DNA from: Oscillospiraceae bacterium | GTDB taxonomy: Bacteria > Bacillota > Clostridia > Oscillospirales > JAAYXM01 | Reading direction: 5' to 3' | Assembly: GCA_017421025.1 (NCBI GenBank) | Contig: JAFQME010000024.1 | Coordinates: forward strand, 68,134 to 132,133 | Length of the DNA: 64,000 bases | Part shown: positions 1 through 64,000 of the stretch, piece after piece | How positions within the stretch are numbered: position 1 is the first letter of the stretch | Layout of the letters: every line of letters begins with the position of its first letter | Position numbers and translations under genes: made by a program | Notes under the pieces: generated by a model | Told to the model about the DNA's origin: nothing | Database searches by the model: none | Seen by the model: only the letters and a program-made list of their open reading frames with translations

Positions 1-183
1 CGTCGGTTGGAAATTGAGGAGTTTGCTCCGACTGAAACGATTGAAGATGACGGCAAACGCACACTGCGCACTGCAGGACAACATCGACCGAAATTCTTCG
101 TGGTTTCAGATGGAGGTCTTACAGAGGTCAATCACCACAATGTCATTCAAAACGGCAGGATTTTTATCTATACAAATGTTTAA
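1..183 (+). CDS. 3' end of an upstream gene (partial, hypothetical); probably an earlier cistron of the tubulin-like operon
   Basis: Frame 1 is open from nt 1 to TAA 181-183 (...KFFVVSDGGLTEVNHHNVIQNGRIFIYTNV*). The stop lies 20 nt before the next ATG. It is absent from the ORF track because it has no in-window start. Confidence 0.45.
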   Translation, partial: RRLEIEEFAPTETIEDDGKRTLRTAGQHRPKFFVVSDGGLTEVNHHNVIQNGRIFIYTNV

Positions 184-202
184 AATAATGGAGGAATGAG
201 TT

Positions 203-3200
203 ATGGCACAGACACTTTTACTCGGCCTTGGCGGCACCGGTAGCCGTGTGGTCAACAACGTAGTCAAGGAACTGCATAAAAACGGAAAGAGCATCAACAA
301 TGGTGAAATCTATTGTGCAGCGCTTGACACCAATGTCAACGATAACGATCTGCTTGAAAAGACCGGGACCGGAGTTCCAATTTATGCGACCAGTAAAGCG
401 CAGAAGATCCAGGACTACTTTCTGGACTACAAACACGCCGGTATTGAGGATTGGTGTCCGCAGTCTCCCGCTTTTTTGCAGGAGAGCATGATTGACGGCG
501 CAAGTGAGTTGCGTGTGAAATCCCGTATTGCGTGGATGGATTGTGTTGAGAGTGGCTTGGTACGAAACCTCGAACTTATGATTAATGAGGTGCTCAACAA
601 CAATGCGAACTCTAAACTTCGTATTATGATTGTGTCTTCCATTTCCGGTGGCACCGGTGCAGGCATGTTCATTCAGGTAGCACTTTGGTTGAGAAAGTTC
701 TTGAGTGAGAGCCAGATTACCATCCGTGGTATTTTCCTGCTTCCGGATGTGTTTGTTGAAACCATCAAGGATATTCGTGACAGTAAGACTACCACGGTGC
801 GCCATTATTGTAACGCATATGCTGCAATTCGAGAACTCAATACCATTTCCCGTTTGATGAAAGATAAGTCGATGAATTTTGAACACCATCTCAAACTGGA
901 CAAAGTTTTTGATAGTGATATCGATGCAGATTTTGGAAAGCCGGTCTTTGACTATGCATTCTTTATTGATGCAAAGGATGAAAAGGGGCGTCGTTTGGAA
1001 AGTATTTCCGAATATGAAAAAATGGTGGCACAGCTAGTTTACATGCAGCTTTATGCACCGATGAAGGATTCCATGTATTCGGAAGAAGATAACGCCTTCC
1101 TTGCTTTCTCGGAAAATGATAATCCGCTTTATGGTTCTTGCGGTACCGCAAAAGCTGTTTATCCGGTGGACAGCGTGAAAACTTATTGCGCAATTCGTGC
1201 GGCGCAGGATTCACTCACCAAGGGGTGGAAAAAGATTGACGGTGAGATTGAAACCCTCAAAATCGAGCGTGAGATGGCAGAAAAAGACGGCTTGTTCTTT
1301 GACAGTGAAATCGATGAACAGGCAGAGTTTGTTAAGATTTTTGAAGAGAAAACCAGCGTTAAGCCAGAAGAAGCGGGACGTGATCGTTTCTTCGTTCAAC
1401 TTGCACGCGATATTAAGAATGAGACTAAGCGTAAGAGTAAGGAAGACGGGAAAATTGCCATTACTTATACAGATAAGGTAGATGATTTCCTGAAAGAGCT
1501 GAGATCTACTAAGATTGATGCAGAGGTGTTGCGTAATGGCGGCACACAGGATCTCACCATGGATGTGGATACGTTTGTAGCGGCGGACCATACCGTAGAA
1601 GAACTTAAGGACATCATCAGAAACGATCAAAGCACCATGGAAGATATTGTGCTTGATTTTGACGGCAAGGTGGAAAAACTTGCAGATGCAGTGGTAAACT
1701 CTGTGTTCCCGCTCAGCATGGGCGATGTCAACCCGAAAAACCGTGCAACCCTTTACGGTTTCCTCACCAAGGAGTCGAAAGAATACGGACAGTACCATTT
1801 TGTCCATCCGGTGGCAGCAAGATACCTGCTCTATAAGCTGAGCAAGCGGATGGAGGAAGAACTGGGGAAAATCGTTCTTGCAGACAGCCGTGCTGTCGCA
1901 ATCGACCCGGAAGATACCCGCAGAGAGTCTTTTGACAACAAGGCAACCCGTGAGGTTGAAGAAACTCCGGAAGCATATCTTGACAGCAAAAAGTGGCATC
2001 AGGCAGAAGGCAAGTTCCTTGATATGTTTGAAAAGAAATATGCAGAGTACATCAATGTCAAGGTGGGCCTCATTGAGACCTATGAAAAAGAATGCTTGCA
2101 GGTGGCAGTGTATCGGAAATTGATTGAACGCATCAAAGAATATACCAGACGCATGGAACAGTTCTTTAAGAAACTTGGTGAGGTGGAAGAAAAGTTTAAT
2201 CAAACACTTGCGGGTAACATTGAGGAGACTTCTCGCTCTGTTGGAAAACAAATTTTTGTTTTGGGTAAACAAGAAGAGAAAGAAGCTATGTACAAGTCTT
2301 TGAACTTTGAGATGGATACAAGTGAGATTTCCAAGAGTGTTATTTCTTCCATCTACGGATGCCTTTGTGCGGAAAAACGCCCGAATAACGAGGAAAACAA
2401 AGCATACATCAATCTTTCGGTTATTACTTCCTTTATCAAAGAGACGGTTATGTCTTTCCGTCGCAAAATTGAACGCGATCCGGAAAACCGTGACACGATT
2501 GATCTGGATATTTACAGAGCATTGTGCTTGGAATCGGATATGAAGCATGAACGTGCACAGAAAGAACATGATGAGCGTTGGGGAGCTGAAAAGACTTCGG
2601 ATCTCAGCGATCTGGATCTTACCACCGGTCAAGTCAAGGCAGATACCTCTGCAGAACAGCGCCACAAAGCAGCATTCCATGATTGTTATACTGCAATTCA
2701 CGATATGGCAGCACCGTTTATGATCCATACCAAAGAAACCTCAGAGGATGATTTTGGAACAAAAACTGCACGAATTAAGACGTTTTGGGGATTTGCTCCT
2801 ACAGTTGCTTCTTCGTGCAGTGACCTTGCAACCATACTTGGAATTAATGCGGATTTGCAGGCGGATGACGGTTATCCGAAAAATGAATTGCAGTGTTACC
2901 GTGCGGTTTACGGTATGGAAGCAAAATATATCCCGAAGTTTAACGAAACTACAGGCGGGATGTACTACAAGTGTTACAAGCATGTCATTGATGAGATGGT
3001 GACAGCGGCAGCCGGGAACAAGGGAGATCGTGCATTGGTCTCCACCCCGCATTTGGACAAGTCTTGGCACACCATGCTCCCGTTTGTTACCGAGGAAATG
3101 CAGGAAAAGACTGATTTGGAATTCTATCACGATTTCTGGTTGGCACTTGCTTATGGCATGGTGGACTCCGATAAGGACAAGAACCTCTTCATTGAGCGTA

Positions 3201-3724
3201 CTGTGGAGAGCGGCTACGGTTCCTACACGAAGAAACAGGTCCCGATCGTGATGGGGAGAAGACATCTTACTACCACTGATGCGGCAAAGGTAATCGAACT
3301 GCTGAGAGAGGATAAGGTCTTTGCATCAAACGAACTGCCTGCCGCAAAGAAACTCTTTGCTGAGGAAATTGAGGATCTGGATAATTATGTCGGCACCAAG
3401 GTCATAAAAGGTCTTGTTAAAAAGAGCCATGATATGAATCCGGTTGACTTTATTCTCCGCTATGCAGAGAGCGTTGGAAATGACGAGAGAGTTACCGGTA
3501 GACTCATTGGGGCACTGGAACTTATCGCCAGAGAAATGGTGGATGCATACGGAGTCAATCGCAGTGAAGAGAGTGCCGAAAAAGCGGTCTTTGAAATCTG
3601 CAGAAAGATTTACGATTCCAGCAGCCGAACCAAGGGTAAAGAAGGCGTGTTCAAGAGCTGGAATGACAAATTCACCGAGTTGAAGATTGCAGGAACTGCA
3701 AAAAAAGAATCTGCTGAGAAATAA
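203..3724 (+). CDS. Large (1173 aa) tubulin/FtsZ-like GTPase domain protein with ~800-aa unrecognised C-terminal extension
   Basis: GGAGG lies ~8 nt upstream of the ATG. N-terminus has GLGGTGS (nt 224-244, T1-like) and SGGTGAG (nt 644-664), an exact match to the tubulin signature [SAG]-G-G-T-G-[SA]-G. Then come RHYCNAYAAIRELN and FDYAFFIDAKDE, resembling FtsZ H5/S6. Confidence 0.8.
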   Translation: MAQTLLLGLGGTGSRVVNNVVKELHKNGKSINNGEIYCAALDTNVNDNDLLEKTGTGVPIYATSKAQKIQDYFLDYKHAGIEDWCPQSPAFLQESMIDGASELRVKSRIAWMDCVESGLVRNLELMINEVLNNNANSKLRIMIVSSISGGTGAGMFIQVALWLRKFLSESQITIRGIFLLPDVFVETIKDIRDSKTTTVRHYCNAYAAIRELNTISRLMKDKSMNFEHHLKLDKVFDSDIDADFGKPVFDYAFFIDAKDEKGRRLESISEYEKMVAQLVYMQLYAPMKDSMYSEEDNAFLAFSENDNPLYGSCGTAKAVYPVDSVKTYCAIRAAQDSLTKGWKKIDGEIETLKIEREMAEKDGLFFDSEIDEQAEFVKIFEEKTSVKPEEAGRDRFFVQLARDIKNETKRKSKEDGKIAITYTDKVDDFLKELRSTKIDAEVLRNGGTQDLTMDVDTFVAADHTVEELKDIIRNDQSTMEDIVLDFDGKVEKLADAVVNSVFPLSMGDVNPKNRATLYGFLTKESKEYGQYHFVHPVAARYLLYKLSKRMEEELGKIVLADSRAVAIDPEDTRRESFDNKATREVEETPEAYLDSKKWHQAEGKFLDMFEKKYAEYINVKVGLIETYEKECLQVAVYRKLIERIKEYTRRMEQFFKKLGEVEEKFNQTLAGNIEETSRSVGKQIFVLGKQEEKEAMYKSLNFEMDTSEISKSVISSIYGCLCAEKRPNNEENKAYINLSVITSFIKETVMSFRRKIERDPENRDTIDLDIYRALCLESDMKHERAQKEHDERWGAEKTSDLSDLDLTTGQVKADTSAEQRHKAAFHDCYTAIHDMAAPFMIHTKETSEDDFGTKTARIKTFWGFAPTVASSCSDLATILGINADLQADDGYPKNELQCYRAVYGMEAKYIPKFNETTGGMYYKCYKHVIDEMVTAAAGNKGDRALVSTPHLDKSWHTMLPFVTEEMQEKTDLEFYHDFWLALAYGMVDSDKDKNLFIERTVESGYGSYTKKQVPIVMGRRHLTTTDAAKVIELLREDKVFASNELPAAKKLFAEEIEDLDNYVGTKVIKGLVKKSHDMNPVDFILRYAESVGNDERVTGRLIGALELIAREMVDAYGVNRSEESAEKAVFEICRKIYDSSSRTKGKEGVFKSWNDKFTELKIAGTAKKESAEK

Positions 3725-3736
3725 TTAATACGCATC

Positions 3737-3768
3737 GTCAGAAGGTGCTCAAAGGAGCACCTTCTGAC
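3737..3768 (+). promoter_or_regulatory. Intercistronic hairpin (perfect 14-bp stem, 4-nt loop) without U-tract
   Basis: GTCAGAAGGTGCTC-AAAG-GAGCACCTTCTGAC lies in the 69-nt gap between the first two full genes. No T-run follows. Confidence 0.55.
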
Positions 3769-3793
3769 TCACACTTTGATGGGGAGTGGCAGA

Positions 3794-5983
3794 ATGCATA
3801 CATTTTTTATCAACACATCAAAAAAGAGTCTGGATGGATACCGGGTACTGTTTGACGTTTACTATGAAAACCGTGATCTGGTGACTTTGGAATGCCCAAT
3901 TTCGGCGTGGTATGATCCGGAACAGGGTTATACCGCCTGCGTACGGGAAATGAGCGAGAAGATTGACGGCTATGTGGAACTCAACAATGCCTTTAACTTG
4001 ATTCTGTATATTGACTTGGTAGAAAATGAGGCGTATTCTGCGATTAAACGTGATGCATTTCACGATAAAGAGCGTGAGGCGTGTCAGCGCGCTATGCGCA
4101 TTCTTTTTACTCATGTGATCAGCGGGACCATGGTAGAGGAACTTGTAAATTCGGGCAGACGTCCGGAAAATGTGCTTCTGATGTTTGGCGAAGAGAAAAA
4201 ATTTGCCACATTTGGATTGAACGAAGCGGAAGCAAAAAAAGAAGATGTGATGAAGAATCTGTTCCAATTCATCGGACTTCCTGATGCTGAGCAGATGAAA
4301 GCCATTGGACAAGCAGTGGATAAAAGCGATGTGGAGGACAAAGCTGCGGCATTTGGTGCGCAGATTAAGACCTGCAAAGGAAAAGAACTGATTCCGGGAC
4401 TGTTTGATGGATACCAAGAGGCTTTGGAACTTTGGTTTGACGAACTGACACACAATAAAAAAGTGGAAGACGCAAATGGATTGCTGTTTGAACGAATCAA
4501 TAACATCAATCGAATGGAAACCGATCGTATCGGGGTGGAGACGGTTTCCTGCCCGTATGACTCATTTGCGTCAACTGTAAATAAGTGCGTAATGGCGCTG
4601 AGTGAGCTCAATCTTGCGCTTTACTTGCTTCGTTGTTTGGAAGCAAATAGCATTTATGAATATGATGGAGCAAGAGACAAGTCCCGAGTGATGGAGTTCC
4701 ATTCATATACAGTCGATGAAGTCGCCCCCTTACTAAAATTGAAAAAAACGTTGTTTTTGCAAACAGCTTCTGAAATAGAGGATATGGCAAAGTCGTATGC
4801 AGACTTGAAGTTGGCAGAGGCGGTCTCTCTGTTTGATCATACAAAATTTGGACTGGATGAGCATGGTGATCAGGATTTTGAATTTACTATGCGAGATGTT
4901 GAAGGGATTGAAGAGGATTCCTTGAATCAAAAAGGGAACACCAAGGAACTCACAATTGAGCAGAAAACGATGCAACTGCTTTTCAAAAAAGATGAGTTTT
5001 TGCCATTCCGAGAAGAAATTGACCCACAAATTGACGATTTTGCCTCGCTTGCTACAACACCCGAGCAATATATCAAGCGTGCTATGCAAGTGCGCAAAAA
5101 CCATATTAACTATTTGAAAAAACTCAAAACCCATGTTGCAACAGTGCTCTCAAATTACGCAGGGAAATCAAAAGAGAATAAGACTGCGTTGCTTCGCATG
5201 GGGGGGAAACGATATGCGGTTCCGGGAAAAAACGATCAGCGTGTGCTTGAGACTTTGGTCAGTATTTCCGATAAGGCATATGACTCTATGCTTCATCAGT
5301 ATCTGGAGTTTTGTGCATCTCGATCGGTTGCAGTGACCGATATCGAGGAACAATGCAATTGGTTTGTCTCAAGAATTGACCAAATTCGCAAAAGTTTGAA
5401 AAAAATCCGCATTGTGAGCATTGGGATAACTGCTGCGACTTGTCTGTTGTATCTCCCGTATCTCTTGATCCAGTATCGTTTGATTTTCCAAAATCCGCTT
5501 TCCCTGTGCATCGGCATTGGGTCGGTGGCGTTGCCGTTGGTTGTTTTGAACTCTGTATGCCTTGCAATGGCTCGTTCACAGCGCAGGAAATTTGCAAAGG
5601 CATGGGCAGAGTTTAAGAAACGTTCGGATGAAGTGCTGCAGGAGAATTCGCTTGCAGCTGATAAATACGACCAGTTGCTTGCTGCGGTTATTCCGGCGTT
5701 GCGTTGGGTTTACGAATACCGTTTGGATGTCCGTTATTGTGTTGAGTGTTGCGATGTTGCGGATGCAAAATTGGAACACCACAGACGTAAACTTCGTGAC
5801 CGTGCACGTGATATTCAAAACGTTTTATCTGATTTGGAATACATTGATGACGGGAAAAGACCCAAAGTACAGGATGGAAATACGGACAAAATTGATTTTA
5901 ATGCGCCGTTCTGTACCGGAAAGAAGAACCGGGAATTCTACACAGTGATAGATGCAGCATTCTTTCAAAGCGAAAGGGAATAA
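3794..5983 (+). CDS. Hypothetical 729-aa protein with a C-terminal two-helix TM hairpin
   Basis: The ORF is open from 3776. ATG 3794 has GGGGAG ~8 nt upstream (alternatives TTG 3776, ATG 3779). Hydrophobic segments IRIVSIGITAATCLLYLPYLLIQY and LSLCIGIGSVALPLVVLNSVCLAMA are encoded at ~5408-5569. I recognise no domain. Confidence 0.75.
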   Translation: MHTFFINTSKKSLDGYRVLFDVYYENRDLVTLECPISAWYDPEQGYTACVREMSEKIDGYVELNNAFNLILYIDLVENEAYSAIKRDAFHDKEREACQRAMRILFTHVISGTMVEELVNSGRRPENVLLMFGEEKKFATFGLNEAEAKKEDVMKNLFQFIGLPDAEQMKAIGQAVDKSDVEDKAAAFGAQIKTCKGKELIPGLFDGYQEALELWFDELTHNKKVEDANGLLFERINNINRMETDRIGVETVSCPYDSFASTVNKCVMALSELNLALYLLRCLEANSIYEYDGARDKSRVMEFHSYTVDEVAPLLKLKKTLFLQTASEIEDMAKSYADLKLAEAVSLFDHTKFGLDEHGDQDFEFTMRDVEGIEEDSLNQKGNTKELTIEQKTMQLLFKKDEFLPFREEIDPQIDDFASLATTPEQYIKRAMQVRKNHINYLKKLKTHVATVLSNYAGKSKENKTALLRMGGKRYAVPGKNDQRVLETLVSISDKAYDSMLHQYLEFCASRSVAVTDIEEQCNWFVSRIDQIRKSLKKIRIVSIGITAATCLLYLPYLLIQYRLIFQNPLSLCIGIGSVALPLVVLNSVCLAMARSQRRKFAKAWAEFKKRSDEVLQENSLAADKYDQLLAAVIPALRWVYEYRLDVRYCVECCDVADAKLEHHRRKLRDRARDIQNVLSDLEYIDDGKRPKVQDGNTDKIDFNAPFCTGKKNREFYTVIDAAFFQSERE

Positions 5984-5998
5984 AAGGAGGGAGCACAT

Positions 5999-8900
5999 AT
6001 GGGATTATTGATTTTTATCTTAAAACTGATATTGGTCCTTGTGATCACAGCGCTTCCTGCTGTTCCGTTTGTTCTGGAATACATTACTTTAAAACGAGAT
6101 CAAGAACAAAAAATCAGTTTTAAACGCCTGCGTGTTTTGCTTTACACGCTGGGGTATCTGATTGTTGCGACCATCCTTCTGTGTTTTATTGATGGGCTTA
6201 TTACCTGGTTACGTGACCTCCCCGTTTTGAAACAAGTTTTTGATTTGTTGGAAGCTTGTATTGAAGGGATTGCAAAAAAACTCTCACTGGTTACCCGCTA
6301 TGGTTACTACACCAAGGTGGTCGGTGTCATTGTGCTGAACTTCTTTATCGGCATGATTTACCGTTGGGTGAGCAAGGTCGTTCGAATTGGACTTAAGAAA
6401 AAGGATTTGACCAAGCCGAAAAAAGGAAAACACTTCACCCGTATACAGAGATTTGAACGGCGTGTGATCTGTTTTTTCCATAATGAGACATGGTTTTTTG
6501 TCGCTGAGATCCTAAAGTTTTTCAATTTGGCGCTTTCTGCGTTGTATTTGGGAGTGTTCTTGCTTTATCAGCTCCCGGGTGTGTTCGGTTTTAATTGGTT
6601 GCCGTTTGATTTTATCTATATGCTCTTTGAGTCCGGCTATCTGTTCCCGGCCGTGACTATGCTTGTGCTTTGGCAATCATATTTCTTCTTGGAAGGCATT
6701 CGCCGTGTCAGGGATGAATGCCCGGAACTTTTAGAAGAAGAGAAAGAAGAGCTTGCAACAAAAGAAGTGGATCTTGCTGCAATCGATGAAGCGGTTAAGA
6801 AGCAGTTTGCAGACTACTATGTTTGCGATTTGGATCTTTCGGATCAGGTGGCCGCAGAGATATTCTCGGCTGATCATCATCCGCTGACTCAATTTATCGG
6901 TCAGGCCGTTGAACGTGATGAGCGTAGTCCTCATCTTCCGAATGATACATACTTGACCGCAATGGATGGCCTTTTTTCGAGTGAGAAAAGTGCACTTATT
7001 AGCGGAAGCTTCTTTACTGAGTTTGCGAGATATTTCTTAAGATATCTCTCTATCATTCTCTCCCGTGGCGATAATGTGATTTTTGTTTGCAATACAGAAT
7101 CACAAATTGAATCTGTGTATGAATTCTTAAACGAGGCGCTTGCATCGATTACCAGCTTGTATTGCAAGGAATTTTCCAAAGATGCTGTGGATTTTGATGA
7201 TCCGATTTGGCGAATTGTGAAAGTCAGCGGAGAACATGATTCCATCAGTGAGGCAATGGTGGATGACAGCAATGTTCTTGTTACTTCGTTGGGATATCTT
7301 TGTTCGAATCGTTTTGAAACAGAACACAGTCGTTTTGTTCCGATGGTAGATTCTGTAGTGTTTGTAGATACGTTAACTACGATCAACTGCTATCATCGCC
7401 AAGTTGCAATTCTAAACAATCGTCTTAAGCATATCGCCCGTGAAAACTCCAATGTGGTGCGCAATGCAGAGAATAAAAGCAACTTCCAACGCTATTTGTC
7501 TCGCAAAATCCGTTATTTTTGCTTTGATGACAGCCGTACTCCGGGGTTGGATAAAGTACTCAAAAATATGCTTTCGGTGAATCTGGAGTCGTTGGACATC
7601 ATGTGTTACAGTCGCTCGACTTTGGTACGTTGTTACAACTACGAAGGAAGATTGGATGGCTCCGGCAGACAAGTCCTTCCGCAGTTCTTCCATTCTGAGG
7701 AAGAAGTCGGGGCACTGATCAATGTGGCAATTCTTTGTCTTGCAAAGGGTGCAAACAGCGTCAATATCTTTGCGGATGGTGCCATTCCGTTTGAAAACTA
7801 TGCGGAAACGATTGCGGCAAACCGTGGTCAGGTTTTGGTAAAGGCAGACGGGAATAATATCTGCATCAACCGTCATCGTTATGATGCAGATGGGTATTCG
7901 GTTGTCATTGCGATGGATTCAGGAGATAATCTGCCGGCAACGCTGCGTCGGTATATTTCCATGATGCCGGAAAAACCGACACTTGTGATAGTGTTCTCTC
8001 GTCCATACCTGTTACGTGATTTTTATCAAAGTAATTTAAAAGCGCTTTGGAGTGCAAGTCAGCTTGAGCGAATCCCTGTTGAAGAGGGAACCCGCAAAGA
8101 TCTTGCGCAACGTATTTTGGTCAAGGCAAATGCGGGAGGTATTACGACCGCAGAAGTTATGCAGCTTGCAAGCAACATCCCGCAACTGAATGGATTTGTT
8201 CAAGCCGGGGATTTGAATGCAATTTTGCGTATTGTATTGGAATGCTATGGTGTTCCGAAAGAAGAGAGAATCGATCTTTTCACCTATTTTGAATATGCTG
8301 CTTCTCATACGTTTGATGCAAATGGGAAATATGTATCCGAGGAGCGCATTTTCTTGCGTCGCAAGGGAAAACTCTTTGATTTAATCAATGGGCGTAATAT
8401 GGTGGTTCTCTCGATTGGAGATCAGGAACAGATGCTTCCTGTTCCGAAAAGCCGCTTGACACAAAATTTCATTGCAGGTCAAAACGTACTTTTCGACGGT
8501 AAGATTTACCACATTCTCAAAGTGGATACCGCATCGGGGAAACTTTACGGACGGCTTGCTGTAGGCGGTAAGAACGATGAGGTGTATGAATATCTCCAAA
8601 AGCGCGAATACCATGTAGAACTTTCCCATGGAGAAGGCGAGACAAACATTGAGAAAGTCTTCCAAACAAAGCATTTGGTACTCAACGAAAACGAAGGTTC
8701 TGTCGGACTTACCGATGCGTTTGTTTCGGTGTTCCGTGCGCCTGCCGAAGTTCTTACCTACGGCTATTTTGATGTCGACCCGCATACCATGACCCGAAGC
8801 TTCAAGGATGGACGCTATCACAGCATCTGTGATGCTAATAATGATTTGCTCTTTAAGCAGACCTACCGCCGTTACGGAACAATTTCCAACCCGAAGATTT

Positions 8901-11248
8901 CGTCTGAGGAGATTTTGTGCGACACCAATCTGATTTCTTCGACAGAAGGCCTGATGATGATGTCAGTCCGACTCGTTGGTAATTTTGGAGCAGGAAAAGA
9001 CAAAGCACTTCAGCTTTTGACTGTTATGCTCAATGAACTCCTGCGCTCCATGTTCCCTTCGGTAATTGACTCAATTGCTGTTTGTCCGGTTCTTAAGGAA
9101 GAATTCACCGATGAAGAGAGTGCCCAAGTGTTGGCGAAGTATCCGAAAGTAACCTTTGATGGTGTTGATGAAGCGGTCAGCAAAGATGAGTTTAATTTTA
9201 TCATTGTTGAGGACAGTGAAACGGATCTCGGTGTGGTTTCGGTTCTTTTACGAGCCGGCGATGATTTGCTGCGCACTTTGTTTGCTCCGATTAACGGTTA
9301 TTTAGAGTGGTATTTTTCCGCAGAACAAAAAAGTGAATATCTCTATTTTGGTATGGATCATGAGCCTGCATGTTTTGATTTCTCAATGTTGCGTGATGTT
9401 TCCCGTATTTTAGGCGATCGTAAACACGACATTCGTTTTGTTGAGTTATCGGAAATTGTGGAATATGAGGAATGCAGTTTCTGCGGAAAGCGGTATCGCA
9501 AGGGCGATTCAATCAATCGCCTGGGAGATGGTCGCTTGATGTGTAAAGAATGTGCTGAGCATTTGGTTGGTAACAACAAAAAGGTTCTCAAAGCACATTT
9601 GGAACGCGCAAAACTGTATTTGGAAAACACCTATGGAATTCGCTTGGATGAGGATTATGAATTCTGCTTTGAGTCCACTGTGAAACTGGCAAATACATTA
9701 AAGCAGAATCGTGAACTGCATCGTCAAGGTGCCGATGTTTCGCTGAAGAGTTACATTGACGAAAGCAAACGTGTGCATGTGGAATGTGATCTTCCGTCGG
9801 CAAATCTGTCTGAGCTTTTGGTGCGTGAACTCACTCATGTGTGGCAACTTTCGCATCTTAAGGGTGTGGAGAATCTTCTTTCGGGACACCTTGCATTGGT
9901 TGGCGTACAGTATCTGCGTTCCTTAAAAGAAAATGGACTTGCAGATTCACGTACTGCATACTTTGAAAGCACCGAAGCGGTTTCCGGTGTTGAATATCGT
10001 ACCTTGGTGCAGGAACTGCTGCTTCACCCTGAGTTTGGGAATAATCCGTTCCTCTATTTGCTGAAAACTGCCGGCATTTCGTCCGGAGACGAGGCAATGC
10101 CAATTCCACCGGAACTTGTTGAAAACGGATCTTACGGTGAACCGTATGTTCCGTCAGAGCCGGACCGTGCAACCGATGGAACCTTAAAGTATTTCTATCG
10201 AGAGCGGTTGACTGAGAGTCAGCGTGGAATGTATGATACAGTGCTTGAGGCACTTTGTAATCATGAGGAGAGTGTTGATCTCGCAGGAATCGAATTTGAG
10301 GATGCCAAAATCATCATTGAATCGATTGCGTATGACCATCCTGAGTTGTTCTGGATGAAGGAACATTATTCCTTAAGTGCAGACCGCTTGACCTTAAATT
10401 ATGGTTGCACTGCAGAAGAAGCACGTGTAATGGAAGCACGCATGGAACCTGTTATTTCCAAATTCCTCGATGGAATCACTCCTGAGATGAGTGCGTATGA
10501 TGTTGCTGTTATGCTCTATCGTCGTATCTTGAAGATGGTGGATTATGATACCATTGCGCTGAACAAAGAGCGGGAGCACGGCGGACCGGATCACAACAAG
10601 ATTGACATGCTTCGTGCAATTTGTGGTGTGTTTACCGACGGTAAGGCGGTTTGCGAGGGCTATGCACGTGCATTGCAGTATCTCCTGCAAAAGTGCGGAG
10701 TGGAATGCGCTGAGGCAGCGGGTATGGTGCATAAAGGAAACGGAGAAGAAGGCAGTCCGCATGCATGGAATATTGTCAAAATTGATGGAGATTATTATTA
10801 TCTCGATGTAACTTGGGACGATGATTCCAATACAGTTCAGTCTGTGAAGCAACCGAGAAATCAGGGGTATGCCTATTTCTGTATCACAACCGAGGAACTC
10901 AGTCGCTCTCGTGATACTTCGCTCTGTCCGGTTGCAATGCCGGTTTGTGATGCGGTTCGTGCAAACTATTTCGTTCATAACGGACTTGTGCTCGAGGCCT
11001 ATGATTTGAAAAAACTGAAAGAGATTGCAAAAGCTACTGCAGAAAGCGGCAATAACTTCATTACCTTTAAATGCACATCCAAAGCAGTTTACGATACAGC
11101 GATGGAAAATTTGTTCACCAAAGGTGATGATGTCTTTGCACTTGCAAAAGTTGCGGCAAAAGCAAACAAGAGTTTAAAGAGTGGACGTGTTTCCTATACG
11201 TGGGATGATCAAATGCTCGTTGTTTGCATCATTATGGAGATGAAGTGA
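5999..11248 (+). CDS. 1749-aa polytopic membrane protein: ~5 N-terminal TM helices + degenerate SF2-helicase/DUF1998-like body + Cys4 zinc ribbon + C-terminal transglutaminase-like cysteine-peptidase core
   Basis: AAGGAGG RBS. TM helices at nt ~6005-6688. CxxC-x19-CxxC at nt 9473-9553. RELTHVWQLSH at nt 9824-9856. Transglutaminase core CEGYARAL...HAWNIV...YYYLDVTWDD with Cys1552 (nt 10652), His1588 (10760) and Asp1603 (10805). Confidence 0.85.
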   Translation: MGLLIFILKLILVLVITALPAVPFVLEYITLKRDQEQKISFKRLRVLLYTLGYLIVATILLCFIDGLITWLRDLPVLKQVFDLLEACIEGIAKKLSLVTRYGYYTKVVGVIVLNFFIGMIYRWVSKVVRIGLKKKDLTKPKKGKHFTRIQRFERRVICFFHNETWFFVAEILKFFNLALSALYLGVFLLYQLPGVFGFNWLPFDFIYMLFESGYLFPAVTMLVLWQSYFFLEGIRRVRDECPELLEEEKEELATKEVDLAAIDEAVKKQFADYYVCDLDLSDQVAAEIFSADHHPLTQFIGQAVERDERSPHLPNDTYLTAMDGLFSSEKSALISGSFFTEFARYFLRYLSIILSRGDNVIFVCNTESQIESVYEFLNEALASITSLYCKEFSKDAVDFDDPIWRIVKVSGEHDSISEAMVDDSNVLVTSLGYLCSNRFETEHSRFVPMVDSVVFVDTLTTINCYHRQVAILNNRLKHIARENSNVVRNAENKSNFQRYLSRKIRYFCFDDSRTPGLDKVLKNMLSVNLESLDIMCYSRSTLVRCYNYEGRLDGSGRQVLPQFFHSEEEVGALINVAILCLAKGANSVNIFADGAIPFENYAETIAANRGQVLVKADGNNICINRHRYDADGYSVVIAMDSGDNLPATLRRYISMMPEKPTLVIVFSRPYLLRDFYQSNLKALWSASQLERIPVEEGTRKDLAQRILVKANAGGITTAEVMQLASNIPQLNGFVQAGDLNAILRIVLECYGVPKEERIDLFTYFEYAASHTFDANGKYVSEERIFLRRKGKLFDLINGRNMVVLSIGDQEQMLPVPKSRLTQNFIAGQNVLFDGKIYHILKVDTASGKLYGRLAVGGKNDEVYEYLQKREYHVELSHGEGETNIEKVFQTKHLVLNENEGSVGLTDAFVSVFRAPAEVLTYGYFDVDPHTMTRSFKDGRYHSICDANNDLLFKQTYRRYGTISNPKISSEEILCDTNLISSTEGLMMMSVRLVGNFGAGKDKALQLLTVMLNELLRSMFPSVIDSIAVCPVLKEEFTDEESAQVLAKYPKVTFDGVDEAVSKDEFNFIIVEDSETDLGVVSVLLRAGDDLLRTLFAPINGYLEWYFSAEQKSEYLYFGMDHEPACFDFSMLRDVSRILGDRKHDIRFVELSEIVEYEECSFCGKRYRKGDSINRLGDGRLMCKECAEHLVGNNKKVLKAHLERAKLYLENTYGIRLDEDYEFCFESTVKLANTLKQNRELHRQGADVSLKSYIDESKRVHVECDLPSANLSELLVRELTHVWQLSHLKGVENLLSGHLALVGVQYLRSLKENGLADSRTAYFESTEAVSGVEYRTLVQELLLHPEFGNNPFLYLLKTAGISSGDEAMPIPPELVENGSYGEPYVPSEPDRATDGTLKYFYRERLTESQRGMYDTVLEALCNHEESVDLAGIEFEDAKIIIESIAYDHPELFWMKEHYSLSADRLTLNYGCTAEEARVMEARMEPVISKFLDGITPEMSAYDVAVMLYRRILKMVDYDTIALNKEREHGGPDHNKIDMLRAICGVFTDGKAVCEGYARALQYLLQKCGVECAEAAGMVHKGNGEEGSPHAWNIVKIDGDYYYLDVTWDDDSNTVQSVKQPRNQGYAYFCITTEELSRSRDTSLCPVAMPVCDAVRANYFVHNGLVLEAYDLKKLKEIAKATAESGNNFITFKCTSKAVYDTAMENLFTKGDDVFALAKVAAKANKSLKSGRVSYTWDDQMLVVCIIMEMK

Positions 11249-11313
11249 TGCCGAAAACAAAACGTTCATCTTGTGAACACTACGTGAAAAAACCATAATC
11301 TGAAAAGATTCAA

Positions 11314-11364
11314 CAGTCCTCCGGCGCAGGGATCACCCCTGCATCGGGGGACTGGTTGTTTTTT
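11314..11364 (+). terminator. Rho-independent terminator closing the tubulin-like operon
   Basis: Nested GC-rich hairpin CAGTCCTCC..GCAGGG-ATCAC-CCCTGC..GGGGGACTG followed by TTGTTTTTT. Confidence 0.7.
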
Positions 11365-11489
11365 GCAAAAAGTGCTTAAAATCAACAGAATTCGACGAAT
11401 AAAGCGTTCATATTTCCTTATTCGTGCTCTCTTTTTGTCCGTTTTTTTGGACATGGGGGATGGTAGAATAGAGTTACAAAAGAGGACAC

Positions 11490-11518
11490 TTGCTGAACTA
11501 CCCTTTTTATGTTATAAT
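11490..11518 (+). promoter_or_regulatory. Sigma-70-type promoter (TTGCTG-17-TATAAT, TG-extended) upstream of the phage-like element
   Basis: TTGCTG 11490-11495, 17-nt spacer ending in TGT, TATAAT 11513-11518. It lies ~125 nt upstream of the ATG at 11643. Confidence 0.5.
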
Positions 11519-11642
11519 ACGAACATAAGTTTGATATTTATAATTTATCATAATTAAAAAATAAATACAAACAAGTTTCTGTAGAAGAAAAGAGTAGAGA
11601 AAAAGAAAAAGTAATAAAAAGAAAAAGAGAGGAGAAAAGAAG

Positions 11643-12389
11643 ATGAGTATTTGGGATGGAAGACTCAAAGATCCGAAAGATTATCTGGAGCTCAAGTGCA
11701 AGACGTATAATTCCGCACCCGGGAAGCTCACGGGATATGACTGCCCGATTTGCAAAAACCGTGGCGTGATTGCTCAGCCGGGAGAACGGGATGTGGTGTT
11801 TCGTTGGTGCAGCTGTCGGGAAAAGCGATTGATGCTGAAGAATCTTGAAAAGAGCGGAATCACACGGCTGAATACGTTTGAGGAATTTCTTTGCCCGGAG
11901 AAATGGCAATCAAAAGTCAAGGGGCGGGCAAAAGCGTTTGCCGAGCGGGATTGGGGTTGGTTTTACATGAGTGGTCAGCCCGGCTGCGGCAAGACCCTGC
12001 TTTGCACCGGGATTGTCAACCGTTTCCTGGAGCGAGGAAAGAGCGTGCGGTACTTCTTATGGCGTGAGGATGGAACACGACTCAAAGCCTTGGCGGGGGA
12101 TATCGCTTACCGTGAGGCGATTGAGCCGTATAAGACCTGCGAGGTGCTGTATATTGACGATTTGTTTAAGGGGGCGGTGACGCAGGGGGACTTAAACCTT
12201 GCCTTTGAACTCTTAAACCACCGTTACCTGGCGGGGAGTATCACCTTGATTTCAAGCGAAAAGAGTGTGTCGGAGTTGGTGGCACTCGATGAAGCGATTG
12301 GGAGTCGGGTGTATGAAAAAACACGGGAAAACCGATTCCATATCCCAAATTCAAAACACAAGAACTGGAGGTTGAACGAATGGAACTGA
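11643..12389 (+). CDS. DnaC/IstB-like AAA+ ATPase (PBSX XkdC-like replication protein)
   Basis: Walker A GQPGCGKT and Walker B VLYIDDL. N-terminal CPIC...CSC zinc motif. GAGGAG RBS. Confidence 0.75.
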   Translation: MSIWDGRLKDPKDYLELKCKTYNSAPGKLTGYDCPICKNRGVIAQPGERDVVFRWCSCREKRLMLKNLEKSGITRLNTFEEFLCPEKWQSKVKGRAKAFAERDWGWFYMSGQPGCGKTLLCTGIVNRFLERGKSVRYFLWREDGTRLKALAGDIAYREAIEPYKTCEVLYIDDLFKGAVTQGDLNLAFELLNHRYLAGSITLISSEKSVSELVALDEAIGSRVYEKTRENRFHIPNSKHKNWRLNEWN

Positions 12390-12673
12390 ACGCAAAGAAA
12401 TACGATCTCATGCGCTATCGGATGCTGAAAGCACGTGCAAGAGGTGCACTGGATGCAGGAAACACAACCCTTGCCCACGAACTCGCTTCGTGCGCCGAGG
12501 TGTTTCGCTTAGAACTCATTGACCGTATCTCCCACATCGAGGACGAGCGGGTACGCACCGTGCTCAGCCTGCGCTATTTGCATGGCTTGGACTGGGAAAC
12601 CATAGCCGAACAAATGTTCTTTAGTGTGCGTTGGGTGATGAAGCTCCACAGAAAGGGGATCGAGGTGCTATGA
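12380..12673 (+). CDS. Sigma-70 region-4-type HTH protein (Xpf/DUF1492-like late-gene regulator)
   Basis: 97 aa. C-terminal LSLRYLHGLDWETIAEQMFFSVRWVMKLHRKGIEVL resembles a sigma region 4 HTH. Its position between the XkdC-like gene and terS matches xpf in PBSX. Confidence 0.5.
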   Translation: MELNAKKYDLMRYRMLKARARGALDAGNTTLAHELASCAEVFRLELIDRISHIEDERVRTVLSLRYLHGLDWETIAEQMFFSVRWVMKLHRKGIEVL

Positions 12674-12981
12674 CCCCAAGGCAAAAGAAATTCTGTCATG
12701 AGTATCTGCTGTGTGAGGATGCGAGCGAGGCGGCGCACCGTGCCGGCTATCAGAATCCCGAACAGGCGGGAGAACGGTTGATGGGTGAGCGTGAGGTGCA
12801 GGAGTATCTGGAGGAGATTGCGGTGGCAGATCTCTTTGAGGTGCGTGCATTTCTCACACGGGCACTCCGAGGCGGCGGCAGCATGGCGGAGCGCATCAAG
12901 GCGGCGGATATGCTCTTAAAATGCGGCATTTCCCAAAAGACCGAGCCCGTGGTGATTTTCGGGGAGGGGGATTTGCAGTAG
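12670..12981 (+). CDS. terS: Terminase small subunit
   Basis: MTPRQKKFCHEYLLCEDASEAAHRAGYQNPEQAG is typical of a Terminase_2 N-terminus. ATGA start/stop overlap with the upstream gene (start 12670 preferred over 12631). Confidence 0.8.
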   Translation: MTPRQKKFCHEYLLCEDASEAAHRAGYQNPEQAGERLMGEREVQEYLEEIAVADLFEVRAFLTRALRGGGSMAERIKAADMLLKCGISQKTEPVVIFGEGDLQ

Positions 12982-13041
12982 CAAACCGGAGTATGATGCA
13001 ATCCGGTGGGAAACGCTCGATGCACAAAGGAGGAAAAACCC

Positions 13042-13382
13042 ATGAACGAGAAACAATACACGAAATACACGGTGGATTTTCGGAATGTCAAGCACTTTTT
13101 GGAGGTGCATTTCGTGATTCGGGAGGGGCTGGATTTTCCCGATTATTACGGATGGAACCGGGATGCGTTTTGGGACTGCATCACCGAGCCGTTTGGGGAG
13201 TCGGTCCTTTGGGGATTGAAGTGCTGGAACAATTCGATGATGATGCGTATATGCTGTTATCAACTCTCAAAGAATGGAAAAAATATGAGTTGCAATTGGG
13301 AAGAGAAAACCGAATCGAGGTCGTCCGAGGAGATCGGTGCATTGAAATCGATGATTATCCGATCGAGACGTTATGTCCGTAG
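13042..13382 (+). pseudogene. Barstar-family (barnase inhibitor) gene disrupted by a frameshift
   Basis: The N-terminal half (MNEKQYTKYTVDFRNVKHFLEVHFVIREGLDFPDYYGWNRDAFWDCITEPFGES) is in the frame of ORF 13006. The C-terminal half (PLGIEVLEQFDDDAYMLLSTLKEWKKY...IEIDDYPIE) is in the frame of ORF 12921. The switch is near 13195-13215. Both halves align to the intact copies at 35884 and 36501. Confidence 0.7.
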
Positions 13383-13455
13383 GATGAACGAACTGGAGAA
13401 TTCATAAGCGAACAAACGTTTTTCGAGGGCGGATCATGAGGCGTGCGTCAAGGGG

Positions 13456-14529
13456 ATGTTTGAGAAGATTGCAAAGACCATCCGTGAGGATCTCAAAAAC
13501 GGGGAATGGCACAACGATTTCCTCAAAGATGCCGAGGCAGATCGCTTGCGTGAAGCGGTGCAGCACCTTGAAAAATGCGGGGTTTCGTGCTATGATTTAA
13601 GAGATCTGATCGGAAAACTTGATTGGTATATCGATGCGAATGAAAACCGTGTTCGTAAGCTGCAGAAATCGCTCAATGCATTGCGGATTTCCCCATCGCT
13701 TTTGGAAGATGGAATTTTGGGTGCAAAAACCATTTCGGCGTGGGGGGATTTTTACAAAGAATTCCAAAATGCAAACTGCCCGAAACTACAGTGGAAAACG
13801 GCTCCGTTGCGTGCGGGAACCACTGATGTTTCGGAGCTTGAGAAACTCAGTCAATCAATGTCCGGGTATGGGGTGTTGGAGAAAGGGCTAAAGAATATGG
13901 AGTCTGTAGCGACAAAAATAAAAGCTGGAGAATGGCAAAAGAATTTTCGAGAATTGCACGAATTGTTTCCGAGTCTTCGCTCTGCGAGTTACCTGTCAGA
14001 TAATTTTTTTATTTCTCAAAGAGCAAAGCGCTTTTTAGATGATATGGGATCTTCTGTTCGTGTCGTTGAAAAAGCAGGGAACGTGTTTGCCGTTGCAGGA
14101 GTTGTGGCAGATGCGCTGATTGCAGGGGCTGAAGTTTATGATGATGTAAAATATGATGGAAAACTAGGACGAAAAGGATATGGTGCAGTTTTAGGAACGG
14201 CGACAAGTTATGCAATCGGATCGATGATTAGCAATTGGGGTGGTGGTCTGACGATCGGTGCAAAGTTAGGCGCAGTTTTTGGACCGGCGACAAGTTATGC
14301 AATCGGATCGATGATTAGCAATTGGGGTGGTGGTCTGACGATCGGTGCAAAGTTAGGCGCAGTTTTTGGACCGACAGGTGCTGTGATCGGTGCGGTTGTT
14401 GTTCCAATCATATTGACAATTGTTGGGGAAGAAACGGCCGGATCACTTGTGCGATGGGTTGTGGAGGTTACCGATCTCAAAAAGGAACTGTACGGACCTA
14501 CTATGGCAAAACATTTTAGTTTGGAGTGA
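13456..14529 (+). CDS. 357-aa protein with PG_binding_1-like motif and C-terminal glycine-zipper membrane region (candidate membrane-active toxin/lysis factor)
   Basis: RVRKLQKSLNALRISPSLLEDGILGAKTISAW (nt ~13648-13755) fits the peptidoglycan-binding-domain pattern. The C-terminus has a GxxxG/A-rich hydrophobic region with a duplicated 29-aa unit. There is no signal peptide. Confidence 0.6.
   Translation: MFEKIAKTIREDLKNGEWHNDFLKDAEADRLREAVQHLEKCGVSCYDLRDLIGKLDWYIDANENRVRKLQKSLNALRISPSLLEDGILGAKTISAWGDFYKEFQNANCPKLQWKTAPLRAGTTDVSELEKLSQSMSGYGVLEKGLKNMESVATKIKAGEWQKNFRELHELFPSLRSASYLSDNFFISQRAKRFLDDMGSSVRVVEKAGNVFAVAGVVADALIAGAEVYDDVKYDGKLGRKGYGAVLGTATSYAIGSMISNWGGGLTIGAKLGAVFGPATSYAIGSMISNWGGGLTIGAKLGAVFGPTGAVIGAVVVPIILTIVGEETAGSLVRWVVEVTDLKKELYGPTMAKHFSLE
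14200..14373 (+). repeat. Perfect 87-bp tandem duplication (2 copies) inside the glycine-zipper region
   Basis: 14200-14286 equals 14287-14373 by eye. Each copy encodes ATSYAIGSMISNWGGGLTIGAKLGAVFGP. Confidence 0.85.
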
Positions 14530-14535
14530 GGAATT

Positions 14536-15261
14536 GTGTATCCGAAGTGGCTTGCGAAGTTGATCGTTGCGACAAATGGGTTTGCCGAAGCGACCGGAAT
14601 GAAACACGCATATGTGGTGCGTGAGAAGAATGTATACCGTGTGTTCGGGATTGCGGACCTACACCGGGAGAAATTACTCTCGCTTGCGATGCGGATGCTT
14701 TGCGAGTTTTCTGCGCCGTTTGGTGTCATTACCTCGTTTTCGCGTGACCCTGAGCCGGTGTTGACCCCGGAAGAAAAACTGCGTTTCCGCCTTGAGCGGG
14801 AAGGTGCGGTTTTGGTGGAAGAAGATCGTTTTTCCGTGGCGAGTTTTGGGGCTCGCCGTGACATTTTAGAGGAAATAGGACACGATGTAACAGCATGGGG
14901 CAAGAACCGTCGGATTTGGGACGGGATGTACATGGAACTCTTCCCTCGGGAATGTTTCCCGAACGATCCGCTTTCCCGGTGGAAAGCAGGCAATTGGGAG
15001 CCGGAACTGACGCTTGCAACCGAGTTGTATCATATGCCGCCCGGGCTCCCCGGACAAAGCCGCAGAGAGCCGTTGTTTTGTGCGTTGTCGGTTTTTTGTG
15101 TGTCTGTCAAATTGCCGCACGGAAGCTCACCGCGCGTGGCACAAGGCTTAGAACACTGGCTTGCGACCGCACTTTCGGAATTGGATTTTTCTGCGGAGTG
15201 GTATGTGACCGGGAAATTGCCCGACTGCGAAGAGCGGATGTTTCAGCGGGAATTTCTGTAA
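14536..15261 (+). CDS. Paralog 1 of a three-member hypothetical family (candidate immunity-like protein)
   Basis: GTG start inside the conserved junction AGTTTGGAGTGAGGAATTGTGTAT (14518-14541). Shares the FGIADLH, WDGMYMELF and AEWYVTG blocks with the 15975 and 16753 genes. Confidence 0.7.
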   Translation: MYPKWLAKLIVATNGFAEATGMKHAYVVREKNVYRVFGIADLHREKLLSLAMRMLCEFSAPFGVITSFSRDPEPVLTPEEKLRFRLEREGAVLVEEDRFSVASFGARRDILEEIGHDVTAWGKNRRIWDGMYMELFPRECFPNDPLSRWKAGNWEPELTLATELYHMPPGLPGQSRREPLFCALSVFCVSVKLPHGSSPRVAQGLEHWLATALSELDFSAEWYVTGKLPDCEERMFQREFL

Positions 15262-15303
15262 CCGAACGGCGGAATGGGTTTTTGACAGTGAGGAGGAAAC
15301 AGG

Positions 15304-15957
15304 ATGAAAATCAAAGAGTTTTTTGAAAATTTGCTCATAAAATTTTTTGATCGGGTGTTTGATTGCCTTGGCATTCATGGGTGTGAGGAGTGGGAGGATA
15401 CCTACTTGATGAATGAGTGCATACGATATCCCTATTATGTGGATGGGGTTCCGCCCGAATATGCTCTGCTTACCTGTTATCCCGATCCGGTTTGGGGCGG
15501 CGATTGGGACTTCCCTTTGGTCGTGTGGGAGGTGCTGGAAACCCTCCTTGCAGGAAAGTGCGCGGTTGTGCGGCTTTCTTCCTGGGCGCCCAAGGGAGTA
15601 GAGTTTGTGAAAGACGAGCTTTCTCACATAGAATCCGTGTATCTCACAGGTGAGGAAATCTATGTGGTGTCAAACGGGATGAATCCTGCACTTGGGGACG
15701 TGATTGCTGCCAGAGCAGGTGAATTTGACCTGATTTGGGAAGTGTTTGGGGGATGCAGTTTCGTTGGAGGAAATTTTGAGGATGCGGAAGAGGCATATAC
15801 GATCGGTGCGAAAGTCTTTTTGGACTTGAGTTTTGGAGAGCATTGTGGTGCACAGTTTGTGTTTTCTGATCCTGCGGATCGGGAAACGGCAAGGAGCGTG
15901 TTGGCTGAAGTATGCCGCAAATACGGAAAGAAGCTGATCGAATCGAATGAGAGATGA
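15304..15957 (+). CDS. Hypothetical protein (217 aa), intercalated in the paralog array
   Basis: GAGGAGGA RBS. No motif recognised. Its stop abuts the second conserved junction. Confidence 0.65.
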   Translation: MKIKEFFENLLIKFFDRVFDCLGIHGCEEWEDTYLMNECIRYPYYVDGVPPEYALLTCYPDPVWGGDWDFPLVVWEVLETLLAGKCAVVRLSSWAPKGVEFVKDELSHIESVYLTGEEIYVVSNGMNPALGDVIAARAGEFDLIWEVFGGCSFVGGNFEDAEEAYTIGAKVFLDLSFGEHCGAQFVFSDPADRETARSVLAEVCRKYGKKLIESNER

Positions 15958-15974
15958 GTTTGGAGTGAGGAATT

Positions 15975-16727
15975 GTGTATACAGAGAGGGATGCAAAAAT
16001 TTCCCTTGCGCTTTGTATGAAGAGAAAAATGTTACGTCGGATTTATGTTTGGAGGACGGAACGGAAACTCTCAGAGCATACACGGGTGACCTATCAGATT
16101 TATGGTGTGGCAGAACTTCATGCCGAGAAACTCCACGCACTTGCCATGAAGTTTTTGCGGGAGTTTGCGGCACCGTTTGATACGGTGATGACCGTCCTGA
16201 AACAAACACGATTTGATTCAATGCCGAATGAGCAACTGCAGGCACGATTGAAACTTGAGAGCGCTGTCTTTGCGGAGAAAAATAAGTTTTCTGTTTTTTC
16301 CCACGGCGTGCGCAATGACATTCTTGATACCATCGGTCGCAATGTGAAAACATGGGGCGACTACGAACCTGTTTGGGACGGGATGCACTTGGAATTGTTT
16401 TCAAACGAGGTTCTGCCGGGCGATCCGACCGAGGCATTGGAGCGTTGGAACAAGAATCGTCCCAAACCTGTGTTTGAAATCATGACTGAGTTTCGCAGGT
16501 TTCCGAGAGACGGTTATCCTTATCAGTATTACACATCAAGCATTACAAAGTTTTGCATCAATGCGGGGTTCTGCGAGGGAAGTACGGATGCGGATGAGCA
16601 GGCATTTGAGAAGTGGCTTGCGAGTGTGTTTACCGAACTGGACATCAATGCGGAATGGTATGTGACCGGGAGCAAACCCGAAAGTGCCAGTGCGTTCTTC
16701 CCTTGGGATGATGCCGAAGCGTGGTGA
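15975..16727 (+). CDS. Paralog 2 of the three-member hypothetical family
   Basis: GTG start in junction 15957-15980. Has the conserved blocks YGVAELHAEKLHALAMKFLREFAAPFD, VWDGMHLELF and AEWYVTG. Confidence 0.7.
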   Translation: MYTERDAKISLALCMKRKMLRRIYVWRTERKLSEHTRVTYQIYGVAELHAEKLHALAMKFLREFAAPFDTVMTVLKQTRFDSMPNEQLQARLKLESAVFAEKNKFSVFSHGVRNDILDTIGRNVKTWGDYEPVWDGMHLELFSNEVLPGDPTEALERWNKNRPKPVFEIMTEFRRFPRDGYPYQYYTSSITKFCINAGFCEGSTDADEQAFEKWLASVFTELDINAEWYVTGSKPESASAFFPWDDAEAW

Positions 16728-16752
16728 AAGATGGAGTTTGGAGTGAGGAATT

Positions 16753-17490
16753 GTGTATCCGAAGTGGCTTACGAAGTTGGATCTTTTGTGGTATGGGCAG
16801 AACTATTTGATGCAACCGATTTTTGTTTGGAGAAGTAAAAAACGGCTTTCGCCGCATACAAAGGCGACTTATCGGGTTTTCGGAGTGGCAGAACTTCATG
16901 TGGAGGAGTTTCATGCGCTTTCCATGAAGTTTTTGCGGGAGTTTGCGACATCGTTTGATGTGGTGATGACAGTTCGTCACAAGTCGCTTCTTGATACTGT
17001 AAAGATGAATCCGTTTTTGAAACGACCGAAACCCGAATGTGCCATGATCGTGGATGAAAAAAACATTGCGGTATTGACTCGTTCTGCGCACCAAGAGGTT
17101 TTGAATCGGCTTGGACGAGATGTAAAAGCATGGAAGAAGAATCAATGGGTGTGGGACGGAATGAAGGTGGAATTTTTTTCGCCTGGAGACTTGCCGGATG
17201 ACCCGAATGAGGCGCTTGCATGGTGGAATGAGCATCGACCGCAACCTGCATTTGAACTGAAAATCGAGTTTCGGGAGTTTTCGTCGCATGGCAAACACTA
17301 TATCCGAAATGCTACCACTTTTTGTATCTCTGCCGCACTTCCGCAAGGAAGTACGGATGCGGATGAGCAGGCATTTGAGAAGTGGCTTGCGAGTGTGTTT
17401 GCCGAACTGGACTTGGATGCGGAATGGTATGTGACCGGAACAGAGCCTGATTGTACGGAGCTGTTCTTTGGTTGGGGGAAAATTGGCTGA
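16753..17490 (+). CDS. Paralog 3 of the three-member hypothetical family
   Basis: GTG start in junction 16735-16758. A 54-nt block (17347-17400) is identical to 16578-16631 of paralog 2. Confidence 0.7.
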   Translation: MYPKWLTKLDLLWYGQNYLMQPIFVWRSKKRLSPHTKATYRVFGVAELHVEEFHALSMKFLREFATSFDVVMTVRHKSLLDTVKMNPFLKRPKPECAMIVDEKNIAVLTRSAHQEVLNRLGRDVKAWKKNQWVWDGMKVEFFSPGDLPDDPNEALAWWNEHRPQPAFELKIEFREFSSHGKHYIRNATTFCISAALPQGSTDADEQAFEKWLASVFAELDLDAEWYVTGTEPDCTELFFGWGKIG

Positions 17491-17528
17491 TTGAGATGAG
17501 GTTGGAGTGAGGGAAGTGTGCAAGTGCG

Positions 17529-17557
17529 TTGACTTTTTTCGGCATTTTTGGTATACT
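17529..17557 (+). promoter_or_regulatory. Sigma-70-type promoter (TTGACT-17-TATACT) for the lipoprotein/YitT cassette
   Basis: TTGACT 17529-17534, 17-nt spacer, TATACT 17552-17557. Confidence 0.55.
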
Positions 17558-17592
17558 GGATGACGCAAAAAAAGAGAAGGAAGTGCTTTGGA

Positions 17593-17898
17593 ATGAAACG
17601 GTTACTGGCTTGTGTGTTGCTCCTGGTGTTTCTTGTTTCCGGCTGTGCTTCGGTGGAGTCGAAGCTGGTTGGAAAATGGGAGCGTGAGGGAGACAAGTTG
17701 ATTTTAAATGAGGACTATACCGGAGATCTTTCCGGGACTTCGATTACTTGGATGTACACCAACGAGGAATTGCAGATGATTTACGACGACGGCATGAACG
17801 TTGCGTTTGATGTGGAATTTGAGGGTCGGGATCGGCTGATTCTCACATCGGCGGGAGAGTATGGCATGACAGCGGAATTTTCCCGTGTGGAGGACTAA
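17593..17898 (+). CDS. Small lipoprotein (lipocalin-like/DUF-type)
   Basis: MKRLLACVLLLVFLVSGC is a lipobox signal. Start 17593 is preferred over 17548. Confidence 0.7.
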   Translation: MKRLLACVLLLVFLVSGCASVESKLVGKWEREGDKLILNEDYTGDLSGTSITWMYTNEELQMIYDDGMNVAFDVEFEGRDRLILTSAGEYGMTAEFSRVED

Positions 17899-18735
17899 AT
17901 GAAACAGACGAAAACCATTTTGATGACCTTGTTTGGCACCATGATGACAGGGTTTGCCATCGGTGCGTTTCTCACTCCGAATAAAGTGGTTGGTGGCGGT
18001 GCTTCCGGTATTTCCACCATTTTGTTCCACACCTTTGGCATTTCTCCGGGTATCAGTTTCTTTGTGATCAACCTGGTCTTTTTGCTTTTGGGGCTGCGTG
18101 TTTTGGGCAAGGAATTCATTGTCAAAACCCTGATCGGAATCACGCTGCTGTCGGCCTTTACCGAGGTGTTCAACTTAATCCCGATCTACACCGAGAATTT
18201 ATTTCTTGCGGTGATTTTCGGGGGCGGGCTTTACGGGCTTGGCATCGGCATGAGTTTTGCAGCCGGCGCATCCACCGGCGGCACCGACATCATTGGCCGC
18301 ATCATTCAGACCAAGTTCTCGCATGTCCCGATCGGGAAGATGCTGCTGTTTGTGGATGGGGTGATTATTTTGGTGTCCCTCATCGTGTTCCGTAATCTGG
18401 AACTCACGTTGTATGGCATCATCACTCTGCTGATCTCGAGCTTCTCGATTGATTTCATCATCGGGAAATTCAACGTGTCCCGCCTGGTGTTTGTCATCAC
18501 CGATTACGGGACCGAGATTGCGCATCGTTTGGTGTCCACCTCGCCTCGTGGGGTCACGTTGATTCCGGTTCACGGGGTGTATTCGGACAGCGAAAAACAG
18601 ATGCTGTTTTGTGCACTCAAGGAGAGTGAAGTTGCCGCATTCCAAAAGAAGATTTTGGAGCTGGACCCGGGCGCATTCATCGTGTTTGCCGAAAGCCAGC
18701 GCATCAAAGGCAACGGGTTTTATCTGTATCAATAG
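17899..18735 (+). CDS. YitT-family membrane protein (DUF161 + DUF2179)
   Basis: N-terminus FGTMMTGFAIGAFLTPNKVVGGGASGISTIL and multi-TM topology are typical of the YitT family. The C-terminal soluble domain ends ...RIKGNGFY. Confidence 0.8.
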   Translation: MKQTKTILMTLFGTMMTGFAIGAFLTPNKVVGGGASGISTILFHTFGISPGISFFVINLVFLLLGLRVLGKEFIVKTLIGITLLSAFTEVFNLIPIYTENLFLAVIFGGGLYGLGIGMSFAAGASTGGTDIIGRIIQTKFSHVPIGKMLLFVDGVIILVSLIVFRNLELTLYGIITLLISSFSIDFIIGKFNVSRLVFVITDYGTEIAHRLVSTSPRGVTLIPVHGVYSDSEKQMLFCALKESEVAAFQKKILELDPGAFIVFAESQRIKGNGFYLYQ

Positions 18736-18736
18736 C

Positions 18737-18761
18737 AAACCGCCCGTACAGGGCGGTTTTT
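18737..18761 (+). terminator. Rho-independent terminator after the yitT-like gene
   Basis: AAACCGCCC-GTACA-GGGCGGTTT followed by a T-run. Confidence 0.75.
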
Positions 18762-18802
18762 CCAAAACAGACATACGAACAAATGTTTTAAGGAGAGAGG
18801 AA

Positions 18803-19999
18803 ATGAAGTGTTATTTACCGGACATTGTCGGTGGCGGGTACCGTGAGTTTTGGAATTTTCGTGGGAGGTATCGGGTGGTCAAAGGGAGCCGTGCGTCCAA
18901 AAAATCCAAGACCGCTGCGTTGTGGTATATCGTACATCTGATGAAATACAGCGATGCGAATCTGCTTGTGGTACGAAAGACCGAACGAAGTCTTCGGGAT
19001 TCTTGTTTTGCGGATTTGATCTGGGCGATGGAGCGACTCGGGGTACGGGATCAATTCCATTGCACCACCGCACCGCTTTCCATTGTCTACAAGCCAACCG
19101 GGCAGCAGGTGCTGTTTCGTGGGGTGATGGAGAGTCTCAGACTCACCTCGATTGCGGTGAGTCGGGGGAGTTTGTGTTGGCTGTGGGTAGAGGAGGCATA
19201 TGAAATCGGAGACGAAGCCGAGTTTCAGACGCTGGATGAGTCTATCCGTGGCGATGGCGTGTTCAAACAAATCACGCTGACCTTCAACCCATGGAGCGAG
19301 ACCCATTGGCTGAAATCCCGCTTTTTCGATACATCGGACCCCGAAGTGCTTGCCATGACCGTGAATTACACCCAAAACGAGTGGCTGGATGAGAGTGACC
19401 GTGCCATGTTCGAACGGATGCGGGAACGGGATCCTCGCCGTTACCGTGTGGCGGGGCTTGGTGAGTGGGGGATTTGCGACGGGCTGGTGTATACCGATTG
19501 GGAGGAGTGCGACTTTGACGTGGATGCACTTCGCAGCAGCACCCGTGCGATTTTTGGGCTGGATTTTGGATACACCACCGACCCTGCCGCTTTGGTTTGT
19601 GCCCTGGCTGATGAGGGAGCTCGCACACTGTATATTTTCGATGAGCTTTATGCCAAGGGGCTGACCAACCGTGTGTTGGCGGAGCGAATCACATCACTTG
19701 GCTATGCAAAGGAACGTATCGTTGCGGATTCCGCTGAGCCGAAAAGCATTGCAGAGTTGAGAGAGTGGGGGATTACTCGGGTCACCCCGGCACGCAAAGG
19801 TGCGGATTCGGTGCGGAATGGGGTGCGTTATCTGCAGGATTGGCACATCTGCATCCACCCCCGTTGTACCGCATTTTTGGGCGAGATCTCACGCTTTGCA
19901 GAGACCCCGGACGGGACAAGCGGCGACGATCATCTCATGGACGCCCTGCGATATGCGGCAGAGGATCTCCGCCGAGGGGAGCTGTTTAGTTTTGAATGA
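18803..19999 (+). CDS. terL: Terminase large subunit (PBSX XtmB-like)
   Basis: AAGGAGAGAGG RBS before ATG 18803. Has the ATPase-like WVEEAYE (Walker B) and the C-terminal nuclease region GLDFGY...DHLMDALRY. The 18611 extension overlaps yitT and the terminator, so it is rejected. Confidence 0.85.
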   Translation: MKCYLPDIVGGGYREFWNFRGRYRVVKGSRASKKSKTAALWYIVHLMKYSDANLLVVRKTERSLRDSCFADLIWAMERLGVRDQFHCTTAPLSIVYKPTGQQVLFRGVMESLRLTSIAVSRGSLCWLWVEEAYEIGDEAEFQTLDESIRGDGVFKQITLTFNPWSETHWLKSRFFDTSDPEVLAMTVNYTQNEWLDESDRAMFERMRERDPRRYRVAGLGEWGICDGLVYTDWEECDFDVDALRSSTRAIFGLDFGYTTDPAALVCALADEGARTLYIFDELYAKGLTNRVLAERITSLGYAKERIVADSAEPKSIAELREWGITRVTPARKGADSVRNGVRYLQDWHICIHPRCTAFLGEISRFAETPDGTSGDDHLMDALRYAAEDLRRGELFSFE

Positions 20000-20010
20000 G
20001 GGCGAAATTC

Positions 20011-20039
20011 TTGACATTTGTCGAGGTTTGTAGTAAAAT
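20011..20039 (+). promoter_or_regulatory. Sigma-70-type promoter (TTGACA-17-TAAAAT) of a moron cassette
   Basis: TTGACA 20011-20016, 17-nt spacer, TAAAAT 20034-20039. It lies directly after the terL stop. Confidence 0.6.
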
Positions 20040-20079
20040 GTAGCAGATACATACACAAAAGATGGAAAGGGGAATTCTT

Positions 20080-20370
20080 ATGAAAAAAATCATCTTGATT
20101 GCTGTTGCAGCAGTGTTGTTAATTGCATTGCTGGTACCGTATGTGCCGTACTATTTCCATGGTTGCGACAGCTGCGACAAGTTCTTTGTCGGACCGGGCT
20201 ATGAAGCAAATGTGGTTGTAGACTTGTTCTCTAAGGGCGAACAGTTGGTTTGTCGTGAGTGTGCAGAGTCGCAGCATGTGGTTGGGACTACTTTCGGCAA
20301 GGATATTGCTGAATACCGCCGTTCCGCAATCGTTGATCCGATCACCGCATATGGTTTGCTCTTCAAGTAA
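20080..20370 (+). CDS. Small membrane-anchored zinc-ribbon protein (hypothetical)
   Basis: N-terminal TM MKKIILIAVAAVLLIALLV, then CDSC...CREC. Start 20080 is preferred over 20062. Confidence 0.6.
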   Translation: MKKIILIAVAAVLLIALLVPYVPYYFHGCDSCDKFFVGPGYEANVVVDLFSKGEQLVCRECAESQHVVGTTFGKDIAEYRRSAIVDPITAYGLLFK

Positions 20371-20390
20371 GTTTTTAGGAGGGTTTTAAA

Positions 20391-20840
20391 ATGAAAAGAA
20401 CAGTTGCATTTCTTTGCGCAGTTGTAATGCTGGTGACGATGTTTGCCGGCTGCACCACAAAAAAAGGTGAGATTGAAACGTTGTTTACAAACTATCAGGC
20501 AGCGTGCAATGCATTGGATTTGAATGCTATGATGGCTTGTGTTACCCCGACTGTCACCAATCCGCTCAAGACAGCGGCAGGTATTGTCGGTAAGTTGACT
20601 GCCAATGATACAGATGCAATGTTTGACAAAATTGGCGCTTTGATTATGAACGAAACAAAAGTCAGCCGCAAAGAATATTTCCAAACCCTTAGTTTCAAGG
20701 TTGGAACAATTACCATCGAAGAGGATGTAGCTACCGTTGAGGTGATTCGTACTTACACCGGAAATGGCGCAGAGTATACCGAGGAAGATACTTACGAATG
20801 CGTGTTTTATGCAGATCAATGGTATTTGAAACACTTTTAA
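20391..20840 (+). CDS. Lipoprotein (149 aa), function unknown
   Basis: Lipobox signal MKRTVAFLCAVVMLVTMFAGC. AGGAGGG RBS. Confidence 0.7.
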   Translation: MKRTVAFLCAVVMLVTMFAGCTTKKGEIETLFTNYQAACNALDLNAMMACVTPTVTNPLKTAAGIVGKLTANDTDAMFDKIGALIMNETKVSRKEYFQTLSFKVGTITIEEDVATVEVIRTYTGNGAEYTEEDTYECVFYADQWYLKHF

Positions 20841-20853
20841 ACACAAAGCAAAA

Positions 20854-20887
20854 CACCGGAATCCATCAGAGATTCCGGTGTTTTTTT
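20854..20887. terminator. Bidirectional terminator between convergent cargo genes
   Basis: CACCGGAATC-7 nt-GATTCCGGTG, flanked by an A-rich stretch and T7. Confidence 0.75.
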
Positions 20888-22736
20888 AGTATGTAATCAG
20901 GATTAGTTCATCTTTGGGATGGAGAGTCACAGGTGCTGCAGTGTCCGTTTCAGAAGATAAGAAAGAAATCTCTTGACAGTCTGAGCCTTCCGGCTTAATG
21001 CCAACACACATTTTTTTCTTTCCGGAAGCCAGAAAGAAAGATTGGATCAATTCGGACTTAGAAGAGAATGTCATTTCTTGAGCATTGAATTCCAACAAAT
21101 CTTCGGCACGGATAATATCAAAATCGATACTACCGGCATCACCTATTCCGTTTGTGAGTATGATATCACGGTAGAAACGGCGGGAACCCGGGTGGGTGAG
21201 CAGTTGCGCCATAAAGAGAGAGATGATTTTACTTGACACAATAACCGAGGCAACCCCTAGGTTTTGCATGGAAATTAAGTTTTTCGGGTTTACAATTTCA
21301 GCATAGATTGGAATGTGTGGATCCAGTTTTCCGCTGATTTTCAATGAGATCAGTGCAATGAAAACATCAGCGTCCTGGTCTGCTTGGTTTCCTCTCTCCG
21401 ATGACAGAAGCAGAATCTTTTTATTACCGGGAATCGCACGGATATGCTCTGCGAAAATGTCGATATTTTCAGAGTAGGAATGTACTTCAACCGTGATGCT
21501 TTTACCGAATAAACGGTTATAGGCATCGAGCTCCTCGGAAACAAAGCGGACTCGGTCGGAGTCAGAAAGAATGATGAGTGTGAAATTTTCTCGGATGATC
21601 CTTTCTCTATAGGGAATGGGTTTTGCAAATGAATGGGGTGTTTTTCGCTCTTCAATGGATTCGAAATCGTCTGCAAGGAAATACAGTTGATCTGCTGCGG
21701 TTTCGCCGTTTTCGTCGATTTCGCAGTCGTCATCATAATTGATAATCGGAATACAGTTATGGTAACGATAGAGCGCTTGCTCCAAATCCATGGTGGGAAG
21801 GCTATAGAATTCGCATCCTTTATAGGAAAGGATATGGTGGAACAATTGGGAATAAAGAGGGTTGATGACTGCTCTGCCAAGAATATGACCGATGACTGAG
21901 TTGTGCGCAAAGACCGAAACACGATTTAACAAGGACGGATCTGTTTTGTGGAGAAAATGTTCGATTCGTTTTTCTGTGCTTTCATTTTCTACTTCAACTG
22001 CAATATTAGCACGGGATCCCATATTGCGAATTGCCATCAATACCTTAAAAGAGGATAAATCGGCATCTGAGATGAGAATTCCGTCATCTTCTGTGACGCT
22101 CTCATCGGAAAGAAGAACACCGATATACTTTGCATTATCGATGGAAACATCTTTCAAATGTTTGGATGAATTTGGAGTGCCATATTTGATAAACAATTCC
22201 ATATTCCGGATACTACGTTGGTTCTCGGTGAAGATGTTTTCAATGGAAGTCATAACTTCGTGGCGGTTCTTCTCGCAGAGAATGACAATTGTCTTTTTCT
22301 CCTCCTGAAATGACAGGTCATAAATAATGTTTGGACCAATGGCAGACCAGTTTAAAAAAACATAATGATCTCGTAATTTCAGTTTTCCAACATTTTCAAC
22401 ACGTTTGTTGATCGTAGATTGCAGAATGTCTGTGGTGAAACCGATGAGCGCACCCGAGAAGATTACCATTTGCACCACAGTGAGCACAATTTTGATGACA
22501 AAACAGGTGACATCTTCTTGTTGATTCACAAAGTCATAGATGCCGTCTGAACACATGGTATAGGTGAATAGATAGGAAAGCTCCTCGAAAAACGGATTTT
22601 TAGAGATGATTGAGAGTAATGCAGTGAAAAACAGGATGACAACGAGATTGATTGCAACCAATAGAAGGGCGATTGCTGCACGAGGATGGGTATACCAAAA
22701 TAGATAAAGCCCACCTGATTTTCTTTCTTTTTTCAT
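20886..22736 (-). CDS. Membrane protein with 2-TM pore-like N-terminus and tandem RCK/TrkA-like domains (CASTOR/POLLUX-type putative ion channel)
   Basis: 616 aa. TM segments AAIALLLVAINLVVILFFTALL and CFVIKIVLTVVQMVIFSGALIGF flank LFTYTMCSDGIYDF. RCK-like starts at HYVFLNWSAIGPNIIYDL and FTLIILSDSDRV. It lies antisense to the phage late genes. Confidence 0.6.
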   Translation of the reverse strand: MKKERKSGGLYLFWYTHPRAAIALLLVAINLVVILFFTALLSIISKNPFFEELSYLFTYTMCSDGIYDFVNQQEDVTCFVIKIVLTVVQMVIFSGALIGFTTDILQSTINKRVENVGKLKLRDHYVFLNWSAIGPNIIYDLSFQEEKKTIVILCEKNRHEVMTSIENIFTENQRSIRNMELFIKYGTPNSSKHLKDVSIDNAKYIGVLLSDESVTEDDGILISDADLSSFKVLMAIRNMGSRANIAVEVENESTEKRIEHFLHKTDPSLLNRVSVFAHNSVIGHILGRAVINPLYSQLFHHILSYKGCEFYSLPTMDLEQALYRYHNCIPIINYDDDCEIDENGETAADQLYFLADDFESIEERKTPHSFAKPIPYRERIIRENFTLIILSDSDRVRFVSEELDAYNRLFGKSITVEVHSYSENIDIFAEHIRAIPGNKKILLLSSERGNQADQDADVFIALISLKISGKLDPHIPIYAEIVNPKNLISMQNLGVASVIVSSKIISLFMAQLLTHPGSRRFYRDIILTNGIGDAGSIDFDIIRAEDLLEFNAQEMTFSSKSELIQSFFLASGKKKMCVGIKPEGSDCQEISFLSSETDTAAPVTLHPKDELILITY

Positions 22737-22857
22737 TATATTCTCCCCAAAACATAAAGATATATAAAGTATATCATAAATCCGACAAGTTTAGCAAGGA
22801 AAAGAATTTTGGCGAAATTTGTTTTGAGAGAACGGGATGTGAACACGTTCAAACAGA

Positions 22858-22894
22858 GAAACCCTTTGATTTACAAGGGGTTTCTTGTTTTTTT
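22858..22894 (+). terminator. Plus-strand intrinsic terminator-like hairpin just upstream of the portal gene
   Basis: GAAACCCTTTG-ATTTA-CAAGGGGTTTC (one G-U pair) followed by TTGTTTTTTT. Confidence 0.45.
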
Positions 22895-23052
22895 GTTTGA
22901 GGGAAGAGGACATTTACTGTCCTCTATGGGGTGTGGTATCATGGATATGCAAACGAAAGTTCGGGATATGGAGAAAGAGAAGCTGTGGGGATCCACGCAG
23001 TTTTTTTTACTTTGGTATTCGAACGGATGTTTGCGAGAAAGGAGGTGAAAGC

Positions 23053-24381
23053 ATGGCTTCGGATCGAAAGTTTTTGGAGTCGGAGCTCATGCGGTTTCGA
23101 GGGTCGAAGAAACGTGGAGAGATGCTGCTGGGCGTGCGTTATCACCGTGGCGACCATGACATTCTTTACCGCCGCCGCACGAGCATGGGGAAATCCGGTG
23201 AGGTGATGGAGTTAAAACATCTCCCGAATTCCCGGTTGGTTGACAACCAGTATGCCCGTGCAGTGGAGCAGAAAGCAGACTATCTGCTTTCCAAGCCCAT
23301 CGCATTTGAATGTGACGCCGAGGAGTATCGCACACACTTACGCCGCTTTTTCAACCGAGGATTTTTGCGACTGCTCAAGAGCGTTGCAAAAGACGCACTC
23401 AACTGTGGCATTGCATGGCTCCATCCGCACTACACCGAGAGCGGGGAGTTTACCGTGCGAAAATTTTCGGGTCATGAGATCCTGCCGTTTTGGAAAGACC
23501 GTGCCCATACCGAGTTGGACTGTGCGCTGCGTTTGTATGAGCGTGAGGAGTTCGACGGGAAAGAGACCTTACGTGTGGAATACGCCGAGCTGTATGACCG
23601 CTTCGGCATCACGTTTTTCAAAGTGGAGCGTGAGGGACTGGAATTTTTGCGGTTTGCACCGTACATGGTGCGTGACGGAGAGAGCCTTGCATGGGAGCGG
23701 GTGCCGTTGGTGCCGTTTCGTGCAAATGAGGAGGAGATTCCGCTGATTCGTCGGGTCAAGAGTTTGCAGGATGCGCTGAACATCGCATGGTCGGACTGGG
23801 CAAACGGAATGCAATCCTCTCCGTACAACGAGATTTTGGTGCTGAAGAATTATGACGGCACCGACCTCTCCGAATTCCGCAAGAACCTTGCTGCATACGG
23901 CGCTGTGAAAGTGCGCACGGTGGACGGCACAGACGGCGGACTTGAGCGCATGGAGGTCAAAGTGGATGCGGAAGGGTATCAGACCGTGATTCGGGAACTC
24001 AAGCGTGCAATCTTGGAGAATGCGATGGGATACGATGCCAAGGATGTCCGCACCGGCAGCAACCCGAATCAGATGAATCTGCGCTCGATGTACACCGACA
24101 TGGACTTGGATGCCAACAGCATGGAATGTGAATTCCAGGAATCCCTTGCCATACTTCTTGGCTTTTTCGCCGCACATCTTGCCATCTCGGGTGTGGGAGA
24201 TTTCACACACGAGCGAGTCAAGCTGGTCTTTAATCGAGATATGCTGGTAAACGAAGGTGAGATTTTGTCCGGGCTGGTGAATGCAGGGGTGACACTTTCC
24301 AACCGCACATTGGTCGGACAGGTCCCGTTTGTGGACGATGTGGCGGAAGAACTCATGCGAATCAAGGAGGAAACAACATGA
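23053..24381 (+). CDS. Portal protein (SPP1 gp6 / XkdE-like)
   Basis: GGAGGTGA RBS before ATG 23053. 442 aa, in the position after terL. The N-terminus pattern LGVRYHRGDHDIL and overall size are typical of this portal family. Confidence 0.8.
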   Translation: MASDRKFLESELMRFRGSKKRGEMLLGVRYHRGDHDILYRRRTSMGKSGEVMELKHLPNSRLVDNQYARAVEQKADYLLSKPIAFECDAEEYRTHLRRFFNRGFLRLLKSVAKDALNCGIAWLHPHYTESGEFTVRKFSGHEILPFWKDRAHTELDCALRLYEREEFDGKETLRVEYAELYDRFGITFFKVEREGLEFLRFAPYMVRDGESLAWERVPLVPFRANEEEIPLIRRVKSLQDALNIAWSDWANGMQSSPYNEILVLKNYDGTDLSEFRKNLAAYGAVKVRTVDGTDGGLERMEVKVDAEGYQTVIRELKRAILENAMGYDAKDVRTGSNPNQMNLRSMYTDMDLDANSMECEFQESLAILLGFFAAHLAISGVGDFTHERVKLVFNRDMLVNEGEILSGLVNAGVTLSNRTLVGQVPFVDDVAEELMRIKEETT

Positions 24382-24740
24382 CACGAGAAGAACTCATGAC
24401 CCTCGGAGTCCCCGAGGAGGCGGCGGACAAGATCATCTCACGCCGCAACGTTGAGGAGGCACTCAAGGCGGCCGGCGTCCGCAGTTTGAAACTCGCACTT
24501 CCGCTGATTGATGAGGCGGGGGATTTGGATGCACAAATCAAGGCACTTTCCGAGGATGCGGAGACCGCAATTCTGTTTGAAAGCGCACCGGTGCGAGGTG
24601 TGAGTCCGGGCGAGAGCGCAGATGAAGCGCTAGGGCTGGACCGTGAGACCTTCGAGGCGAGAAAACACGATCCCAACTGGATCAACCGAAACTGGGCACA
24701 GGTAGCAGACGCTCTGGAACATGGGCGTATCACAAATTAA
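24378..24740 (+). CDS. Scaffolding protein (XkdF/GP20-like)
   Basis: 120 aa, acidic and helical. ATGA overlap with portal, directly upstream of the capsid gene. Confidence 0.6.
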   Translation: MTREELMTLGVPEEAADKIISRRNVEEALKAAGVRSLKLALPLIDEAGDLDAQIKALSEDAETAILFESAPVRGVSPGESADEALGLDRETFEARKHDPNWINRNWAQVADALEHGRITN

Positions 24741-24752
24741 GGAGGAATTTTT

Positions 24753-25607
24753 ATGGCACTCAACAACTTTATTCCGCAGGTGTGGAGCGCACGCCTGCTC
24801 GAGAACCTGGAGAAGAATCATGTGTTTGCAGGTGTGGCAAACCGCACCTATGAAGGCGATATCCGTGCTTGCGGCGATCAGGTCAAGATCAATTCCATCG
24901 GCCCGATCAGCATTGGCACTTACACCAAGAACACCAACATCGAAGATCCGGAAACCCTGACCGATGCACAGATGGTATTGAACATCGATCAGGCGAAGTA
25001 CTTCAACTTCCAGATCGATGATGTTGACGCAGCACAGCAGTCGCCCAAGGTAATGGATGCGGCAATGCGTGCCGCAGCATATGCTCTGGCAGATGAAGCA
25101 GACCGCTTTATTGCAAATCTTTATTCGCAGGCAGCGGAGAAAAACTGCATCGGCACCAGCGAAACTCCGATGGAGCTCGAAGATGCCACCGAAGCATATC
25201 AGTATCTCGTACAGCTTGCGGTCAAGCTGGATGAGGCAAACGTTCCGCAGGCGGGTCGCTGGGTCATTGTTCCGGCATGGTTCCATGCAGCACTGCTCAT
25301 GGATCCCCGCTTTGTGCAGGCAGGCACCTCTGCTTCCGACCGCATTCTGCGTGTCGGTGAAGTGGGTGAGGCGGCAGGCTTTACCATCCTGACCTCCAAC
25401 AACGTCGCTTTGGATCAGGGTGCATACAAGATCATGTGCGGTGCAGAGCGTACCATTGCATATGCAGAGCAGATCACCGAAGTCAGTGCATACCGTCCGG
25501 AAAAACGCTTCGCAGATGCACTTAAGGGTCTGCATCTCTACGGTGCGAAGGTGGTCGACAGTGACGCACTTGCAGTCCTCTCGGTCAAACGCCCGGAGAC
25601 CCTGTAA
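24753..25607 (+). CDS. Major capsid protein (XkdG-like)
   Basis: 284 aa. AAGGAGGA RBS. MALNNFIPQVWSARLLENLEKNHVFAG is typical of this capsid family. Position is after the scaffold. Confidence 0.8.
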   Translation: MALNNFIPQVWSARLLENLEKNHVFAGVANRTYEGDIRACGDQVKINSIGPISIGTYTKNTNIEDPETLTDAQMVLNIDQAKYFNFQIDDVDAAQQSPKVMDAAMRAAAYALADEADRFIANLYSQAAEKNCIGTSETPMELEDATEAYQYLVQLAVKLDEANVPQAGRWVIVPAWFHAALLMDPRFVQAGTSASDRILRVGEVGEAAGFTILTSNNVALDQGAYKIMCGAERTIAYAEQITEVSAYRPEKRFADALKGLHLYGAKVVDSDALAVLSVKRPETL

Positions 25608-25610
25608 GCC

Positions 25611-25889
25611 ATGGAGCAGGTGATACAGCGCCTGCGTGTGCTGGGCTATGAGATCGGAGAGGCTGAGCGTGACGGAGTGGAGCAGGCAATCGAGTTTGCC
25701 CGAGAAGAACTCTTGCGGCTCGCAAACCTGGAAGAACTTCCAACCGAATTGGAGGGGCTTTTGTGTGAGCGTGCTGCCGAGCGGTATCTCCTGATGCGTG
25801 GGGTACACCGTGTGAAATTGGGGGATCTCACGCTGGAACTTCGTGACACCCCGCCCGATGTTGCACGGTATCGCAAGGTGGTGTGGTGA
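25611..25889 (+). CDS. Head-tail connector/DNA-packaging-like small protein (XkdH position)
   Basis: 92 aa. Called on synteny only. Confidence 0.5.
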   Translation: MEQVIQRLRVLGYEIGEAERDGVEQAIEFAREELLRLANLEELPTELEGLLCERAAERYLLMRGVHRVKLGDLTLELRDTPPDVARYRKVVW

Positions 25890-26212
25890 TGAGAGTTTTG
25901 TTTCCGCACACTTGCCGTGTGATTGCATACCGTGACACGATTGACCCCGTAAGCGGAGTGACAAAACAGACGCCGCACACACTGATTGAGTCCTTGCCCT
26001 GCATGGTTTCCTTTCGCCGCTCCCCGGAAGGGGAGCGGGAGGATGGGGCTGTGGTGTTTCGACAGGGCATCCGCTTGTATGCCCCGCCGCAGACCGAGCT
26101 TCCGCCCGGATGTGCGGTGGAGTTTGGCGGGCGTGTGTACCGACACAGCGGAATGGACGCAAGCTACCCCAGCCACACAGAATTTGACTTGATATTGGAG
26201 GGGAAAGCATGA
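25889..26212 (+). CDS. Head-tail adaptor-like protein (XkdI position)
   Basis: ATG 25889 overlaps the upstream TGA (GTG 25883 is an alternative). Called on synteny only. Confidence 0.5.
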   Translation: MRVLFPHTCRVIAYRDTIDPVSGVTKQTPHTLIESLPCMVSFRRSPEGEREDGAVVFRQGIRLYAPPQTELPPGCAVEFGGRVYRHSGMDASYPSHTEFDLILEGKA

Positions 26213-26589
26213 TCGAACTGATTACCAAAAAATTGCATGACACCTTGGGGGTAACCGTGTATGCCGAAACCGTACCGCAGGGGCTGAATACGCCGAGTAT
26301 TTCGGTATTTGCAAAGGAACTCAAAGTCCTGGGAGAATGCGAGGGCTGGATTCTTTGCAAAGCCGAGTTTCGTGCGGTGGTACGAGAACTGCCTGCCGAG
26401 TTGGTGGCGGATGCACTCGGATTCGTCACTGACCGGGAGGGACAAGTGTACCGTGGTGAGGAGATTTACGCTACGGCAGACGAGGGACAAACCGAGGTGT
26501 ATGTGACGTTTCGGTACCGTGCCCGTGTGACGGAAACGATCGAGGCGGCACCCCTCATGGAAGTAATGACACAAAATACGGAGGTTTGA
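26209..26589 (+). CDS. Tail-completion/minor head-tail protein (XkdJ position)
   Basis: 126 aa. ATGA overlap. Called on synteny only. Confidence 0.5.
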   Translation: MIELITKKLHDTLGVTVYAETVPQGLNTPSISVFAKELKVLGECEGWILCKAEFRAVVRELPAELVADALGFVTDREGQVYRGEEIYATADEGQTEVYVTFRYRARVTETIEAAPLMEVMTQNTEV

Positions 26590-26590
26590 G

Positions 26591-26746
26591 ATGGAAGAAA
26601 TGAGATATACATTGGAGCAGCTGTTGGAAAGCAGTCGTTTCCGCCGCCGTGCGGATGCACTGAAAACCATCCTGCCCGACGGGGAATATACCCTTGAAGA
26701 AGCGGATGCGGCACTTACCGCATTCATGGAAAGGAGTGTGAAGTAA
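26591..26746 (+). CDS. Small hypothetical phage protein (51 aa)
   Basis: ATG lies 2 nt after the upstream stop. Product is MEEMRYTLEQLLESSRFRRRADALKTILPDGEYTLEEADAALTAFMERSVK. The stop abuts the sheath ATG. It is below the ORF-track size cutoff. Confidence 0.5.
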   Translation: MEEMRYTLEQLLESSRFRRRADALKTILPDGEYTLEEADAALTAFMERSVK

Positions 26747-28021
26747 ATGGCACTTGGAAACGGTACCTTCAGCGTACAGAACAAGGTTCTGCCGGGAAGT
26801 TATGTGAAGTTTATCAGCGCAGTTCGTGCAAACGCTTCTCTTTCTGAGCGTGGTGTGACAGCACTGATGCTCCCAACCCTTTGGAATCCGGGAGTTCTCG
26901 TCACATTGCATCCCGAGGATTTGGCGAAAAGCGAAAGCCTCTTTGGCTATGCACCGGAGAGTGCGGAACTGCGTCCGTTGCGTGAAGCATTTTGTTCGTG
27001 CGGGACGGTGTTGGTCTACACCGTGGGTGCAGGGACGATCGCATCCTGCGAAATCGGGAACGCGGCAAAAGCCGGGAGTTTCGGCAATCAGATTCGTGTC
27101 ATTGTCAGCCAAAACCCGGATTGGACTGCCGTAAATATGAAGATGGACGTTGTGACCACATTAAACGGGGTGGAAGTGGACCGCCAGACCGGGGTCAATG
27201 CGAGTGTAATCCAGGGCGAAATCAAGTCGAACGACTTTGTCACGTTTGATCAGCTGGCAGTGCTGGATCGCCCCACTACATATGCGATGAGCGGCGGCAG
27301 CAGTGAGACTGTGACCGTGGCACACTACCAGGCGGGCTTAGACCGTTTGGAGCGTGAGACCTTCAACACCCTTGCTTACGGCGGAAGTGATTCGGAGATC
27401 AAAAGCTTATTTGCCAACTACACCCGCAGAATGCGTGAGGAGTGCGGCGCACTGTTCCAGTGTGTTCTGCACGGACAGGATGCCAATTACCGTGGTGTGG
27501 TCAACGCTGCAAATGCGGATGCTGTGGATTGGATTGCAGGTGCGCTGGCAGGCTGCGCACTCAATGCGAGTTTGACCAATCTGGAATACAACGGGGAATG
27601 CAGCCTGGAACTCCCGGAAACACGGGAGGATCTGCTTTCCCTGATGGAAGCACGTCAGTTTGCGTTCCACAGTGTGGGTGGCTCGCCCCGTGTCCTCGCT
27701 GACATCAACTCGGAGGATGATCCGCTCTTCGGACAGAATCAGGCACTGCGTGTGCTGGATCAGGTGGCGGGAGACATTGCAACCCTGTTTTCCACCAGTT
27801 ATTTGGGCAAAATCCAGAACAACAGCGCAGGCCGCATGAGTTTTTGGAACGACACCGTGCATCTGTTCAACCAGCTTTCTCAACTGGGTGCGATTGAGGA
27901 CTTCTCTTCGCAGGATGTCACGGTAGAGGAAGGAAGCGAGAAAAATGCGGTGACTGTTACCGCACAGATTCGTCCGGTATGCAGCATGGAGAAGCTGTAT
28001 TTTACCGTGACGGTTATTTAA
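26747..28021 (+). CDS. Contractile tail sheath protein (XkdK-like)
   Basis: 424 aa. MALGNGTFSVQNKVLPGSYVKFISA is a typical sheath N-terminus. Followed by the tube gene. Confidence 0.85.
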   Translation: MALGNGTFSVQNKVLPGSYVKFISAVRANASLSERGVTALMLPTLWNPGVLVTLHPEDLAKSESLFGYAPESAELRPLREAFCSCGTVLVYTVGAGTIASCEIGNAAKAGSFGNQIRVIVSQNPDWTAVNMKMDVVTTLNGVEVDRQTGVNASVIQGEIKSNDFVTFDQLAVLDRPTTYAMSGGSSETVTVAHYQAGLDRLERETFNTLAYGGSDSEIKSLFANYTRRMREECGALFQCVLHGQDANYRGVVNAANADAVDWIAGALAGCALNASLTNLEYNGECSLELPETREDLLSLMEARQFAFHSVGGSPRVLADINSEDDPLFGQNQALRVLDQVAGDIATLFSTSYLGKIQNNSAGRMSFWNDTVHLFNQLSQLGAIEDFSSQDVTVEEGSEKNAVTVTAQIRPVCSMEKLYFTVTVI

Positions 28022-28032
28022 GGAGGTAGAGT

Positions 28033-28503
28033 ATGAGTATTACGATGAGTCCTGCGGATGTAGTCAATGCCGGTATGGCGAAATGCTATGTCAACGTGGG
28101 TGGTCGACGCTATCTCATGATGATGGCGCGTGATTTTGAAGCGAAGTTCAAGAAAAAGACGGCGGCAGTTCCGATTTTGGGACGTAGAATGACCGGACAC
28201 AAATCCACCGGTGCAGAAGGAATTTTTTCCATGACCATTTACAAAGTGACCGATCTCTTTGATGAGATGTGCCAAGCCTATCAGGAAAGCGGCGATGAGA
28301 TCACCTTTGACATTATGGTCACGGTAAGTGATCCGCAGAGTTCTGCCGGGACCTCCTCCAAGATCTTCCATGACTGCGTGCTTTCGGGCGAGGTCGGTCT
28401 TGCGGCACTCAGCGCAGAAAACAAGTGGCTGGAGCAGACTGTGGAAGGTTATTTCGACAACTTTGAAATCTACCAGAAGTTTGCCGACCCGAAGGAGATG
28501 TAA
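28033..28503 (+). CDS. Tail tube protein (XkdM-like)
   Basis: 156 aa. AAGGAGG RBS. Position and size fit. Confidence 0.75.
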   Translation: MSITMSPADVVNAGMAKCYVNVGGRRYLMMMARDFEAKFKKKTAAVPILGRRMTGHKSTGAEGIFSMTIYKVTDLFDEMCQAYQESGDEITFDIMVTVSDPQSSAGTSSKIFHDCVLSGEVGLAALSAENKWLEQTVEGYFDNFEIYQKFADPKEM

Positions 28504-28887
28504 ATGGGACTGAGCGAATTCTTGCGTGAAAACGTTGGTACGTATCCGGAAAAGACGGTAAAACTTTCCGAGCGTTTGGGTGAGTTTACCGTGCGTGCGC
28601 TTTCTGCCGATGAGGATGCCGCTCTGCGTGCTCGCTGTACCGTGCGCATCGCAGACGGTCGTGGCGGGAGTTTTCCGGAAGTTGATCCAAACCGATACCT
28701 CCTTGCGGTTGCGGCGGAGAGCGTGGTGTATCCGGATCTCTCAAGTGTCGAGCTTCAGGATTCCTACCACACCATCGGGCGTGAGGATACCCTGGTTGCC
28801 ATGCTGATGAAGCCTGAGTTTGACCGCTTATGTGAGTTTCTCACAGTGGAGGGGTTTGCGGAATTGGTGGACCGCGCAAAAAAATGA
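28504..28887 (+). CDS. Tail assembly chaperone (XkdN-like)
   Basis: 127 aa, between the tube gene and the TMP slot. Ends on the slippery run GCA AAA AAA TGA. Confidence 0.7.
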   Translation: MGLSEFLRENVGTYPEKTVKLSERLGEFTVRALSADEDAALRARCTVRIADGRGGSFPEVDPNRYLLAVAAESVVYPDLSSVELQDSYHTIGREDTLVAMLMKPEFDRLCEFLTVEGFAELVDRAKK

Positions 28888-29027
28888 TCCGCGGCGGCGG
28901 CAGTGACGCACGGCTTGCATGTGACTGTCTCATGCGCTTTGGCTGGCCGCCGTCGCAAACCATGCGTCTGAGTGCGAGAGAGCGGGCATTTGTCTGCGCC
29001 GCACTGGAGGAAGGAGGAACATTATGA
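28878..29027 (+). other. Putative -1 programmed frameshift site (A AAA AAA) and 47-codon extension of the tail chaperone
   Basis: A7 run at 28878-28884. The -1 frame reads MIRGGGSDARLACDCLMRFGWPPSQTMRLSARERAFVCAALEEGGTL* and stops at 29025-29027, overlapping ATG 29024 of the next gene. Confidence 0.55.
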
Positions 29028-29734
29028 CCATTTGGGCAAATCGACTCTATCCTCGGGAGGGGGCGGCATATTCCGCCCCCTTTGGGGGGACCTCGGAGCC
29101 GCCGATCCCCGTGTTGGAACGGGTGAGAACGCCCCGTGCTGCAACGGCGGAACAACCCGTGGCTGTAAATCCGGGGCAGCCTTCGGTTGAGAGTCGCCCG
29201 ACGGTGTATCGCAGTACATACAACACCGAGAACAATGCAGCAGTGTATCAAAACGCAAACAACACCGAAAACAACTCGGCGGTGTATCAAAACGACTACA
29301 ATACCGAAAACAACTCGGCGGTGTATCAAAACGCACATAACACCGAAAACAACTCGGCGGTGTACCGAAGCGATTACAACACCGAGAACAACTCGGCGGT
29401 GTACCGAAACGATTACAACACCGAGAACAACTCGGCGGTGTACCGAAACGATTACAACACCGAAAACAGTTCGGCGGTGTACCGAAACGACTACAACACC
29501 GAAAACAGTTCGGCAGTGTACCAAAACGACTACAACACGCAAACTCATTCTGCGGCGTATCGCAAGGAATACAATACCGAGAAGAATCAAACCGTGTACC
29601 ACACCGAGGTGCGTGTGGATGTGGTCAACCACAACCAAATCAAAAGCGGAGAGGATATGGAAGCGTTGGCAGAACGCTTTGCCGAGGCGCTGCGTGAGCG
29701 TATCTTCTCGGCTGCCGAGGGGGTGTATGCATGA
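29024..29734 (+). CDS. 236-aa Tyr/Asn-rich repeat protein occupying the tape-measure position
   Basis: The gene is translationally coupled on both sides. About ten 13-aa repeats of the form AVY(Q/R)NDYNTENNS are followed by the C-terminal helical segment EDMEALAERFAEALRERIF. Confidence 0.7.
   Translation: MTIWANRLYPREGAAYSAPFGGTSEPPIPVLERVRTPRAATAEQPVAVNPGQPSVESRPTVYRSTYNTENNAAVYQNANNTENNSAVYQNDYNTENNSAVYQNAHNTENNSAVYRSDYNTENNSAVYRNDYNTENNSAVYRNDYNTENSSAVYRNDYNTENSSAVYQNDYNTQTHSAAYRKEYNTEKNQTVYHTEVRVDVVNHNQIKSGEDMEALAERFAEALRERIFSAAEGVYA
29204..29593 (+). repeat. Tandem array of ten in-frame 39-nt repeats
   Basis: Unit starts fall at 29204, 29243, 29282, 29321, 29360, 29399, 29438, 29477, 29516 and 29555. 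Central units are near-identical and outer units are diverged. Confidence 0.9.
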
Positions 29735-30372
29735 GTTTTCGAGTCAAACTCGGGGAAATCACCTTCCCGGTTGCACCAACGAAAATCACAGTGGTACAAA
29801 AAAGCCGAAACCGCACGGTGGATCTCATTGACGGGAGTCAGACCGTGATTGCAAAGAAACCGTCACTCCGTGAGTACCGTATGGAACTCATTTTGCCACG
29901 CAGATTGTATCCGTTTGCCTTTTATGAAAGCGAATTTCTTCCGCCCGAGCATTTTTTGGATGCGGTAAATTCCTATGCGTATAGCGGAAAGGCGGTTAGC
30001 CTTGTCGTAGAACGGGGAGTTTCTTATGAGTCCTGCCCGGTCTTTGTCGGGGATGCCACTTGTGTGGAAAATGCGGCAGACGGTGAGGATGTTACGCTTA
30101 GCTTGACCTTGTTGGCGAGCGATGAGGAGAATGTGTATCCGAAGGTGCCGAAAACCTATTTTGCACGGACAGATGATACCTTGCGTCTGATTGCACGCAA
30201 GGTTTGGGGTGATGAAACACGTTGGACTGAGTTGTACCGTGCCAATCGGGATCAAATCGAGCATGCGGCACGCAAGGCGGGATTTGCAGACTCCCGCTTG
30301 GGCGAACGTCTGATTCCGAATCTCGAACTTGTGATTCCGCAGGAGGTGGACAGTTATGGCAAGCGGAGCTGA
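29731..30372 (+). CDS. LysM-domain tail protein (XkdP-like)
   Basis: C-terminal YFARTDDTLRLIARKVWGDETRWTELYRANRDQI is LysM-like. Synteny supports the call. Confidence 0.7.
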   Translation: MSFRVKLGEITFPVAPTKITVVQKSRNRTVDLIDGSQTVIAKKPSLREYRMELILPRRLYPFAFYESEFLPPEHFLDAVNSYAYSGKAVSLVVERGVSYESCPVFVGDATCVENAADGEDVTLSLTLLASDEENVYPKVPKTYFARTDDTLRLIARKVWGDETRWTELYRANRDQIEHAARKAGFADSRLGERLIPNLELVIPQEVDSYGKRS

Positions 30373-31870
30373 TGTGGTACGCACCGCAAAAAGCCAGCTG
30401 GGACTTTCTGGTGCCAGCCGCTACGGAGGCAAAGCCGGTGAGGCGTGGTGTTCTTATTTCGTGACTTGGTGTGCAAGAAAAGCCGGGGTAAAGGCAACCA
30501 TTGTGCCGAAAAAACCGAGATGTGACGATCTGCGTGCGTACTATATCGCAGACGGCTTCTACCACCCTCGCAGTGGCTACACACCCCGTGTGGGCGATAT
30601 CATTTGCTTCCATTGGGGCGATGCACAAGATGCGTATGCACATGTCCAACACGTTGGCTTGGTAAGCGGAGTGGATCAGACCTATGTCTACACGGTCGAG
30701 GGAAATGCGGGGCTGGAGGGCAAGGTGTGTGCCTTCCGCTACCGCAGAAACGCATATTCCATCCTGGGGTATTGCAGCCCGGCTTACGAGGAGAAGAGCG
30801 GGAAATCCAAGAAAACGGGCGGCTCTGCATCGAGTAGGAAGCTTCCCATCACCGAAACGAACGTTGCGGTGGTGGAGGAGCATCCGGTCATCACTCGTGT
30901 CACCGCCGACGGCAGGGTGGTGCCGACAACGCCGAAAAGCGGGGTCCTCACCATCGCAATCACAGCGGAGGGGAACACGTTTACCCCGAAAGTGTTGGCA
31001 GGCGCAAGCCTTTCCCATACACAGTGGGGTGCCGGAGTGCTGAACTTTGAGGTGCTGCCTGGCGGGAATTCGTTCTTTGAAGGCAGCCGTGTGTATGCCG
31101 CCTCAGGGGAAACACCGCTCTTTTACGGATATGTCTTTTCCAAAACCCGGGATGAGGATGGGGTCATTCGTGTGACCGCATACGACAGCCTGCGTTACTT
31201 CAAAAACAAAGACACCTATATCTATGAAAACAAGACCGCATCCGCACTCTTTTCCGCCATCTGCCGTGACCACGGGATTGCCAAATACCATGCGGAGGAG
31301 AGTGGCGTGACACTTCCGTATCGGGTGGAGGACAACAACACCCTGTTGGACATCATGGAATACGCCTTGTGTGAGACCGAAAAGAAAAGCGGAGTGCGGT
31401 ATGTCCTGCGGGATGAGGCGGGGACGCTCACACTGCGTCGTGCAAAAGCGAGCGGTGTGGTGTTGGATGAACACAACATCACAGGCTTTTCCTACACCTC
31501 CTCGATTGACGGAAGTCTCAACCGGGTCAAAACCGTCACCGAAGGGGACGGGGTGCGGAACATCCGCTTGGTGCAGGACTCGGAATCCATTTCACGCTTC
31601 GGTCTGCTGCAAACCGTGTTAAAACAGCGTGAGTATGATTTGAACGCCGCCCGTGAATTGCTCAACTCCAAAGCCGGAGTACGCCGCAAACTCAAACTTC
31701 AGGTGCGTGGCGACACCCGACTGTTGGCGGGCGACACCGTGGTGGTACGGGGTGTGTGGGGAGATGTCACGCTCAACAACGAGTTTTACATCGCATCCTC
31801 CCACCATGTATGGGACGGGACACACCACAGCACCACTGTGACTCTGGAAGGGGGCGATTTTGATGCATGA
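30356..31870 (+). CDS. CHAP/NlpC-P60-type peptidoglycan hydrolase fused to XkdQ-like (gpD-like) baseplate hub protein
   Basis: The N-terminus GEAWCSYFVTWCARKAG...HVQHVGLV...VEGN gives a Cys/His CHAP pattern. The C-terminal ~330 aa sit at the XkdQ position. Confidence 0.7.
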   Translation: MASGADVVRTAKSQLGLSGASRYGGKAGEAWCSYFVTWCARKAGVKATIVPKKPRCDDLRAYYIADGFYHPRSGYTPRVGDIICFHWGDAQDAYAHVQHVGLVSGVDQTYVYTVEGNAGLEGKVCAFRYRRNAYSILGYCSPAYEEKSGKSKKTGGSASSRKLPITETNVAVVEEHPVITRVTADGRVVPTTPKSGVLTIAITAEGNTFTPKVLAGASLSHTQWGAGVLNFEVLPGGNSFFEGSRVYAASGETPLFYGYVFSKTRDEDGVIRVTAYDSLRYFKNKDTYIYENKTASALFSAICRDHGIAKYHAEESGVTLPYRVEDNNTLLDIMEYALCETEKKSGVRYVLRDEAGTLTLRRAKASGVVLDEHNITGFSYTSSIDGSLNRVKTVTEGDGVRNIRLVQDSESISRFGLLQTVLKQREYDLNAARELLNSKAGVRRKLKLQVRGDTRLLAGDTVVVRGVWGDVTLNNEFYIASSHHVWDGTHHSTTVTLEGGDFDA

Positions 31871-32108
31871 GTTGGTGGATCTCATCCGACTCGCCGCTTT
31901 GCAGGCGGTTGAAAACACCCAACCCGTTGACGTGGTGTGCGGACGGGTGGAAGAGGCAGCGCCGCTGAACATTACGATTGAGGGCGCACCGGTTCGGTTG
32001 CTGCTGCGTGCAAATCAGCCCGAACTTGCAAAAGATGATACGGTCTTGCTCCTGCGCTTGCAGGGCGGACAGGCATTTTTGATTTTGGATAAGGCGGTGG
32101 AAGTATGA
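31863..32108 (+). CDS. XkdR-like small baseplate protein (DUF2577-like)
   Basis: 81 aa. Synteny. ATG 31863 overlaps the upstream gene end. Confidence 0.55.
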   Translation: MHELVDLIRLAALQAVENTQPVDVVCGRVEEAAPLNITIEGAPVRLLLRANQPELAKDDTVLLLRLQGGQAFLILDKAVEV

Positions 32109-32467
32109 TACCGAATGTGAGTGTTTCCGCATATGCCGCATATGACGGAGAGCGTGATTACACCTTAAAAGACGGGCGCATGGGACCCATCTCGCAGGGG
32201 CGGGAGACCCTTCCGGGCTGGATTACGGTTGCCCTGACCACAGAGCGGGGAGCGTACCCCATTTTTTCCAAGGAATTCGGGATTCCGCTTTCCGGTGCGG
32301 ATGACCGAAGTTTGGAACGTGCTGTGCGCAGCGCACTCATGCGGGATGAACGCATCCGCTCGGTCGATGAGGTGAAGATTTTAAGAGAAAGGGGAGAAGT
32401 CTCGGTGCGTCTGAACGTGCAGACGGTCTATGGCGTTTGCGAGACCGAAACAAAACTCAATGTTTGA
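32105..32467 (+). CDS. XkdS-like baseplate protein (gp25/W-like)
   Basis: 120 aa. ATGA overlap. Synteny. Confidence 0.55.
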   Translation: MIPNVSVSAYAAYDGERDYTLKDGRMGPISQGRETLPGWITVALTTERGAYPIFSKEFGIPLSGADDRSLERAVRSALMRDERIRSVDEVKILRERGEVSVRLNVQTVYGVCETETKLNV

Positions 32468-33494
32468 AGGATATACCTATGAAACTGTGTTGGGGCGCAT
32501 GCTGGACCGCCTGCCCCCGACACTGGATCGGCGTGAGGGCTCGTTTTTATACGCCGCCCTCGCCCCGACTGCGTGGGAACTGAGTGAGGCGTATGCCAAC
32601 TTGGAACGTGCATTGCAGGACGGTTTTGCCGCCACCGCAACACGGGAATCCCTGATTCTGCTTGGGCGGGAGCGAGGACTTGCACCCGAGCCTGCAACCT
32701 TTGCGTTGGTGGAGGTGAAATTCCCCACCGATTCTTTGGAAATCGGGAGTACGTGTACCACAGACGGACAGGCATTTTCGGTGGAAAGCCGAAAGGAAGA
32801 GAGCGTGTACCGCTTGCGTGCGAAAGCATCGGGCGAGATTGGAAACCTCGCCTTGGGAAAGACTTTGTTTTATTCCGCACAAGCGGGGAGTCTGCTGTGT
32901 GACGTGCTGAGTATCGTGTCGCCCGGGCTTCCCGAGGAGGACACCGAGAGTTTCCGTGCCCGATATTTTGACAGCCTTTCGGCACAGAGCTTTGGCGGAA
33001 ACCGTGCCGATTATGTGGAGCGTACCCGTGCGATTCCCGAGGTGGGCAGTGTGAAAATCCTGCCTGCCTGGAACGGCGAGGGGACGGTGAAGGTCATCTT
33101 CACCGATGAAAACGGTGCTGCCCCGAGTGAGGACCTGGTAAAAACCGTGCAGGAGCAGGTGGAGGGATTTGCCCCCATCGGACACACGGTCACCGTGGCC
33201 CCGGCAAGTCCGGTCTTCTTGGACGTCAGCGCAAAGCTGGAGTACGAAGAGGATGTGGATGTGGATGCGGTGCAAACCGCAGTCATGGATGCGTTGGTGG
33301 ATCGGTTTGATCTGCTGGTGCAGGAATGGCACGATCGGGAACAGAGCATTGTACGTTACGGGAAGATCCATGCGTGTATCTTGGATTGCGCCGGGGTGGC
33401 AGGTGTGACCGACCTTGTCATCGCAGGAGGAAGCGAAAGCCTGACCCTGCGACCCGAGGAGATCCCGGAACTCGGCGATCTGGTGATCGAATGA
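32460..33494 (+). CDS. Baseplate J-like protein (XkdT-like)
   Basis: MFEGYTYETVLGRMLDRLPPTLDRREGSFLYAALAPTAWEL is a typical baseplate J N-terminus. Confidence 0.8.
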   Translation: MFEGYTYETVLGRMLDRLPPTLDRREGSFLYAALAPTAWELSEAYANLERALQDGFAATATRESLILLGRERGLAPEPATFALVEVKFPTDSLEIGSTCTTDGQAFSVESRKEESVYRLRAKASGEIGNLALGKTLFYSAQAGSLLCDVLSIVSPGLPEEDTESFRARYFDSLSAQSFGGNRADYVERTRAIPEVGSVKILPAWNGEGTVKVIFTDENGAAPSEDLVKTVQEQVEGFAPIGHTVTVAPASPVFLDVSAKLEYEEDVDVDAVQTAVMDALVDRFDLLVQEWHDREQSIVRYGKIHACILDCAGVAGVTDLVIAGGSESLTLRPEEIPELGDLVIE

Positions 33495-34036
33495 AACTGA
33501 TTCGTCATCTTCCTCCGGTTTTGGCATCGGTTGCGGAATACCGTGCCCTTTGCGATACCGTGGAGGAGGAACTTGGTGAAATGCGGGCGATGATTGAGGC
33601 TGTGCGGAGGGAACTGGTCATTTCCACCGCACGGGAGGTGGGACTCACTGCCTGGGAGGAGATGCTGCTGCTTTCGGGGGACGGGAGTGTTGAAGAGCGC
33701 CGTGCCGCAATCCTCTCTTGGGTCACGCTTTCACGCCCGTACAGCATTTCCGCTTTGAATATGCGGCTGACCTTGCTGGTGGGAAAGCACGGCTATACCC
33801 TCCGGGTCTCGGACCGCACCGTCAAAGTCACGTTGAGTTTGGAAGCGAAAGGGGCATATGGCACAGTGTGCAAGATGCTGCGTGAGTTCCTGCCGTCAAA
33901 CATCAGCCTGACTGTGGAAATCAAACTGGCACGTTATGGGGAGTTGGAAGAACTCTCGCATGATACTCTGAGCCAATACACACATGAAATGATACGAAAT
34001 GAGGTGGCAACCAATGGAGCAAACAACATATTATAA
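33491..34036 (+). CDS. XkdU-like tail protein (DUF2313-like)
   Basis: ATGA overlap. MKLIRHLPPVLASVAEYRALCDTVEEEL is typical of the family. Confidence 0.65.
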   Translation: MKLIRHLPPVLASVAEYRALCDTVEEELGEMRAMIEAVRRELVISTAREVGLTAWEEMLLLSGDGSVEERRAAILSWVTLSRPYSISALNMRLTLLVGKHGYTLRVSDRTVKVTLSLEAKGAYGTVCKMLREFLPSNISLTVEIKLARYGELEELSHDTLSQYTHEMIRNEVATNGANNIL

Positions 34037-34415
34037 ATTAAATTTACCATCGGGTGAGGACTACTACAACATCGAGCACCAAAACGAGAACCTGCGCACA
34101 CTTGATGCTGCTCTGTTCGGACGCATCGGTGCAGGCAGTTACGTGGGCGACGGCGAGAGTGAGCGATTCATTCCGCTTCCTCGCACACCGAGCTTTGTGT
34201 TGGTCATGAGAAGCGGCAGTCAATTCGCTTCGGAGAACAGACGCTACGGCGGCATGGCACTTGAGGAAAGCCCTGCGATTGCAAACGGGGTGGCATATCT
34301 CACGGTTGAGGAGGGCGGATTTCGCCTGAAACACGTGGAAGATGTGTTTGACGGCTCGCTTGCTACCATGCATGTGAACTCCACGGGCGAGACCTATCAC
34401 TATCTGTGGGGGTGA
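34014..34415 (+). CDS. Very short tail-fibre-position protein (133 aa)
   Basis: GAGGTGG RBS. The N-terminus MEQTTYYKLNLPSGEDYYNIEHQNENLRTLD resembles the conserved N-termini of fibre/XkdV-type proteins. Confidence 0.55.
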   Translation: MEQTTYYKLNLPSGEDYYNIEHQNENLRTLDAALFGRIGAGSYVGDGESERFIPLPRTPSFVLVMRSGSQFASENRRYGGMALEESPAIANGVAYLTVEEGGFRLKHVEDVFDGSLATMHVNSTGETYHYLWG

Positions 34416-34419
34416 GTGA

Positions 34420-34671
34420 ATGGAACACTGGATCACAAGTCTGCTTGCCTTGATTGGCACCTGTGTTGGCTCACTCTCGGGCGTTTTGGCATCCAACCGA
34501 CTGGTAAATTGGCGAATTGAGTCGCTGGAAGAGAAGGTTGACCGTCACAATCATCTCATCGAGCGGATGTATCGGGTGGAAGAACGCAGTAAGTCCAACA
34601 CCCACCGCATCGACGAATTGGAAGGGAGGGTGCACGAATGCGAGAAACCATCGTCCGTACCGCTCTGCTGA
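34420..34671 (+). CDS. XhlA-like membrane protein (lysis accessory)
   Basis: One N-terminal TM (WITSLLALIGTCVGSLSGVLA) plus a coiled coil. Position is before the holin. Confidence 0.65.
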   Translation: MEHWITSLLALIGTCVGSLSGVLASNRLVNWRIESLEEKVDRHNHLIERMYRVEERSKSNTHRIDELEGRVHECEKPSSVPLC

Positions 34672-34871
34672 TTCTGGCGCTCACCAATCAAATTCTTTCT
34701 GCCTGCGGCGTGGACACGCTCCCCATCGCCGAGGGGGAGTTGGAGGAAGTTCTCAACACCGTGCTGACCGGATTGGCGGCACTGTGGGCATGGTGGAAGA
34801 ACAACTCATTTACCAAAGAAGCACGTACCGCAGACGCACTCATGCACAAACTCAAGGAGGAGAAGCAATGA
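34638..34871 (+). CDS. Holin (XhlB/SPP1-type)
   Basis: 77 aa with two TM segments and the motif LWAWWKNNSFTKEA. Confidence 0.75.
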   Translation: MRETIVRTALLILALTNQILSACGVDTLPIAEGELEEVLNTVLTGLAALWAWWKNNSFTKEARTADALMHKLKEEKQ

Positions 34872-35485
34872 TCGTTGATCTCATCCCTAAGGGAGCGAAA
34901 AACCGTCCGGGCGGGAAAAACACCATGCAGTATATCACGTTGCATGATACGGGAAATCCCGCCCGAGGTGCCAATGCACTCAACCATGCGAAGTATCTCA
35001 AAAACGGACCGTCGGTGAGTTGGCACTACACGGTGGATGATATCCGTGTAGTACAGCATCTGCCTGACAGCGAGAGTGCCTGGCACACCGGCACAAACAA
35101 AGGCAATACCACCTCGATCGGCATCGAGGTTTGTATCAATTCTGACGGCAATCTGAAAGCCGCCTACGACCGTGCTGCCGTGCTGTGTGCAACCCTGTGC
35201 CGTGCCCACGGCATCCCGGCTGCAAATATCGTGCAGCACAATTTCTGGAACGGCAAGGACTGTCCCAAAACCATGCGTGCAGGAAGCCCCTATTCCTTTG
35301 GGACGTTTTTAAGCCGTGTCAAGGAGCATTTGGAGGGAGAAACAATGGATCAAAACACCTCGTCTGATTGGGTGAAAGAGCTTTGGGAACAAGCGAAAGC
35401 ACTTGGAATCACGGACGGCACACGTCCCCGAGACCCTGCCACCCGAGAAGAAGTGGTCGCCATGCTGATGAGAGCTGTCCGATAA
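34868..35485 (+). CDS. N-acetylmuramoyl-L-alanine amidase endolysin (Amidase_2, XlyA-like catalytic domain)
   Basis: ITLHDTGNP...SWHYTVDD...AWHTG...GIEVC...HNFWNGKDCP. ATGA overlap with the holin gene. Confidence 0.85.
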   Translation: MIVDLIPKGAKNRPGGKNTMQYITLHDTGNPARGANALNHAKYLKNGPSVSWHYTVDDIRVVQHLPDSESAWHTGTNKGNTTSIGIEVCINSDGNLKAAYDRAAVLCATLCRAHGIPAANIVQHNFWNGKDCPKTMRAGSPYSFGTFLSRVKEHLEGETMDQNTSSDWVKELWEQAKALGITDGTRPRDPATREEVVAMLMRAVR

Positions 35486-35611
35486 GGACAGCTCTTGCAC
35501 TTGGTTGGCAAAATATAGTACAATGAGAGGAGAAGGCATGACAAAAGAGATCATCAAGAAGTTGCTGCACAACATCTTGCAGGAGTTGGATCTTCGGGGA
35601 AACAGTGTGAA

Positions 35612-35872
35612 ATGGGCAAACTGGATGTCGCAGCTGGTTGGAATCAAAAACGCAATCGTTTGAGTGATGTGCTGCCGGGGAAAGTGATTGGTGGGGATGT
35701 GTATAAAAACAAAGATTCTAAGCTTCCCAATGCGCCCGGCAGAGTGTGGTATGAAGCGGATATCAACTATACCGGTGGGGCACGCAACCGTGAACGAGTG
35801 GTGTATTCCAACGACGGTTTGGTGTTTGTCACATACGATCACTATCATACGTTTTATGAAGTAACGAGATAA
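35612..35872 (+). CDS. Barnase-family guanyl-specific ribonuclease, N-terminally truncated or frameshifted
   Basis: LSDVLPGKVIGGDVYKNKDSKLPNAPGRVWYEADINYTGGARNRERVVYSNDGLVFVTYDHYHTFYEVTR aligns by eye with barnase LADVAPGKSIGGDIFSNREGKLPGKSGRTWREADINYTSGFRNSDRILYSSDWLIYKTTDHYQTFTKIR. The first ~25 residues appear to be in another frame (35538-35663). Confidence 0.75.
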   Translation: MGKLDVAAGWNQKRNRLSDVLPGKVIGGDVYKNKDSKLPNAPGRVWYEADINYTGGARNRERVVYSNDGLVFVTYDHYHTFYEVTR

Positions 35873-35883
35873 GGAGGGTTTCT

Positions 35884-36219
35884 ATGAATCAAAGAACATA
35901 CACAGTTGACTTTCGAGACGTCACGAACTTTTTGGAAATGCATGCAGCCATCTTTGAAGGGTTGGAATTCCCCGACTATTACGGATGCAATTGGTCTGCA
36001 TTTTGGGACTGTATCACCGATATGTTTGGGGAACCGATGTTAATTGAAATTCTCGGGATTGATGTGATTGAGCGATTGTTCGACGATGATGCATCCAAGA
36101 TGCTGAACATTCTCAAACGACGGAAACATCGTTACCCGATGTTTGATGAGGACATTCGAATTGAAATCGTCCAAGGAGATGAACGCATCGAAATCGACGA
36201 TTATCCGATCAAAGAGTGA
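35884..36219 (+). CDS. Barstar-family ribonuclease inhibitor (copy 1, intact)
   Basis: LEFPDYYGCNWSAFWDCITDMFGEPMLIEIL compares with barstar [30 protein letters not shown]. The gene starts 11 nt after the barnase stop with an AGGAGGG RBS. Confidence 0.8.
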   Translation: MNQRTYTVDFRDVTNFLEMHAAIFEGLEFPDYYGCNWSAFWDCITDMFGEPMLIEILGIDVIERLFDDDASKMLNILKRRKHRYPMFDEDIRIEIVQGDERIEIDDYPIKE

Positions 36220-36411
36220 ACCGAATCATAACCAAAGGGACGGAGAGATTCTCCGCCCATTTTTGCGTTCCGGCACAAACATTCTGTTTACATAAAACAA
36301 TTATGGTAAACTTGTGAGATGAGGAGTGGTGTGGTAAAATGAGAAAAAAGGGGATAGCATACGTCACAGCCACAAGACAACAGAGCCCCCCTTTTTCCGT
36401 TTGAGTATTTA

Positions 36412-36489
36412 GATGACGTGCTGCCGGGGAAAATGATTGGCGGAGATGTGTATGATAACAAAGATTCTAATTATGAAGTAACGAGATAA
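36412..36489 (+). pseudogene. Barnase remnant with in-frame 132-nt internal deletion
   Basis: It reads DDVLPGKMIGGDVYDNKDSNYEVTR*. The segment equivalent to 35722-35853, which includes the WYEADINY, RNRER and DHYH catalytic region, is missing. Confidence 0.75.
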
Positions 36490-36500
36490 GGAGGGTTTCT

Positions 36501-36833
36501 ATGAATCAAAGAACATATACGGTCGATTTTCGAAACGTCACGCACTTTTTGGAAATGCATGCAGCCATCTTTGAAGGGTTGGAATTCCCTGACTATTACG
36601 GATGCAATTGGGACGCCTTTTGGGATTGCTTGAAAGATATGTTCGGGAAGTCAATACAGATCGAGATTCTTGGGATTGATGTGATTGAGCGGCTGTTCGA
36701 TGATGATGCACGAATCATGCTGTCGACGCTCAAGGAATGGAAGGAATATGAAGCAGATTTTAGGGATGTTCAAGTTGAGATCGTCCGAGGAGACGAGCGC
36801 ATCGAAATCGACGATTATCCGATCAAAGAGTGA
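36501..36833 (+). CDS. Barstar-family ribonuclease inhibitor (copy 2, intact, orphan)
   Basis: 110 aa, highly similar to copy 1 (MNQRTYTVDFRNVTHFLEMHAAIFEGLEFPDYYGCNWDAFWDC). Confidence 0.8.
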   Translation: MNQRTYTVDFRNVTHFLEMHAAIFEGLEFPDYYGCNWDAFWDCLKDMFGKSIQIEILGIDVIERLFDDDARIMLSTLKEWKEYEADFRDVQVEIVRGDERIEIDDYPIKE

Positions 36834-36850
36834 ACCGAATCATAACCAAA

Positions 36851-36874
36851 GGGACGGAGATTTTTCTCCGTCCC
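36851..36874 (+). terminator. Hairpin terminator after barstar copy 2
   Basis: GGGACGGAGA-TTTT-TCTCCGTCCC followed by TTTCTC (weak U-tract). Confidence 0.5.
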
Positions 36875-36926
36875 TTTCTCCGTTCCGGCGCAAACGTTCT
36901 GTTTACATAAAAATATTATGGTAAAC

Positions 36927-36955
36927 TTGCGGAACGCAAAAATGTGTGATAGAAT
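36927..36955 (+). promoter_or_regulatory. Sigma-70-type promoter (TTGCGG-17-TAGAAT, TG-extended)
   Basis: TTGCGG 36927-36932, TAGAAT 36950-36955 preceded by TGA. Confidence 0.45.
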
Positions 36956-36986
36956 AGACCATCATAAAAAAGGTGGCGTGATCGAA

Positions 36987-38321
36987 ATGATGAAACGAGG
37001 AGTCTGTGTTTTTCTGCTGATTTGCATGGTGGTAACAAGTGTTGCGGCGGCGTGGTTTCCCGATGTGCCGACTTCGCACGAGCATTACGATGCAATTACT
37101 GCGTTGAGTGAGAAAGGAATCATCAACGGATATTCCGACGGAACGTTCAAGCCGAATGGGAACATCACCCGTGCGGAAGCGGCGACCATTATTGCCCGTG
37201 CGGCGGAATTGGGGAAATCGTCCAAAGCAAGTCTTTATTATGATGTCGCAACCGGGAGTTGGGCGTGCGGATATATCATGGCGGCAACCGATGCGGGCAT
37301 CATCAACGGGTTTGGAGCCGGTAAATTTTCTCCGAACGGAACCGTGACTTACAACCAGATGATTAAAATGATTGTGTGCATGATAGGCTTAGAGGATCAA
37401 GCACTCAAAAACGGTGGCTGGCCGTTGGGATATGTAACGACTGCATCTCGACATGGTATCATTGATTCTTCCACATCCACGTCCATCCGATACAAAGGGT
37501 TGGGGAATACCCCGATCGCACGTCAGAAAGTAGCGGCATTTCTCTACAATGCATTAGCGTATCGGGAAAAGAACACCTTGTATGTCGGTGGCAAGGCGCT
37601 TTGGCTGGGAATGTCTGCCAGCCGTCTTGGCACTCCGGATGCACGGCTTGACTCTGTCGGGAATTTTGTGTGGTATATCTATGGAACCGATACCTATCAG
37701 AATTTTTATGCGGTCGGCGTGGATCAAAACAAAATCGTTGCGCTGACAGCTGCGGGACGTGGATTCCGATACATGGGCTATCAAAGCGGCGATGTTGTTC
37801 CGCCGAATATCTACCTCAATAGCAATGCCTGCTTATACGCCGATTCCAACGACGGATACATCGCCCACGGTGCGCTGATTTTGGCGGACGGATACCAATA
37901 TGACCGCCATGTTCCGGCTGCATGGGAATTGGCAGGGGAATGCAAACTGAATTTCCACTGTGTCAATGCTTTCCGTGTTTACCATAATTTGAGACCGCTC
38001 AAATGGAGTGAGCAAGCGGCAGTTTCGGCTCGCCTGCACAGCGAAGATATGGCACAAAACAACTATTTCTCGCATACAAGCCTGAGCGGGACATCGGTTG
38101 GGGAGAGAATCTATGAGCAAGGCATCGACTGGATGTCTTGCGGCGAGAATATTGCTGCCGGCACCGGGCACTTCCTGGGATTCTATGCCTATAACGGATG
38201 GGTCAATTCCGCAGGGCATCGTAAGAACATGTTGAACGACTACAACTACCTCGGCATTGGCATGGCGTATAACCAAAACAGCACCTACCGATTCTATACC
38301 ACCCAAAACTTTTTCGGTTAA
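36987..38321 (+). CDS. Secreted cell-wall protein: SLH domains + C-terminal CAP/SCP (YkwD-like) domain
   Basis: Signal MMKRGVCVFLLICMVVTSVAAA. SLH-like FPDVPTSHEHYDAITALSEKGIINGYSDGTFKPNGNITRAEAA (repeated). C-terminal NNYFSHTS...GENIAAG...GWVNSAGHRKNML. Confidence 0.8.
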   Translation: MMKRGVCVFLLICMVVTSVAAAWFPDVPTSHEHYDAITALSEKGIINGYSDGTFKPNGNITRAEAATIIARAAELGKSSKASLYYDVATGSWACGYIMAATDAGIINGFGAGKFSPNGTVTYNQMIKMIVCMIGLEDQALKNGGWPLGYVTTASRHGIIDSSTSTSIRYKGLGNTPIARQKVAAFLYNALAYREKNTLYVGGKALWLGMSASRLGTPDARLDSVGNFVWYIYGTDTYQNFYAVGVDQNKIVALTAAGRGFRYMGYQSGDVVPPNIYLNSNACLYADSNDGYIAHGALILADGYQYDRHVPAAWELAGECKLNFHCVNAFRVYHNLRPLKWSEQAAVSARLHSEDMAQNNYFSHTSLSGTSVGERIYEQGIDWMSCGENIAAGTGHFLGFYAYNGWVNSAGHRKNMLNDYNYLGIGMAYNQNSTYRFYTTQNFFG

Positions 38322-38326
38322 TCGCA

Positions 38327-38357
38327 AACGGGACGGAAGAATTCCGCCCCGTTTTTT
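38327..38357 (+). terminator. Rho-independent terminator
   Basis: AACGGGACGGAA-GAA-TTCCGCCCCGTT (one mismatch) followed by T6. Confidence 0.7.
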
Positions 38358-38376
38358 CTTGGTGGATTTTGGTGAT

Positions 38377-38406
38377 TTGACAAGGCGGGAGTGAGAGTAG
38401 TATAAT
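38377..38406 (+). promoter_or_regulatory. Sigma-70-type promoter (TTGACA-18-TATAAT)
   Basis: TTGACA 38377-38382, TATAAT 38401-38406. Confidence 0.6.
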
Positions 38407-38433
38407 AAATTGTAATATTTTCTTTGGAAACGT

Positions 38434-40344
38434 GTGGTGAATGATGAAGTGAAAAAGCTGAATGTGCGCTGGCTTTTGGTCGCATACGACCTTTTGATCC
38501 TGTGCGGAGTGGAACTTTTGCTCCTCTTTTTGTATCGCAGTAATGAAATACAGACGCTTTCCAGTAACATTTGGCAAGCACTCATCACCTTCCTCTGTGT
38601 CTTTGCCGCACGCTACTTTGGCGGTGTGTACCGTCAGGTGTGGCGATACGGCGGCATCCAGTGCTACATCCGTCTGCTCCTGGTGGACGTGGTGGCATTT
38701 GTATTCAATTTCGGCATTGAAAACCTCATGCCCATTCACCATTTGACCTTTGCACGTTTGATTTCGATTTCCAGTATGAACCTGCTCGGTGCGCTTGCCA
38801 TCCGCATGGTATACCGCTATGCGTATAAATGCAATAACACCGCAACCCCGATGGGCAAACTGCTTGAGTTGCTCCTCCGAGTGTTTGCGGGTCAGCGTGT
38901 TGCAAGCGGCAGACGGGACGAGCTGAGCAAGACCAAACTCGCCATCATCGGTGCAGGCCGTGTGGGGGTTACGTTGGCGGAGGACCTGCTTGGCAGATCC
39001 GATGCGGCATACCTGCCACGCTGTTTTGTGGACCGTGACCCGGACAAGGCAGGTCGAGAAATCCACGGCATCCCGGTCATCATGGAAAACGAAGCGGTCT
39101 ATGACCTCTTAAAAGAACTTGAGGTGGAAGAGATCGCACTTGCGGTCCTAGACTCGGAAAGCAGAAAAACGCTGTATGAGCGATATTCCGCCGCAGGCTA
39201 TAAAATCAAAGTTTATGACGACCCGCTCATGAGTGAGGACGGGCGCCGCCCTGCTCTGCGTGAGGTGGATTTGGAAGAGCTCCTCTTCCGTGCCCCCATC
39301 GTGATGCAGGACGAGATTGTTTCCGCATACTACCGTGACAAAGTCATTCTCATCACAGGCGGCGGCGGAAGCATCGGAAGTGAGCTTTGCCGTCAACTGG
39401 CAAAAACCGCTCCGAAACAGATCATTGTATTGGATATTTACGAAAACAGCGCTTATGACCTGCAACAGGAACTCAAAATGCAGTACGGTGCTGCGCTGGA
39501 TTTGCGTGTGGAGATCGCTTCCATCACCAACAAACGTGCGCTCTCCCGTGTTTTTTCCGAGTATGCGCCGCAAATCGTTATCAACGCCGCTGCGCATAAG
39601 CACGTCCCCCTCATGGAGACCAACTGCATCGAGGCGGTGGAAAACAATGTATTCGGTACCTTGAACCTGGTGGAGTTGTGTGAAGAATTCGGCACCGAAC
39701 GCTTCATGATGGTATCCACCGATAAGGCGGTCAACCCCACCAACGTTATGGGTGCTACCAAGCGGATGTGTGAGATGATCGTGCAAGCGATGAGCACCTG
39801 TGGCCGTGTGAAATACAGTACCACTCGGTTTGGAAACGTGCTGGGCAGTGCCGGCAGTGTGATTCCGCTGTTCCGCCGTCAGATTGCGCAAGGCGGCCCG
39901 GTCACTGTGACCGACAAGCGCATCATCCGCTATTTCATGACCATCCCGGAAGCCTCTCAGTTGGTGCTTCAGTCGGGTGCGATGGCGAAAAACGGGGAAC
40001 TCTTTGTGCTGGATATGGGCGAACCTGTAAAAATCTTGGACCTGGCGGAAAACCTGATCCGTCTTTCCGGCGCCAAGGGGATTGAGATTGTGGAAACCGG
40101 TCTGCGTCAAGGCGAAAAGCTCTATGAAGAGCTTTTGGTCAAGACCGACGATCTGGACAAAACCGAAAACGAACTCATCTTCATTGAGCGGGAGACCCCG
40201 CCGAGTTGGGCTGCGGTGGAAGAAAAACTTGCACTCCTGCGCAAAGCTTGTGACACCGACCGGGACGAGGATGTCCGACAAATGCTCAAACGCACGGTGG
40301 AGACCTACAAATCCCCGGAAGAAGTCAACGCCGCTTTGGTATAA
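38434..40344 (+). CDS. Membrane-anchored polysaccharide biosynthesis protein, CapD/PglF/WbpM-type NDP-sugar 4,6-dehydratase/epimerase
   Basis: N-terminal TMs. Rossmann motifs IIGAGRVG and ITGGGGSIGSEL. STDKAVNPTNVMGATKR motif. Confidence 0.85.
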   Translation: MVNDEVKKLNVRWLLVAYDLLILCGVELLLLFLYRSNEIQTLSSNIWQALITFLCVFAARYFGGVYRQVWRYGGIQCYIRLLLVDVVAFVFNFGIENLMPIHHLTFARLISISSMNLLGALAIRMVYRYAYKCNNTATPMGKLLELLLRVFAGQRVASGRRDELSKTKLAIIGAGRVGVTLAEDLLGRSDAAYLPRCFVDRDPDKAGREIHGIPVIMENEAVYDLLKELEVEEIALAVLDSESRKTLYERYSAAGYKIKVYDDPLMSEDGRRPALREVDLEELLFRAPIVMQDEIVSAYYRDKVILITGGGGSIGSELCRQLAKTAPKQIIVLDIYENSAYDLQQELKMQYGAALDLRVEIASITNKRALSRVFSEYAPQIVINAAAHKHVPLMETNCIEAVENNVFGTLNLVELCEEFGTERFMMVSTDKAVNPTNVMGATKRMCEMIVQAMSTCGRVKYSTTRFGNVLGSAGSVIPLFRRQIAQGGPVTVTDKRIIRYFMTIPEASQLVLQSGAMAKNGELFVLDMGEPVKILDLAENLIRLSGAKGIEIVETGLRQGEKLYEELLVKTDDLDKTENELIFIERETPPSWAAVEEKLALLRKACDTDRDEDVRQMLKRTVETYKSPEEVNAALV

Positions 40345-40349
40345 TACAA

Positions 40350-40389
40350 CACCACCGTAATACGGTCGTATTACGGTGGTGATTTTTTT
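40350..40389. terminator. Bidirectional terminator between convergent genes
   Basis: Perfect 14-bp stem CACCACCGTAATAC-GGTC-GTATTACGGTGGTG followed by T7. Confidence 0.8.
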
Positions 40390-41299
40390 ATGCTTCGGAA
40401 GCTACTTCATATGCATTGATCGGCTGTGTCTCTGCCACAACCTCATCCAACCGCTCAGGTGCGGTGATGTGATACGTGGATACCGGAGGGAAGACCTCTC
40501 CGTCCACCTGCATGGGGCAAGCACGGTCAAACGAAACCGTGATGTCGTTTCCGGTGAGCACGGTGACATATTTTGTGTGTTTTACATGTGTGCCTTTGAA
40601 AATGGTGGTGAAAATCGGAAGTACCGCAAGACGGGAGCGGCTGTGTACCACAACGACAGACACCTGCTTGGTATTGGCACGCATCTGATCGGGTGCAATC
40701 TTGATTCCGCCGCCATAGTATCGGCCAAACATGGTGGTTGCGATATAGACGTGCTTAAACCAGTGGGTGGTTCCGTCCACCGTCACGGTGGCATCCAGCG
40801 GCTTAAATTTGTACAGCAGCCCACGCAGCGCCACGCTCGCATAACTCGGCATTCTCTTTTTCGTACGGCGTGCCTCGTCCATCACCGAGCAACAGTAACC
40901 ATCCAGCCCGGCGCCCACACCGTTTACAAACAGCAAATACCGATCCGCAAACCGGACCACCGGAAGCTTCTGCAAATACGGGGTGAGCGGGAAGGAATCC
41001 GAGTTTTCAAACTCACGCACATCCCGATAAAAATCGTTGCCGGTACCGCCTGCACGGTACTGGATATTCCAACGGCACGGATACATGCCCGGGGAATTGG
41101 CAAAACGGTTGAGCGTCCCATCGCCGCCAAGTAAAATCACGGTATCGCCCGGCTCGGTCAACTCTAAAATCTCACGAGGGTCAAACTTGTTGAGTGCACG
41201 CAGCTGTGCATTCTCCTCGCCGATTTTATGCATCAATGCAAATGCCTGACGGAAGGCATCTCCGCTGTTTGCGAGGCTTGAGTAGAGAATGTATGTCAT
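40388..41299 (-). CDS. Diacylglycerol/lipid kinase family protein (YegS/DagK-like)
   Basis: DTVILLGGDGTLNRF motif. ATG 41299 has GAGGTG 7 nt upstream (the ORF is open to 41320). Confidence 0.75.
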   Translation of the reverse strand: MTYILYSSLANSGDAFRQAFALMHKIGEENAQLRALNKFDPREILELTEPGDTVILLGGDGTLNRFANSPGMYPCRWNIQYRAGGTGNDFYRDVREFENSDSFPLTPYLQKLPVVRFADRYLLFVNGVGAGLDGYCCSVMDEARRTKKRMPSYASVALRGLLYKFKPLDATVTVDGTTHWFKHVYIATTMFGRYYGGGIKIAPDQMRANTKQVSVVVVHSRSRLAVLPIFTTIFKGTHVKHTKYVTVLTGNDITVSFDRACPMQVDGEVFPPVSTYHITAPERLDEVVAETQPINAYEVASEA

Positions 41300-41336
41300 G
41301 GCAGACACCTCATTTCCCAAAAGTACTCATATTTTA

Positions 41337-42419
41337 TCATAATTCCTCGATTTTTGCAAGAAGTGCGCCCCGCTCGTTGGGGAGTCCTTCATACATCACC
41401 GCATGAAGCAGTGCGGAAAGCGTTTTTCCAATCTCGGCACCTTGCAGCCCGGCTTCCAGTAAATCCGAGCCACTGAGCGCAAGCTGCGATATCTGCCAAA
41501 TCCCGTCCGGCAGAGAAAAGGGAAGTGCATGATAGGCATATAAAAGCTCGGCTTTCTCTTGCCCGAATTCACGCAGTGCCGCCCTCACATCTGTGGGAGC
41601 TTTTGCGGAAAGTAAACAGCAAACCGCCTCACGCTCCTTGTTGGAAAAACGAAGCGCATCTGCCGCAGAAACAGTCCCCAAAAGCGCAGCCATACGCAGT
41701 GGAAGTTTTGGCGGCAGGGAACTTAAACGCTCAAGCGATGGGGTAAATCCGGGCAGCACCGCCGCCAATACCGAGGAAAACTCACGTACAATCCGTGCAG
41801 CAGCCACTCCACAGGCGAGTTTCCGAATCTCCTCGGTGATACGCTCTGATGAAACATAGCGCAGCTTCTCTCTGCAAGCCAGCATCGCCTGCGCCGTGTG
41901 TTCCTCAATTGCAAAATCCAAGGTGGCGGCAAAACGAAGCCCACGCAGAATCCGAAGTGCGTCCTCGGAAAACCGAGTGACCGGGTCCCCCACGCAACGA
42001 ATTACCCGTGCGTCTAAATCCGCTCTCCCGGAAAACGGGTCGATGATGTCACCGTCATGATACGCCATGGCATTCACGGTGAAATCCCGACGTGCAAGGT
42101 CCTCGGTGAGTGAGCGGGTGAATTCCACCGCATCCGGATGCCGACTGTCGGTATAGCCGCAGTCGATACGGAACGTGGTGATTTCAAGCGGGGTGTCGAA
42201 TACCACGGTCACGGTGCCGTGACGGATTCCGGTCTCAATCACAGGGAATTCCGAAAAGACCGCACGGGTCTCCTCAGGCAGTGCACTGGTGGTGATATCA
42301 AAGTCCGAACACGGTTTTCCCAGCAAAAAATCACGCACACAGCCGCCCACAGGGTATGCTTCATACCCTGCGGAATGCAGGCGGTTGATTGCAATTTGAA
42401 CCGATTCGGGAAAGAACAT
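41337..42419 (-). CDS. cca: CCA-adding tRNA nucleotidyltransferase (short, class II)
   Basis: AYPVGGCVRDFLLGKPCSDFDITT and RRDFTVNAMAY motifs. Confidence 0.85.
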   Translation of the reverse strand: MFFPESVQIAINRLHSAGYEAYPVGGCVRDFLLGKPCSDFDITTSALPEETRAVFSEFPVIETGIRHGTVTVVFDTPLEITTFRIDCGYTDSRHPDAVEFTRSLTEDLARRDFTVNAMAYHDGDIIDPFSGRADLDARVIRCVGDPVTRFSEDALRILRGLRFAATLDFAIEEHTAQAMLACREKLRYVSSERITEEIRKLACGVAAARIVREFSSVLAAVLPGFTPSLERLSSLPPKLPLRMAALLGTVSAADALRFSNKEREAVCCLLSAKAPTDVRAALREFGQEKAELLYAYHALPFSLPDGIWQISQLALSGSDLLEAGLQGAEIGKTLSALLHAVMYEGLPNERGALLAKIEEL

Positions 42420-42420
42420 C

Positions 42421-43770
42421 TCAAGCCCTCAACTTTTTGCTTTCTTTGTGATAGACAACCAGGAAGCACACAACCTCCATTGCGGCGGTGAGCCCCCAGG
42501 ATACCGGATAGAGTGCGTACAGCATCCCCAATGTGTGATGCAAGGGGAAGATGAAAAGGACCCAAACCACACGGAACAGACCCACACCCAAAAGCATAAT
42601 CGCAGTCGGGATCAAACTCCGCCCCAAACCACGCACCGCATAGGTGGTACAGTCCATGACCGCCGAGAGCATAAAGGCGAGTGCCATCACACGCAGTCGC
42701 TCCATGCCCGCCGCAATGACCGCAGGCTCGGTGTTGAAAATCGAGATGAATGCTTCGCCAAAGACAAAGAACCCCACCCCGAGAATCAGCCCGATGCCGA
42801 AGGAATAGCCTTGACAAATCAGATAGGATTGCAAAATGCGTTTGGGCTTCTTCGCCCCGAAATTCTGGCTGATGAAGCTGGACGCTGCGGTGTAAAACGC
42901 CATCATCACGTTGTAGGCGATGTTGTCCGCATTTCCGGCTGCGGTAGAGCCTGCAACAGTGACCGCATCAAAGGAATTCAGCCCGGACTGCAGGAAGAGA
43001 TTCGAGATGTTGAAAATCGTGTTTTGCAGCCCCATCGGGAGTCCGATGGCAAGAATCGACTTGGTTTTTCCCGCATCGAGTTTCATCTCGCTCATGCGCA
43101 GATTGAGCAATCCCGGGGTACGGATGAGCACCCGCAAAATCAAAACCGCCGAGAGGTATTGGGAAATCGTGGTCGCAAGCGCAACCCCCGCCACTCCCAA
43201 ATGAAAGACAATCACGAAAATCAGATTCAAGATGATATTGACCACACCTGAAATTGCCAGATAAAAGAGCGGGGTCTTGGTATCGCCGACAGCGGAGAGG
43301 GTGGCGTTACCGAAGTTGTATAACGCAAGCGCAGGAAGCCCTGCTGCACAAATCTTTAAGTAGAGCGCCGCATCCGAAAGAAGCTCGGGACGGGTGTTGA
43401 GCAAGCGCAGGAGCGGAGTTGTACCAAATAGCCCCACAAACAACGAAAGCAGCCCCACAATCAGGCAAAGCAAAAACGAGGTGTGTATGGACTTGACGGT
43501 GCCGGATGCATCCTTTGCACCCAAATCACGTGCAACGATGACGTTGACCCCATTGGAAACTCCGATGAGGAATCCGGTAAACAACCAAATCGAAGTGGTG
43601 GTTGACCCCACTGCACCCAAAGCACTTGCGCCTGCAAACCGACCTGCAACCGCAAGGTCCGCCATATTGAAAAACAGCTGGAGGAAATTGGTTGCAATGA
43701 GCGGGAGTGCAAACCGCACAATCTTACCGTGCAGCCGCCCCTCTGTCATATCCCCAACCGAAACACGCAT
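42421..43770 (-). CDS. MATE-family efflux transporter
   Basis: FALPLIATNFLQLFFNMADLAVAGRF start and ~12 TM segments. Start 43770 chosen (the ORF is open to 44007). Confidence 0.8.
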   Translation of the reverse strand: MRVSVGDMTEGRLHGKIVRFALPLIATNFLQLFFNMADLAVAGRFAGASALGAVGSTTTSIWLFTGFLIGVSNGVNVIVARDLGAKDASGTVKSIHTSFLLCLIVGLLSLFVGLFGTTPLLRLLNTRPELLSDAALYLKICAAGLPALALYNFGNATLSAVGDTKTPLFYLAISGVVNIILNLIFVIVFHLGVAGVALATTISQYLSAVLILRVLIRTPGLLNLRMSEMKLDAGKTKSILAIGLPMGLQNTIFNISNLFLQSGLNSFDAVTVAGSTAAGNADNIAYNVMMAFYTAASSFISQNFGAKKPKRILQSYLICQGYSFGIGLILGVGFFVFGEAFISIFNTEPAVIAAGMERLRVMALAFMLSAVMDCTTYAVRGLGRSLIPTAIMLLGVGLFRVVWVLFIFPLHHTLGMLYALYPVSWGLTAAMEVVCFLVVYHKESKKLRA

Positions 43771-43862
43771 GGGAAGCCATCTCCTTTCTCTCCGAATAAT
43801 AGCATAAACACGCTTGATTTTCAAGTGAAAATGTGGTATGTTTTTGAGGTGAGGTGAAATCA

Positions 43863-44411
43863 ATGAAACTGGAACTCGGACGTCCGGCGGACTGCTCCGC
43901 TCGCCTGCCCAAAGAGCAGCGTGTGTATGAGTTTTTGGACGGCTTGAACATTGAATACGGCAGAGTGGACCATGCTCCTGCCATGACCATGGAGGATTGC
44001 GCCGCAATTGATGAGGTGCTCGATGCGGTCACTTGCAAGAATCTGCTGCTTACCAACAAACAGCAGACCGCTTTTTATCTCCTGCTTATGCCGGGGGAGA
44101 AACCCTTTAAGACCAAGTACCTCTCCGCCCAAATCGGCTCGGCACGGCTTTCCTTTGCATCCGCTGAGAAGATGGAGGAGCTGTTGGATATCACACCCGG
44201 ATCACTCAGCGTTTTGGGTCTCATCAACGACTCGGAGAAAGCAGTCACCTTGCTTGCAGACGAGGACGTGCTAAACGGCGACTACATCGGCTTCCATCCG
44301 TGTATCAATACCTCAAGCCTGCGTCTTTCCATGAAAGACCTGCTTGAGATCATCATCCCCGCAATGGGGCATCCGCTGCAAACTGTGAATTTACCTTGGG
44401 AGGTGGAATAA
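43863..44411 (+). CDS. YbaK/ProX-type aminoacyl-tRNA editing (prolyl-tRNA synthetase-associated) domain protein
   Basis: CKNLLLTNKQQTAFYLLLMPGEKPFKTKYLSAQIGSARLSFA pattern. GAGGTGAGGTG RBS before ATG 43863. Confidence 0.6.
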   Translation: MKLELGRPADCSARLPKEQRVYEFLDGLNIEYGRVDHAPAMTMEDCAAIDEVLDAVTCKNLLLTNKQQTAFYLLLMPGEKPFKTKYLSAQIGSARLSFASAEKMEELLDITPGSLSVLGLINDSEKAVTLLADEDVLNGDYIGFHPCINTSSLRLSMKDLLEIIIPAMGHPLQTVNLPWEVE

Positions 44412-44615
44412 ATGGCGGTCAGACTCAATGAAGACAAGGAAATCGTCGCCCGAATCAAAGAGGGACTCCGTGCAAAGGACGGGTATTGCCCGTGCCGCCT
44501 CGCACGCACCCCTGAGAATAAATGTATGTGCAAAGAATTTCGGGACCAAATCGCAGACCCCGAATTCGAAGGCTATTGCCACTGTCTGCTCTATTACAAA
44601 TCTAAGGAGGATTAA
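44412..44615 (+). CDS. Ferredoxin-thioredoxin reductase catalytic-subunit-like small protein
   Basis: CPC...CMC...CHC cysteine pattern in 67 aa. Directly upstream of trxA. Confidence 0.65.
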   Translation: MAVRLNEDKEIVARIKEGLRAKDGYCPCRLARTPENKCMCKEFRDQIADPEFEGYCHCLLYYKSKED

Positions 44616-44618
44616 CCC

Positions 44619-44915
44619 ATGCTCGCTGTTACCAATGCAAATTTTGAGGAAGTAAAACAGAATGACACCGTCCTGCTCGACTTTTGGGCAACCTGGTGCG
44701 GCCCCTGCCGCATGATTGCCCCCACCCTCGAGGAGTTTGCGGAAAAACACCCCGAGATCACGGTCGGGAAAGTGGATGTAGACCAAGCCCCCGACCTTGC
44801 ACAGCAGTTCGGCATCATGGTCATCCCCACCCTCGTGGTCCTCAAAAACGGGGAAGTGGTAAACAAATCCACCGGCGTCATCTCGCTTTCTGCCATGGAA
44901 GATTTGGTAAAGTAA
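44619..44915 (+). CDS. trxA: Thioredoxin
   Basis: WATWCGPCRMIAP active site. 98 aa. Confidence 0.9.
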   Translation: MLAVTNANFEEVKQNDTVLLDFWATWCGPCRMIAPTLEEFAEKHPEITVGKVDVDQAPDLAQQFGIMVIPTLVVLKNGEVVNKSTGVISLSAMEDLVK

Positions 44916-44949
44916 AAACAAAGGACGGCAGATGCCGTCCTTTGTTTTT
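44914..44949. terminator. Bidirectional terminator
   Basis: AAAAACAAAGGACGGC-AGAT-GCCGTCCTTTGTTTTT. Confidence 0.8.
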
Positions 44950-45649
44950 ATTTCACGATCATATTGGCAATGCCAACTTTTGCGGAGAAACTATTTCCGT
45001 ATCCGATTAATCCGTTATCAACCAGTATTTTCATCTGAAGACCATAGTTTAACGGTACTGAAATGGTTTTTGGCATGCATTCCGGTTCGAGCTCCACTGT
45101 TTTAACTGTTTTTCCATCAATCACAAATGAAACTGTTTTGCTTTGAGTGTTATAAGCGGTATGTCCGATGACACAATTCAAAGTTGAATACTTGGCATCG
45201 AGATTGAATAATGCATATCCATTATGCTCAACGGAAATTCCGTTGCTGTATTTTTTTCCGGCCATTTCAAAACTTTTGCCTTCGGATGAAAGAATCAAGT
45301 CAAATCCGTTGGTTTCGTAGGGTTTTATGACATCCAGCAAATAAGTGTCGTTTGCGGTCATTTTATCCCAAAGATAAACGCTACTGGTAGCACCGTCCCA
45401 GGTAACATCCATGCCCGCCGCATTTGCGGTGCCTCGGACCGGAAGGTAGGTGGTACCGTTGTAGATAAACGGTTCCACGGTCGTTCCGTTGGCATCCTTT
45501 AACTCGCAGAGAACATTGTCTTTGTAAACCTTGATGTTACGGTAGGTCACATTGATGCTTTTTGTCTGGTTGATCGCATAAGCAGCGCTTGACAGCAGAA
45601 GCGCTGCGCTCAAAAATCCGAGAAGATATCCTTTGACTGTCTGTTTCAT
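44948..45649 (-). CDS. Secreted protein with copper-amine-oxidase-N-terminal-like (stalk) domain and C-terminal NPCBM-like module
   Basis: Signal LLGFLSAALLLSSAAYA. GTTVEPFIYNGTTYLPVRGTANAAGMDVTWD. Paralog of 53081-53851. Confidence 0.6.
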   Translation of the reverse strand: MKQTVKGYLLGFLSAALLLSSAAYAINQTKSINVTYRNIKVYKDNVLCELKDANGTTVEPFIYNGTTYLPVRGTANAAGMDVTWDGATSSVYLWDKMTANDTYLLDVIKPYETNGFDLILSSEGKSFEMAGKKYSNGISVEHNGYALFNLDAKYSTLNCVIGHTAYNTQSKTVSFVIDGKTVKTVELEPECMPKTISVPLNYGLQMKILVDNGLIGYGNSFSAKVGIANMIVK

Positions 45650-45738
45650 GTTTCATTCCTCCATGATAAAATTTGAGTGTTGCGCACGCTTTCCTTGCAA
45701 AAAAACACTCGGCGACCCTCCTCACAATGGATTGCAAA

Positions 45739-45772
45739 TAAAAAAGGTGCGACTCCAATTGGAGAACGCACC
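45739..45772 (-). terminator. Intrinsic terminator inside a ~300-nt 5' leader (candidate attenuator/riboswitch expression platform)
   Basis: The minus strand reads GGTGCG-TT-CTCC-AATT-GGAG-T-CGCACC followed by TTTTTTATTT, ~95 nt upstream of the ATG at 45649. Confidence 0.55.
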
Positions 45773-45957
45773 CGAAAAATGCGAACTCCTTTTGTTGCCA
45801 CACAATTCTCAACAAAGTCAGGATCCTCTCCTACATGCCAAGCGGAAGTTGCATTTTTGCCGATTCAAACTTGGCATAAAGACAAACGGGAACAAGACCC
45901 CCTATAAAAACAGAGAGTCATCCCGAAAACTTGTTGATTGAATTATGTGGCAATTTC

Positions 45958-45986
45958 ATTGTAGCATAGTTTTGGAGAAATGGCAA
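45958..45986 (-). promoter_or_regulatory. Sigma-70-type promoter (TTGCCA-17-TACAAT) for the long leader
   Basis: Minus-strand TTGCCA at 45986-45981 and TACAAT at 45963-45958. Confidence 0.5.
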
Positions 45987-45991
45987 GACGA

Positions 45992-46021
45992 GAAAAAGGA
46001 CCTCGTGAGAGGTCCTTTTTT
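45992..46021 (-). terminator. Terminator of pyk
   Basis: AGGACCTC-GTGA-GAGGTCCT flanked by an A-run and a T-run, immediately after the pyk stop. Confidence 0.75.
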
Positions 46022-47434
46022 CTATATCGTTTCCACTTTAATGGTATTGGTGTTGCCGGATTTGCCGTTGATGACACCGCCGGTGAGTACGATGGAGTCG
46101 CCCGCATTGAGTTGCAGGACATCCTTTGCGGCACGCACCGCATGGTAGAACATCACGTCTGTGGTGGGGAATTCCTCACTTAGTACCGGAATGACACCCC
46201 AGGAAAGGGAGAGACGGTACCAAACATCTTTGTTTGTTGCAAGCCCGATGATGTCCATCGGTGCACGGAAACGGGATACCATGCGCACGGTCATACCGGA
46301 GAGGGAAGAAACCACAATCGCTTTCGCACCGATGTCGATCGCCATGCCGCAGGTTGCGTGCGAAATGGCGTCCACCTGCGAGCGGATTTGGAACCCGCTG
46401 TTTTGGAAACGCTTGACGAAATTGATGTTGCGCTCGGTCTCCTCCACGATTTTGGACATGACCTCTACGGTCTCAACCGGGTATTTGCCTGCCGCACTCT
46501 CACCCGAGAGCATGACCGCACTGGTGCCGTCATACACAGCGTTTGCCACGTCCGAAATCTCGGCACGGGTGGGGCGGGGGTTGTAAATCATGGATTCCAG
46601 CATCTCGGTTGCGGTGATGACACGTTTTCCCAGCATACGGCACTTGGTGATCAGGTATTTCTGAATTCCGGGAAGCTCCGCAAACGGCACCTCCACGCCC
46701 AAATCGCCGCGTGCCACCATGACACCGTCGCACACCTCGCAGATTTCGACAATGTTGTCCACCCCTGCTCGGTTTTCGATCTTGGCGATGATTTCAATGT
46801 TATCGCCGCCGTTTTCGCTCAAGAATTTTCGGACCGCCCAAATATCCTGCTTGCAGGAAACAAACGACGCGGCAACAAAACTGATTCCGTTTTGGATGCC
46901 GAAGAGGAGGTCCTCTTTATCCTGCTCGCTCAGATATGTTTGTTTTAACACTTTATTGGGGAAACTCATGCTCTTGCGGTCCTTGAGTTCACCGCCCACA
47001 ATCACTTCGCAGAGAATCTCTGTCCCTGAAATCTCTTTGACCTCGAAGATGACCAGACCGTTGTTGACCAGAATCCGATCGCCAACCGAAAGGTCGTCGG
47101 GAAGTCCGCTGTAATTTACCGCAACACGGGATTCATTTCCCACAATATCCTCGGTGGTAAAGGTGAACGTGGCACCGTCCGAAACCGTGACCGAGCCGTT
47201 TTCAAAGGTTTTGATGCGGTACTCAGGTCCTTTGGTGTCCAGCATGATTGCGATGGGCAGCCCCAGTCTTTCACGCACTTCTTTGATCATATCAATTTTT
47301 TTCTTGTGCTGTTCATGGGTACCGTGGGAGAAATTCAAGCGTGCAGTATTCAGGCCCGCTTTGCACATCGCCTCAAACACTTCGGGCGATTCGCTTGCCG
47401 GACCAATGGTGGCAATAATCTTTGTCTTTCGCAT
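46022..47434 (-). CDS. pyk: Pyruvate kinase
   Basis: MRKTKIIATIGPAS...ARLNFSHG...MLDTKGPEYR...MVARGDLGVE motifs. GGAAGGAAG RBS before ATG 47434. Confidence 0.95.
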   Translation of the reverse strand: MRKTKIIATIGPASESPEVFEAMCKAGLNTARLNFSHGTHEQHKKKIDMIKEVRERLGLPIAIMLDTKGPEYRIKTFENGSVTVSDGATFTFTTEDIVGNESRVAVNYSGLPDDLSVGDRILVNNGLVIFEVKEISGTEILCEVIVGGELKDRKSMSFPNKVLKQTYLSEQDKEDLLFGIQNGISFVAASFVSCKQDIWAVRKFLSENGGDNIEIIAKIENRAGVDNIVEICEVCDGVMVARGDLGVEVPFAELPGIQKYLITKCRMLGKRVITATEMLESMIYNPRPTRAEISDVANAVYDGTSAVMLSGESAAGKYPVETVEVMSKIVEETERNINFVKRFQNSGFQIRSQVDAISHATCGMAIDIGAKAIVVSSLSGMTVRMVSRFRAPMDIIGLATNKDVWYRLSLSWGVIPVLSEEFPTTDVMFYHAVRAAKDVLQLNAGDSIVLTGGVINGKSGNTNTIKVETI

Positions 47435-47515
47435 AGGCTCTTCCTTCCGAATAAAATCTTTTCTTATCATACCACAAAACAGTTCGCTCAACAACAAAAA
47501 ATTCCCAAAAAGTGC

Positions 47516-47544
47516 TTGACAAACAAAAACAGATGGAGTATCAT
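47516..47544 (+). promoter_or_regulatory. Sigma-70-type promoter (TTGACA-17-TATCAT) of feoAB
   Basis: TTGACA 47516-47521, TATCAT 47539-47544. Confidence 0.55.
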
Positions 47545-47550
47545 AATTAC

Positions 47551-47603
47551 GGTTAGTGAAAACTAACTGATTTTTTGTGAATAACGGTTAGTGTAAACTA
47601 ACC
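47551..47603 (+). promoter_or_regulatory. Two tandem palindromic operator-like sites (GGTTAGT-N4-ACTAAC[C]) in the feoAB leader
   Basis: Site 1 is GTTAGT-GAAA-ACTAAC at 47552-47567. Site 2 is GGTTAGT-GTAA-ACTAACC at 47586-47603. Both are embedded in the direct repeat TAACGGTTAGTG[A/T]AAACTAAC. Confidence 0.55.
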
Positions 47604-47620
47604 AAAAAGGAGAAGGCTTC

Positions 47621-47842
47621 ATGAAAACTCTGAAAACCGCCCGTGTGGGTGAGACCGTGACCGTGGTCAAGGTGCACGGTGAGGGCGCCATCAAGCGCCG
47701 TATCATGGACATGGGCATCACCAAGGGTGTGGAAATCTATATCCGCAAAGTCGCACCGCTCGGCGACCCGTTTGAACTCAATCTTCGCGGCTATGAACTC
47801 TCGCTCCGCAAAGCGGATGCCGAGATGGTTGAGGTTTTGTAG
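47621..47842 (+). CDS. feoA: Ferrous iron transport protein A
   Basis: 73 aa SH3-like FeoA (VGETVTVVKVHGEGAIKRRIMDMGITKG). Upstream of feoB. Confidence 0.9.
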   Translation: MKTLKTARVGETVTVVKVHGEGAIKRRIMDMGITKGVEIYIRKVAPLGDPFELNLRGYELSLRKADAEMVEVL

Positions 47843-47853
47843 GAGGTGCGAGA

Positions 47854-49995
47854 ATGGAACTGAAAATTGCACTTGCGGGAAACCCGAACTCGGGAAAAAC
47901 CACACTGTTTAACGCACTCACCGGTTCGAATCAGTACGTGGGCAACTGGCCGGGTGTCACGGTTGAGAAAAAAGAAGGTAAGGTGAAAGGACACAGCAAC
48001 GTGGTTGTGACCGACCTGCCCGGTATCTACTCGCTCTCTCCGTATACTTTAGAAGAAGTGGTAGCGAGAAACTATCTGGTAAATGAGCGTCCGAATGCGA
48101 TTTTGAATATCGTGGACGGCACCAACCTTGAGCGCAACTTGTATCTTACCACACAGATGCTGGAGCTCGGCATCCCGGTTGTGGTGGCAATCAATATGAT
48201 GGACCTGGTCACCCGCCGAGGGGACAGAATCGACTTAAATGCGCTTTCCCGTGAACTGGGCTGCCCGGTTGTGGAAATCTCCGCACTCAAAGGCGACGGC
48301 ATCGACGAAGCGGCACACACCGCAATTATTGCGGCAACCGAAGGGGAAGCGGAGCCGGGCCACATTTTCTCGGGCCGTGTCGAGCATGCGCTTGCACACA
48401 TCGAGGAAGTGGTGGTACATAACCTGCCCGAAGAACAGCAGCGCTGGTACGCCATCAAGGTCTTTGAGCGGGACGAAAAAGTTCTGCAGAGTTTGAAACT
48501 TTCTCCTGAAACCCTTGCACATGTGGAGGAAGACATCCGCCACGTGGAAAAAGCGCTGGATGACGATGCGGAAAGCATCATCACCAATGAGCGTTACCTC
48601 TTCATTGAGAATATGATGAAGCGTGTGTATAAGAAGAAAAACCGCAACCGCCTCTCCACATCCGACAAAATCGACCGGATCGTGACCAACCGTGTTTTGG
48701 CACTCCCGATTTTCGTGTTTGCGATGTGGGCGGTGTATACCATCTCCATCGGCACGGTGGGGGATTGGACGGTTGGCTTTATGAACGACACCCTTTTCGG
48801 GGAATGGATTGTTCCGGGCGTCACCACCCTCCTGGAGGGCTGGGGCTGCTGGCCGTGGCTGACCAGCCTTGTCGCAGACGGGATTGTAGGCGGCGTGGGC
48901 GCAGTCCTTGGCTTTGTCCCGCAGATGCTGATTCTGTTCCTCATGCTCTCTCTCTTGGAAGATTGCGGCTATATGTCCCGTGTCGCATTCATTTTAGACC
49001 GCCTCTTCCGCAAATTCGGGCTTTCCGGGAAATCCTTCATCCCCATGCTGGTCGCATCGGGCTGTGGTGTTCCGGGAATCATGGCATCCCGTACCATCGA
49101 GCAAAACCGTGACCGTAAAATGACCATCATGACCACAGGCTTTATCCCGTGCGGCGCAAAAATGCCCATCGTCGGTTTGATTTCGGGCGCCCTGTTCGGC
49201 GGCTCGGCTTGGGTGGCAACCGCTGCATACTTCATCGGTGTGGGCGCTGTGATCCTGTCGGGAATTATGCTCAAGAAAACCAAGGCATTCGCCGGCGATC
49301 CCGCCCCGTTTGTCATGGAACTCCCGCAGTACCATGCACCGCTTGCATCCAATGTCCTGCGCACCACCTGGGAGCGTGGCTGGTCCTTCGTCAAGCGTGC
49401 AGGTACCGTCATTCTTGCAGCAAGCGTGATTATCTGGGTCTTAAACTCCCTCTCGTTTGAAGGCGGATTCCACTACATCGGTGACAGCGATGCAAAGAGC
49501 ATCTTAAACGTCATCGGTGAGTGGATCGCATACCTCTTCGCTCCGCTTGGCTTCGGCAACTGGCAGTCTGCGGTGGCAACCATATTGGGTTTGGTTGCGA
49601 AAGAAGAAGTGGTCGGTGTATTTGGAACGCTTTCCGCTATGGGAGACCCCTATTCCGCAGCCGCAGAGGTGTTCGCAGGCAGTGGTCTTGCCGCATTCTC
49701 CTTTATGATCTTCAACCTCCTCTGCGCACCGTGTTTTGCGGCAATGGGTGCCATCAAGCGTGAGATGAACAACTGGAAATGGACGGCATTTGCCATCGGC
49801 TATATGTGTGTCTTTGCCTATGCAATCTCGCTCATTGTCTATCAGTTGGGAATGCTTTTTGCAGGAAACACATTCACGGTCTGGACAGCGTTTGCAATTC
49901 TGACCTTGTTGGTGCTGTGCTACTTTACCTTCCGTAAAAACAAATACGAAGGCAAAGCACAACTTGCCATCGAGGAAGTTTCTATGGTGAAATAA
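47854..49995 (+). CDS. feoB: Ferrous iron transport protein B
   Basis: N-terminal G domain IALAGNPNSGKTTLFNALTG plus a polytopic membrane domain. Confidence 0.95.
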   Translation: MELKIALAGNPNSGKTTLFNALTGSNQYVGNWPGVTVEKKEGKVKGHSNVVVTDLPGIYSLSPYTLEEVVARNYLVNERPNAILNIVDGTNLERNLYLTTQMLELGIPVVVAINMMDLVTRRGDRIDLNALSRELGCPVVEISALKGDGIDEAAHTAIIAATEGEAEPGHIFSGRVEHALAHIEEVVVHNLPEEQQRWYAIKVFERDEKVLQSLKLSPETLAHVEEDIRHVEKALDDDAESIITNERYLFIENMMKRVYKKKNRNRLSTSDKIDRIVTNRVLALPIFVFAMWAVYTISIGTVGDWTVGFMNDTLFGEWIVPGVTTLLEGWGCWPWLTSLVADGIVGGVGAVLGFVPQMLILFLMLSLLEDCGYMSRVAFILDRLFRKFGLSGKSFIPMLVASGCGVPGIMASRTIEQNRDRKMTIMTTGFIPCGAKMPIVGLISGALFGGSAWVATAAYFIGVGAVILSGIMLKKTKAFAGDPAPFVMELPQYHAPLASNVLRTTWERGWSFVKRAGTVILAASVIIWVLNSLSFEGGFHYIGDSDAKSILNVIGEWIAYLFAPLGFGNWQSAVATILGLVAKEEVVGVFGTLSAMGDPYSAAAEVFAGSGLAAFSFMIFNLLCAPCFAAMGAIKREMNNWKWTAFAIGYMCVFAYAISLIVYQLGMLFAGNTFTVWTAFAILTLLVLCYFTFRKNKYEGKAQLAIEEVSMVK

Positions 49996-49996
49996 G

Positions 49997-50146
49997 ATGA
50001 AATGGATTGTACTTCTGGCGGTTATCGCCATCTTCGTTCTCATTGTGGTACACGAGCTGAAAAAACGCAAATCCGGCGGCGGCTGTTCTTGCGGCTGCTC
50101 GGATTGCGGCATGAAAGACATGTGCCACAAAGATTCGCACCGCTAA
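49997..50146 (+). CDS. FeoB-associated Cys-rich small membrane protein
   Basis: 49 aa, MKWIVLLAVIAIFVLIVVHELKKRKSGGGCSCGCSDCGMKDMCHKDSHR. Starts 1 nt after the feoB stop. Below the ORF-track cutoff. Confidence 0.7.
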   Translation: MKWIVLLAVIAIFVLIVVHELKKRKSGGGCSCGCSDCGMKDMCHKDSHR

Positions 50147-50183
50147 GAGCCTCCTGCGGTGAGACTCCTTAATTTGTTAGGCA

Positions 50184-50222
50184 AACCCGAGTGGAAACAC
50201 TCGGGTTTTGTCTTGCTTTTTT
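50184..50222 (+). terminator. Terminator of the feo operon
   Basis: AACCCGAGTG-GAAA-CACTCGGGTT followed by a T-rich run. Confidence 0.75.
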
Positions 50223-50265
50223 GATGCGTCTGTGATACCATACCTCTTGTTGGAAGGTGAGAGAA

Positions 50266-51504
50266 ATGTTTCGTAAAATGAGCCAAACCGAGCGAGCCAG
50301 TGCAATTGTATTCCTTGCACTTTGGGTTTCTTATACCCTCATCCGTATGGGAAAAAACGCATACTCTGCCGCCATGGCAGCCATGTTGCAGGAGGGGTTG
50401 CTCACAAAAGCAAACTCCGGGCTGGTAAATGCCGGCTTCTATCTGCTTTACGGGGTTGCTCAGATCGCAGGCATCAAACTGATTGAAAAAGTCTCACCCT
50501 TTCGGCTGATTACGTTGACCCTGATTGCCAATGCGGGATTCTCCGCCGCCATGGGCTTTGCGCAGGGGTTTGTCCCGCTTCTCATTTTGTGGAGCTTAAA
50601 CGGCCTTGCCCAGTTTGCCATGTGGCCGGCGCTTTTGCGTGTCACCACCGAGTATTTGCACCCCGAGCATCAAAAACGTGCCATGACCGCCATCGCATTC
50701 TGCTATTGCGGCGGCATGGTGGCAAACTACCTGCTTGCCGCAGTGGTGCTGAAATTTGCCCGTTGGCCGGTCCTCTTTTTTGTCAACGGTATCATCGGCG
50801 TGGTTGTGCTCGTATTTTGGCTTGCCGCAGCCAAGCTCAAGCCCGTGCTTGAAACCATCCCCCGTGCAGAACTCCAAACGGAGAACAGCCCGCAGGAAAA
50901 ACATCGCCTCATGCCACTCCTGGTTACAAGCGGTGCGCTGCTCATCTTCCTTCCGGGTCTCTTGCGCTCTGCACTTGACCTTGGCATCAAAACCTGGATG
51001 CCCACCATGCTCATCGAGATTTACGGTGTCTCCCTCTCAACCTCCAACCTGCTTGCCACCCTCTTGGTGTTCATCAACCTGGCAGGTGTTCCGCTCATCG
51101 CATGGCTGTATCCGAAGCGGGTGGGGAACACCATCTTGCTGCTGACCTTCTCATTTGTCATCGGCATCCCCGCCACCGCACTCATGCTGCTCAATCAAAG
51201 CATCTCGGTCGGGGTCATGATCGCACTTCTCATCATTGTCACCACCATGACCTATGCGGGAAACCAACTCATCCAAATCTATGTCCCGCCCGAGTTTTCG
51301 AAATTCCACCGCACCGGCAGTGTGGCAAGTATCTTAAATGCGGGCGCCTCGTTCGGTGTGCTTGCGGGCAACTACATCTTCGGTCTCTTTGCCGAACACT
51401 TGGGCTGGAATGGCACCATCTTTTCCTGGGTGGTCATGTTTGCTGTCTCCGCACTCCTTTGTGCAATCGCTACCCCAATTTGGAAAAAGTTTATTGCGAG
51501 GTAA
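50266..51504 (+). CDS. MFS transporter
   Basis: ~12 TM segments. ATG 50266 with an AGGTGA RBS (GTG 50257 is an alternative). Confidence 0.75.
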   Translation: MFRKMSQTERASAIVFLALWVSYTLIRMGKNAYSAAMAAMLQEGLLTKANSGLVNAGFYLLYGVAQIAGIKLIEKVSPFRLITLTLIANAGFSAAMGFAQGFVPLLILWSLNGLAQFAMWPALLRVTTEYLHPEHQKRAMTAIAFCYCGGMVANYLLAAVVLKFARWPVLFFVNGIIGVVVLVFWLAAAKLKPVLETIPRAELQTENSPQEKHRLMPLLVTSGALLIFLPGLLRSALDLGIKTWMPTMLIEIYGVSLSTSNLLATLLVFINLAGVPLIAWLYPKRVGNTILLLTFSFVIGIPATALMLLNQSISVGVMIALLIIVTTMTYAGNQLIQIYVPPEFSKFHRTGSVASILNAGASFGVLAGNYIFGLFAEHLGWNGTIFSWVVMFAVSALLCAIATPIWKKFIAR

Positions 51505-51507
51505 CTT

Positions 51508-51948
51508 ATGAAACTGCTCTTTATCTGTCACGGCAATATTTGCAGAAGCCCCATGGCGGAATATATCATGCGGGACTTGCTGGCAAAACACAAGGTTCAA
51601 GGCGTTGCCGTGGACTCCTGCGCCACCAGCACCGAGGAACTCGGAAACCCGGTCTATCCGCCTGCTAAGCGGAAACTGAAGGAACACGGCATCTCGTGCG
51701 ACGGTCATGCCGCACGCCAGGTAACAAAAGCGGACTACGCAAATCACGACAAACTCATCTGCATGGATGGGATGAACATTCGCAACCTCATGCGCATCAT
51801 CGGAAGTGACCCGGAGTGCAAGGTGTGTCTCCTCAAGGACTATACCACAGGCGGCAGTGTCGCCGACCCGTGGTACACCGGAGATTTTGAAACCACTTAC
51901 CGTGAAATCTTGGACGGCTGCACCGCCATTTTGGAGGAACTCAAATAA
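51508..51948 (+). CDS. Low-molecular-weight protein-tyrosine phosphatase
   Basis: CHGNICRSPMAE (CX5R-S) P-loop and a C-terminal DPWY motif. Confidence 0.85.
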   Translation: MKLLFICHGNICRSPMAEYIMRDLLAKHKVQGVAVDSCATSTEELGNPVYPPAKRKLKEHGISCDGHAARQVTKADYANHDKLICMDGMNIRNLMRIIGSDPECKVCLLKDYTTGGSVADPWYTGDFETTYREILDGCTAILEELK

Positions 51949-51950
51949 AA

Positions 51951-51971
51951 AAGACCGCAAATTGCGGTCTT
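51951..51971. terminator. Bidirectional hairpin terminator
   Basis: AAGACCGCA-AAT-TGCGGTCTT with an upstream A-run. Confidence 0.6.
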
Positions 51972-51973
51972 GG

Positions 51974-52180
51974 CTATTTGTGTTTTCGAGCGGGCTTGAC
52001 ATTGAGCGCCGAGTCGATTTCGCCGTCAATCACACCGTGTTCTGCTTCAAATGCCTTGATGTTGTCACGAATCAAAACCAAAATGTGGCTGTTGACCGAG
52101 CGCCCCTCGTAGTCTGCCACATACCCGATTTTCTCCAGCATTTCTTCTTCCAGCCGGATGGAAACACTTTTTACAGCCAT
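51974..52180 (-). CDS. Ribbon-helix-helix (CopG/Arc-type) DNA-binding protein
   Basis: MAVKSVSIRLEEEMLEKIGYVADYEGRSVNSHILVLIRDNI. GAGGTG RBS before ATG 52180. Confidence 0.65.
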   Translation of the reverse strand: MAVKSVSIRLEEEMLEKIGYVADYEGRSVNSHILVLIRDNIKAFEAEHGVIDGEIDSALNVKPARKHK

Positions 52181-52277
52181 ATTCGCACCTCTCATTTGTT
52201 TCTGTCTTTATTCTATTGCGAAAAACGGAGAAAATGTGTATAATAGATATACAGTATATCTAAAAGGAGATGATTTC

Positions 52278-52613
52278 ATGAAAGTAGCCGTCATCGGTTC
52301 ACGTGGTCTTGCCGTGGACGATTTGGGGAAATACCTACCCGAGGAAACCCGGGAAATCGTGTCCGGCGGTGCAAGGGGGATTGACACTTGCGCCCGTGAG
52401 TACGCACTCGCAAACGGACTGAAACTCACCGAATTCCTCCCCGAGTACGACAAATACGGCCGTGGCGCACCCTTAAAGCGCAACCTGCAAATCATCGAGT
52501 ATGCCGACCTGGTCCTTGCGTTTTGGGACGGGACCTCCCGTGGCACCAAATACGTCATTGACAACTGTAAAAAACAGGGGAAACCCGTAAGAATCTTCAT
52601 CACAAACGGCTAA
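52278..52613 (+). CDS. SLOG/DprA-like Rossmann-fold protein (DUF2493-like)
   Basis: MKVAVIGSRG...SGGARGIDTCAREYA...VLAFWDGTSRGTKYVI. AAAGGAG RBS. Confidence 0.65.
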   Translation: MKVAVIGSRGLAVDDLGKYLPEETREIVSGGARGIDTCAREYALANGLKLTEFLPEYDKYGRGAPLKRNLQIIEYADLVLAFWDGTSRGTKYVIDNCKKQGKPVRIFITNG

Positions 52614-52666
52614 CCGATTCGGCGGAGATATTTGCTGCCTTGCAGTTTTGAAACAGACAAAGAAAA

Positions 52667-52702
52667 AACACCGATCATCCTGATGGATATCGGTGTTTTT
52701 TT
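52667..52702 (+). terminator. Rho-independent terminator
   Basis: CACCGAT(C)ATCC-TGAT-GGATATCGGTG followed by T8. Confidence 0.7.
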
Positions 52703-52767
52703 GATGCAGTATTTGCGAAAAAGTGCGACTCAAAACCGATTTTTCCCTAAGCAAAGACGCCTTGCGT

Positions 52768-52956
52768 TCAGCCGTTTGTCATTTCTTCCTCTTCTTTGAT
52801 ATTTTCCAATGCAACACGCACCGCTTCAATTACAAAAGCGGTAAAAGTACAGTTTTTTCCAACGATAGCTGCTTCCACCTCATCAATGATATCGTTCGGA
52901 AAACGAACACATTTGTTGGTTGTGGGTGGAACGGATGGGATTTTGAATTTTTTCAT
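52768..52956 (-). CDS. Small RHH/Arc-like DNA-binding protein (hypothetical)
   Basis: MKKFKIPSVPPTTNKCVRFPNDIIDEVEAAI... has a beta-strand/helix pattern like RHH proteins. Start 52956 is preferred. Confidence 0.5.
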   Translation of the reverse strand: MKKFKIPSVPPTTNKCVRFPNDIIDEVEAAIVGKNCTFTAFVIEAVRVALENIKEEEEMTNG

Positions 52957-53080
52957 AGAATCACCCCTGCAATACAATTATATATAATTTCATATAAAAG
53001 ATTGCATAACAAATGTATTGCAATTTTGAAACGGCGGTGTTATAATGATGTCACAATCATTTTTATTGGAGGTATGTCCC

Positions 53081-53851
53081 ATGAACAAACGATTTCAAGG
53101 CTTACTTGCAGGGATTCTGGTCGGCATTTTGCTGACAAGCGGAGTCGCATTTGCAAAGGAAGCAACCGAGACCCTCAAGGTGGTTTACAACAACATCAAG
53201 ATCATCATTGACGGCAAAGAATACCATCCCACCGATGTCAACGGCAAGACCGTGGAACCCTTTATCTACCAAGGCACCACCTATCTGCCTGTCCGTGCAG
53301 TTGCCAATGCGTTTGACAAAGACGTAGCGTGGGATGCGCAAACCTGCACCGTTCTTCTCGGCAAGAAGAATTACGATTGGTTGGACCAAATGGGCTATGC
53401 TGATTACGAAACCACCGGAGCAAAAAACACCTTTTCCGCACTGCCGGCAGGAAGCGAAATGACAGACGGAATCAAATACGACCGTGGCATTTATTTTTAT
53501 CTCGAGAATTATTATGGGAGAGAAGGAACACGTGAAAACAACGATGGAAGCTTGGAAAACTTCCAGTCGGTTTCCTATCTCTTAAACGGGAAGTATGAAA
53601 GCTTTGTCGGCACTCTTGCAACATTGTATGATTATTATTCTCAAAGTGGCCGTGCTCAAATCAAATTCTACGGGGACGGAAAGCTTCTCTATTCCTCGCC
53701 AATCATTTCAGAGGGCACAAAATCCACCCCGTTTGATGTTTCGGTTTCCGGAATTAAACTGCTCGAAATCTCGGTCGAGTATGTAAATCCGGACAAAGGT
53801 TCTTCGGGGGTGATTCGCCCCGTCATTGCAGACGCAAGATTCTCGAAGTAA
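53081..53851 (+). CDS. Secreted stalk-domain (copper amine oxidase N-terminal-like) + NPCBM-like protein, paralog of 44948-45649
   Basis: Signal LLAGILVGILLTSGVAFA. GKTVEPFIYQGTTYLPVRAVANAFDKDVAWD. GGAGG RBS 8 nt before ATG 53081. Confidence 0.6.
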   Translation: MNKRFQGLLAGILVGILLTSGVAFAKEATETLKVVYNNIKIIIDGKEYHPTDVNGKTVEPFIYQGTTYLPVRAVANAFDKDVAWDAQTCTVLLGKKNYDWLDQMGYADYETTGAKNTFSALPAGSEMTDGIKYDRGIYFYLENYYGREGTRENNDGSLENFQSVSYLLNGKYESFVGTLATLYDYYSQSGRAQIKFYGDGKLLYSSPIISEGTKSTPFDVSVSGIKLLEISVEYVNPDKGSSGVIRPVIADARFSK

Positions 53852-53866
53852 TCAATATTTGACAAG

Positions 53867-53895
53867 AAAAGACCCGGCATATGCCGGGTCTTTTT
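53867..53895. terminator. Bidirectional terminator
   Basis: AAAA-GACCCGGCATATGCCGGGTC-TTTTT. Confidence 0.8.
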
Positions 53896-53899
53896 CGTC

Positions 53900-56341
53900 T
53901 TACTTCGTTCTTGCTTCAGCGCCGAGGTTTTTGGTAAGCTTCTTGGTCACGATATTGACCACAGCCTCGATTTCCTCGGTGGTGAGTGTCTTGTCGTCAG
54001 CGCCGATCTGAATGCGCAGGGTGACGGACTTTTTGTCCTCCGGCACGTGCTTGCCCTTGTATTCTTCCACAAAGAGCACATCACGGAGAGCCTTGGTCTG
54101 ACCCTTGCAGCCGAGTGCAGTCGCACGAATCTTTTCCCACGGTGTGTTGCGGTCAAAGAGCAGGGAGATGTCGTAATCGGTGATCGGGAATTCGGCGAGA
54201 TGCTCAAAGGAATTGGTGCGGGAGGTAAACGGCACAAGCTCATCGAGGTCCAACTCAAAGAGCATGACATAGCCTGTCTTGATTCCGCAGCTCAGTGCCG
54301 CCTTTTTGGCGAGGAGTGCGAGGTTTCCGACCTGCACATCCCCAACAAAGACGTTCAGCCAAACCACATCGTCTGCCCAAACCGGCTTGGTTTCCTGCTT
54401 CAGGGTGAAGCCTTCCATGTGGGTGTATCTCGGCATGAGTTCCACCGCACCCTTTGCACGGCGGAAGAGGGAGGTGACATCGTCGCCACCGCATACCCAA
54501 GCCGCAGCAAGCCCACGCTTCTGACTCGGGAGGAGTTCGTTTTCATAATACGGAGCGGAATAGCCCTCGTCACGAATGACCATTGCGGTCTCAAAAATCG
54601 CAAATTCATCGAAATAACGCTGGTTGTGCGCCACTGCCTTTGCCAGATTCGGCAATAAGGAGGAGCGGATGTAACGCTCGGTGGGCGAGGGCGGAGTGGA
54701 GAGCTGGAAGATGCCGGTGGTATCCTGCAGGATTGCATCCACACACTCATCACTCATCCACGGATAGGTGAAAATCTCCTGCATTCCGCAGCGGATAGCG
54801 AGATATTCCTTCGCCTTGCGCTCGATATCCACATCGAGCTGATTGATTGCACCCTCAAACGAGGTGGTAATCGGAGTTGCTTCGAAGTTCTCATAGCCAT
54901 ACATTCTCGCAACTTCTTCCATGATGTCCGCCTTGATGGAGACATCGCCGGTGGAGCGCCAGGAGGGGACGGTGATGTGCATCATATCTCCCTCAAATGC
55001 AACGGTATAACCCATCGCACCCATCTTCTTTGCAATGGTCTCATTCGGGATGCGCTTGCCAAGACGGCTTTCCAACCAGGAGAGGGAAACCTCAATGTTT
55101 GCACACTCAAGTTTTTTGGGATAAGTATCCGAGAATGCGGTCACTTCCACTTCCGGATAAAGCTCCCCGAAGAGCTCCATGGAAAGGGAAAGCGCCAAGT
55201 CGCAACGCTCAGGGTCAATGCCCTTTTCGTAGCGGGAGACCGCCTCGGTGCGGTTGTCGTAACGCAGAGCGGTACGGCGTACACCCGGTGCCGCAAAGTT
55301 TGCAATCTCCAAAATTACGGTCTTGGTGGTGGGGAGGACCGAGTCCTTCGCACCGCCCATGACACCTGCAAGACCCACGGGACTCTGTGTATCCGCAATG
55401 ACCAAATCGTCCTCACAGAGAGCAAGCTCCTTGCCGTTTAAGAGCAAGAGTTCTTCCTCGTTCTTTGCACGGCGTACCACGATATGGTCTTTGATGTTAT
55501 CTTTATCAAATGCATGGGTGGGCTGACCCACTGCCATCATGACATAGTTTGTAATGTCAACCAGCGCATTGATGGGGCGCTGACCCACACGCCAAAGCAT
55601 GGTCTGCATCGCAAACGGGGATGCCTTGACACTCAGATTCGAGAGCTCCACACCGATGTAGCGGGGGCAACGCTCAAGATCCGCCACCTCGATGGTGAGC
55701 GGTGCGACAGCCGGCACTTCATACGGCTTGATCTCTTTTAAGGGCAAGTCATAGAGCGCTGCAAGCTCTCGTGCAATGCCGTAGTGACCCCACAGGTCCG
55801 GACGGTTGGTGAGGGACTTGTTGTCGATCTCCAAAATCATATCCGAAAGACCGAGTGCTTCCGCAATCGGGGTGCCGGCAGGTGCATCAAACGCCGAGAG
55901 GTCCACAATGGTGGCTTCTTCCTCAAACGGGAACAGGTCAAACAGCCCGATCTCGGAGGAGGCACAAATCATGCCGTAACTCTCCACACCACGCAATTTT
56001 GCAAGCCCGATTTTGACCGGCTCGCCTTCGCCGTGCCAACGCACCATTGCGCCCGGGCAAGCGACTGCGACTTTCATGCCGGCTTCCAGATTCGAGCCGC
56101 CGCATACGATGTCTTTGATTTCGGTGCCGATATCCACCTTACAGATGCGGAGCTTTTCCGCATTCGGATGCGGGAGCACTTCGGTGATTTGACCCACAAT
56201 GATGTTCTGGAATTCGTCTGCCAGGTTGGTAACACCCTCCACCTCGACGGTTGCCATGGTCAGGTCATACGCAAGGCGGGAGAGGTCCATATCCTCGGGC
56301 AAAGCAACATATTCTTTGATCCAATTCAGTGAAACTTTCAT
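53900..56341 (-). CDS. pheT: Phenylalanine--tRNA ligase beta subunit
   Basis: MKVSLNWIKEYV start. tRNA-binding, B3/4, B5 and FDX-ACB layout. 813 aa. Downstream of pheS. Confidence 0.95.
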   Translation of the reverse strand: MKVSLNWIKEYVALPEDMDLSRLAYDLTMATVEVEGVTNLADEFQNIIVGQITEVLPHPNAEKLRICKVDIGTEIKDIVCGGSNLEAGMKVAVACPGAMVRWHGEGEPVKIGLAKLRGVESYGMICASSEIGLFDLFPFEEEATIVDLSAFDAPAGTPIAEALGLSDMILEIDNKSLTNRPDLWGHYGIARELAALYDLPLKEIKPYEVPAVAPLTIEVADLERCPRYIGVELSNLSVKASPFAMQTMLWRVGQRPINALVDITNYVMMAVGQPTHAFDKDNIKDHIVVRRAKNEEELLLLNGKELALCEDDLVIADTQSPVGLAGVMGGAKDSVLPTTKTVILEIANFAAPGVRRTALRYDNRTEAVSRYEKGIDPERCDLALSLSMELFGELYPEVEVTAFSDTYPKKLECANIEVSLSWLESRLGKRIPNETIAKKMGAMGYTVAFEGDMMHITVPSWRSTGDVSIKADIMEEVARMYGYENFEATPITTSFEGAINQLDVDIERKAKEYLAIRCGMQEIFTYPWMSDECVDAILQDTTGIFQLSTPPSPTERYIRSSLLPNLAKAVAHNQRYFDEFAIFETAMVIRDEGYSAPYYENELLPSQKRGLAAAWVCGGDDVTSLFRRAKGAVELMPRYTHMEGFTLKQETKPVWADDVVWLNVFVGDVQVGNLALLAKKAALSCGIKTGYVMLFELDLDELVPFTSRTNSFEHLAEFPITDYDISLLFDRNTPWEKIRATALGCKGQTKALRDVLFVEEYKGKHVPEDKKSVTLRIQIGADDKTLTTEEIEAVVNIVTKKLTKNLGAEARTK

Positions 56342-56356
56342 ATCAGAAACCCTCCA

Positions 56357-57394
56357 TTAACGGAACTGGGACAGGAAACGCAAATCGGTGCTGTGGAACA
56401 GACGAACGTCATCCACACCGTAGCGCATCATGACCAAACGGTCGAGACCGATGTTGACATAGAAGCCGGTGTATTCATCCGGGTCCAGCCCTGCCGCACG
56501 CAGAACATTCGGGTGCGGAGTGCCGCCCGGCATGATCTCGATCCAACCCACGTGCTTACATACGCTGCAGCCCTTTCCGCCGCAGACCAAGCAGCCCATG
56601 TCGATTTCAAAGCCCGGCTCAACAAACGGGAAGAAGCCCGCACGCATACGGACCGGGACATCCTGCCCGAATACTTTGGAGAGAATGCTCTTGATCATGA
56701 CCTTACCTGCGGTGAAGGTGAGGTTCTTATCCACGATGAGTGCTTCATACTGGAAGAATGCACGCTCATGGCGAGCATCGGTGGTTTCGTTGCGGTACAC
56801 ACGACCCGGGTACACAAAACGGTACGGGGGCTTGTGAGTACGCATATAGCGCACGCTCTCACCGGTCAGGTGCGGACGCAGGCAGAGCTTTTTGTCTGCA
56901 TCGCCGGTATCATGCCCCTCCAGCCAATAGGTATCCATGCTTTCACGAGCGGGATGGGCAGGGGGGAAGTTTAAGGTGTCAAACGCAGAATACTCACTGG
57001 TGATATCCGAGCCTGCGAAAATCTCAAATCCCATGGAACGGAATGCATCGTTTAAGTCGTAGCACATCTGGGTGATAGGATGAAGCGCACCGCCGGAGGG
57101 CAGTGTGCCCGGAACCGTGACGTCAAAATCCGCCGGGATTGCCGCACTCTTAAGCTTTAATTCCTCACGCTGGGATTCCACCAGGTCGGAAAGCTCGTTC
57201 TTTGCGGCGTTGACCGCCTGACCGAATTCACGACGCTCCTCGGGTGCAAGACCCGGAAGTCCCTTCATCAGCTCGGTAATTGAGCCCTTTTTCCCAAGGT
57301 ATGCCGCCTTGATTTCCTGAAGTTCAACTTCATTCTTTGCAGCGAGGATTTTTTCCTTGCCTTCTGCTGCGAGAAGTTGCAATTTCTCTTTCAT
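56357..57394 (-). CDS. pheS: Phenylalanine--tRNA ligase alpha subunit
   Basis: Class II motifs (FPPAHPARESMDTYW, RPHLTG, GFFPFVEPG, GLDRLVMM). ATG 57394 has GGAGG at an 8-nt spacing (ATG 57400 is an alternative). Confidence 0.95.
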   Translation of the reverse strand: MKEKLQLLAAEGKEKILAAKNEVELQEIKAAYLGKKGSITELMKGLPGLAPEERREFGQAVNAAKNELSDLVESQREELKLKSAAIPADFDVTVPGTLPSGGALHPITQMCYDLNDAFRSMGFEIFAGSDITSEYSAFDTLNFPPAHPARESMDTYWLEGHDTGDADKKLCLRPHLTGESVRYMRTHKPPYRFVYPGRVYRNETTDARHERAFFQYEALIVDKNLTFTAGKVMIKSILSKVFGQDVPVRMRAGFFPFVEPGFEIDMGCLVCGGKGCSVCKHVGWIEIMPGGTPHPNVLRAAGLDPDEYTGFYVNIGLDRLVMMRYGVDDVRLFHSTDLRFLSQFR

Positions 57395-57440
57395 ATCCAT
57401 TGCCTCCGTTTTCTACGGTAGTAAGTGTCTTAACCAAATA

Positions 57441-57469
57441 ATTATAGTATAATCGCCATAAATTGTCAA
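57441..57469 (-). promoter_or_regulatory. Consensus sigma-70 promoter (TTGACA-17-TATAAT) upstream of pheST
   Basis: Minus-strand TTGACA 57469-57464 and TATAAT 57446-57441. It overlaps the stop of the upstream gene. Confidence 0.65.
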
Positions 57470-58728
57470 TTCCTCGTGCACAGGTTCTCTTTCTGCATCA
57501 AGTAGAGTTCTTCGGTTGCAAAAGCGAGCTTGGTCACCACGTTTTGCTTTGTGGGATAGCAGTAAAACGAGTCGTTTTCGGTGGAGATATCAAAGCAGTC
57601 CTCGGGCCGCAGATAGCAGTAGTCGTATTCAATGTGGAGGGAATTGATTTCCCGAGGGGTACGGGTGATTTCATACTCCTCACCACGGTACACCCCACGC
57701 AGGGTAAACCCGTTTGCATCATGGGTCACTGTCGCATTCCCCAACTTCTCAAACTTCCAGCAGCGTGGCATGGAGTAGACCTCCACCTCATCGGAGAACG
57801 AATACCTGCCCTCACGCACCTCACGTCTGACATTCTCACGCTCCCAGAAAAACCAGTCGGGGACATGGGAAAACTCGGTGTTTCCGTCGTTTGCGGAAAG
57901 ACTTCCGTCCTCACCCAAGGTCCAACGCTTTCCGCAAGCGCCGCAAATCAGCTCACAGCCGTTGGAGTCCATCCGGTGCTCGGTCATACAGTGCGGACAC
58001 TGATAGAGGATTTTGTGCATCCCCTCAGCTCGGAACGGCTCGGTGACACGAATGTTCTGCTCGCTCTGATAGCGGTAGTCGTTGTAAGAAAACGCAGCAC
58101 GGATGCGGGCGTTGATTTCCTCCACCGAAAGGGTGGCTGCCTCTTCGGCGGTGAGTACCTGTGTGTAAACGCTGTGCAAAGGTGCCTTGCGTTTCTTGCG
58201 GAAGTTCCAAAACGGGGAGTGCAGGTAGTTTCCGTGATGGATGCACACCACCACCGGTACCTGATTCATCCGAATCAGTTTCCCCAGACTCTCGGGCAAA
58301 AACGAAGTCACACCGCACGGGGAATAGCGTGCTTCCGGATACATCCCAAGAATGTCGCCACGGGAAAGCACCTTGCGGATGGATTTCACCAAGTGCAAAT
58401 CGGCGGTGAACTTTCGGGTGCAAATCGCACCGATGAGCTCCATCAGCCATGGCCTGCGATAATACCCGTCAATACTCACCACGTTGTTCACACGATGCGG
58501 AAACGTGGCAAGTGCCGTGAGTTCAAAATCAATGAAATACATATGATTGGAGAGAAGCATGTACGGAGGCTTGAGTCCCTCCATGTTTACTTTGGTAATT
58601 TTGTATTTTTTTCCCATTAACACAAACTTGGAAAGCAACCAAATCAGCCACACAATGATGAGCGGCTGACGAATCGGATATTTTGCGGTTTGATAGCGTT
58701 TTTTGTTTTTATAATTCACTTCTTTCAT
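57466..58728 (-). CDS. Lysophospholipid (1-acyl-glycerol-3-phosphate-type) acyltransferase family protein
   Basis: NHMYFID (HX4D) motif and an N-terminal TM. Start 58728 chosen (the ORF is open to 58791). Confidence 0.7.
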   Translation of the reverse strand: MKEVNYKNKKRYQTAKYPIRQPLIIVWLIWLLSKFVLMGKKYKITKVNMEGLKPPYMLLSNHMYFIDFELTALATFPHRVNNVVSIDGYYRRPWLMELIGAICTRKFTADLHLVKSIRKVLSRGDILGMYPEARYSPCGVTSFLPESLGKLIRMNQVPVVVCIHHGNYLHSPFWNFRKKRKAPLHSVYTQVLTAEEAATLSVEEINARIRAAFSYNDYRYQSEQNIRVTEPFRAEGMHKILYQCPHCMTEHRMDSNGCELICGACGKRWTLGEDGSLSANDGNTEFSHVPDWFFWERENVRREVREGRYSFSDEVEVYSMPRCWKFEKLGNATVTHDANGFTLRGVYRGEEYEITRTPREINSLHIEYDYCYLRPEDCFDISTENDSFYCYPTKQNVVTKLAFATEELYLMQKENLCTRN

Positions 58729-58823
58729 CTCATTCACCCCATATGAGTGTAACCGATTTCCATGTAAAAAGCAAGGTTGAATCTTTGCCAAAACAGTGGT
58801 ACAATTTCCATGGAGGAGATTGT

Positions 58824-59696
58824 ATGATTACCATAACACTCATCATCAGTTTTGTGTGTTTTTATCTTGCGTTTTACGCACCCAAAAACAAGAAAAAAGG
58901 GCTCCACCTCTTTGATTACGGAATGCTTGAGCCGTACCGAGATACCCTCTCTGCATGGAGCGCCGAGGCGGAATCACTTCCGCACACCGATGTGAAAATC
59001 AAGTCGTTTGACGGACTCACCCTTTGTGGAAAGTTCTACGAATACGCTCCGGACGCCACCGTAGAGCTTTTGATGCACGGCTACCGTGGTACCGCTGAGC
59101 GGGACCTGTGCGGTGCGGTCCAGCGCTGCTTCGCCTTGGGGCACAGCGCCTTGATTGTGGACCAACGTGCCTGCGGAAACAGTGAAGGGCGTGTCATCAC
59201 CTTTGGGGTGAAAGAATATCGGGACTGTCTCTCGTGGGTGGAATTTCTGAGCCCCCGCCGCATCCTCTTGGGCGGCATCTCCATGGGTGCCTCCACCGTG
59301 CTGATTGCAGCGGGAAAACCCCTCCCGGAAAACGTGGTCGGCGTGCTTGCCGATTGCGGATACTCCTCGGCACGTGAAATCATCTGTACCGTCATCCGTG
59401 GGATGCATCTTCCGCCACGTCTTGCCTATCCGTTTGTCCGCCTTGGCGCAAGACTCTTTGGCGGATTTGACCCGGATTCCGAGAGCCCGCTCAAATCCCT
59501 GGAAACCTGCACCCTCCCTGTGGTATTCCTCCACGGCGAGGCAGACGACTTCGTCCCGTGTGACATGAGCCGCAGGATGTATGAAGCCTGCCCCTCCAAG
59601 AAGAAATTCATTTCCTTCCCCAAAGCGGGCCACGGCATGAGTTATCTGGTGGACGGAGACCGCTATCTCCAAGAACTCAAAGACTTTTGGGCATAA
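58824..59696 (+). CDS. Alpha/beta hydrolase (membrane-anchored)
   Basis: GISMGA nucleophile elbow and an N-terminal TM. GGAGGAG RBS before ATG 58824. Confidence 0.75.
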   Translation: MITITLIISFVCFYLAFYAPKNKKKGLHLFDYGMLEPYRDTLSAWSAEAESLPHTDVKIKSFDGLTLCGKFYEYAPDATVELLMHGYRGTAERDLCGAVQRCFALGHSALIVDQRACGNSEGRVITFGVKEYRDCLSWVEFLSPRRILLGGISMGASTVLIAAGKPLPENVVGVLADCGYSSAREIICTVIRGMHLPPRLAYPFVRLGARLFGGFDPDSESPLKSLETCTLPVVFLHGEADDFVPCDMSRRMYEACPSKKKFISFPKAGHGMSYLVDGDRYLQELKDFWA

Positions 59697-59733
59697 AAAA
59701 ACTCCCTTGACTCGGTCAAGGGAGTTTTTCTTG

Positions 59734-61050
59734 TTACAGAGAATTGATGAGGGCGAGGGTCTCACGCACGATTTGTTCTGCAGTGCCCTCGGCAAAGTCG
59801 GTACTGACCACCTCGTAGCCACCCTCGTCAAAGGCGGATTGGGTGGGGAAGTATGCCTCATCTCCGTTACTGCAGCATGTGGTGATGGTAAAGTCAAACT
59901 TTGAGCCTGCCTTAATCTGCACACCCACATCGGTAAACGGCTCGCCCGGGACGGTGGAGAATACCGCACCGCCTGCCGAAATCGCAACGAGCGGGAGGGA
60001 AACTTCGTCCGGGAAATCTTTGACACGCACAATGCGCTCGGCTTCGGAGACCACCTCGATTTTGCGCATTCCCTCATACTCGGGAGTTGCGGCATCTAAC
60101 CCCTGCTCCTGATAAATCTTGGAGCGGCGGATGGCATCTTCCAACTGGTCGGGCGTCCCCTTGTTGTAACGTGCCATCAGGGGAACTTCTTTGAAATTCA
60201 CCTTACCGTCACGCACCGGCTTTGCAAGCTCGTAGTTGGAAATGACCGAGCAGGCAATTTTCTTGCCCATGTACTTGGCACGCTCATAGCCGTAAACCAA
60301 ATCGGTTTCTGCATCGAGCGACACGTCGATGTGGTTGGTGTCGCCCTGCGCACCGTTTAAGTACACACAGTAGGAATTCGGAATGAGGGTTTCGTAAGTA
60401 TCACGCACAAACTTGATATAGTCCGCACTCACCTTGCAGCCGCCGATGACATCCGGATGCACCTGGAAGGTGACAATGCCGATTTCCGGCTTGTTTTCAC
60501 GCTTTAAGATGAGAAGCTGACTCTCTTCGTCGGTATTGCCGAGGACATGGTCAATGTTTGGGTTGCGAAGTCCCGGGTTGGTCTGGACCGAGCCGTCCTT
60601 CATGCGGAAGCGGCGGACAAATGCGACGTCCTCGACTCTGCCGCGGCACACCAGCATCTCGGTGGGGACCACGTCTTCGAGTGCCATCACAGCCGCATCG
60701 CACAGACGCTTTTGGAACCAAAGGTTGTATTCCTCGTTTTCCAAAGAGCCGTCCGAATTACGGGAGGATTCGGGACCTAAATGTGTGTGCGAACAGGTGA
60801 GGGAAATCGCCTCATACGGCAGCCCGGTCGCATCTGCAATCGCTTTGCGTACCTCGGTCGCAAAACTGAGACGGATTCCCAAATGATCGAGTGCAAACAG
60901 CACCGCTTTTTTCTCCCCATCGTCAAATGCGATTGCGGAAGCATACAGCGGATCGAGCACCCCGTCCATCGGGCGCACTTCAAAATATCCCGCCACCTTT
61001 GTCCCAAAGGTAGGGGTAATGTCAACTCTTGCAAAACCCGTTTTTAACAT
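59734..61050 (-). CDS. Neutral/alkaline-ceramidase-N-terminal-like hydrolase (paralog A, uncharacterised)
   Basis: GFARVDITPTFGTKVAGYF...LDPLYASAIAF...CSHTHLGP pattern. 438 aa. Confidence 0.55.
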   Translation of the reverse strand: MLKTGFARVDITPTFGTKVAGYFEVRPMDGVLDPLYASAIAFDDGEKKAVLFALDHLGIRLSFATEVRKAIADATGLPYEAISLTCSHTHLGPESSRNSDGSLENEEYNLWFQKRLCDAAVMALEDVVPTEMLVCRGRVEDVAFVRRFRMKDGSVQTNPGLRNPNIDHVLGNTDEESQLLILKRENKPEIGIVTFQVHPDVIGGCKVSADYIKFVRDTYETLIPNSYCVYLNGAQGDTNHIDVSLDAETDLVYGYERAKYMGKKIACSVISNYELAKPVRDGKVNFKEVPLMARYNKGTPDQLEDAIRRSKIYQEQGLDAATPEYEGMRKIEVVSEAERIVRVKDFPDEVSLPLVAISAGGAVFSTVPGEPFTDVGVQIKAGSKFDFTITTCCSNGDEAYFPTQSAFDEGGYEVVSTDFAEGTAEQIVRETLALINSL

Positions 61051-61063
61051 AATGCATTCTCCT

Positions 61064-62380
61064 TTACTTGAGAGATTGAATGAGGGAAAGGGACGCTTCT
61101 ATGAGTTGTTCTGCAGTCCCCGGAACATAACGTGCGGTCAGTGCCTCGTAGCCGCCTTCGTCGAATGCGTTTTGGGTCGGGTAATACCCCTCGTATCCGT
61201 TGGTGCAGCAGGTGGGCAGGGTAAGGGCAAAGTCGGAGTTGCGCTTCACGCTCTGTCCCACCGCACAAAACGGCTCGCCCGGGAATCCTGCAAAAACCAT
61301 GTCTCCAACCGCAATTGCGGAAAGGAGGAGCTCTTTTTCGTCGGGCAGAGAGGAAAGGCGCACAATGCGCTCTGCCTTTGCGGTGACTTCGATTTTCTGC
61401 ATCCCCTCATACTCGGGCGTTGCGGCATCCAGCCCCTCTTCGTGATAAATCTGACTGATTCTTTTTGCCCATTCCAATTCCTCGGGTGTGCCCTTATTGT
61501 GACGCACGAAAATCGACTTCTGACCAAAACGGATCGCTTCACCTTGGATGGGGCGAGCAAGCTCGTAATTGGAAACCACCGAGAGTGCAATCTTCTTGCC
61601 CATGTACTTGGCACGCTCATAGCCGTGTGTCAAATCACAGCCGAGTTTGAGGCTTGTATCAATATGGTTTAAGTCCCCCTGCGCTCCGTTTAAGAACATA
61701 CAGAGAGAATTCGGAACAATCGTTTCATAAGTATCACGGACAAACTTCGGGAAGTCCGCAGTTAAGGTGCATCCGCCGATGACATCGGGGTGTACCCCAA
61801 AATTCACAATGCCGATTTCACGCTTGCCCTCACGCTTTACAATGAGAAGCGAGCTCTCCTCGTCGGGCGTGCCGAGAGGATGGTCAATGTTTGGATTCTG
61901 AAAGCCCGGATTGGTTTGCACCGAGCCGTCTTTCATGCGAAAACGGCGGATGAAGGCGACATCCTCGGCCCTTCCACGGGTGCAAAGCAAGGTGGCGGGC
62001 GCCAAGTCTGCAACCGCCAAAACCGCAAGGTCGGAAAGGCGGGACGGAAGAAGCGCTACATAGTCGGGGTTTTCCACGTCCCCTTTCGCATTCACGGTGC
62101 AGGGGCCGACGTGTGTATGCGTGCAAGCGAGATAGACCGCTTCCGGGACAGTCTTTGCCGCCCCGGCGATTTTCAGCCGTAACTGCGCCATGAAACTCTG
62201 CGGAATGCCGATGAGGTCCAAACTCATCACAAGAGCACGGTGTGTCCCGTCGTCAAATACCACTGCGGTGGCAAGGATCGGGTCTAATACCCCATCCGCC
62301 AAACGCTCTTCGAAATATCCGGAAATTTTTGACCCCAGCGGTGGGGTAATGTCCATCCGTGCAAAACCGACTTGCAACAT
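61064..62380 (-). CDS. Neutral/alkaline-ceramidase-N-terminal-like hydrolase (paralog B)
   Basis: MLQVGFARMDITPPLGSKISGYF...CTHTHVGP. ATG 62380 follows AAGGAG and gives 438 aa, the same length as paralog A. Confidence 0.55.
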   Translation of the reverse strand: MLQVGFARMDITPPLGSKISGYFEERLADGVLDPILATAVVFDDGTHRALVMSLDLIGIPQSFMAQLRLKIAGAAKTVPEAVYLACTHTHVGPCTVNAKGDVENPDYVALLPSRLSDLAVLAVADLAPATLLCTRGRAEDVAFIRRFRMKDGSVQTNPGFQNPNIDHPLGTPDEESSLLIVKREGKREIGIVNFGVHPDVIGGCTLTADFPKFVRDTYETIVPNSLCMFLNGAQGDLNHIDTSLKLGCDLTHGYERAKYMGKKIALSVVSNYELARPIQGEAIRFGQKSIFVRHNKGTPEELEWAKRISQIYHEEGLDAATPEYEGMQKIEVTAKAERIVRLSSLPDEKELLLSAIAVGDMVFAGFPGEPFCAVGQSVKRNSDFALTLPTCCTNGYEGYYPTQNAFDEGGYEALTARYVPGTAEQLIEASLSLIQSLK

Positions 62381-62392
62381 GAACTTCACTCC

Positions 62393-63379
62393 TTAGAGCA
62401 ATTCTTTCCTGAGCGCTGCGCCGTCTTTCATCGAGAGGAGAGCGGGCGGAAGATCGAAAATCGTCCGTGCACCCACTTCGCCTCGTTTTCCCAAACGGTA
62501 TACCGCACGTGCGCAAGCCACCAAAACCGATGCGGTAAACTCAGGATTCGACCCGAGTTTTAACGAGTATTCGATCATCTGACGGGTGCCGTCTCCGGTC
62601 ACACCGGATCTCAGGACAAACCCACCGTGCGGGATGCCTGCATGGTCACGCAAAAGCTCCTCTTTGGTGATGAAATTCACTGTGGTATCATAGTCCGCAA
62701 AATATGCGGGCATGGTCTTGATTTCCTGCTCGATGCGGGCAAGATCCGCCCCTTCTTTTGCAACCACGAAGCATTCTCTGGTGTGCTTCTCACGGGTGGA
62801 GAGCACCGGGTCCTCGCCGGCACGGACACGGGCAAGCGCATCCTCTACCGGGACCGTGTACTGCTTTGCATCCAGGACTCCTTCAATGCGGCGAATCGCA
62901 TCCGAATGTCCTTGACTGACCCCTTTTCCCCAGAACGTATAGTCCTTACCCTGCGGCAAAATGCAGTTGCCGAGTAAGCGCTGGAGGGAGAACATCCCCG
63001 GGTCCCAGCCGCCCGAGATGAATGCGATTTTGCCGCCGCTCTTTGCCGCTGCATCGCACGCATCAAAATGCTCGGGAATCTTGCTGTGGTTATCAAAACT
63101 GTCTACAATATGGAAATTCTTCGCATATTCCGGACTCTGCTTGGGCAGGTCGGTTGCACTGCCGCCACACAGGATGAGAACATCAATCTCATCTTTCATC
63201 GCAAGCAGCGCATCCACCCCATAAACCGGGATGCTCGGAGACAGGGTGTTCACCGAACTCGGATCACGTCGGGTGAAAAAAGCTACCTGCTCCATATCCG
63301 GATTCTGACGCAAGGCAAGCTCCACCCCACGTCCCAGATTTCCATAGCCTAAAATGCCGATTCTGATTTTCTCGTTCAT
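62393..63379 (-). CDS. ddh: meso-Diaminopimelate D-dehydrogenase
   Basis: IRIGILGYGNLGRGVE N-terminal Rossmann motif. 328 aa. The overall pattern is typical of Ddh. Confidence 0.8.
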   Translation of the reverse strand: MNEKIRIGILGYGNLGRGVELALRQNPDMEQVAFFTRRDPSSVNTLSPSIPVYGVDALLAMKDEIDVLILCGGSATDLPKQSPEYAKNFHIVDSFDNHSKIPEHFDACDAAAKSGGKIAFISGGWDPGMFSLQRLLGNCILPQGKDYTFWGKGVSQGHSDAIRRIEGVLDAKQYTVPVEDALARVRAGEDPVLSTREKHTRECFVVAKEGADLARIEQEIKTMPAYFADYDTTVNFITKEELLRDHAGIPHGGFVLRSGVTGDGTRQMIEYSLKLGSNPEFTASVLVACARAVYRLGKRGEVGARTIFDLPPALLSMKDGAALRKELL

Positions 63380-63493
63380 GAGAATTCCTCCAAACTTTCA
63401 ACTACTGATAGTGTATCACAATCACCCGTGATTCACAACAAGATTCTTGCAATTTCTTGCAATTTTTGCTATCATGGTCGGGAGGTGAAAATT

Positions 63494-64000
63494 ATGTTTA
63501 AATTCGGTGTTTCCAAACGTGAGATTACTCCCGAGACATCCCTTGTGATTCCCGGGTATTTTGAAAAGCGCTTTGTGACAGGGGCGCTCGATCCGCTTTA
63601 TGTGAAGGCGGTGGTGTTCGAGGGGGAAACCACTGCGGTTTCGGTTGTGGCAGACACCATCAACCTGCGCCGGGACGATGTTCTCCGCATCCGCTGCGGC
63701 ATCTCGGAAAAACTTGGCATCCCGGAAGGGCATATTTCGGTTTCCGCCACCCATACCCACACGGGCGGCCCCTCTTGGGAGTGGTTTGAAGCAGGCGAGC
63801 ACGACCCGTATTATATGACGATTCTCATTGACTCCGCAATCGCGGCGGCAGAGGAAGCCTATGAGACCCGTGTCCCTGCAAAAATTGGCTTTGCCGCCGC
63901 ACAGGTGGAGGGGTACTCTTTCATTCGCCGTTTCCGCATGAAAAACGGGACTTTCCGTACCAACCCGGGTTTCAATAACCCCGAAATCGACCATCCTCTC
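63494..64000 (+). CDS. Ceramidase-N-terminal-like hydrolase (paralog C, 5' partial, runs off the window)
   Basis: GGAGGTG RBS. MFKFGVSKREITPETSLVIPGYF...LDPLYVKAVVF...SATHTHTGGP. The frame is open to nt 64000. Confidence 0.6.
   Translation, partial: MFKFGVSKREITPETSLVIPGYFEKRFVTGALDPLYVKAVVFEGETTAVSVVADTINLRRDDVLRIRCGISEKLGIPEGHISVSATHTHTGGPSWEWFEAGEHDPYYMTILIDSAIAAAEEAYETRVPAKIGFAAAQVEGYSFIRRFRMKNGTFRTNPGFNNPEIDHPL

Follow-up and report, generated by a model that had tools for sequence, protein, structure and literature searches.

Accessory genes between terS and terL in a PBSX-like prophage and candidate LexA-type sites on their flanks

In a PBSX-like prophage of an Oscillospiraceae bacterium, terS and terL are separated by a gap of 5,821 bp within the 64,000-nucleotide stretch of DNA analysed here (the window). 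The insert (~5.8 kb, seven intact genes) comprises three blocks, namely a frameshifted barstar paralog, an orphan module of PGzip and arr1-4, and a lipoprotein-YitT moron (Table 1). Since its layout has long been conserved and SOS-repressor-type sites lie on its flanks, we read the insert from its sequence as an old accessory-gene slot that is stably inherited and probably regulated, and not as damage. The reading as a whole, with three independently evolving blocks in an old, stable slot under the control outlined below, is on balance probable. The slot belongs to PBSX-like prophages of Oscillospiraceae/Eubacteriales MAGs.

Table 1. Features of the insert, its flanks and the second cargo slot (window coordinates)
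Feature	Position	Strand	Details
Operon promoter, sigma-A-type (dnaC-like/sig/terS)	11490-11519	+	TTGCTG, 17-nt spacer, TGtTATAAT
LexA-type (Cheo) box	11520-11532	+	CGAACATAAGTTT; one base after operon -10
Sigma-70 region-4-like protein	12380-12673	+	97 aa; place of PBSX late activator
terS, small terminase subunit	12670-12981	+	intact, 103 aa; Pfam Terminase_2 match, alignment
Barstar-like pseudogene	13042-13382	+	frameshift near 13195-13205
LexA-type box	13409-13421	+	CGAACAAACGTTT; 34 nt before PGzip ATG
PGzip	13456-14529	+	357-aa orphan protein; conserved N-terminal ~100 aa, divergent glycine/alanine-rich hydrophobic C-terminus
arr1	14536-15261	+	'MYPKWL...EWYVTG' orphan family (alignment)
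arr2	15304-15957	+	orphan gene of another kind; L107 protein P0009 fuses it to an arr domain
arr3	15975-16727	+	paralog of arr1 and arr4 (alignment)
arr4	16753-17490	+	paralog of arr1 and arr3; 56% identity to L010 gene, dN/dS 0.32
arr-type junction remnant	17502-17520	+	RBS and GTG, no arr gene after (sequence reading, junction-repeat comparison)
Moron promoter, sigma-A	17529-17557	+	TTGACT-17-TATACT, upstream TG, 10/12 matches
Lipoprotein	17593-17898	+	101 aa, lipobox LVSGC; 68% identity to L010, dN/dS 0.14
YitT-family membrane protein with DUF2179 domain	17899-18735	+	Pfam E 8e-57 and 3e-14
Intrinsic-terminator-like hairpin	18737-18763	+	AAACCGCCC-gtaca-GGGCGGTTT, then T-rich sequence (folding, comparison)
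LexA-type box	18776-18788	+	CGAACAAATGTTT; between hairpin and terL RBS
terL, large terminase subunit	18803-19999	+	RBS AAGGAG at 18790-18795; family matches
Second cargo slot, terL to portal	20011-22942		64-131 bp here in relatives
Second-slot promoter	20011-20039		then p102, p149 lipoprotein
Second-slot bidirectional terminator	20850-20884		p616 on minus strand
Second-slot hairpin	22856-22886
Second-slot promoter-like site	22913-22942
Control region before portal	22951-23032	+	box 22951-22963 (minus strand), hairpin and T8 22975-23008
Portal-side box	23020-23032		then RBS; portal ATG at 23053

The terminase genes and the age of the insert

We compared the junction with 106 loci fetched via TerL and detected a terS homolog in 48. 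Of these, 47 had the end of the terS match at most 502 bp before terL, and the sole exception, L010, carries the same insert. The first-pass annotation had stated that two normally adjacent genes are separated here and had proposed a comparison with elements that lack the insert; the 47 relatives with abutting terminase genes confirm the statement. The synteny of the family is sig-terS-terL-portal, and TerL itself matches Terminase_3 and Terminase_3C (E 9e-50) as well as the PBSX-family model TIGR01547.

According to the same annotation, its view would fail if terS were a separate remnant with no functional link to this terL. The 5.8 kb between the genes would fit such a remnant, as would the Terminase_2 match (43.8 bits, cutoff 26.1), which covers the N-terminal HTH but is confined to positions 1-52 of a 141-position profile. 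However, 47 loci show its homologs next to those of terL, between sig on the upstream and portal on the downstream side, and no second terS is found beside terL. Furthermore, the protein aligned with its relatives over the full length, which takes in the conserved PV(V/I)I.G..L tail at its C-terminus, short variants exist among these relatives, and the gene is under constraint against its L010 ortholog (71% identity, dN/dS 0.18). A remnant is thus very improbable.

As the source is a MAG, the arrangement could also be an assembly chimera. L109, from another sample, was however 100% identical over 3456-14286 and 99.9% over 14269-16834, and L010, which represents another species-level lineage, covers the stretch from terS to terL in an identical gene order; since independent assemblies agree, a chimera is effectively excluded. 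In the metagenome relatives L107 and L109, the left half of the insert is visible.

Between the window and L010, synonymous sites are saturated (dS 1-1.7), and terS, terL (TerL identity 88%, dN/dS 0.06) and the cargo genes are all under purifying selection, indicating that the arrangement works. A decaying prophage, in which the late operon was broken by the insert and terL has fallen silent or become dispensable, would be consistent with the frameshifted barstar gene, with the ORF of only 236 aa and no family match at the tape-measure position, and with the lack of a close relative among the viral contigs searched. We consider decay very improbable, since strong purifying selection acts on terL, terS and yitT across saturating divergence with the insert present, and the head, tail and lysis gene set is complete, including a tail module with XkdN-type genes and PHROG-identified tail sheath, tube and baseplate genes.

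These results also divide the earlier description of the insert as wedged-in foreign cargo. Its accessory nature stands, as it is missing from 47 relatives and part of it differs in composition (GC3 0.40-0.53 in PGzip and arr2-4, 0.59-0.67 in core genes). A recent insertion does not, as L010 has the same architecture at this dS with its genes under purifying selection. The yitT cassette (GC3 0.59-0.68) equals the core genes, and composition thus gives no foreign mark for it.

Three blocks of accessory genes

The Pfam Barstar match is limited to the N-terminal half of the first product. Upon conceptual repair of the frameshift, which the first-pass annotation had correctly noticed, the product aligned end to end with two intact paralogs from the right end of the prophage (35884 and 36501; 58-65% identity). 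Judged from this alignment, the gene is a dead immunity gene of the barstar type.

PGzip appears to be a membrane protein rich in glycine, whose N-terminus is conserved and whose C-terminus evolves fast; no signal peptide was found, its gene contains an 87-bp tandem duplication (14185-14373), and its AF2 model was unusable (pLDDT 34). The "PG-binding" label is not retained, as the PG_binding_3 match (18.3 bits) lies under the Pfam cutoff of 24.6. Likewise, the supposed four-gene array in fact consists of three paralogs, arr1, arr3 and arr4, and the different gene arr2. A search of 1.84 billion proteins gave seven representatives of the arr family. The arr proteins are soluble rather than membrane proteins, and the AF2 model of arr4 (pLDDT 75, pTM 0.78) had no fold match in PDB or BFVD. 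Searches of PGzip and the arr proteins against Pfam (above cutoff), NCBIfam, PADLOC and PDB sequences gave no match and thus no functional assignment; in PHROGs, the sole matches were weak ones of PGzip to tail proteins. The copy number of arr varies between lineages, L107 has an arr::arr2 fusion, and repeated junctions precede each arr gene, as seen by comparing those of arr1, arr3 and arr4. The module is thus evolving fast, by gene gain and loss, and the junction remnant after arr4 marks the boundary with the next module.

Polymorphic toxin loci carry arrays of immunity paralogs, as in the case of the S. aureus glycine-zipper toxin TspA with its TsaI paralogs. The orphan module resembles them in the conserved N-terminus and fast-diverging, glycine-rich hydrophobic C-terminus of PGzip, in the variable paralog array that follows, in the barstar-type immunity gene next door, and in an orphan fragment of the PGzip N-terminus in L010. 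It differs in that neither PGzip nor the arr proteins contain a known toxin, trafficking (LXG, WXG) or immunity domain or a signal peptide, the arr proteins are soluble, and no secretion system is in view. We infer an envelope-directed conflict function, either toxin/immunity-like or exclusion-like.

Since the module has no convincing promoter of its own, PGzip and arr1-4 are most likely co-transcribed with terS. Present in all three or four known members of the lineage, they could be lineage-specific phage functions instead of cargo, that is, late functions in anti-defence, exclusion, or assembly or lysis assistance expressed with the terminase. In line with this, the genes follow terS in the same order in every known member (window/L109, L107 and L010), on the same strand and with no convincing promoter or terminator from terS to arr4, they are under purifying selection, and the families that PGzip weakly matches in PHROGs (E about 1e-3) are those of tape-measure and tail-lysin proteins. 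In contrast, they are missing in the 47 relatives with adjacent terminase genes, their GC3 is low, the variable copy number and repeated junctions are those of gain/loss arrays, and the family is nearly unique to the lineage. We therefore regard late functions as unlikely and keep the accessory-slot reading.

A moron, in the concept of Hendrix and Juhala, is a gene that sits between late-operon genes of a temperate phage and brings a promoter and a terminator of its own. From its promoter, lipoprotein, YitT-family protein and predicted intrinsic terminator, the third block is a classical moron, probably expressed in the lysogen. The autonomous cassette of the first annotation is borne out, as the unit is self-contained and both promoter and terminator hairpin are kept in L010. 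There, the -35 and extended -10 are preserved with diverged flanks, as is the hairpin stem with a different loop, and YitT is 87% identical (dN/dS 0.055). A YitT homolog of 74% identity is surrounded by esterase, TRIC and AraC genes, a chromosomal-looking context. The lipoprotein most likely starts at the ATG at 17593, which corrects the earlier call. The hairpin (dG -16.4 kcal/mol, z -5.4) is followed by five U; a pattern scanner made no call, probably because the stem runs into the T run. It ends ~27 nt before the terL RBS and 40 nt before the ATG, and not ~40 nt before the RBS as had been given.

As in other morons, the cassette lies between two late genes and is missing in relatives, and some of the cargo beside it has a deviating composition. 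Unlike them, its GC3 matches that of the core genes, the slot also holds a promoterless orphan module and a pseudogene, and a LexA-type box, foreign to the classical description, follows the terminator. In Pseudomonas phage JBD26, the Tab/anti-Tab morons occupy the terS|terL junction, where one gene, immediately behind terS, is transcribed as part of the late operon, and the other has its own promoter in the lysogen (PMC10884400). The likeness is one of junction position and expression layout. JBD26 is Mu-like and infects a Gram-negative host, and the genes at its junction encode two small proteins, Tab and anti-Tab, whereas the clostridial, PBSX-like element in the window holds ~5.8 kb with seven intact genes at this place.

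LexA-type boxes and the expression of terL

Firmicutes LexA exerts direct control through the operator GAACnnnnGTTT in clostridia and GAAC-N4-GTTC in B. subtilis (PMC4234289). The motif CGAAC-N4-GTTY, which equals the clostridial operator (PMC4234289), has six matches in the 64 kb, all within 11.5-23 kb, where 1.33 were expected. Such clostridial LexA-type boxes in this element family are new in this analysis, and the one at terL had been missed by the first-pass annotation. The operon promoter and its box are kept in L010 and L107 with diverged flanks, that is, in three lineages including the window, and in insert-free relatives the terS operon is preceded by a sigma-A promoter with a perfect CGAACAAACGTTC behind it. 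The motif and the operator position after the -10 thus agree with Cheo-box control in Firmicutes in the window, L010, L107 and the insert-free relatives; the terL and portal boxes differ in following terminator hairpins without a recognisable promoter. In the terL interval, the hairpin stem and the 13-nt box (13/13 identity despite saturated synonymous sites, two lineages compared) are kept in L010 and the bases between them are not. The box before PGzip is absent at this place in L010 and L107, and another at 12607 showed no conservation.

LexA binding, a roadblock and read-through are what we infer from these sites. The operon from 11490 would be kept off by host LexA via the box abutting the -10, and the morons alone would be transcribed in the lysogen. 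The hairpin after yitT, together with LexA on the box 12 nt beyond, may keep moron transcription from entering terL and the structural genes, so that terminator and box would be possible insulators. Upon DNA damage, LexA would be cleaved, the operon promoter would fire, and terL would be reached by read-through of a hairpin with only five U. A box without a nearby promoter could also be the relic of a promoter-operator-leader unit and no working roadblock.

Unless antiterminated, the hairpin might uncouple terL from terS, as the first-pass annotation had proposed. No antiterminator and no sigma-A promoter were found for terL. It might have its own promoter in or near the hairpin-RBS interval, served by the sigma-region-4-like protein of the element or another non-sigma-A factor, with the 13-mer as part of promoter or operator. 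The 13-mer and RBS are indeed kept in L010, terS is immediately preceded by a sigma-like gene, and the portal gene has its own promoter-like site and box. However, no fitting sigma-A -35/-10 occurs within 18737-18790, the 14 nt from box end to ATG leave no room for a -10, start site and RBS, and the main promoter of three lineages has the same 13-mer as a likely operator behind its -10. We regard such a promoter as doubtful and retain read-through as the proposed route to terL.

PBSX-like defective prophages of Firmicutes have an SOS-inducible late operon, xpf - xtmA - xtmB - portal, with contiguous genes. The element shares the order of sigma-like gene, terS, terL (TIGR01547) and portal and the XkdN-type tail module, and differs in carrying cargo in two slots, terS|terL and terL|portal. 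Its sigma-like protein, of only 97 aa, matches Sigma70_r4 just under cutoff (E 3e-5) and PHROG 36, transcriptional regulator; in relatives, its homologs are the immediate upstream neighbours of terS. In addition, control here seems to be exerted by LexA boxes right at the operon promoter. Finally, the hairpin-box-RBS unit before the portal gene, whose boxes are known from the window alone, repeats that of terL, and after the second cargo slot it would guard the portal gene likewise.

Terminase gene spacing in the element and its relatives

The terS/terL junction is usually taken as an inviolable gene pair, and prophage finders use the pair as a marker. In the PBSX-like element of the window, the small and large terminase subunit genes are separated by seven intact genes and one pseudogene, every gene from 11.6 to 20 kb lying on the + strand, and a complete PBSX-like contractile-tail module, with an SPP1-type portal, major head protein, adaptor, sheath, tube, XkdN-type chaperone, baseplate and amidase endolysin, follows 3' of terL. 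One protein encoded in the insert carries a public annotation to an Oscillospiraceae MAG. We compared 106 loci coding for relatives of TerL, of which 35 were genomic and 71 lay on viral contigs, and in 48 a terS homolog was detectable. The N-terminal match of terS ended 5-502 bp before terL in 47 of the 48 loci, i.e. the two genes abut, and, where detectable, the sigma-70 region-4-like gene sig lay directly 5' of terS and the portal started 64-131 bp past terL. The sole exception was L010, a Eubacteriales MAG with an 88% identical TerL and a 5.9 kb terS-terL gap, in which the gene order is that of the window (sig, terS, a homolog of the orphan protein PGzip, two genes of the orphan arr set, lipoprotein, yitT, terL). 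The comparison with insert-free relatives thus bore out the view of the first-pass annotation that the separation is unusual, L010 alone sharing the gap.

Two further contigs were reached through PGzip homologs. L109 is 100% identical to window positions 3456-14286, and L107, at about 68% DNA identity, carries terS followed by PGzip and arr genes up to the contig end. With these independent assemblies, an assembly chimera was excluded. The 103-aa TerS could be aligned over its whole length, the C-terminal PV(V/I)I.G..L tail included, with orthologs adjacent to terL, which excludes truncation by the insertion; relatives with a 119-120-aa TerS miss the same internal segment as the window protein. 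Because terS is untruncated and aligns with the relatives over its full length, the case that it belongs to a separate remnant unconnected with this terL fails; its orthologs abut terL in those relatives.

Synonymous sites are saturated between the window and L010 (dS 1.0-1.7). From this saturation together with the dN/dS values (see the table), we infer that the arrangement is of long persistence and that every gene is functional. The shared arrangement at such divergence with low dN/dS speaks against a recent wedge, and the dN/dS values across saturated divergence likewise speak against a broken operon. The description of the insert as foreign held in part: by composition it suits PGzip (GC3 0.40) and arr2-4 (0.49-0.53), which are set apart from the core genes (0.59-0.67), but not the lipoprotein-yitT cassette, which resembles the core (0.59 for the lipoprotein gene and 0.68 for yitT).

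A moron pair, Tab/anti-Tab, has been documented exactly at the terS/terL junction (PMC10884400), and the insert is like it in location, the feature by which the likeness is judged. What is new here is how large and how old the slot is in a Gram-positive element, together with the orphan families held in it and the terminator-box pairs. In PBSX-like prophages of Gram-positive hosts, the terS/terL junction can thus accommodate cargo over long periods, and annotation pipelines that expect terS-terL adjacency would split or miss such elements.

Positions of the main features in the window, with dN/dS between the window and L010
Feature	Position	Strand	Description	dN/dS
dnaC/IstB-like	11643-12389	+	ATPase gene	
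sig	12380-12673	+	sigma-70 region-4-like protein, 97 aa	
terS	12670-12981	+	Terminase_2 (PF03592), 43.8 bits versus cutoff 26.1; PHROG 51	0.18
Barstar pseudogene	13042-13382	+	Pfam Barstar (PF01337), first half only	
PGzip	13456-14529	+	orphan protein	
PGzip, N-terminal 110 codons				0.135
PGzip, remainder				0.49
arr4				0.32
Moron cassette	17529-18763	+	promoter, lipoprotein, YitT + DUF2179 membrane protein, hairpin	
Lipoprotein gene				0.14
yitT				0.055
terL	18803-19999	+	Terminase_3 + Terminase_3C, PBSX-family TIGR01547	0.06
Two intact barstar-family genes	35884-36219 and 36501-36833		just past endolysin	

The barstar relic and the PGzip-arr module

The barstar gene next to terS had been described as frameshifted. 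Indeed, no full-length match was obtained in a single frame, as the Barstar match reaches no further than position 44 of the 96 in the profile and the remainder lies in another frame, and the frame-repaired version aligned fully with the two intact barstars of the window at 58-65% identity. By its sequence, the gene is a pseudogene. No barnase-type toxin was seen within the window.

PGzip is about 60-82% identical to its L010 and L107 homologs over residues 1-100, versus about 2-55% beyond residue 100, where the protein is glycine/alanine-rich and hydrophobic. The peptidoglycan-binding domain formerly assigned to it was not upheld, since the PG_binding_3 (PF09374) match scored 18.3 bits for the window protein and 23.2 bits for its L010 homolog, under the gathering cutoff of 24.6, and covered only about 30 of 76 profile positions. 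An 87-bp tandem duplication (14185-14373; 2.2 copies, 98% matches) lengthens the glycine-rich region by 29 aa and is missing from L109, which is elsewhere 100% identical; the duplication may reflect either genuine variation or an error of assembly. The L010 homolog is extended at its N-terminus by 200 aa that match no family.

The genes arr1, arr3 and arr4 encode paralogous proteins, each about 240 aa long, with MYPKWL at the N-terminus, EWYVTG at the C-terminus and no hydrophobic segments. Among 1.84 billion representative proteins, a profile search recovered only seven members of this family. The arr2 product is unrelated to the other three, yet the L107 protein P0009 joins it to an arr domain. 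The same 24-45-nt junction precedes each arr gene, and a remnant of it lies at 17502-17520, where the moron module begins. The AF2 model of Arr4 was moderately confident (pLDDT 75, pTM 0.78), and Foldseek comparison of the Arr model with PDB and BFVD gave only noise (TM ~0.2); the PGzip model was unusable (pLDDT 34). Profile searches of PDB sequences with Arr and PGzip returned nothing below E 0.3, Arr1-4 had no match in PADLOC, NCBIfam or PHROGs, and tblastn with the PGzip N-terminus against 50,697 phage records gave no match.

The module is like polymorphic toxin-immunity loci in the contrast between a conserved N-terminus and a variable C-terminus within PGzip, which the identities and the dN/dS values confirmed, in the changing paralog array and adjoining immunity-gene relic of the insert, and in an orphan PGzip N-terminal fragment in L010. 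It is unlike them in that the defining domain was not found: no toxin, trafficking or immunity domain was recognised in PGzip or Arr by Pfam, NCBIfam, PHROGs or PADLOC. Alternatively, PGzip and Arr could be lineage-specific phage functions rather than cargo, and the sole family matches of PGzip are the sub-threshold PG_binding_3 and weak PHROG tail-protein/tape-measure hits (E ~1e-3). The L010 fragment (18 aa, 83% identical) lies within the L010 version of the slot (4970-6030), which also holds a zinc-ribbon + DUF805 membrane protein missing from the window.

The lipoprotein-YitT cassette and the LexA-type boxes

The textbook moron has a promoter and a terminator of its own. Both signals that the first reading attributed to the lipoprotein-YitT cassette were recovered as sequence predictions conserved in L010, the only one of the 48 relatives with a detectable terS that carries the cassette. 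The predicted promoter, TTGACT-17-TGgTATACT, has 10 of 12 matches, and its -35 and -10 are kept in L010 while the flanks have diverged. The predicted factor-independent terminator is a GC-rich hairpin of 9 bp with five U behind it (dG -16.4, z -5.4), the stem of which is kept in L010 while the adjoining bases changed. The yitT product matched YitT_membrane (PF02588; E 7.6e-57) and then DUF2179 (PF10035; E 3.2e-14), both at full length. On the metagenome contig L112, a 74% identical YitT is flanked by esterase, TRIC-channel and AraC genes, which suggests a bacterial source of yitT.

The yitT hairpin is followed, ahead of the terL RBS, by the 13 bases CGAACAAATGTTT, identical in L010. The pattern CGAAC-N4-GTTY occurs at six sites in the window, all within 11520-23032, versus 1.33 expected in 64 kb, and six or more were reached in only 1 of 100 shuffles. 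The Clostridia LexA operator is GAACnnnnGTTT at C. difficile lexA, recA and ruvC (PMC4234289); the window boxes match GAAC-N4-GTT(C/T), the consensus for Firmicutes/Clostridia (PMC4234289), with the SOS genes of the host lying outside the window. The box at 11520 begins one base past the -10 of a near-consensus promoter, TTGCTG-17-TGtTATAAT, and together they precede the dnaC-like/sig/terS operon, a unit found also in L010 and L107. We discarded the readings of the terL 13-mer as the -35 of an ECF-type promoter and as a translation signal associated with the start, because it matches the clostridial LexA operator and follows the main-promoter -10 in three lineages. In insert-free relatives, a perfect CGAACAAACGTTC stands behind a sigma-A promoter some 870 bp 5' of terL, and direct LexA control appears to be common to the family. 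One to three perfect CGAACAAACGTTC boxes were counted per insert-free relative (L008 at 9062-9258, L028 at 9119, L016, L021, L023-L025, L027 and L029), the three in L008 being about 90 bp apart.

A box overlaps or directly follows a promoter at 11520, in three lineages, and probably at 22951, just past a promoter-like site; those at 18776 (terL), 13409 and 23020 do not. The box at 12607, inside sig, is not conserved in L010 or L107, and that at 13409 was not found at this place in either of them. The portal is preceded by the same order as terL, namely a hairpin and T run (22975-23008), a box (23020-23032), an RBS and the ATG at 23053. Rfam matched no RNA family at 11-24 kb of the window.

On the reading that we hold most likely, LexA would in a lysogen keep the operon promoter off so that the morons alone are transcribed, and the hairpin, with LexA bound just behind it, would keep moron transcription out of terL. 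Upon DNA damage, LexA would be lost and the operon transcribed through the cargo, terL being reached by read-through of the hairpin with its short U tract. No antiterminator was found. Alternatively, terL could be served by an unrecognised promoter of its own; no sigma-A promoter fits between hairpin and RBS, and the box there has no promoter alongside. We consider it unlikely that the hairpin-box pairs before terL and portal are dedicated insulators and that, at the same time, PGzip-arr is an undescribed toxin/immunity or anti-phage conflict system. If so, the insulators would let a directly LexA-controlled PBSX-like prophage carry constitutive morons within its late operon, while the terminase and structural genes of the lysogen stay unleaked. 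The combination of a terminator and a host-repressor box, seen twice in one element and kept in a diverged relative, offers a testable design by which a prophage could house genes expressed in the lysogen within an operon that has to be kept off, and the almost unique, fast-evolving arr family with its membrane partner PGzip is a candidate new conflict system of gut Clostridia.

Flanking regions and the terL-portal slot

The ORF in the tape-measure position (29024-29734), between the XkdN-type chaperone and an XkdP-like gene, encodes only 236 aa and matched no Pfam or PHROG family. Directly 5' of the operon promoter, positions 203-11248 hold three very large genes, encoding a Tubulin_2-like protein of 1173 aa, a protein of 735 aa that contains two hydrophobic segments, and one of 1749 aa that combines N-terminal membrane segments with a transglutaminase-like core at its C-terminus. 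These genes, which had no PADLOC match and have a low GC3 (0.43-0.48), accompany the element in L107, L109 and the further locus L110.

A second cargo slot lies between terL and portal (20000-23052), where relatives have 64-131 bp. The window carries a promoter, p102, the p149 lipoprotein and a bidirectional terminator there and, on the minus strand, a gene for an RCK-like membrane protein of 616 aa. The corresponding slot of L010 (8503-12796) encodes a 1104-aa TIR + beta-propeller protein (PADLOC PDC-S66, Aga_TIR), and that of another relative, L013, spans 4.4 kb. The p98/p102 cassette promoter is TTGACA-17-TAAAAT; in L010 (8590-8640), GAACTACCGTTT follows directly past the -10, and the window (20011-20045) has no GAACTACCGTTT-like sequence at this promoter. 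From these sequences, the two lineages may differ in SOS control of the cassette.

Follow-up and report, generated by a model that had tools for sequence, protein, structure and literature searches.

The open reading frame (ORF) at positions 13456-14529 of the window (the whole 64-kb stretch of DNA analysed here) is best interpreted, we think with moderate confidence, as an orphan, truncated module of a polymorphic toxin that is followed by an array of candidate immunity genes, is carried as prophage cargo, and has recently gained an 87-bp tandem duplication by slippage. The target gene and the candidate immunity genes are cargo between the terminase genes of a myovirus-like prophage, in a region organized as follows.

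12631..12981, + strand: terminase small subunit gene (terS), left border of the cargo island
13006..13407, + strand: Barstar-like ORF (Barstar E 2e-10, 41 bits), annotated in public contigs with a start at 13042 (121 aa)
13456..14529, + strand: target ORF, 357 aa, ATG start, with a type-A Gly/Ala-rich C-terminal cassette
14536..15261, + strand: p1, 241 aa, soluble, 6 nt past the toxin stop, candidate cognate immunity or neutralizing protein (p-family)
15304..15957, + strand: p2, 217 aa, soluble, of a different family, fused to a p-family domain in locus L002
15975..16727, + strand: p3, 250 aa, p-family paralogue, 39% identical to p1 and 47% to p4
16753..17490, + strand: p4, 245 aa, p-family paralogue
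18611..19999, + strand: terminase large subunit gene (terL), right border of the cargo island, true start probably internal

The Barstar-like ORF appears, from its sequence, to be an orphan immunity-type gene lying in place of the toxin's missing N-terminal domain, and no barnase accompanies it. The portal gene (22885-24381) is parted from the target by other genes. Between 11200 and 19000 there are 13 promoter-like sites (7.4 +/- 2.5 in shuffled sequences) and 12 terminator-like sites (8.6 +/- 3.2 in shuffles), none of them convincingly placed. The slot between terS and terL holds a full-length homologue (P0003) in a related phage, and another (P0004) is encoded directly after holin and amidase genes. 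Most loci of the family are found outside phages; some are on prophages or integrase-bearing islands beside defence-type genes, such as AAA_21/RloB (L006) and a gene for a TIR protein (L004). A known anti-phage defence system was considered and rejected, because PADLOC gave no match for the target, p1-p4, the Barstar-like gene or the giant proteins encoded upstream.

The ORF is present as originally described, and the predicted absence of a signal peptide is borne out by a maximum Kyte-Doolittle 19-mer score of -0.3 over the first 30 sliding-window positions. Outside the duplication, the protein can be divided into the following parts.

13456..13785, + strand: conserved helical core, residues 1-110, common to all family members (AlphaFold pLDDT 87-97)
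13642..13770, + strand: PG_binding_1/3-like helical module, residues ~63-105, NRVRKLQKSLNAL...EDGILGAKTISAWGDFYKEFQ
14056..14151, + strand: start of the type-A cassette, residues 201-232, VRVVEKAGNVFAVAGVVADALIAGAEVYDD, predicted beta-hairpin and amphipathic helix (pLDDT 84-91)
14374..14529, + strand: most hydrophobic segment, GAVIGAVVVPIILTIVG, with the conserved WVVEVT anchor (nt 14455-14472) and a clade-specific tail

The segment of residues 201-232 is conserved as the cassette start and is closed by a D.D.KLG anchor. The C-terminus had been described as a hydrophobic glycine zipper. It is indeed hydrophobic and rich in Gly and Ala, most strongly around residues 296-333 on the Kyte-Doolittle scale, but it does not qualify for a Pfam glycine-zipper family: the Gly-zipper_Omp, Gly-zipper_YMGG, Rick_17kDa_Anti and Bacteriocin_IIc models have no match in the target at E <= 10, and give its relatives no better than E 0.56-7.3, well short of the cut-offs. 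AlphaFold confidence in the Gly-rich region is low (pLDDT below 50).

Alignment with longer homologues shows the target to be truncated at the N-terminus relative to its family, whose full-length proteins have about 560 aa; in many of these the match to the target begins near residue 245. Homology to P0003 begins at window position 13432, corresponding to residue 228 of that protein, and residues 1-110 of the target correspond to residues ~237-345 of P0004. No trace of the family N-terminal domain occurs elsewhere within the 64-kb window, and because this domain is missing we consider the target to be an orphan module. The ribosome-binding site is also poorly spaced, which, together with the loss of the presumed export domain, indicates that this copy may be inactive or silent. 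However, a second protein (P0002, 49% identical to the target) likewise lacks the N-terminal domain and has an intact reading frame, so the short forms could be functional and not decaying. Neither the truncation nor the prophage cargo setting had been noticed in the original prediction.

The peptidoglycan (PG)-binding motif that had been proposed holds at the level of the family, whereas the target alone falls below the Pfam cut-off (PG_binding_3, PF09374; E 0.0027, 18.3 bits versus 24.6). PG_binding_1 (PF01471) is matched at E <= 0.01 by 21 of 49 relatives, the best at 9e-7, and the family profile matches the PG-binding region of the endolysin LysT84 (7rum) at E 3.6e-5. A local superposition of the AlphaFold model gives 1.5-1.9 A over 47-49 columns for the PG-binding modules of TtsA (6v40) and SleC (9h68), and 3.8 A over 44 aligned columns for LysT84. 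LysT84, SleC and TtsA share with the family the same helical module and the signature LQ..LN...DG.(Y/L)G..T. Unlike in endolysins and cortex-lytic enzymes, the module of the family is embedded in a larger helical core that lacks a catalytic hydrolase domain.

Exhaustive HMMER searches recovered 124 relatives of the target, 61 of them at E <= 1e-10, and a scan with a hand-made degenerate DNA pattern located 36 genome loci, nearly all in Oscillibacter, Dysosmobacter, Lawsonibacter and other Oscillospiraceae. Word-index protein searches added little: the full target retrieved only its single-copy allele, the N-terminal 235 aa one more relative, and the profile of the family N-terminal domain one protein. 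A scan of IMG/VR with the target protein gave no relatives. The N-terminal domain has no known match, including by fold comparison and PDB profile search, and PDB profile searches with the p-family and with the type-B cassette described below were likewise empty or at noise level. Members, cassettes and partners match no known toxin or immunity entry in Pfam, NCBIfam, PHROG, PADLOC or PDB, and NCBIfam, PHROGs and PADLOC returned nothing informative for the target, its partners or the neighbouring genes. The family, with its N-terminal domain, three cassettes and partner families, is undescribed and without annotation, and the case for toxicity is drawn entirely from architecture.

Full-length members consist of a conserved helical N-terminal domain of ~240 aa, the PG-binding-like module and a C-terminal cassette, and at least three unrelated cassettes (types A, B and C) are joined to the one N-terminal region. 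The exchange is sharp: the type-A protein of L041 is 65-74% identical to the type-B proteins of L014, L036 and L031 from residue 1 to ~339, and identity drops to background right after the PG-binding module. The gene downstream covaries with the cassette, mostly across gaps of -15 to +22 nt. Type-A proteins are followed by genes for soluble proteins of 190-250 aa, and type-B proteins by a 155-aa family that carries a membrane anchor at its N-terminus and has three tandem copies in L031. The type-C partner has 158 aa and hydrophobic segments in L034, and in L045 is a tandem array of 156, 158 and 159 aa. Orphan truncated modules (the target and P0002) and arrays of immunity paralogues (in the window, L031 and L045) also occur. 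The constant N-terminus, swapped cassettes, cassette-specific partners and arrays point to a polymorphic toxin-immunity logic and lend strong indirect support to the toxin and immunity roles that the original prediction had assigned.

Three of the four genes downstream of the target (p1, p3 and p4) are paralogues, with 35-47% identity. The earlier description of an array of small paralogous genes is accurate for these; p2 is unrelated to them, and 217-250 aa is not especially small. The p2 profile matches that of c1, from the genes directly after type-A toxins elsewhere (hhalign, 93%, E 3e-7), and p-family genes also follow the closest relatives of the toxin in L002, L004, L005 and L025. The junction between the toxin gene and p1 recurs identically at 15957-15980 (before p3) and 16735-16758 (before p4).

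14518..14541, + strand: 24-nt junction AGTTTGGAGTGAGGAATTGTGTAT, with the last codons and stop of the toxin gene, a Shine-Dalgarno sequence and a GTG start

We hypothesize that the ~240-aa helical N-terminal domain of full-length members directs export and that the helical core with its PG-binding module tethers the protein to the cell wall. The type-A cassette, predicted to form a beta-hairpin and amphipathic helix and then a Gly/Ala-rich hydrophobic hairpin ending in WVVD/EIT, would most likely damage or depolarize the cytoplasmic membrane, by analogy with TelE. The soluble p1 and its paralogues, and p2, would neutralize the cassette by direct binding. Counting against this interpretation, the family shows no secretion signal and no LXG or MuF match, and no secretion-system gene is among the neighbouring families listed below; soluble partners are also unusual for membrane-acting toxins, although TelE with its partner TipE provides a precedent. 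Replication slippage between the 15-nt microhomologies described below would account for an 87-bp duplication within a hairpin of constrained length.

An unlikely alternative, although one with several observations in its favor, is that the module works inside the cell, as a toxin-antitoxin, abortive-infection or superinfection-exclusion system belonging to the prophage. Here a membrane-depolarizing effector, restrained by soluble p1-p4 and never exported, would be set free by phage attack or in the lytic cycle. The absence of a signal peptide, the soluble, cytoplasmic character of the partners, and the prophage and integrase-island loci adjoining defence-type genes (L006 and L004) are consistent with such a system. 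So is the absence of secretion systems nearby: there are no secretion-system genes among the 25 most frequent families listed for 112 neighbouring ORFs at 27 loci, and no T7SS or Lap/WXG100-type genes in loci L004-L006 and L043-L045 either. However, the proteins carry a PG-binding-like module, and peptidoglycan is outside the cytoplasm. The type-B partners are membrane-anchored and the type-C partner has hydrophobic segments, which fits immunity to a toxin that is exported; divergent partner arrays and orphan modules are hallmarks of interbacterial toxins and not of toxin-antitoxin systems; and the lack of PADLOC matches also argues against a defence role.

A bolder version of the polymorphic-toxin interpretation, which we offer as a speculation with rather low odds of being correct, is that these proteins form a new toxin class of gut Oscillospiraceae, in which the N-terminal domain serves T7SS- and Sec-independent export, the core serves as a PG tether, and the present allele has been caught in the act of changing its membrane hairpin. 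One possibility for export would be holin/endolysin lysis or a holin/peptidoglycan-hydrolase secretion pathway.

The duplication itself was confirmed to be perfect at the nucleotide level and in frame (14200-14286 is identical, base for base, to 14287-14373), so that the 29-aa unit ATSYAIGSMISNWGGGLTIGAKLGAVFGP occurs twice, at residues 249-277 and 278-306. The maximal exact repeat extends to 89 nt (14198-14286 is identical to 14285-14373), and Tandem Repeats Finder (TRF) reports 14185-14373 with a period of 87, 2.2 copies and a score of 364. A match of this length is effectively impossible by chance.

14185..14199, + strand: 15-nt imperfect copy of the 3' end of the unit, GCAGTTTTAGGAACG, the extra 0.2 copy of TRF
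14200..14286, + strand: duplication unit copy 1, residues 249-277, covering the first Gly-rich stretch of the type-A cassette
14287..14373, + strand: duplication unit copy 2, residues 278-306, missing in contig L001 and in each of the 51 relatives measured

The 15-nt sequence at 14185-14199 matches the last 15 nt of the unit (GCAGTTTTTGGACCG) at 13 of 15 positions, which makes it a plausible slippage substrate, and this imperfect repeat was probably the microhomology for a slipped-strand duplication.

The original prediction left open whether the duplication is very recent or an assembly artefact. Public assemblies favor the former, and we conclude that it is probably real and very recent; that it arose in assembly or scaffolding from a single-copy sequence seems quite improbable to us. 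The suspicion of an artefact comes from L001, a MEGAHIT k141 contig with the same ends that has one unit fewer than the window and otherwise aligns to it over 13,292 nt with 0 mismatches, and from the single copy in all relatives. Against this, L046 is 100% identical to the window across 13,379 bp and includes both copies of the unit, although it may share its pipeline, or even its reads, with the window. A duplication loop enters a de Bruijn graph only if reads hold the junction between copies 1 and 2, and the 13-of-15 microhomology is not long enough to produce one. In scaffold L047, from a different BioSample, window positions 14253-14318 are replaced by 100 N, which we take to be the fixed gap that SPAdes writes for an unresolved tandem repeat. 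The flanking contigs end at 14252 and 14319, exactly the breaks predicted for a K=55 de Bruijn graph with an 89-nt repeat. The single copy in L001 is itself explicable, since MEGAHIT may collapse short two-copy tandem repeats at low k.

The duplication had also been read as the gain of a further zipper helix, which is doubtful. The duplicated unit is weakly hydrophobic, with Kyte-Doolittle values below 1.2 until its last residues, and the anchor-to-anchor spacing in the type-A segment, 57-68 aa in 51 relatives, is 95 aa in the target, so the duplication is more likely disruptive than adaptive. In a copy that already lacks the presumed export domain, the 29 inserted residues are more likely to be neutral or to inactivate the protein than to bring a new function. 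We therefore give little credence to an adaptive duplication, in which an extra Gly-zipper segment alters oligomer or pore size, topology or immunity recognition and so creates a new specificity. The intact, in-frame ORF, the increase in GxxxG motifs from 5 to 8, the rapid diversification of polymorphic toxins and the several divergent partner genes at the locus are compatible with it, but no other member tolerates such a change in length, a third segment would put the WVVEVT tail across the membrane, and the absence of any substitution between the copies provides no evidence of persistence.

A phage lysis or virion component (holin-like, a tape-measure or tail-lysin-like membrane segment, or an ejection protein) is extremely improbable: weak PHROG matches to Gly-rich tape-measure and tail-lysin regions (E ~1e-3), a weak profile match to a PDB tape-measure chain (E 0.017), the location in a late operon between terS and terL, and the position of P0004 directly after holin and amidase genes are outweighed by the mostly non-phage loci, by a position that varies between related phages as cargo would, by the prophage's own amidase (34517-35485), and by exchangeable C-termini with matched downstream genes, which misfit a structural protein. 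A tape-measure protein was rejected on the same distribution of loci and the same pairing of cassettes with partners. The holin-like option raised in the original prediction also fails, given that the protein has 357 aa with a PG-binding module and a soluble N-terminal part of 200 aa, compared with ~70-150 aa for holins, and that the amidase gene is 20 kb away.

Almost nothing is known of how the Oscillospiraceae, abundant and hard-to-culture gut anaerobes, compete with other bacteria. The locus opens onto a family of at least 100 proteins, which obeys the logic of polymorphic toxin-immunity systems and is linked to no known secretion system. If the family is confirmed, its trafficking domain would be new, as would several toxin and immunity folds, and prophages would be seen moving toxin-immunity cassettes between strains. 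The duplication is a small, clean case of an indel between otherwise identical genomes in the putative membrane segment of a toxin, and the behaviour of assemblers can be read as a test of whether a repeat is real.

LXG and other polymorphic toxin families defined by their N-terminal domains were reportedly described by Zhang and colleagues in 2012 and by Jamet and Nassif in 2015. Like these, the Oscillospiraceae family has a constant N-terminus, a sharp breakpoint, variable cassettes, cognate downstream genes, orphans and immunity arrays; it differs in that its N-terminal domain, three cassettes and partner families are all without annotation. The MuF polymorphic toxins (Jamet et al. 2017, PMC5576092) are likewise found in Bacillota prophages near terminase and portal genes, with an immunity gene downstream. 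However, Pfam scans found no MuF (Phage_Mu_F) domain in the present family, the target does not adjoin the portal gene, and most loci are non-phage. CdzC/D, Tse4 and TspA share with type-A proteins repeated small-xxx-small motifs, a hydrophobic C-terminus and a presumed pore-forming or depolarizing action, but their immunity proteins are multi-pass membrane proteins (PMC10434224), whereas the partners of type-A family members are soluble.

TelE, a glycine-zipper membrane toxin of the T7SSb LXG type from Streptococcus gallolyticus, is neutralized by the soluble TipE, and N-truncated orphan copies of telE exist (PMC10434224). The present family differs in lacking LXG (PF04740; 0 of 20 N-terminal domains match even at E <= 5), T7SS genes near its loci and DUF5085 matches in its partners, and TelE lacks a PG-binding module. 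Compared by description and not by sequence, both systems nevertheless combine a helical N-terminal part that lacks a signal peptide and a Gly-rich hydrophobic C-terminal motif with a soluble partner that has no transmembrane segment, several divergent partner paralogues and N-truncated orphans.

The gene at 13456-14529 (+), encoding a 357-aa product, appears to be an orphan, truncated member of a larger polymorphic-toxin family that is so far undescribed, and is carried as prophage cargo. The window contains a myovirus-like prophage in which terS and terL are parted by a 5.6-kb cargo island (12981-18611). The target lies inside this island, whose genes are close-packed and all on the + strand, with p1 beginning 6 nt past the target's stop.

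Features of the prophage and its cargo
11643-12389, DnaC/IstB-like ATPase, prophage gene
12380-12673, sigma-region-4-like regulator, prophage gene
12631-12981, small terminase, prophage gene
13006-13407, +, Barstar-like gene, cargo island
13456-14529, +, target, cargo island
14536-15261, 15304-15957, 15975-16727 and 16753-17490, +, p1 to p4, cargo island
17548-17898, +, lipoprotein, cargo island
17899-18735, +, YitT-family (YitT/DUF2179) membrane protein, cargo island
18611-19999, large terminase, prophage gene
20062-20370 and 20391-20840, two small proteins with N-terminal hydrophobic segments, terL-portal cargo
20886-22736, minus, 616-aa membrane protein with a weak Slo-like RCK domain match, terL-portal cargo
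22885-24381, SPP1-type portal, prophage gene
Capsid and sheath genes, CHAP/YqbQ-like protein and baseplate J, prophage genes
34517-35485, Amidase_2 endolysin, prophage gene

The second cargo stretch, between the large terminase and the portal (20062-22736), has a GC content that falls to 0.43. Host genes are found from ~36.9 kb on. Because a host gene encoding SLH and CAP (cysteine-rich secretory protein) domains (36918-38321, +) lies just past the end of the amidase gene, the right prophage boundary is probably somewhere around 35.5-36.9 kb. Three very large genes (203-11248, +) lie 5' of the phage replication and packaging genes. One product (1173 aa) has a Tubulin_2 domain at its N-terminus (PF13809, E 1e-45), another (735 aa) has no matches, and the third (1749 aa) combines hydrophobic segments at the N-terminus with a transglutaminase-like core at the C-terminus. 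Neither PADLOC nor PHROG gave an assignment for these genes, which are all kept in a diverged relative, L002 (1183, 729 and 1746 aa).

Word-based searches with the target returned a single-copy allele (P0001), one homologue (P0002; ~48-49% identity, same phage context) and nothing else. HMMER, run exhaustively against 1.84 billion representatives, recovered 124 relatives, of which 61 reach E <= 1e-10. Many of these are ~560 aa long, match the target from near their residue 245, and share an extra N-terminal domain beginning MS(K/R)E..G..G...GS..Y(F/W). A degenerate DNA pattern derived from WFVGGD...EDGVYG, run on species-representative genomes, identified 36 loci, almost all in Oscillibacter, Dysosmobacter, Lawsonibacter or unnamed Oscillospiraceae/Clostridia; Oscillibacter valericigenes Sjm18-20, whose genome is complete, has two of them. 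NCBI labels the family members it holds "hypothetical protein", and Pfam, NCBIfam, PHROGs and PADLOC gave no family assignment aside from the PG-binding module.

Beyond that module, the family divides into unrelated C-terminal cassettes. In type A, that of the window protein, a variable linker leads to a beta-hairpin and amphipathic helix (modelled with confidence), then to a D.D.KLG anchor, a hydrophobic stretch rich in Gly and Ala, and lastly a W/Y-V-V-D/E-I/V-T anchor. Type-B cassettes are soluble, ~230 aa long and end in ...AND.G..SQ.D.VIS; those of type C, rich in Gly and in beta structure, end in ...FNP..W. A few members have other hydrophobic C-termini. The type-A protein of locus L041 is 65-74% identical to the type-B proteins of L014, L036 and L031 from residue 1 to ~339, and identity is at background beyond. 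Such a sharp breakpoint is the hallmark of polymorphic toxins.

Cassette type and downstream gene family covary. Type-A partners are soluble proteins of 190-250 aa that form several BLAST clusters, mostly separated from the toxin gene by -15 to +7 nt. Type-B partners form a family of 155-aa proteins that have a membrane anchor at the N-terminus; in L031 three divergent paralogues (155-156 aa) follow the toxin gene in tandem. The type-C partner is a 158-aa protein with hydrophobic segments; L045, a chromosomal locus amid housekeeping genes, has a tandem array of three divergent partners (156, 158 and 159 aa; 11615-13074). By local hhalign, p2 matches the main type-A partner cluster (93%, E 3e-7), which is itself linked to two other clusters (97.5% and 66%). 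The products of p1, p3 and p4, mutually 35-47% identical, form a family apart from that of p2. Members of this family lie 3' of the closest relatives of the window's toxin (L002, L004, L005 and L025), and in L002 a domain of this family is joined to a p2 domain in one 420-aa protein.

An identical 24-nt junction, comprising the toxin's last codons and stop, a Shine-Dalgarno sequence and a GTG start, precedes p1, p3 and p4 (14518-14541, 15957-15980 and 16735-16758), which indicates that the cassettes were probably duplicated along with the toxin's 3' end. Towards the 3' ends of p3 (16578-16669) and p4 (17347-17438), 92 nt are 95.7% identical, against 47% identity between the two proteins. Together with the junction, this suggests gene conversion or cassette duplication within the array. 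The original prediction of a toxin followed by immunity candidates is supported by the family-level comparison, with its swappable C-termini and covarying partners; toxicity, the membrane as target and immunity itself we infer for the family.

In AlphaFold models built with family alignments, the window protein forms helical domains over residues 1-110 (pLDDT 87-97), as does the full-length homologue P0004 over residues 1-345 (pLDDT mostly >90). A dip in pLDDT at P0004 residues ~221-230 marks a linker, and the window protein begins just past the corresponding point. The peptidoglycan-binding-type motif noted originally is sub-threshold against Pfam in the window protein itself, but stands at the family level. 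PG_binding_1 is matched by 21/49 members (best E 9e-7), and the best hit of the family profile is to the part of endolysin LysT84 that binds PG (E 3.6e-5), with weaker hits to SleC, phiKZ gp144 and an L,D-transpeptidase. The model fits the PG-binding modules of TtsA and SleC locally (1.5-1.9 A over 47-49 aligned columns, 28-33% identity). The predicted PG-binding assignment holds for the family and, with the anchored type-B partners, argues that these proteins may act outside the cytoplasm.

Homology between the window and P0003, a full-length protein in the same terS-terL slot of the related phage L004, starts at 13432, eight codons 5' of the ATG, and at P0003 residue 228. Since, in addition, no remnant of the family's N-terminal domain occurs anywhere in the window, we regard the target as an orphan module. 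In place of the absent domain stands the Barstar-like gene, in the same frame as the toxin ORF, with one stop codon and 16 start-less codons between the two. Its match to the Barstar model covers only residues 21-61 (model positions 4-44 of 96), and no barnase-type gene is found near it. Such a gene at this position suggests that cassettes have turned over in the past. In P0002, which is truncated as well, the break lies 20 residues further upstream, and its frame is intact at 49% identity; short forms may therefore persist under selection. Elsewhere, the lipoprotein-YitT pair recurs between terS and terL in L004 (lipoprotein 68% identical), where a 1096-aa TIR-domain protein is encoded 3' of terL. 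Defence-type genes lie next to the family gene both there (L004 9488-11353) and in L006 (2897-4863). In another related phage, L005, the family gene lies 3' of holin and amidase genes. In L006 it is in an integrase-flanked island, with an AAA_21/RloB pair directly 5' of it between the two integrases.

The perfect 87-bp duplication was confirmed: 14200-14286 and 14287-14373 are identical base for base. Tandem Repeats Finder reports a period of 87 nt (2.2 copies, score 364), and the longest exact repeat is 89 nt (14198-14286 = 14285-14373). The fractional third copy, the 15-nt GCAGTTTTAGGAACG, lies directly 5' of the repeat and matches the last 15 nt of the unit at 13/15 positions; slipped-strand mispairing would find a ready substrate in it. 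The reading frame is kept, and ATSYAIGSMISNWGGGLTIGAKLGAVFGP is present twice (residues 249-277 and 278-306).

Whether the duplication is very recent or an assembly artefact was left open in the original prediction. The exact strain occurs in three public contigs. L046 (ENA ERZ28653841, BioSample SAMN15829894, 18,665 bp) has both copies and is 100% identical to the window across 13,379 bp, although it may share a study, and possibly a pipeline, with the window, so its independence is uncertain. L047 (ERZ28653878), from a different BioSample (SAMN15829930), has flanks 100% identical to the window and 100 N within the repeat (L047 2684-2783, window 14253-14318); the toxin gene is uncalled in this record because the gap falls inside the duplicated region. 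SPAdes places a fixed 100-bp gap between two contigs parted by a tandem repeat that it cannot resolve. With the 89-nt repeat as a loop in a K=55 de Bruijn graph, the predicted edges are 14252 (14198+55-1) and 14319 (14373-55+1), exactly where the left contig stops and the right begins. Such a loop requires reads with the copy-1/copy-2 junction, and we therefore take the duplication as very likely real, in at least two samples. L001 (ERZ27256764, MEGAHIT k141, 18,578 bp), which has the same contig ends as L046, lacks one unit but otherwise shows 0 mismatches to the window over 13,292 nt, and represents either a co-existing ancestral allele or a MEGAHIT collapse.

The target has no N-terminal hydrophobic segment, in agreement with the predicted lack of a signal peptide; residues ~296-333 are its most hydrophobic part, and 203-229 are hydrophobic to a lesser degree. 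The proposed glycine-zipper C-terminus agrees with composition and motif (five GxxxG in the single-copy form, eight in the duplicated form), but no Pfam glycine-zipper or Bacteriocin_IIc model is matched. That the duplication adds a zipper helix is doubtful: the unit is only weakly hydrophobic (AlphaFold pLDDT ~30), and the spacing between the D.D.KLG and WVVDIT anchors, 57-68 aa (median 65) in 51 type-A relatives and 66 aa in the single-copy allele, is 95 aa in the window, an outlier for a segment whose length is otherwise constrained. Should the normal segment form a helical hairpin, adding a third one would bring the conserved C-terminal anchor to the other face of the membrane. For these reasons we consider the duplication, which is recent, probably neutral or disruptive.

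Regarding export, the N-terminal domain has no Pfam match (LXG included, even at E <= 5) and no PDB sequence or Foldseek match. Among 112 ORFs that neighbour the family genes at 27 genome loci are integrases (6), an IS66 transposase, a conjugative coupling protein and housekeeping genes, with no T7SS components among the 25 most frequent families listed. The prophage copies might be released by phage-type lysis. The proposed pairing of a soluble partner with a Gly-zipper toxin has a precedent in TelE/TipE: TipE, without a transmembrane segment, neutralises TelE through direct binding, and N-terminally truncated orphan telE copies exist (PMC10434224), a second likeness to the family described here.

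Follow-up and report, generated by a model that had tools for sequence, protein, structure and literature searches.

The 24-nt junction that precedes each of three diverged paralogs (a, b and c) serves the paralog family as its translation initiation region, and its sequence identity appears to be kept by gene conversion within the array. The array belongs to an operon of accessory genes within the packaging module of a contractile-tailed prophage, which is integrated in the genome of an uncultured gut Oscillospiraceae bacterium; there it follows the gene of a glycine-zipper membrane protein, termed T. Comparison with relatives shows that the types a, b and c are old, orthologous across phage lineages, and predate the split of the three lineages compared. 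Our preferred explanation, held tentatively and by analogy at somewhat less than an even chance, is that a, b, c and the intercalated gene product X may act as soluble neutralisers or chaperones of a membrane-damaging T, encoded in an array that evolves like the esaG arrays.

The operon and its prophage setting

The window, which is the whole 64-kb stretch of DNA analysed, carries prophage genes for a TerS-like protein, TerL, an SPP1-type portal, capsid, sheath, tube and baseplate J. The operon, in the order T, a, X, b and c, lies between terS and terL, near the portal and capsid genes; little space separates its genes, and none of the gaps holds a convincing terminator. An amidase gene (Amidase_2, 34517-35485) is located 20 kb from T at the end of the tail module.

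13006-13407, + strand: Barstar-domain ORF (Pfam Barstar, 2e-10), directly upstream of T
13456-14529, + strand: T (357 aa): conserved N-terminal domain, variable middle part, hydrophobic C-terminus with glycine zipper; putative membrane-damaging effector
14182-14355, + strand: two tandem 87-nt units in T, 97% identical, which duplicate a 29-aa glycine-zipper segment
14518-14541, + strand: junction 1, containing the 3' end of T (three codons plus TGA), the Shine-Dalgarno-like GGAGTGAGG and the start codon of a (GTG)
14536-15261, + strand: paralog a (241 aa), A-type, soluble, alpha+beta fold
15304-15957, + strand: X (217 aa), acidic (38 D+E versus 18 K+R), with 8 Cys
15957-15980, + strand: junction 2, exact 24-nt match
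15975-16727, + strand: paralog b (250 aa), B/C-type, N-terminal motif degenerated
16578-16631, + strand: 54-nt block in b, encoding GSTDADEQAFEKWLASVF, identical to 17347-17400; gene-conversion tract
16735-16758, + strand: junction 3, exact 24-nt match
16753-17490, + strand: paralog c (245 aa), B/C-type, ortholog of L001 4108-4827 and of a pseudogene in L008/L009
17347-17400, + strand: 54-nt partner tract in c, copy of 16578-16631
17499-17520, + strand: degenerate fourth junction AGGTTGGAGTGAGGGAAGTGTG, core 17502-17512, with a 4-codon ORF behind
17529-17557, + strand: promoter-like site TTGACT-17-TATACT with TG extension, which starts the unit of lipoprotein, YitT and terminase large subunit

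A similar TTGACA...TATACT is found at the equivalent position in L009. The Barstar ORF, which other gene callers start at 13042 (121 aa), is present in L002-L004 and absent at the corresponding position in L001 and L008; no barnase-like partner was found near it, and it is regarded as context outside the array. The neighbouring slot in relatives is occupied by a TIR-domain protein of about 1,090 aa with ThsB_TIR matches.

Two independent assemblies from other samples (L002 and L003) are 100% identical across the array, which is thus not an assembly artefact. Three lineages were compared, namely the window prophage and two diverged relatives (L001 and L008). T, which has homologs in both relatives, stands directly upstream of the array in 3/3 lineages with context, and the three share 87-90% identity in the flanking YitT and terL proteins. 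The gene next to T is a in two lineages and b-X in one, copy number differs between lineages with none exceeding three paralogs, the counterpart of c in L008/L009 is a pseudogene, and in L001 the array is followed by a fragment of a toxin gene.

The junction and recombination within the array

The junction AGTTTGGAGTGAGGAATTGTGTAT occurs exactly three times in the window, at 14518, 15957 and 16735, always on the + strand and once before each of a, b and c, as the sequence-only reading had described with coordinates that all proved correct. Tolerating up to 3 mismatches revealed no further site in the 64 kb, and 100 shuffles yielded 0 matches, with 0 expected by chance. The 11-nt core TTGGAGTGAGG appears four times in the window and is confined to the four unit boundaries. 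Each junction combines an extended Shine-Dalgarno-like GGAGTGAGG with a spacer, the start codon and the opening codons for MYPKWLAK, a conserved N-terminal peptide, so that the earlier proposal of a shared ribosome-binding site is borne out. In copy 1 the Shine-Dalgarno element overlaps the stop codon of T, whose ORF terminates as ...AGT TTG GAG TGA inside the junction, as had been noted, and the GTG of a begins 6 nt past this TGA. The stop of X, in turn, overlaps the first base of junction 2.

The fourth junction, already recognised as lacking a gene, continues from its core with GTG CAA GTG CGT TGA; it is closest to junction 2, including the upstream GAGATG, and either marks the array boundary or represents a deletion scar. 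The sequence GATG stands immediately 5' of junctions 2, 3 and 4 alike. The length of 24 nt holds for the three copies taken together but not for the pair a and c, whose common 5' segment extends to 45 nt with 1 mismatch. No inverted repeat or RNA structure was found in the junction and no recombinase adjoins it. The cassette switching once suggested for the locus is unsupported as a programmed mechanism; the ribosome-binding site, start and first codons account for the junction. The core is conserved in relatives of the prophage, where it had been expected to recur.

In each of the three lineages, genome-specific junction variants are common to non-orthologous paralogs. The junctions group by genome (W_a/W_c 88% versus W_a/L8_a 53%; L8_bX/L8_psiC 94% versus W_b/L8_bX 39%), unlike the gene bodies, which group by type (A versus B/C). 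Moreover, the tracts in b and c are codon-aligned and identical at 54/54 nt, a run longer than in all 2000 codon-column permutations (maximum 32), and an identical run of 23 nt between L1_a and L1_c likewise exceeds all 2000. The clustering of junctions by genome, together with a b/c block beyond every permutation, argues for local gene conversion acting on the conserved blocks, which the sequence-only reading had suspected from the same 54-nt block and which probably also keeps the junctions identical. The b/c tract, the rearranged gene orders, the fusion described below, the pseudogene and the leftover junction reflect one recombination process at work.

The paralogs, X and T

At the protein level, a shares 36-37% identity with b and c, which are 47% identical to each other, and the genes outside the junction show 49-63% DNA identity. 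The first common block reported earlier exists, but its pattern is to be written [FY]G[IV]A[DE]LH, b having YG. The octapeptide MYPKWLAK is kept even in L1_a, the most diverged member (23-30% identity overall), and has decayed to MYTERDAK in b; residues 20-45 of b are conserved with other family members, which supports a start in the junction rather than that of P0002, the shorter protein called by NCBI. Most invariant residues are aromatic or hydrophobic and no catalytic set stands out among them, and hydropathy indicated no membrane segments in the paralogs. Both AF2 models (a, pLDDT 81, pTM 0.80; c, pLDDT 75, pTM 0.79) are confident and share one alpha+beta topology, for which Foldseek found no fold match in PDB and BFVD. 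The family is represented by 7 real matches among 1.84 billion representative proteins, and it matched no Pfam, PHROG, NCBIfam or PADLOC model and neither DUF5085 nor immunity families.

In the paralog tree the A clade (98.5% bootstrap) is separated from the B/C clade (100%), in which c forms a subclade, and every genome retains one A-type and at least one B/C-type gene. The dN/dS values of 0.15-0.40 (0.155 for a versus its L008 ortholog) indicate purifying selection. Because a, b and c are conserved across the two diverged relatives under such selection, they do not represent a fast-turnover repertoire.

Although X had been considered unrelated to its neighbours, in one relative its counterpart and a b-type gene form a single in-frame fusion, which links X functionally to the b-type paralog. 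The 420-aa b-X fusion, P0009, was found on three contigs, and its C-terminal half matches residues 28-217 of X at 38% identity (E 2e-38).

The N-terminal domain of T carries a peptidoglycan-binding-like motif with weak PG_binding_3/1 matches, and its C-terminus contains about three membrane segments (206-228 and 296-332 by hydropathy). T has six glycine-zipper motifs; the match to Gly-zipper_Omp (Pfam) is insignificant (E 0.31). Between lineages T is only 44-50% identical overall, the N-terminus reaching 66-75% and the zipper 13-35%. A single-unit form of 328 aa (P0008) occurs on L002, and L003 has a 100-N gap where the 87-nt tandem units sit. No match of T to known toxin, secretion/trafficking or immunity families was found; weak PHROG matches to tape-measure and tail-lysin families (E about 1e-3) are marginal and fall on the glycine-rich hydrophobic region.

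Possible functions and known systems

In the preferred explanation, T would be a membrane-inserting effector, depolarising or pore-forming, and a, b, c and X its cytoplasmic binding partners, which might maintain the solubility of its hydrophobic zipper and protect the producing cell from it until T is released or activated. The set needed may be one A-type partner plus one or more of B/C-type, possibly as a hetero-oligomer, and identical initiation regions would conceivably tend to equalise their translation. T diverges as polymorphic toxins typically do, its N-terminus being conserved and its C-terminus variable. The resemblance to toxin/immunity loci noticed in the sequence-only reading survives in this pattern and in the order of T and the array in three lineages, but not in any family match. 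Against a neutralising role stand the failure of T and the paralogs to match toxin, trafficking, DUF5085 or immunity families and the variable gene order next to T, and the far better conservation of the A-type than of T between lineages (79% versus 50%) argues against tight cognate co-evolution of immunity and toxin.

An orphan-immunity repertoire, as the sequence-only reading had envisaged, in which each paralog neutralises a different T-like toxin of competing phages or strains and the array tracks toxins through junction recombination, would fit several diverged copies behind a protein of this pattern, the pseudogenised copy, the differing copy numbers, conserved blocks and conversion tracts like those in esaG arrays, and the Barstar-domain gene next door. 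We judge it unlikely and do not uphold it, since the types predate the three-lineage split and are each retained under purifying selection. In addition, no lineage has more than three copies, and T variants, none of which were found in IMG/VR, JGI metagenomes or INPHARED phages, are on present data too rare to support an arms race. Known soluble cytoplasmic proteins, moreover, protect only against cytoplasmic toxin, whereas incoming toxin requires membrane proteins (PMC12744356). It is rather unlikely that the operon serves abortive infection or another form of defence, with T as a membrane-disrupting effector released or activated on superinfection by paralogs acting as sensors or regulators. 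Its place in an accessory hotspot of the prophage, the TIR-domain protein in the neighbouring slot of relatives and the much faster evolution of T and the B/C-type paralogs than of flanking genes would suit such a role, and a membrane effector with soluble partners is a common defence layout. PADLOC, however, gave no significant match (the best, AbiEii at E 0.025, concerned b alone), the searches revealed no sensor-type domain such as a nucleotide-binding or nuclease domain, and the peptidoglycan-binding-like N-terminus of T would be left unexplained.

That motif, the position between terS and terL near portal and capsid genes, the PHROG matches and the octapeptide retained in L1_a could instead indicate a virion-associated membrane or ejection protein with assembly chaperones, or MYPKWLAK as a capsid-targeting tag for packaged and injected a, b and c. 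This appears improbable, given that the PHROG matches are marginal, that T keeps only 44-50% identity between lineages in which the structural proteins keep 87-88%, that the paralogs are homologous over their full length, unlike T4 internal proteins, and that b lacks an intact N-terminal motif. Lysis timing, with T as an unusually large holin or pinholin and the paralogs as antiholin-like regulators, seems very improbable: T is phage-encoded with about three hydrophobic segments bearing glycine zippers, but it has 357 aa including a 205-aa soluble N-terminal domain, matches no holin family, and lies 20 kb from the endolysin gene, which occupies the usual place of a lysis cassette at the end of the tail module.

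The T4-type internal protein locus, which has capsid-targeting sequences, consists of tandem genes whose conserved ribosome-binding sites and first ~10 codons are recombination substrates. The present operon resembles it in tandem phage genes sharing these elements and differs in its true full-length paralogs, in which no prohead-protease cleavage motif was identified. Polymorphic toxin systems, reportedly described by Zhang, Aravind and colleagues in 2012, share with the locus a protein with conserved N-terminal and divergent C-terminal regions, small partner genes immediately downstream, an adjacent orphan Barstar-type immunity gene and, in L001, a toxin-gene fragment behind the array; here, however, no trafficking or toxin domain is recognisable, the C-termini of T are diverged yet alignable rather than swapped for unrelated domains, and full orphan toxin-tip cassettes are absent.

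In T7SS esaG (DUF600) and tipC arrays, tandem immunity paralogs recombine through conserved blocks that include the intergenic region, with unrelated genes and pseudogenes interspersed (PMC9484751). Our locus likewise has a string of non-identical paralogs behind a toxin-like gene, homology blocks at gene ends and between genes with statistically supported recombination, unrelated genes and pseudogenes scattered among the paralogs, and variation among relatives in gene order and copy number. It differs in having only 2-3 copies rather than up to 12 (PMC9484751), in types that are old and orthologous across lineages instead of rapidly reshuffled, in its protein family, in a putative toxin that is neither nuclease nor lipid II phosphatase, and in being phage-borne.

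The closest analogy is probably offered by ExiA/ExiB of S. aureus, paralogs which form a heterodimer and neutralise EsxX, and by TipE of S. gallolyticus, which neutralises TelE; all are soluble DUF5085 proteins that act on glycine-zipper toxins in the cytoplasm by binding to the zipper (PMC12744356, PMC10434224). As in those systems, the soluble partners here are encoded directly behind the gene of a protein whose C-terminus carries a glycine zipper, have no membrane segments, occur as two or more diverged paralogs per locus and belong to the alpha+beta fold class, with long helices over beta-sheets.

Prophage setting and gene order

The array lies within an integrated contractile-tailed prophage, which extends from before position 203 to ~36 kb of the window and encodes a TubZ-like tubulin, a 1749-aa transglutaminase-like protein, a DnaC/IstB-like ATPase, a sigma-70 region 4 protein and a terS-like protein, together with terL, an SPP1-type portal, capsid, sheath, tube and baseplate J. 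Host genes lie beyond it, among them those for an SLH/CAP protein, polysaccharide synthesis, pyruvate kinase, FeoB and PheST. The array itself occupies an accessory stretch between terS and terL, which also carries Barstar, lipoprotein and YitT-family genes.

Features of the array and its surroundings (window coordinates unless a contig is named)
203-11248: genes for the 1173-aa TubZ-like protein (Tubulin_2, 1e-45), a 735-aa protein without matches and the 1749-aa protein with a transglutaminase-like core near its C-terminus
13006-13407: Barstar-domain ORF (Pfam 2e-10), directly upstream of T
13456-14529: T, glycine-zipper membrane protein
14182-14355: tandem 87-nt duplication, 97% identical, doubling a 29-aa glycine-zipper segment of T
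14536-15261: paralog a
15304-15957: X, 217-aa gene
15975-16727: paralog b
16753-17490: paralog c
17502-17512: core of the degenerate fourth junction, then only GTG CAA GTG CGT TGA
17529-17557: promoter-like site TTGACT-17-TATACT with TG, directly after the fourth junction
17594-18735 (L001 6092-7234; L009 3601-4746): lipocalin-like lipoprotein and YitT-family (DUF2179 C-terminus) genes
20886-22736 (-): terL-portal slot, 616-aa membrane protein with RCK-like domain
L001 9488-12778; L009 6894-10169: terL-portal slot of the other lineages, ~1,090-aa TIR-domain protein
34517-35485: Amidase_2 endolysin, 20 kb from T

The genes show operon-like spacing. Since 13456-17490 holds no convincing terminator and a promoter-like site follows the fourth junction, T-a-X-b-c is most simply one transcription unit, the next unit starting after the array. 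The array is 100% identical in two other metagenome assemblies (L002, L003) and is therefore no assembly artefact.

The contigs carrying homologs represent three lineages of one prophage type (between-lineage identity 87-90% for YitT and 87-88% for terL), in all of which T is linked to the paralogs.

Gene orders and lineage-specific elements
Window type: T-a-X-b-c
L001: T (562 aa)-a'-c'
L008/L009/L010: T-(b fused in frame to X, 420 aa)-repeat-rich spacer-a-frameshifted c
L008 10001-11263; L009 413-1675; L010 225-1487: the in-frame 420-aa b-X fusion, on three contigs from three samples
L008 7371, 8678, 11271, 11571, 12998; L009 1683, 1983, 3290, 3472: repeats with core GCGGCGAAGCCGC

In each of the three lineages, the lipoprotein and YitT genes separate the array from terL, an unusual conserved cargo in a packaging module, and the terL-portal slot looks like an accessory or defence hotspot. 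At 12380-12981, the gene of the "small terminase" overlaps that of the 97-aa sigma-70 region 4 protein. This terminase has a length of no more than 103-116 aa, and its match to Terminase_2 is limited to the N-terminal DNA-binding part (profile 1-52 of 141); the pair may be regulators and not packaging proteins. The Barstar ORF, near which no barnase-like gene was found, is limited to the window-type lineage; in L001, T is instead extended by 240 aa at its N-terminus, and L008 has a non-coding, repeat-bearing spacer. The short GCGGCGAAGCCGC-core repeats, which look like small mobile repeats, fill the intergenic array spacers of the L008/L009 lineage, one of them replacing the 3' end of the L009 c-type pseudogene, and are absent from the window and L001.

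Junctions and concerted evolution

The sequence-only reading had placed an identical 24-nt junction ahead of each paralog, which is confirmed: the 24-mer AGTTTGGAGTGAGGAATTGTGTAT has three + strand copies, at 14518, 15957 and 16735, these being its sole matches in the 64 kb with up to three mismatches allowed, and did not occur in 100 shuffled sequences. Between a and c the shared stretch is not 24 but 45 nt long, with one mismatch (family D5). An 11-nt core, TTGGAGTGAGG, has four copies in the window, every one at a unit boundary, and GATG stands just 5' of junctions 2-4. The fourth copy belongs to the degenerate junction after c, which had rightly been described as having no gene behind it; closest to junction 2, upstream GAGATG included (repeat family D6), it most likely marks the boundary of the array or is the scar of a deletion. 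The claim that junction 1 carries the last codons and stop of T likewise stands, the T ORF (13456-14529) terminating there as AGT TTG GAG TGA with the GTG of a six bases on, a layout suited to translational coupling. In-frame readthrough of this TGA into a was considered and rejected, as the frames agree in the window and disagree in L008, so that the arrangement is not conserved.

Each junction contains GGAGTGAGG, close to the extended Firmicute Shine-Dalgarno sequence GGAGGTGA, then a short spacer, the start codon and the first codons. No inverted repeat was found at the junctions, their folding energy showed no excess over shuffles (z -0.35 to +0.93), and an Rfam scan of 12500-18500 with E up to 1 gave no match at the junction; because of these results and the Shine-Dalgarno-like and start content, the junction is an unstructured translation initiation region. 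An RNA element or an attC-like site was rejected on the same three grounds. A recombinase beside the array was not found either, the neighbours being terS-like, Barstar, lipoprotein, YitT and terL genes, and the cassette switching proposed earlier is not supported as a programmed process.

In the start-codon region (-21..+30), identity tracks the genome and not the gene type. The window copies of a and c are 88% identical there, against 53% for the orthologous a genes of the window and L008; similarly, the b-X fusion and the c-type pseudogene of L008 agree at 94%, against 39% for window b and that fusion. At codon 6, window a and c have CTT, the two L001 genes CTG and all three L008 genes ATG, and the start codon is GTG in all window copies and ATG in all copies elsewhere. 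Inside the coding bodies, 16578-16631 of b equals 17347-17400 of c at 54/54 positions in codon alignment; codon-column permutation produced no run as long (0/2000, permuted maximum 32), and the same test gave 0/2000 for a 23-nt run shared by the a- and c-type genes of L001. Since identity follows the genome and the permutations yielded 0/2000, the identical junctions result from concerted evolution, which is restricted to ~45 nt at the 5' end and at least one tract within b and c. The gene conversion suspected from the perfect 54-nt block is thereby supported, as is the picture of conserved junctions flanking recombining cassettes behind a toxin-like gene. In the paralog phylogeny, proposed with that reading, bodies cluster by type, whereas the junctions cluster by genome. 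Searching relatives for the junction gave a divided answer: the core and first codons are conserved, but the exact 24-mer is absent from L001 with up to three mismatches allowed, only those two parts persisting there. The locus constitutes a clean small case of concerted evolution limited to the translation initiation region, the bodies keeping ancient orthology, and the array could be used to study conversion-tract length and selectivity in phage genomes.

Paralogs, X and the upstream protein T

In the neighbour-joining tree, an A clade (a of the window, L008 and L001 with database protein P0004; 98.5% bootstrap) is separated from a B/C clade (100%), which includes a c subclade of the window and L001 genes and the L008 pseudogene (79.5%). 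As these clades run across lineages, the paralogs are old; one A-type and at least one B/C-type are kept in every lineage. Between lineages, Nei-Gojobori dN/dS comes to 0.155 (a), 0.20 (b) and 0.32 (c), and the three are under ordinary purifying selection. The 217-aa gene X, previously taken as unrelated, proves to be joined in frame to the b-type paralog in L008/L009/L010, where the C-terminal part of the fusion is 38% identical to X residues 28-217 (E 2e-38); X is present with b, and both are absent from L001. Because of this fusion, X is a functional associate of the b-type and not an unrelated insertion. Its membership of the paralog family as a diverged copy was also tried and rejected (hhalign E 0.16).

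The sequence blocks reported as shared by the paralogs were recovered, except that the first block of b has YG, not FG, and the failure to recognise a family was repeated in the databases. Among 5.8 billion clusters, a profile built from a, b and c recovered seven proteins, and a full HMMER scan of 1.84 billion representatives gave eight matches, of which one is a spurious repeat protein and seven are real. Pfam, PHROGs, NCBIfam and PADLOC returned nothing significant for a, b, c, X or T, and hmmscan of all seven family members with E up to 10 gave nothing but noise matches to DUF4880 and DUF5577. IMG/VR, JGI metagenomes and INPHARED phages contained nothing related to the paralogs or T, and GTDB genomes held no further locus beyond the L001 contig.

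The paralogs have near-neutral charge and no membrane segments: in 19-residue hydropathy windows b and c never reach membrane-segment level, and a barely passes the 1.4 threshold (1.46). Their invariant residues are mostly aromatic or hydrophobic (e.g., WDG, EWYVTG), with no obvious catalytic set. The AF2 models of a (pLDDT 81, pTM 0.80) and c (pLDDT 75, pTM 0.79) are confident and share one alpha+beta topology, in which each end consists of a beta-hairpin, a long helix and a strand and the middle is mixed. Foldseek searches with both models against PDB and with the c model against BFVD gave no match at E <= 0.001, all TM-scores being <=0.34; recurring matches to Hsp33, START/PYL, RNA polymerase alpha and Med18/20 were too weak for use. 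PDB profile and sequence searches with the paralogs, T, its N- and C-terminal parts and X yielded nothing, and internal duplication within a paralog was rejected, hhalign of thirds being empty. The NCBI annotation of b (P0002, 213 aa) begins 37 codons 3' of the junction GTG. As the omitted residues are conserved in other family members (IYVW..KL..HT), the longer reading of 250 aa is the more likely.

Protein T comprises an N-terminal part, ~100 aa long and conserved, that contains a peptidoglycan-binding-like motif (PG_binding_3/1 matches sub-threshold), a poorly conserved middle, ~3 hydrophobic segments carrying six glycine-zipper motifs, and a charged tail. Compared with the L008 and L001 homologs, identity is 66-75% in residues 1-100, 23-32% in the middle and 13-35% in the zipper, which is the conserved-N, variable-C pattern of polymorphic toxins. 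With 44-50% overall identity between lineages against 87-88% for structural genes, T is evolving fast. Searches of Pfam, PHROGs, NCBIfam and PDB sequences matched T to no toxin, secretion or holin family; for trafficking or toxin domains, only sub-threshold PG_binding_3 and Gly-zipper_Omp appeared, and the LXG domain is absent from T and its 562-aa L001 homolog. A single-sequence search with T was swamped by glycine-rich words and missed known homologs, so the rarity of T rests on pattern scans and not on that search.

The 87-nt repeat of the T gene has one unit in another assembly of the same phage (P0008, 328 aa, L002) and a 100-N gap at that place in L003; the repeat number may vary between samples or have been collapsed in assembly. 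The best-conserved stretch of T, RHLEKCGVSCYDL, doubles as a near-consensus promoter (TTGAAA-17-TATGAT with TG, window 13568-13596). In L001, an ~85-nt copy of this stretch lies 3' of the array (5095-5149 and 5336-5365, with a 186-nt insert between), 94-97% identical to L001's own T (nt 807-882) and closely followed by a DUF805/zinc-ribbon gene. The copy is either what remains of a second T or an internal promoter that has been reused.

Putative function and known systems

By likeness to ExiA/ExiB and TipE, the paralogs and X may neutralise an effector T. In this model, T would be a membrane-inserting, depolarising or pore-forming effector, and a, b, c and X would be cytoplasmic partners shielding its hydrophobic zipper. 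The model is supported by two precedents: in Staphylococcus aureus, the soluble paralogs ExiA and ExiB act as a pair that neutralises cytoplasmic EsxX, the EsxX zipper lying in a hydrophobic groove of ExiB (PMC12744356), and Streptococcus gallolyticus TelE is blocked by soluble TipE, a second nearby DUF5085 paralog giving no protection (PMC10434224). Against it stand the lack of a match to any known family, the far better conservation of the A-type than of T (79% vs 50%), and the differing identity of the gene next to T between lineages.

Other explanations fit parts of the evidence. The orphan modules suggested by the sequence-only reading, that is, an orphan-immunity repertoire, are weakened because types a, b and c are old, orthologous across lineages and under purifying selection. 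A defence or abortive-infection module is plausible, given the TIR protein nearby in relatives, though domains lend it no support. Gene position and marginal PHROG matches are the basis for the proposal that T is a virion or ejection protein accompanied by chaperones, or that the N-terminus of the paralogs is a capsid-targeting tag. A holin-type role is unlikely in view of the size and position of T: a holin is a small membrane protein beside the endolysin, whereas T has 357 aa and lies 20 kb from the Amidase_2 gene.

The neutraliser model can be extended to a joint reading, which we regard as improbable, of a secretion-system-independent, phage-delivered glycine-zipper toxin that would be released at prophage lysis and aimed at neighbouring cell walls by its peptidoglycan-binding-like N-terminus, and would be kept harmless in the lysogen by soluble neutralisers of a previously unknown fold (A-type and B/C-type, with X), whose initiation regions gene conversion would homogenise for fixed-proportion synthesis. 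If true, both the toxin and the immunity proteins would form new families, and concerted evolution would here be selected at the ribosome-binding site, not the coding body. The neutralising function by itself would mean that soluble glycine-zipper neutralisation is not confined to DUF5085 in staphylococcal and streptococcal T7SS loci and also occurs in a rumen Clostridia prophage with a different fold, through new toxin and neutraliser families. With seven real matches in 1.84 billion representatives, the family is extremely rare and hence of limited practical importance unless a function can be demonstrated.

Among known systems, integron gene cassettes have imperfect palindromic attC sites at cassette boundaries and an adjacent integrase, whereas the junctions have no inverted repeat and no recombinase lies among the neighbouring genes. 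Polymorphic toxins share with T the conserved N-terminus and variable C-terminus, although T has no recognised trafficking or toxin domain. The DUF5085 proteins ExiA, ExiB and TipE resemble the paralogs as soluble proteins encoded 3' of a glycine-zipper protein, the order of T followed by paralogs recurring in three lineages; the paralogs do not match Pfam DUF5085, whose own fold is compact alpha/beta with two 4-stranded antiparallel sheets, two overlying helices and a hydrophobic groove. In esaG/tipC arrays, homology blocks include the 3' end and the intergenic region, recombination takes place between blocks, and unrelated genes and pseudogenes are interspersed (PMC9484751). The present array is similar in its non-identical tandem paralogs behind a toxin-like gene, in its blocks (the junction, the AEWYVTG region of family D2 and the 54-nt tract) and in inter-paralog recombination, seen here in the permutation result of 0/2000, genome-wise junctions, rearranged order and the fusion; it differs in having no DUF600/TipC membership, no link to LXG/T7SS toxins and prophage genes as its surroundings. 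The protein families are new to the databases searched, while the kind of system is already known.
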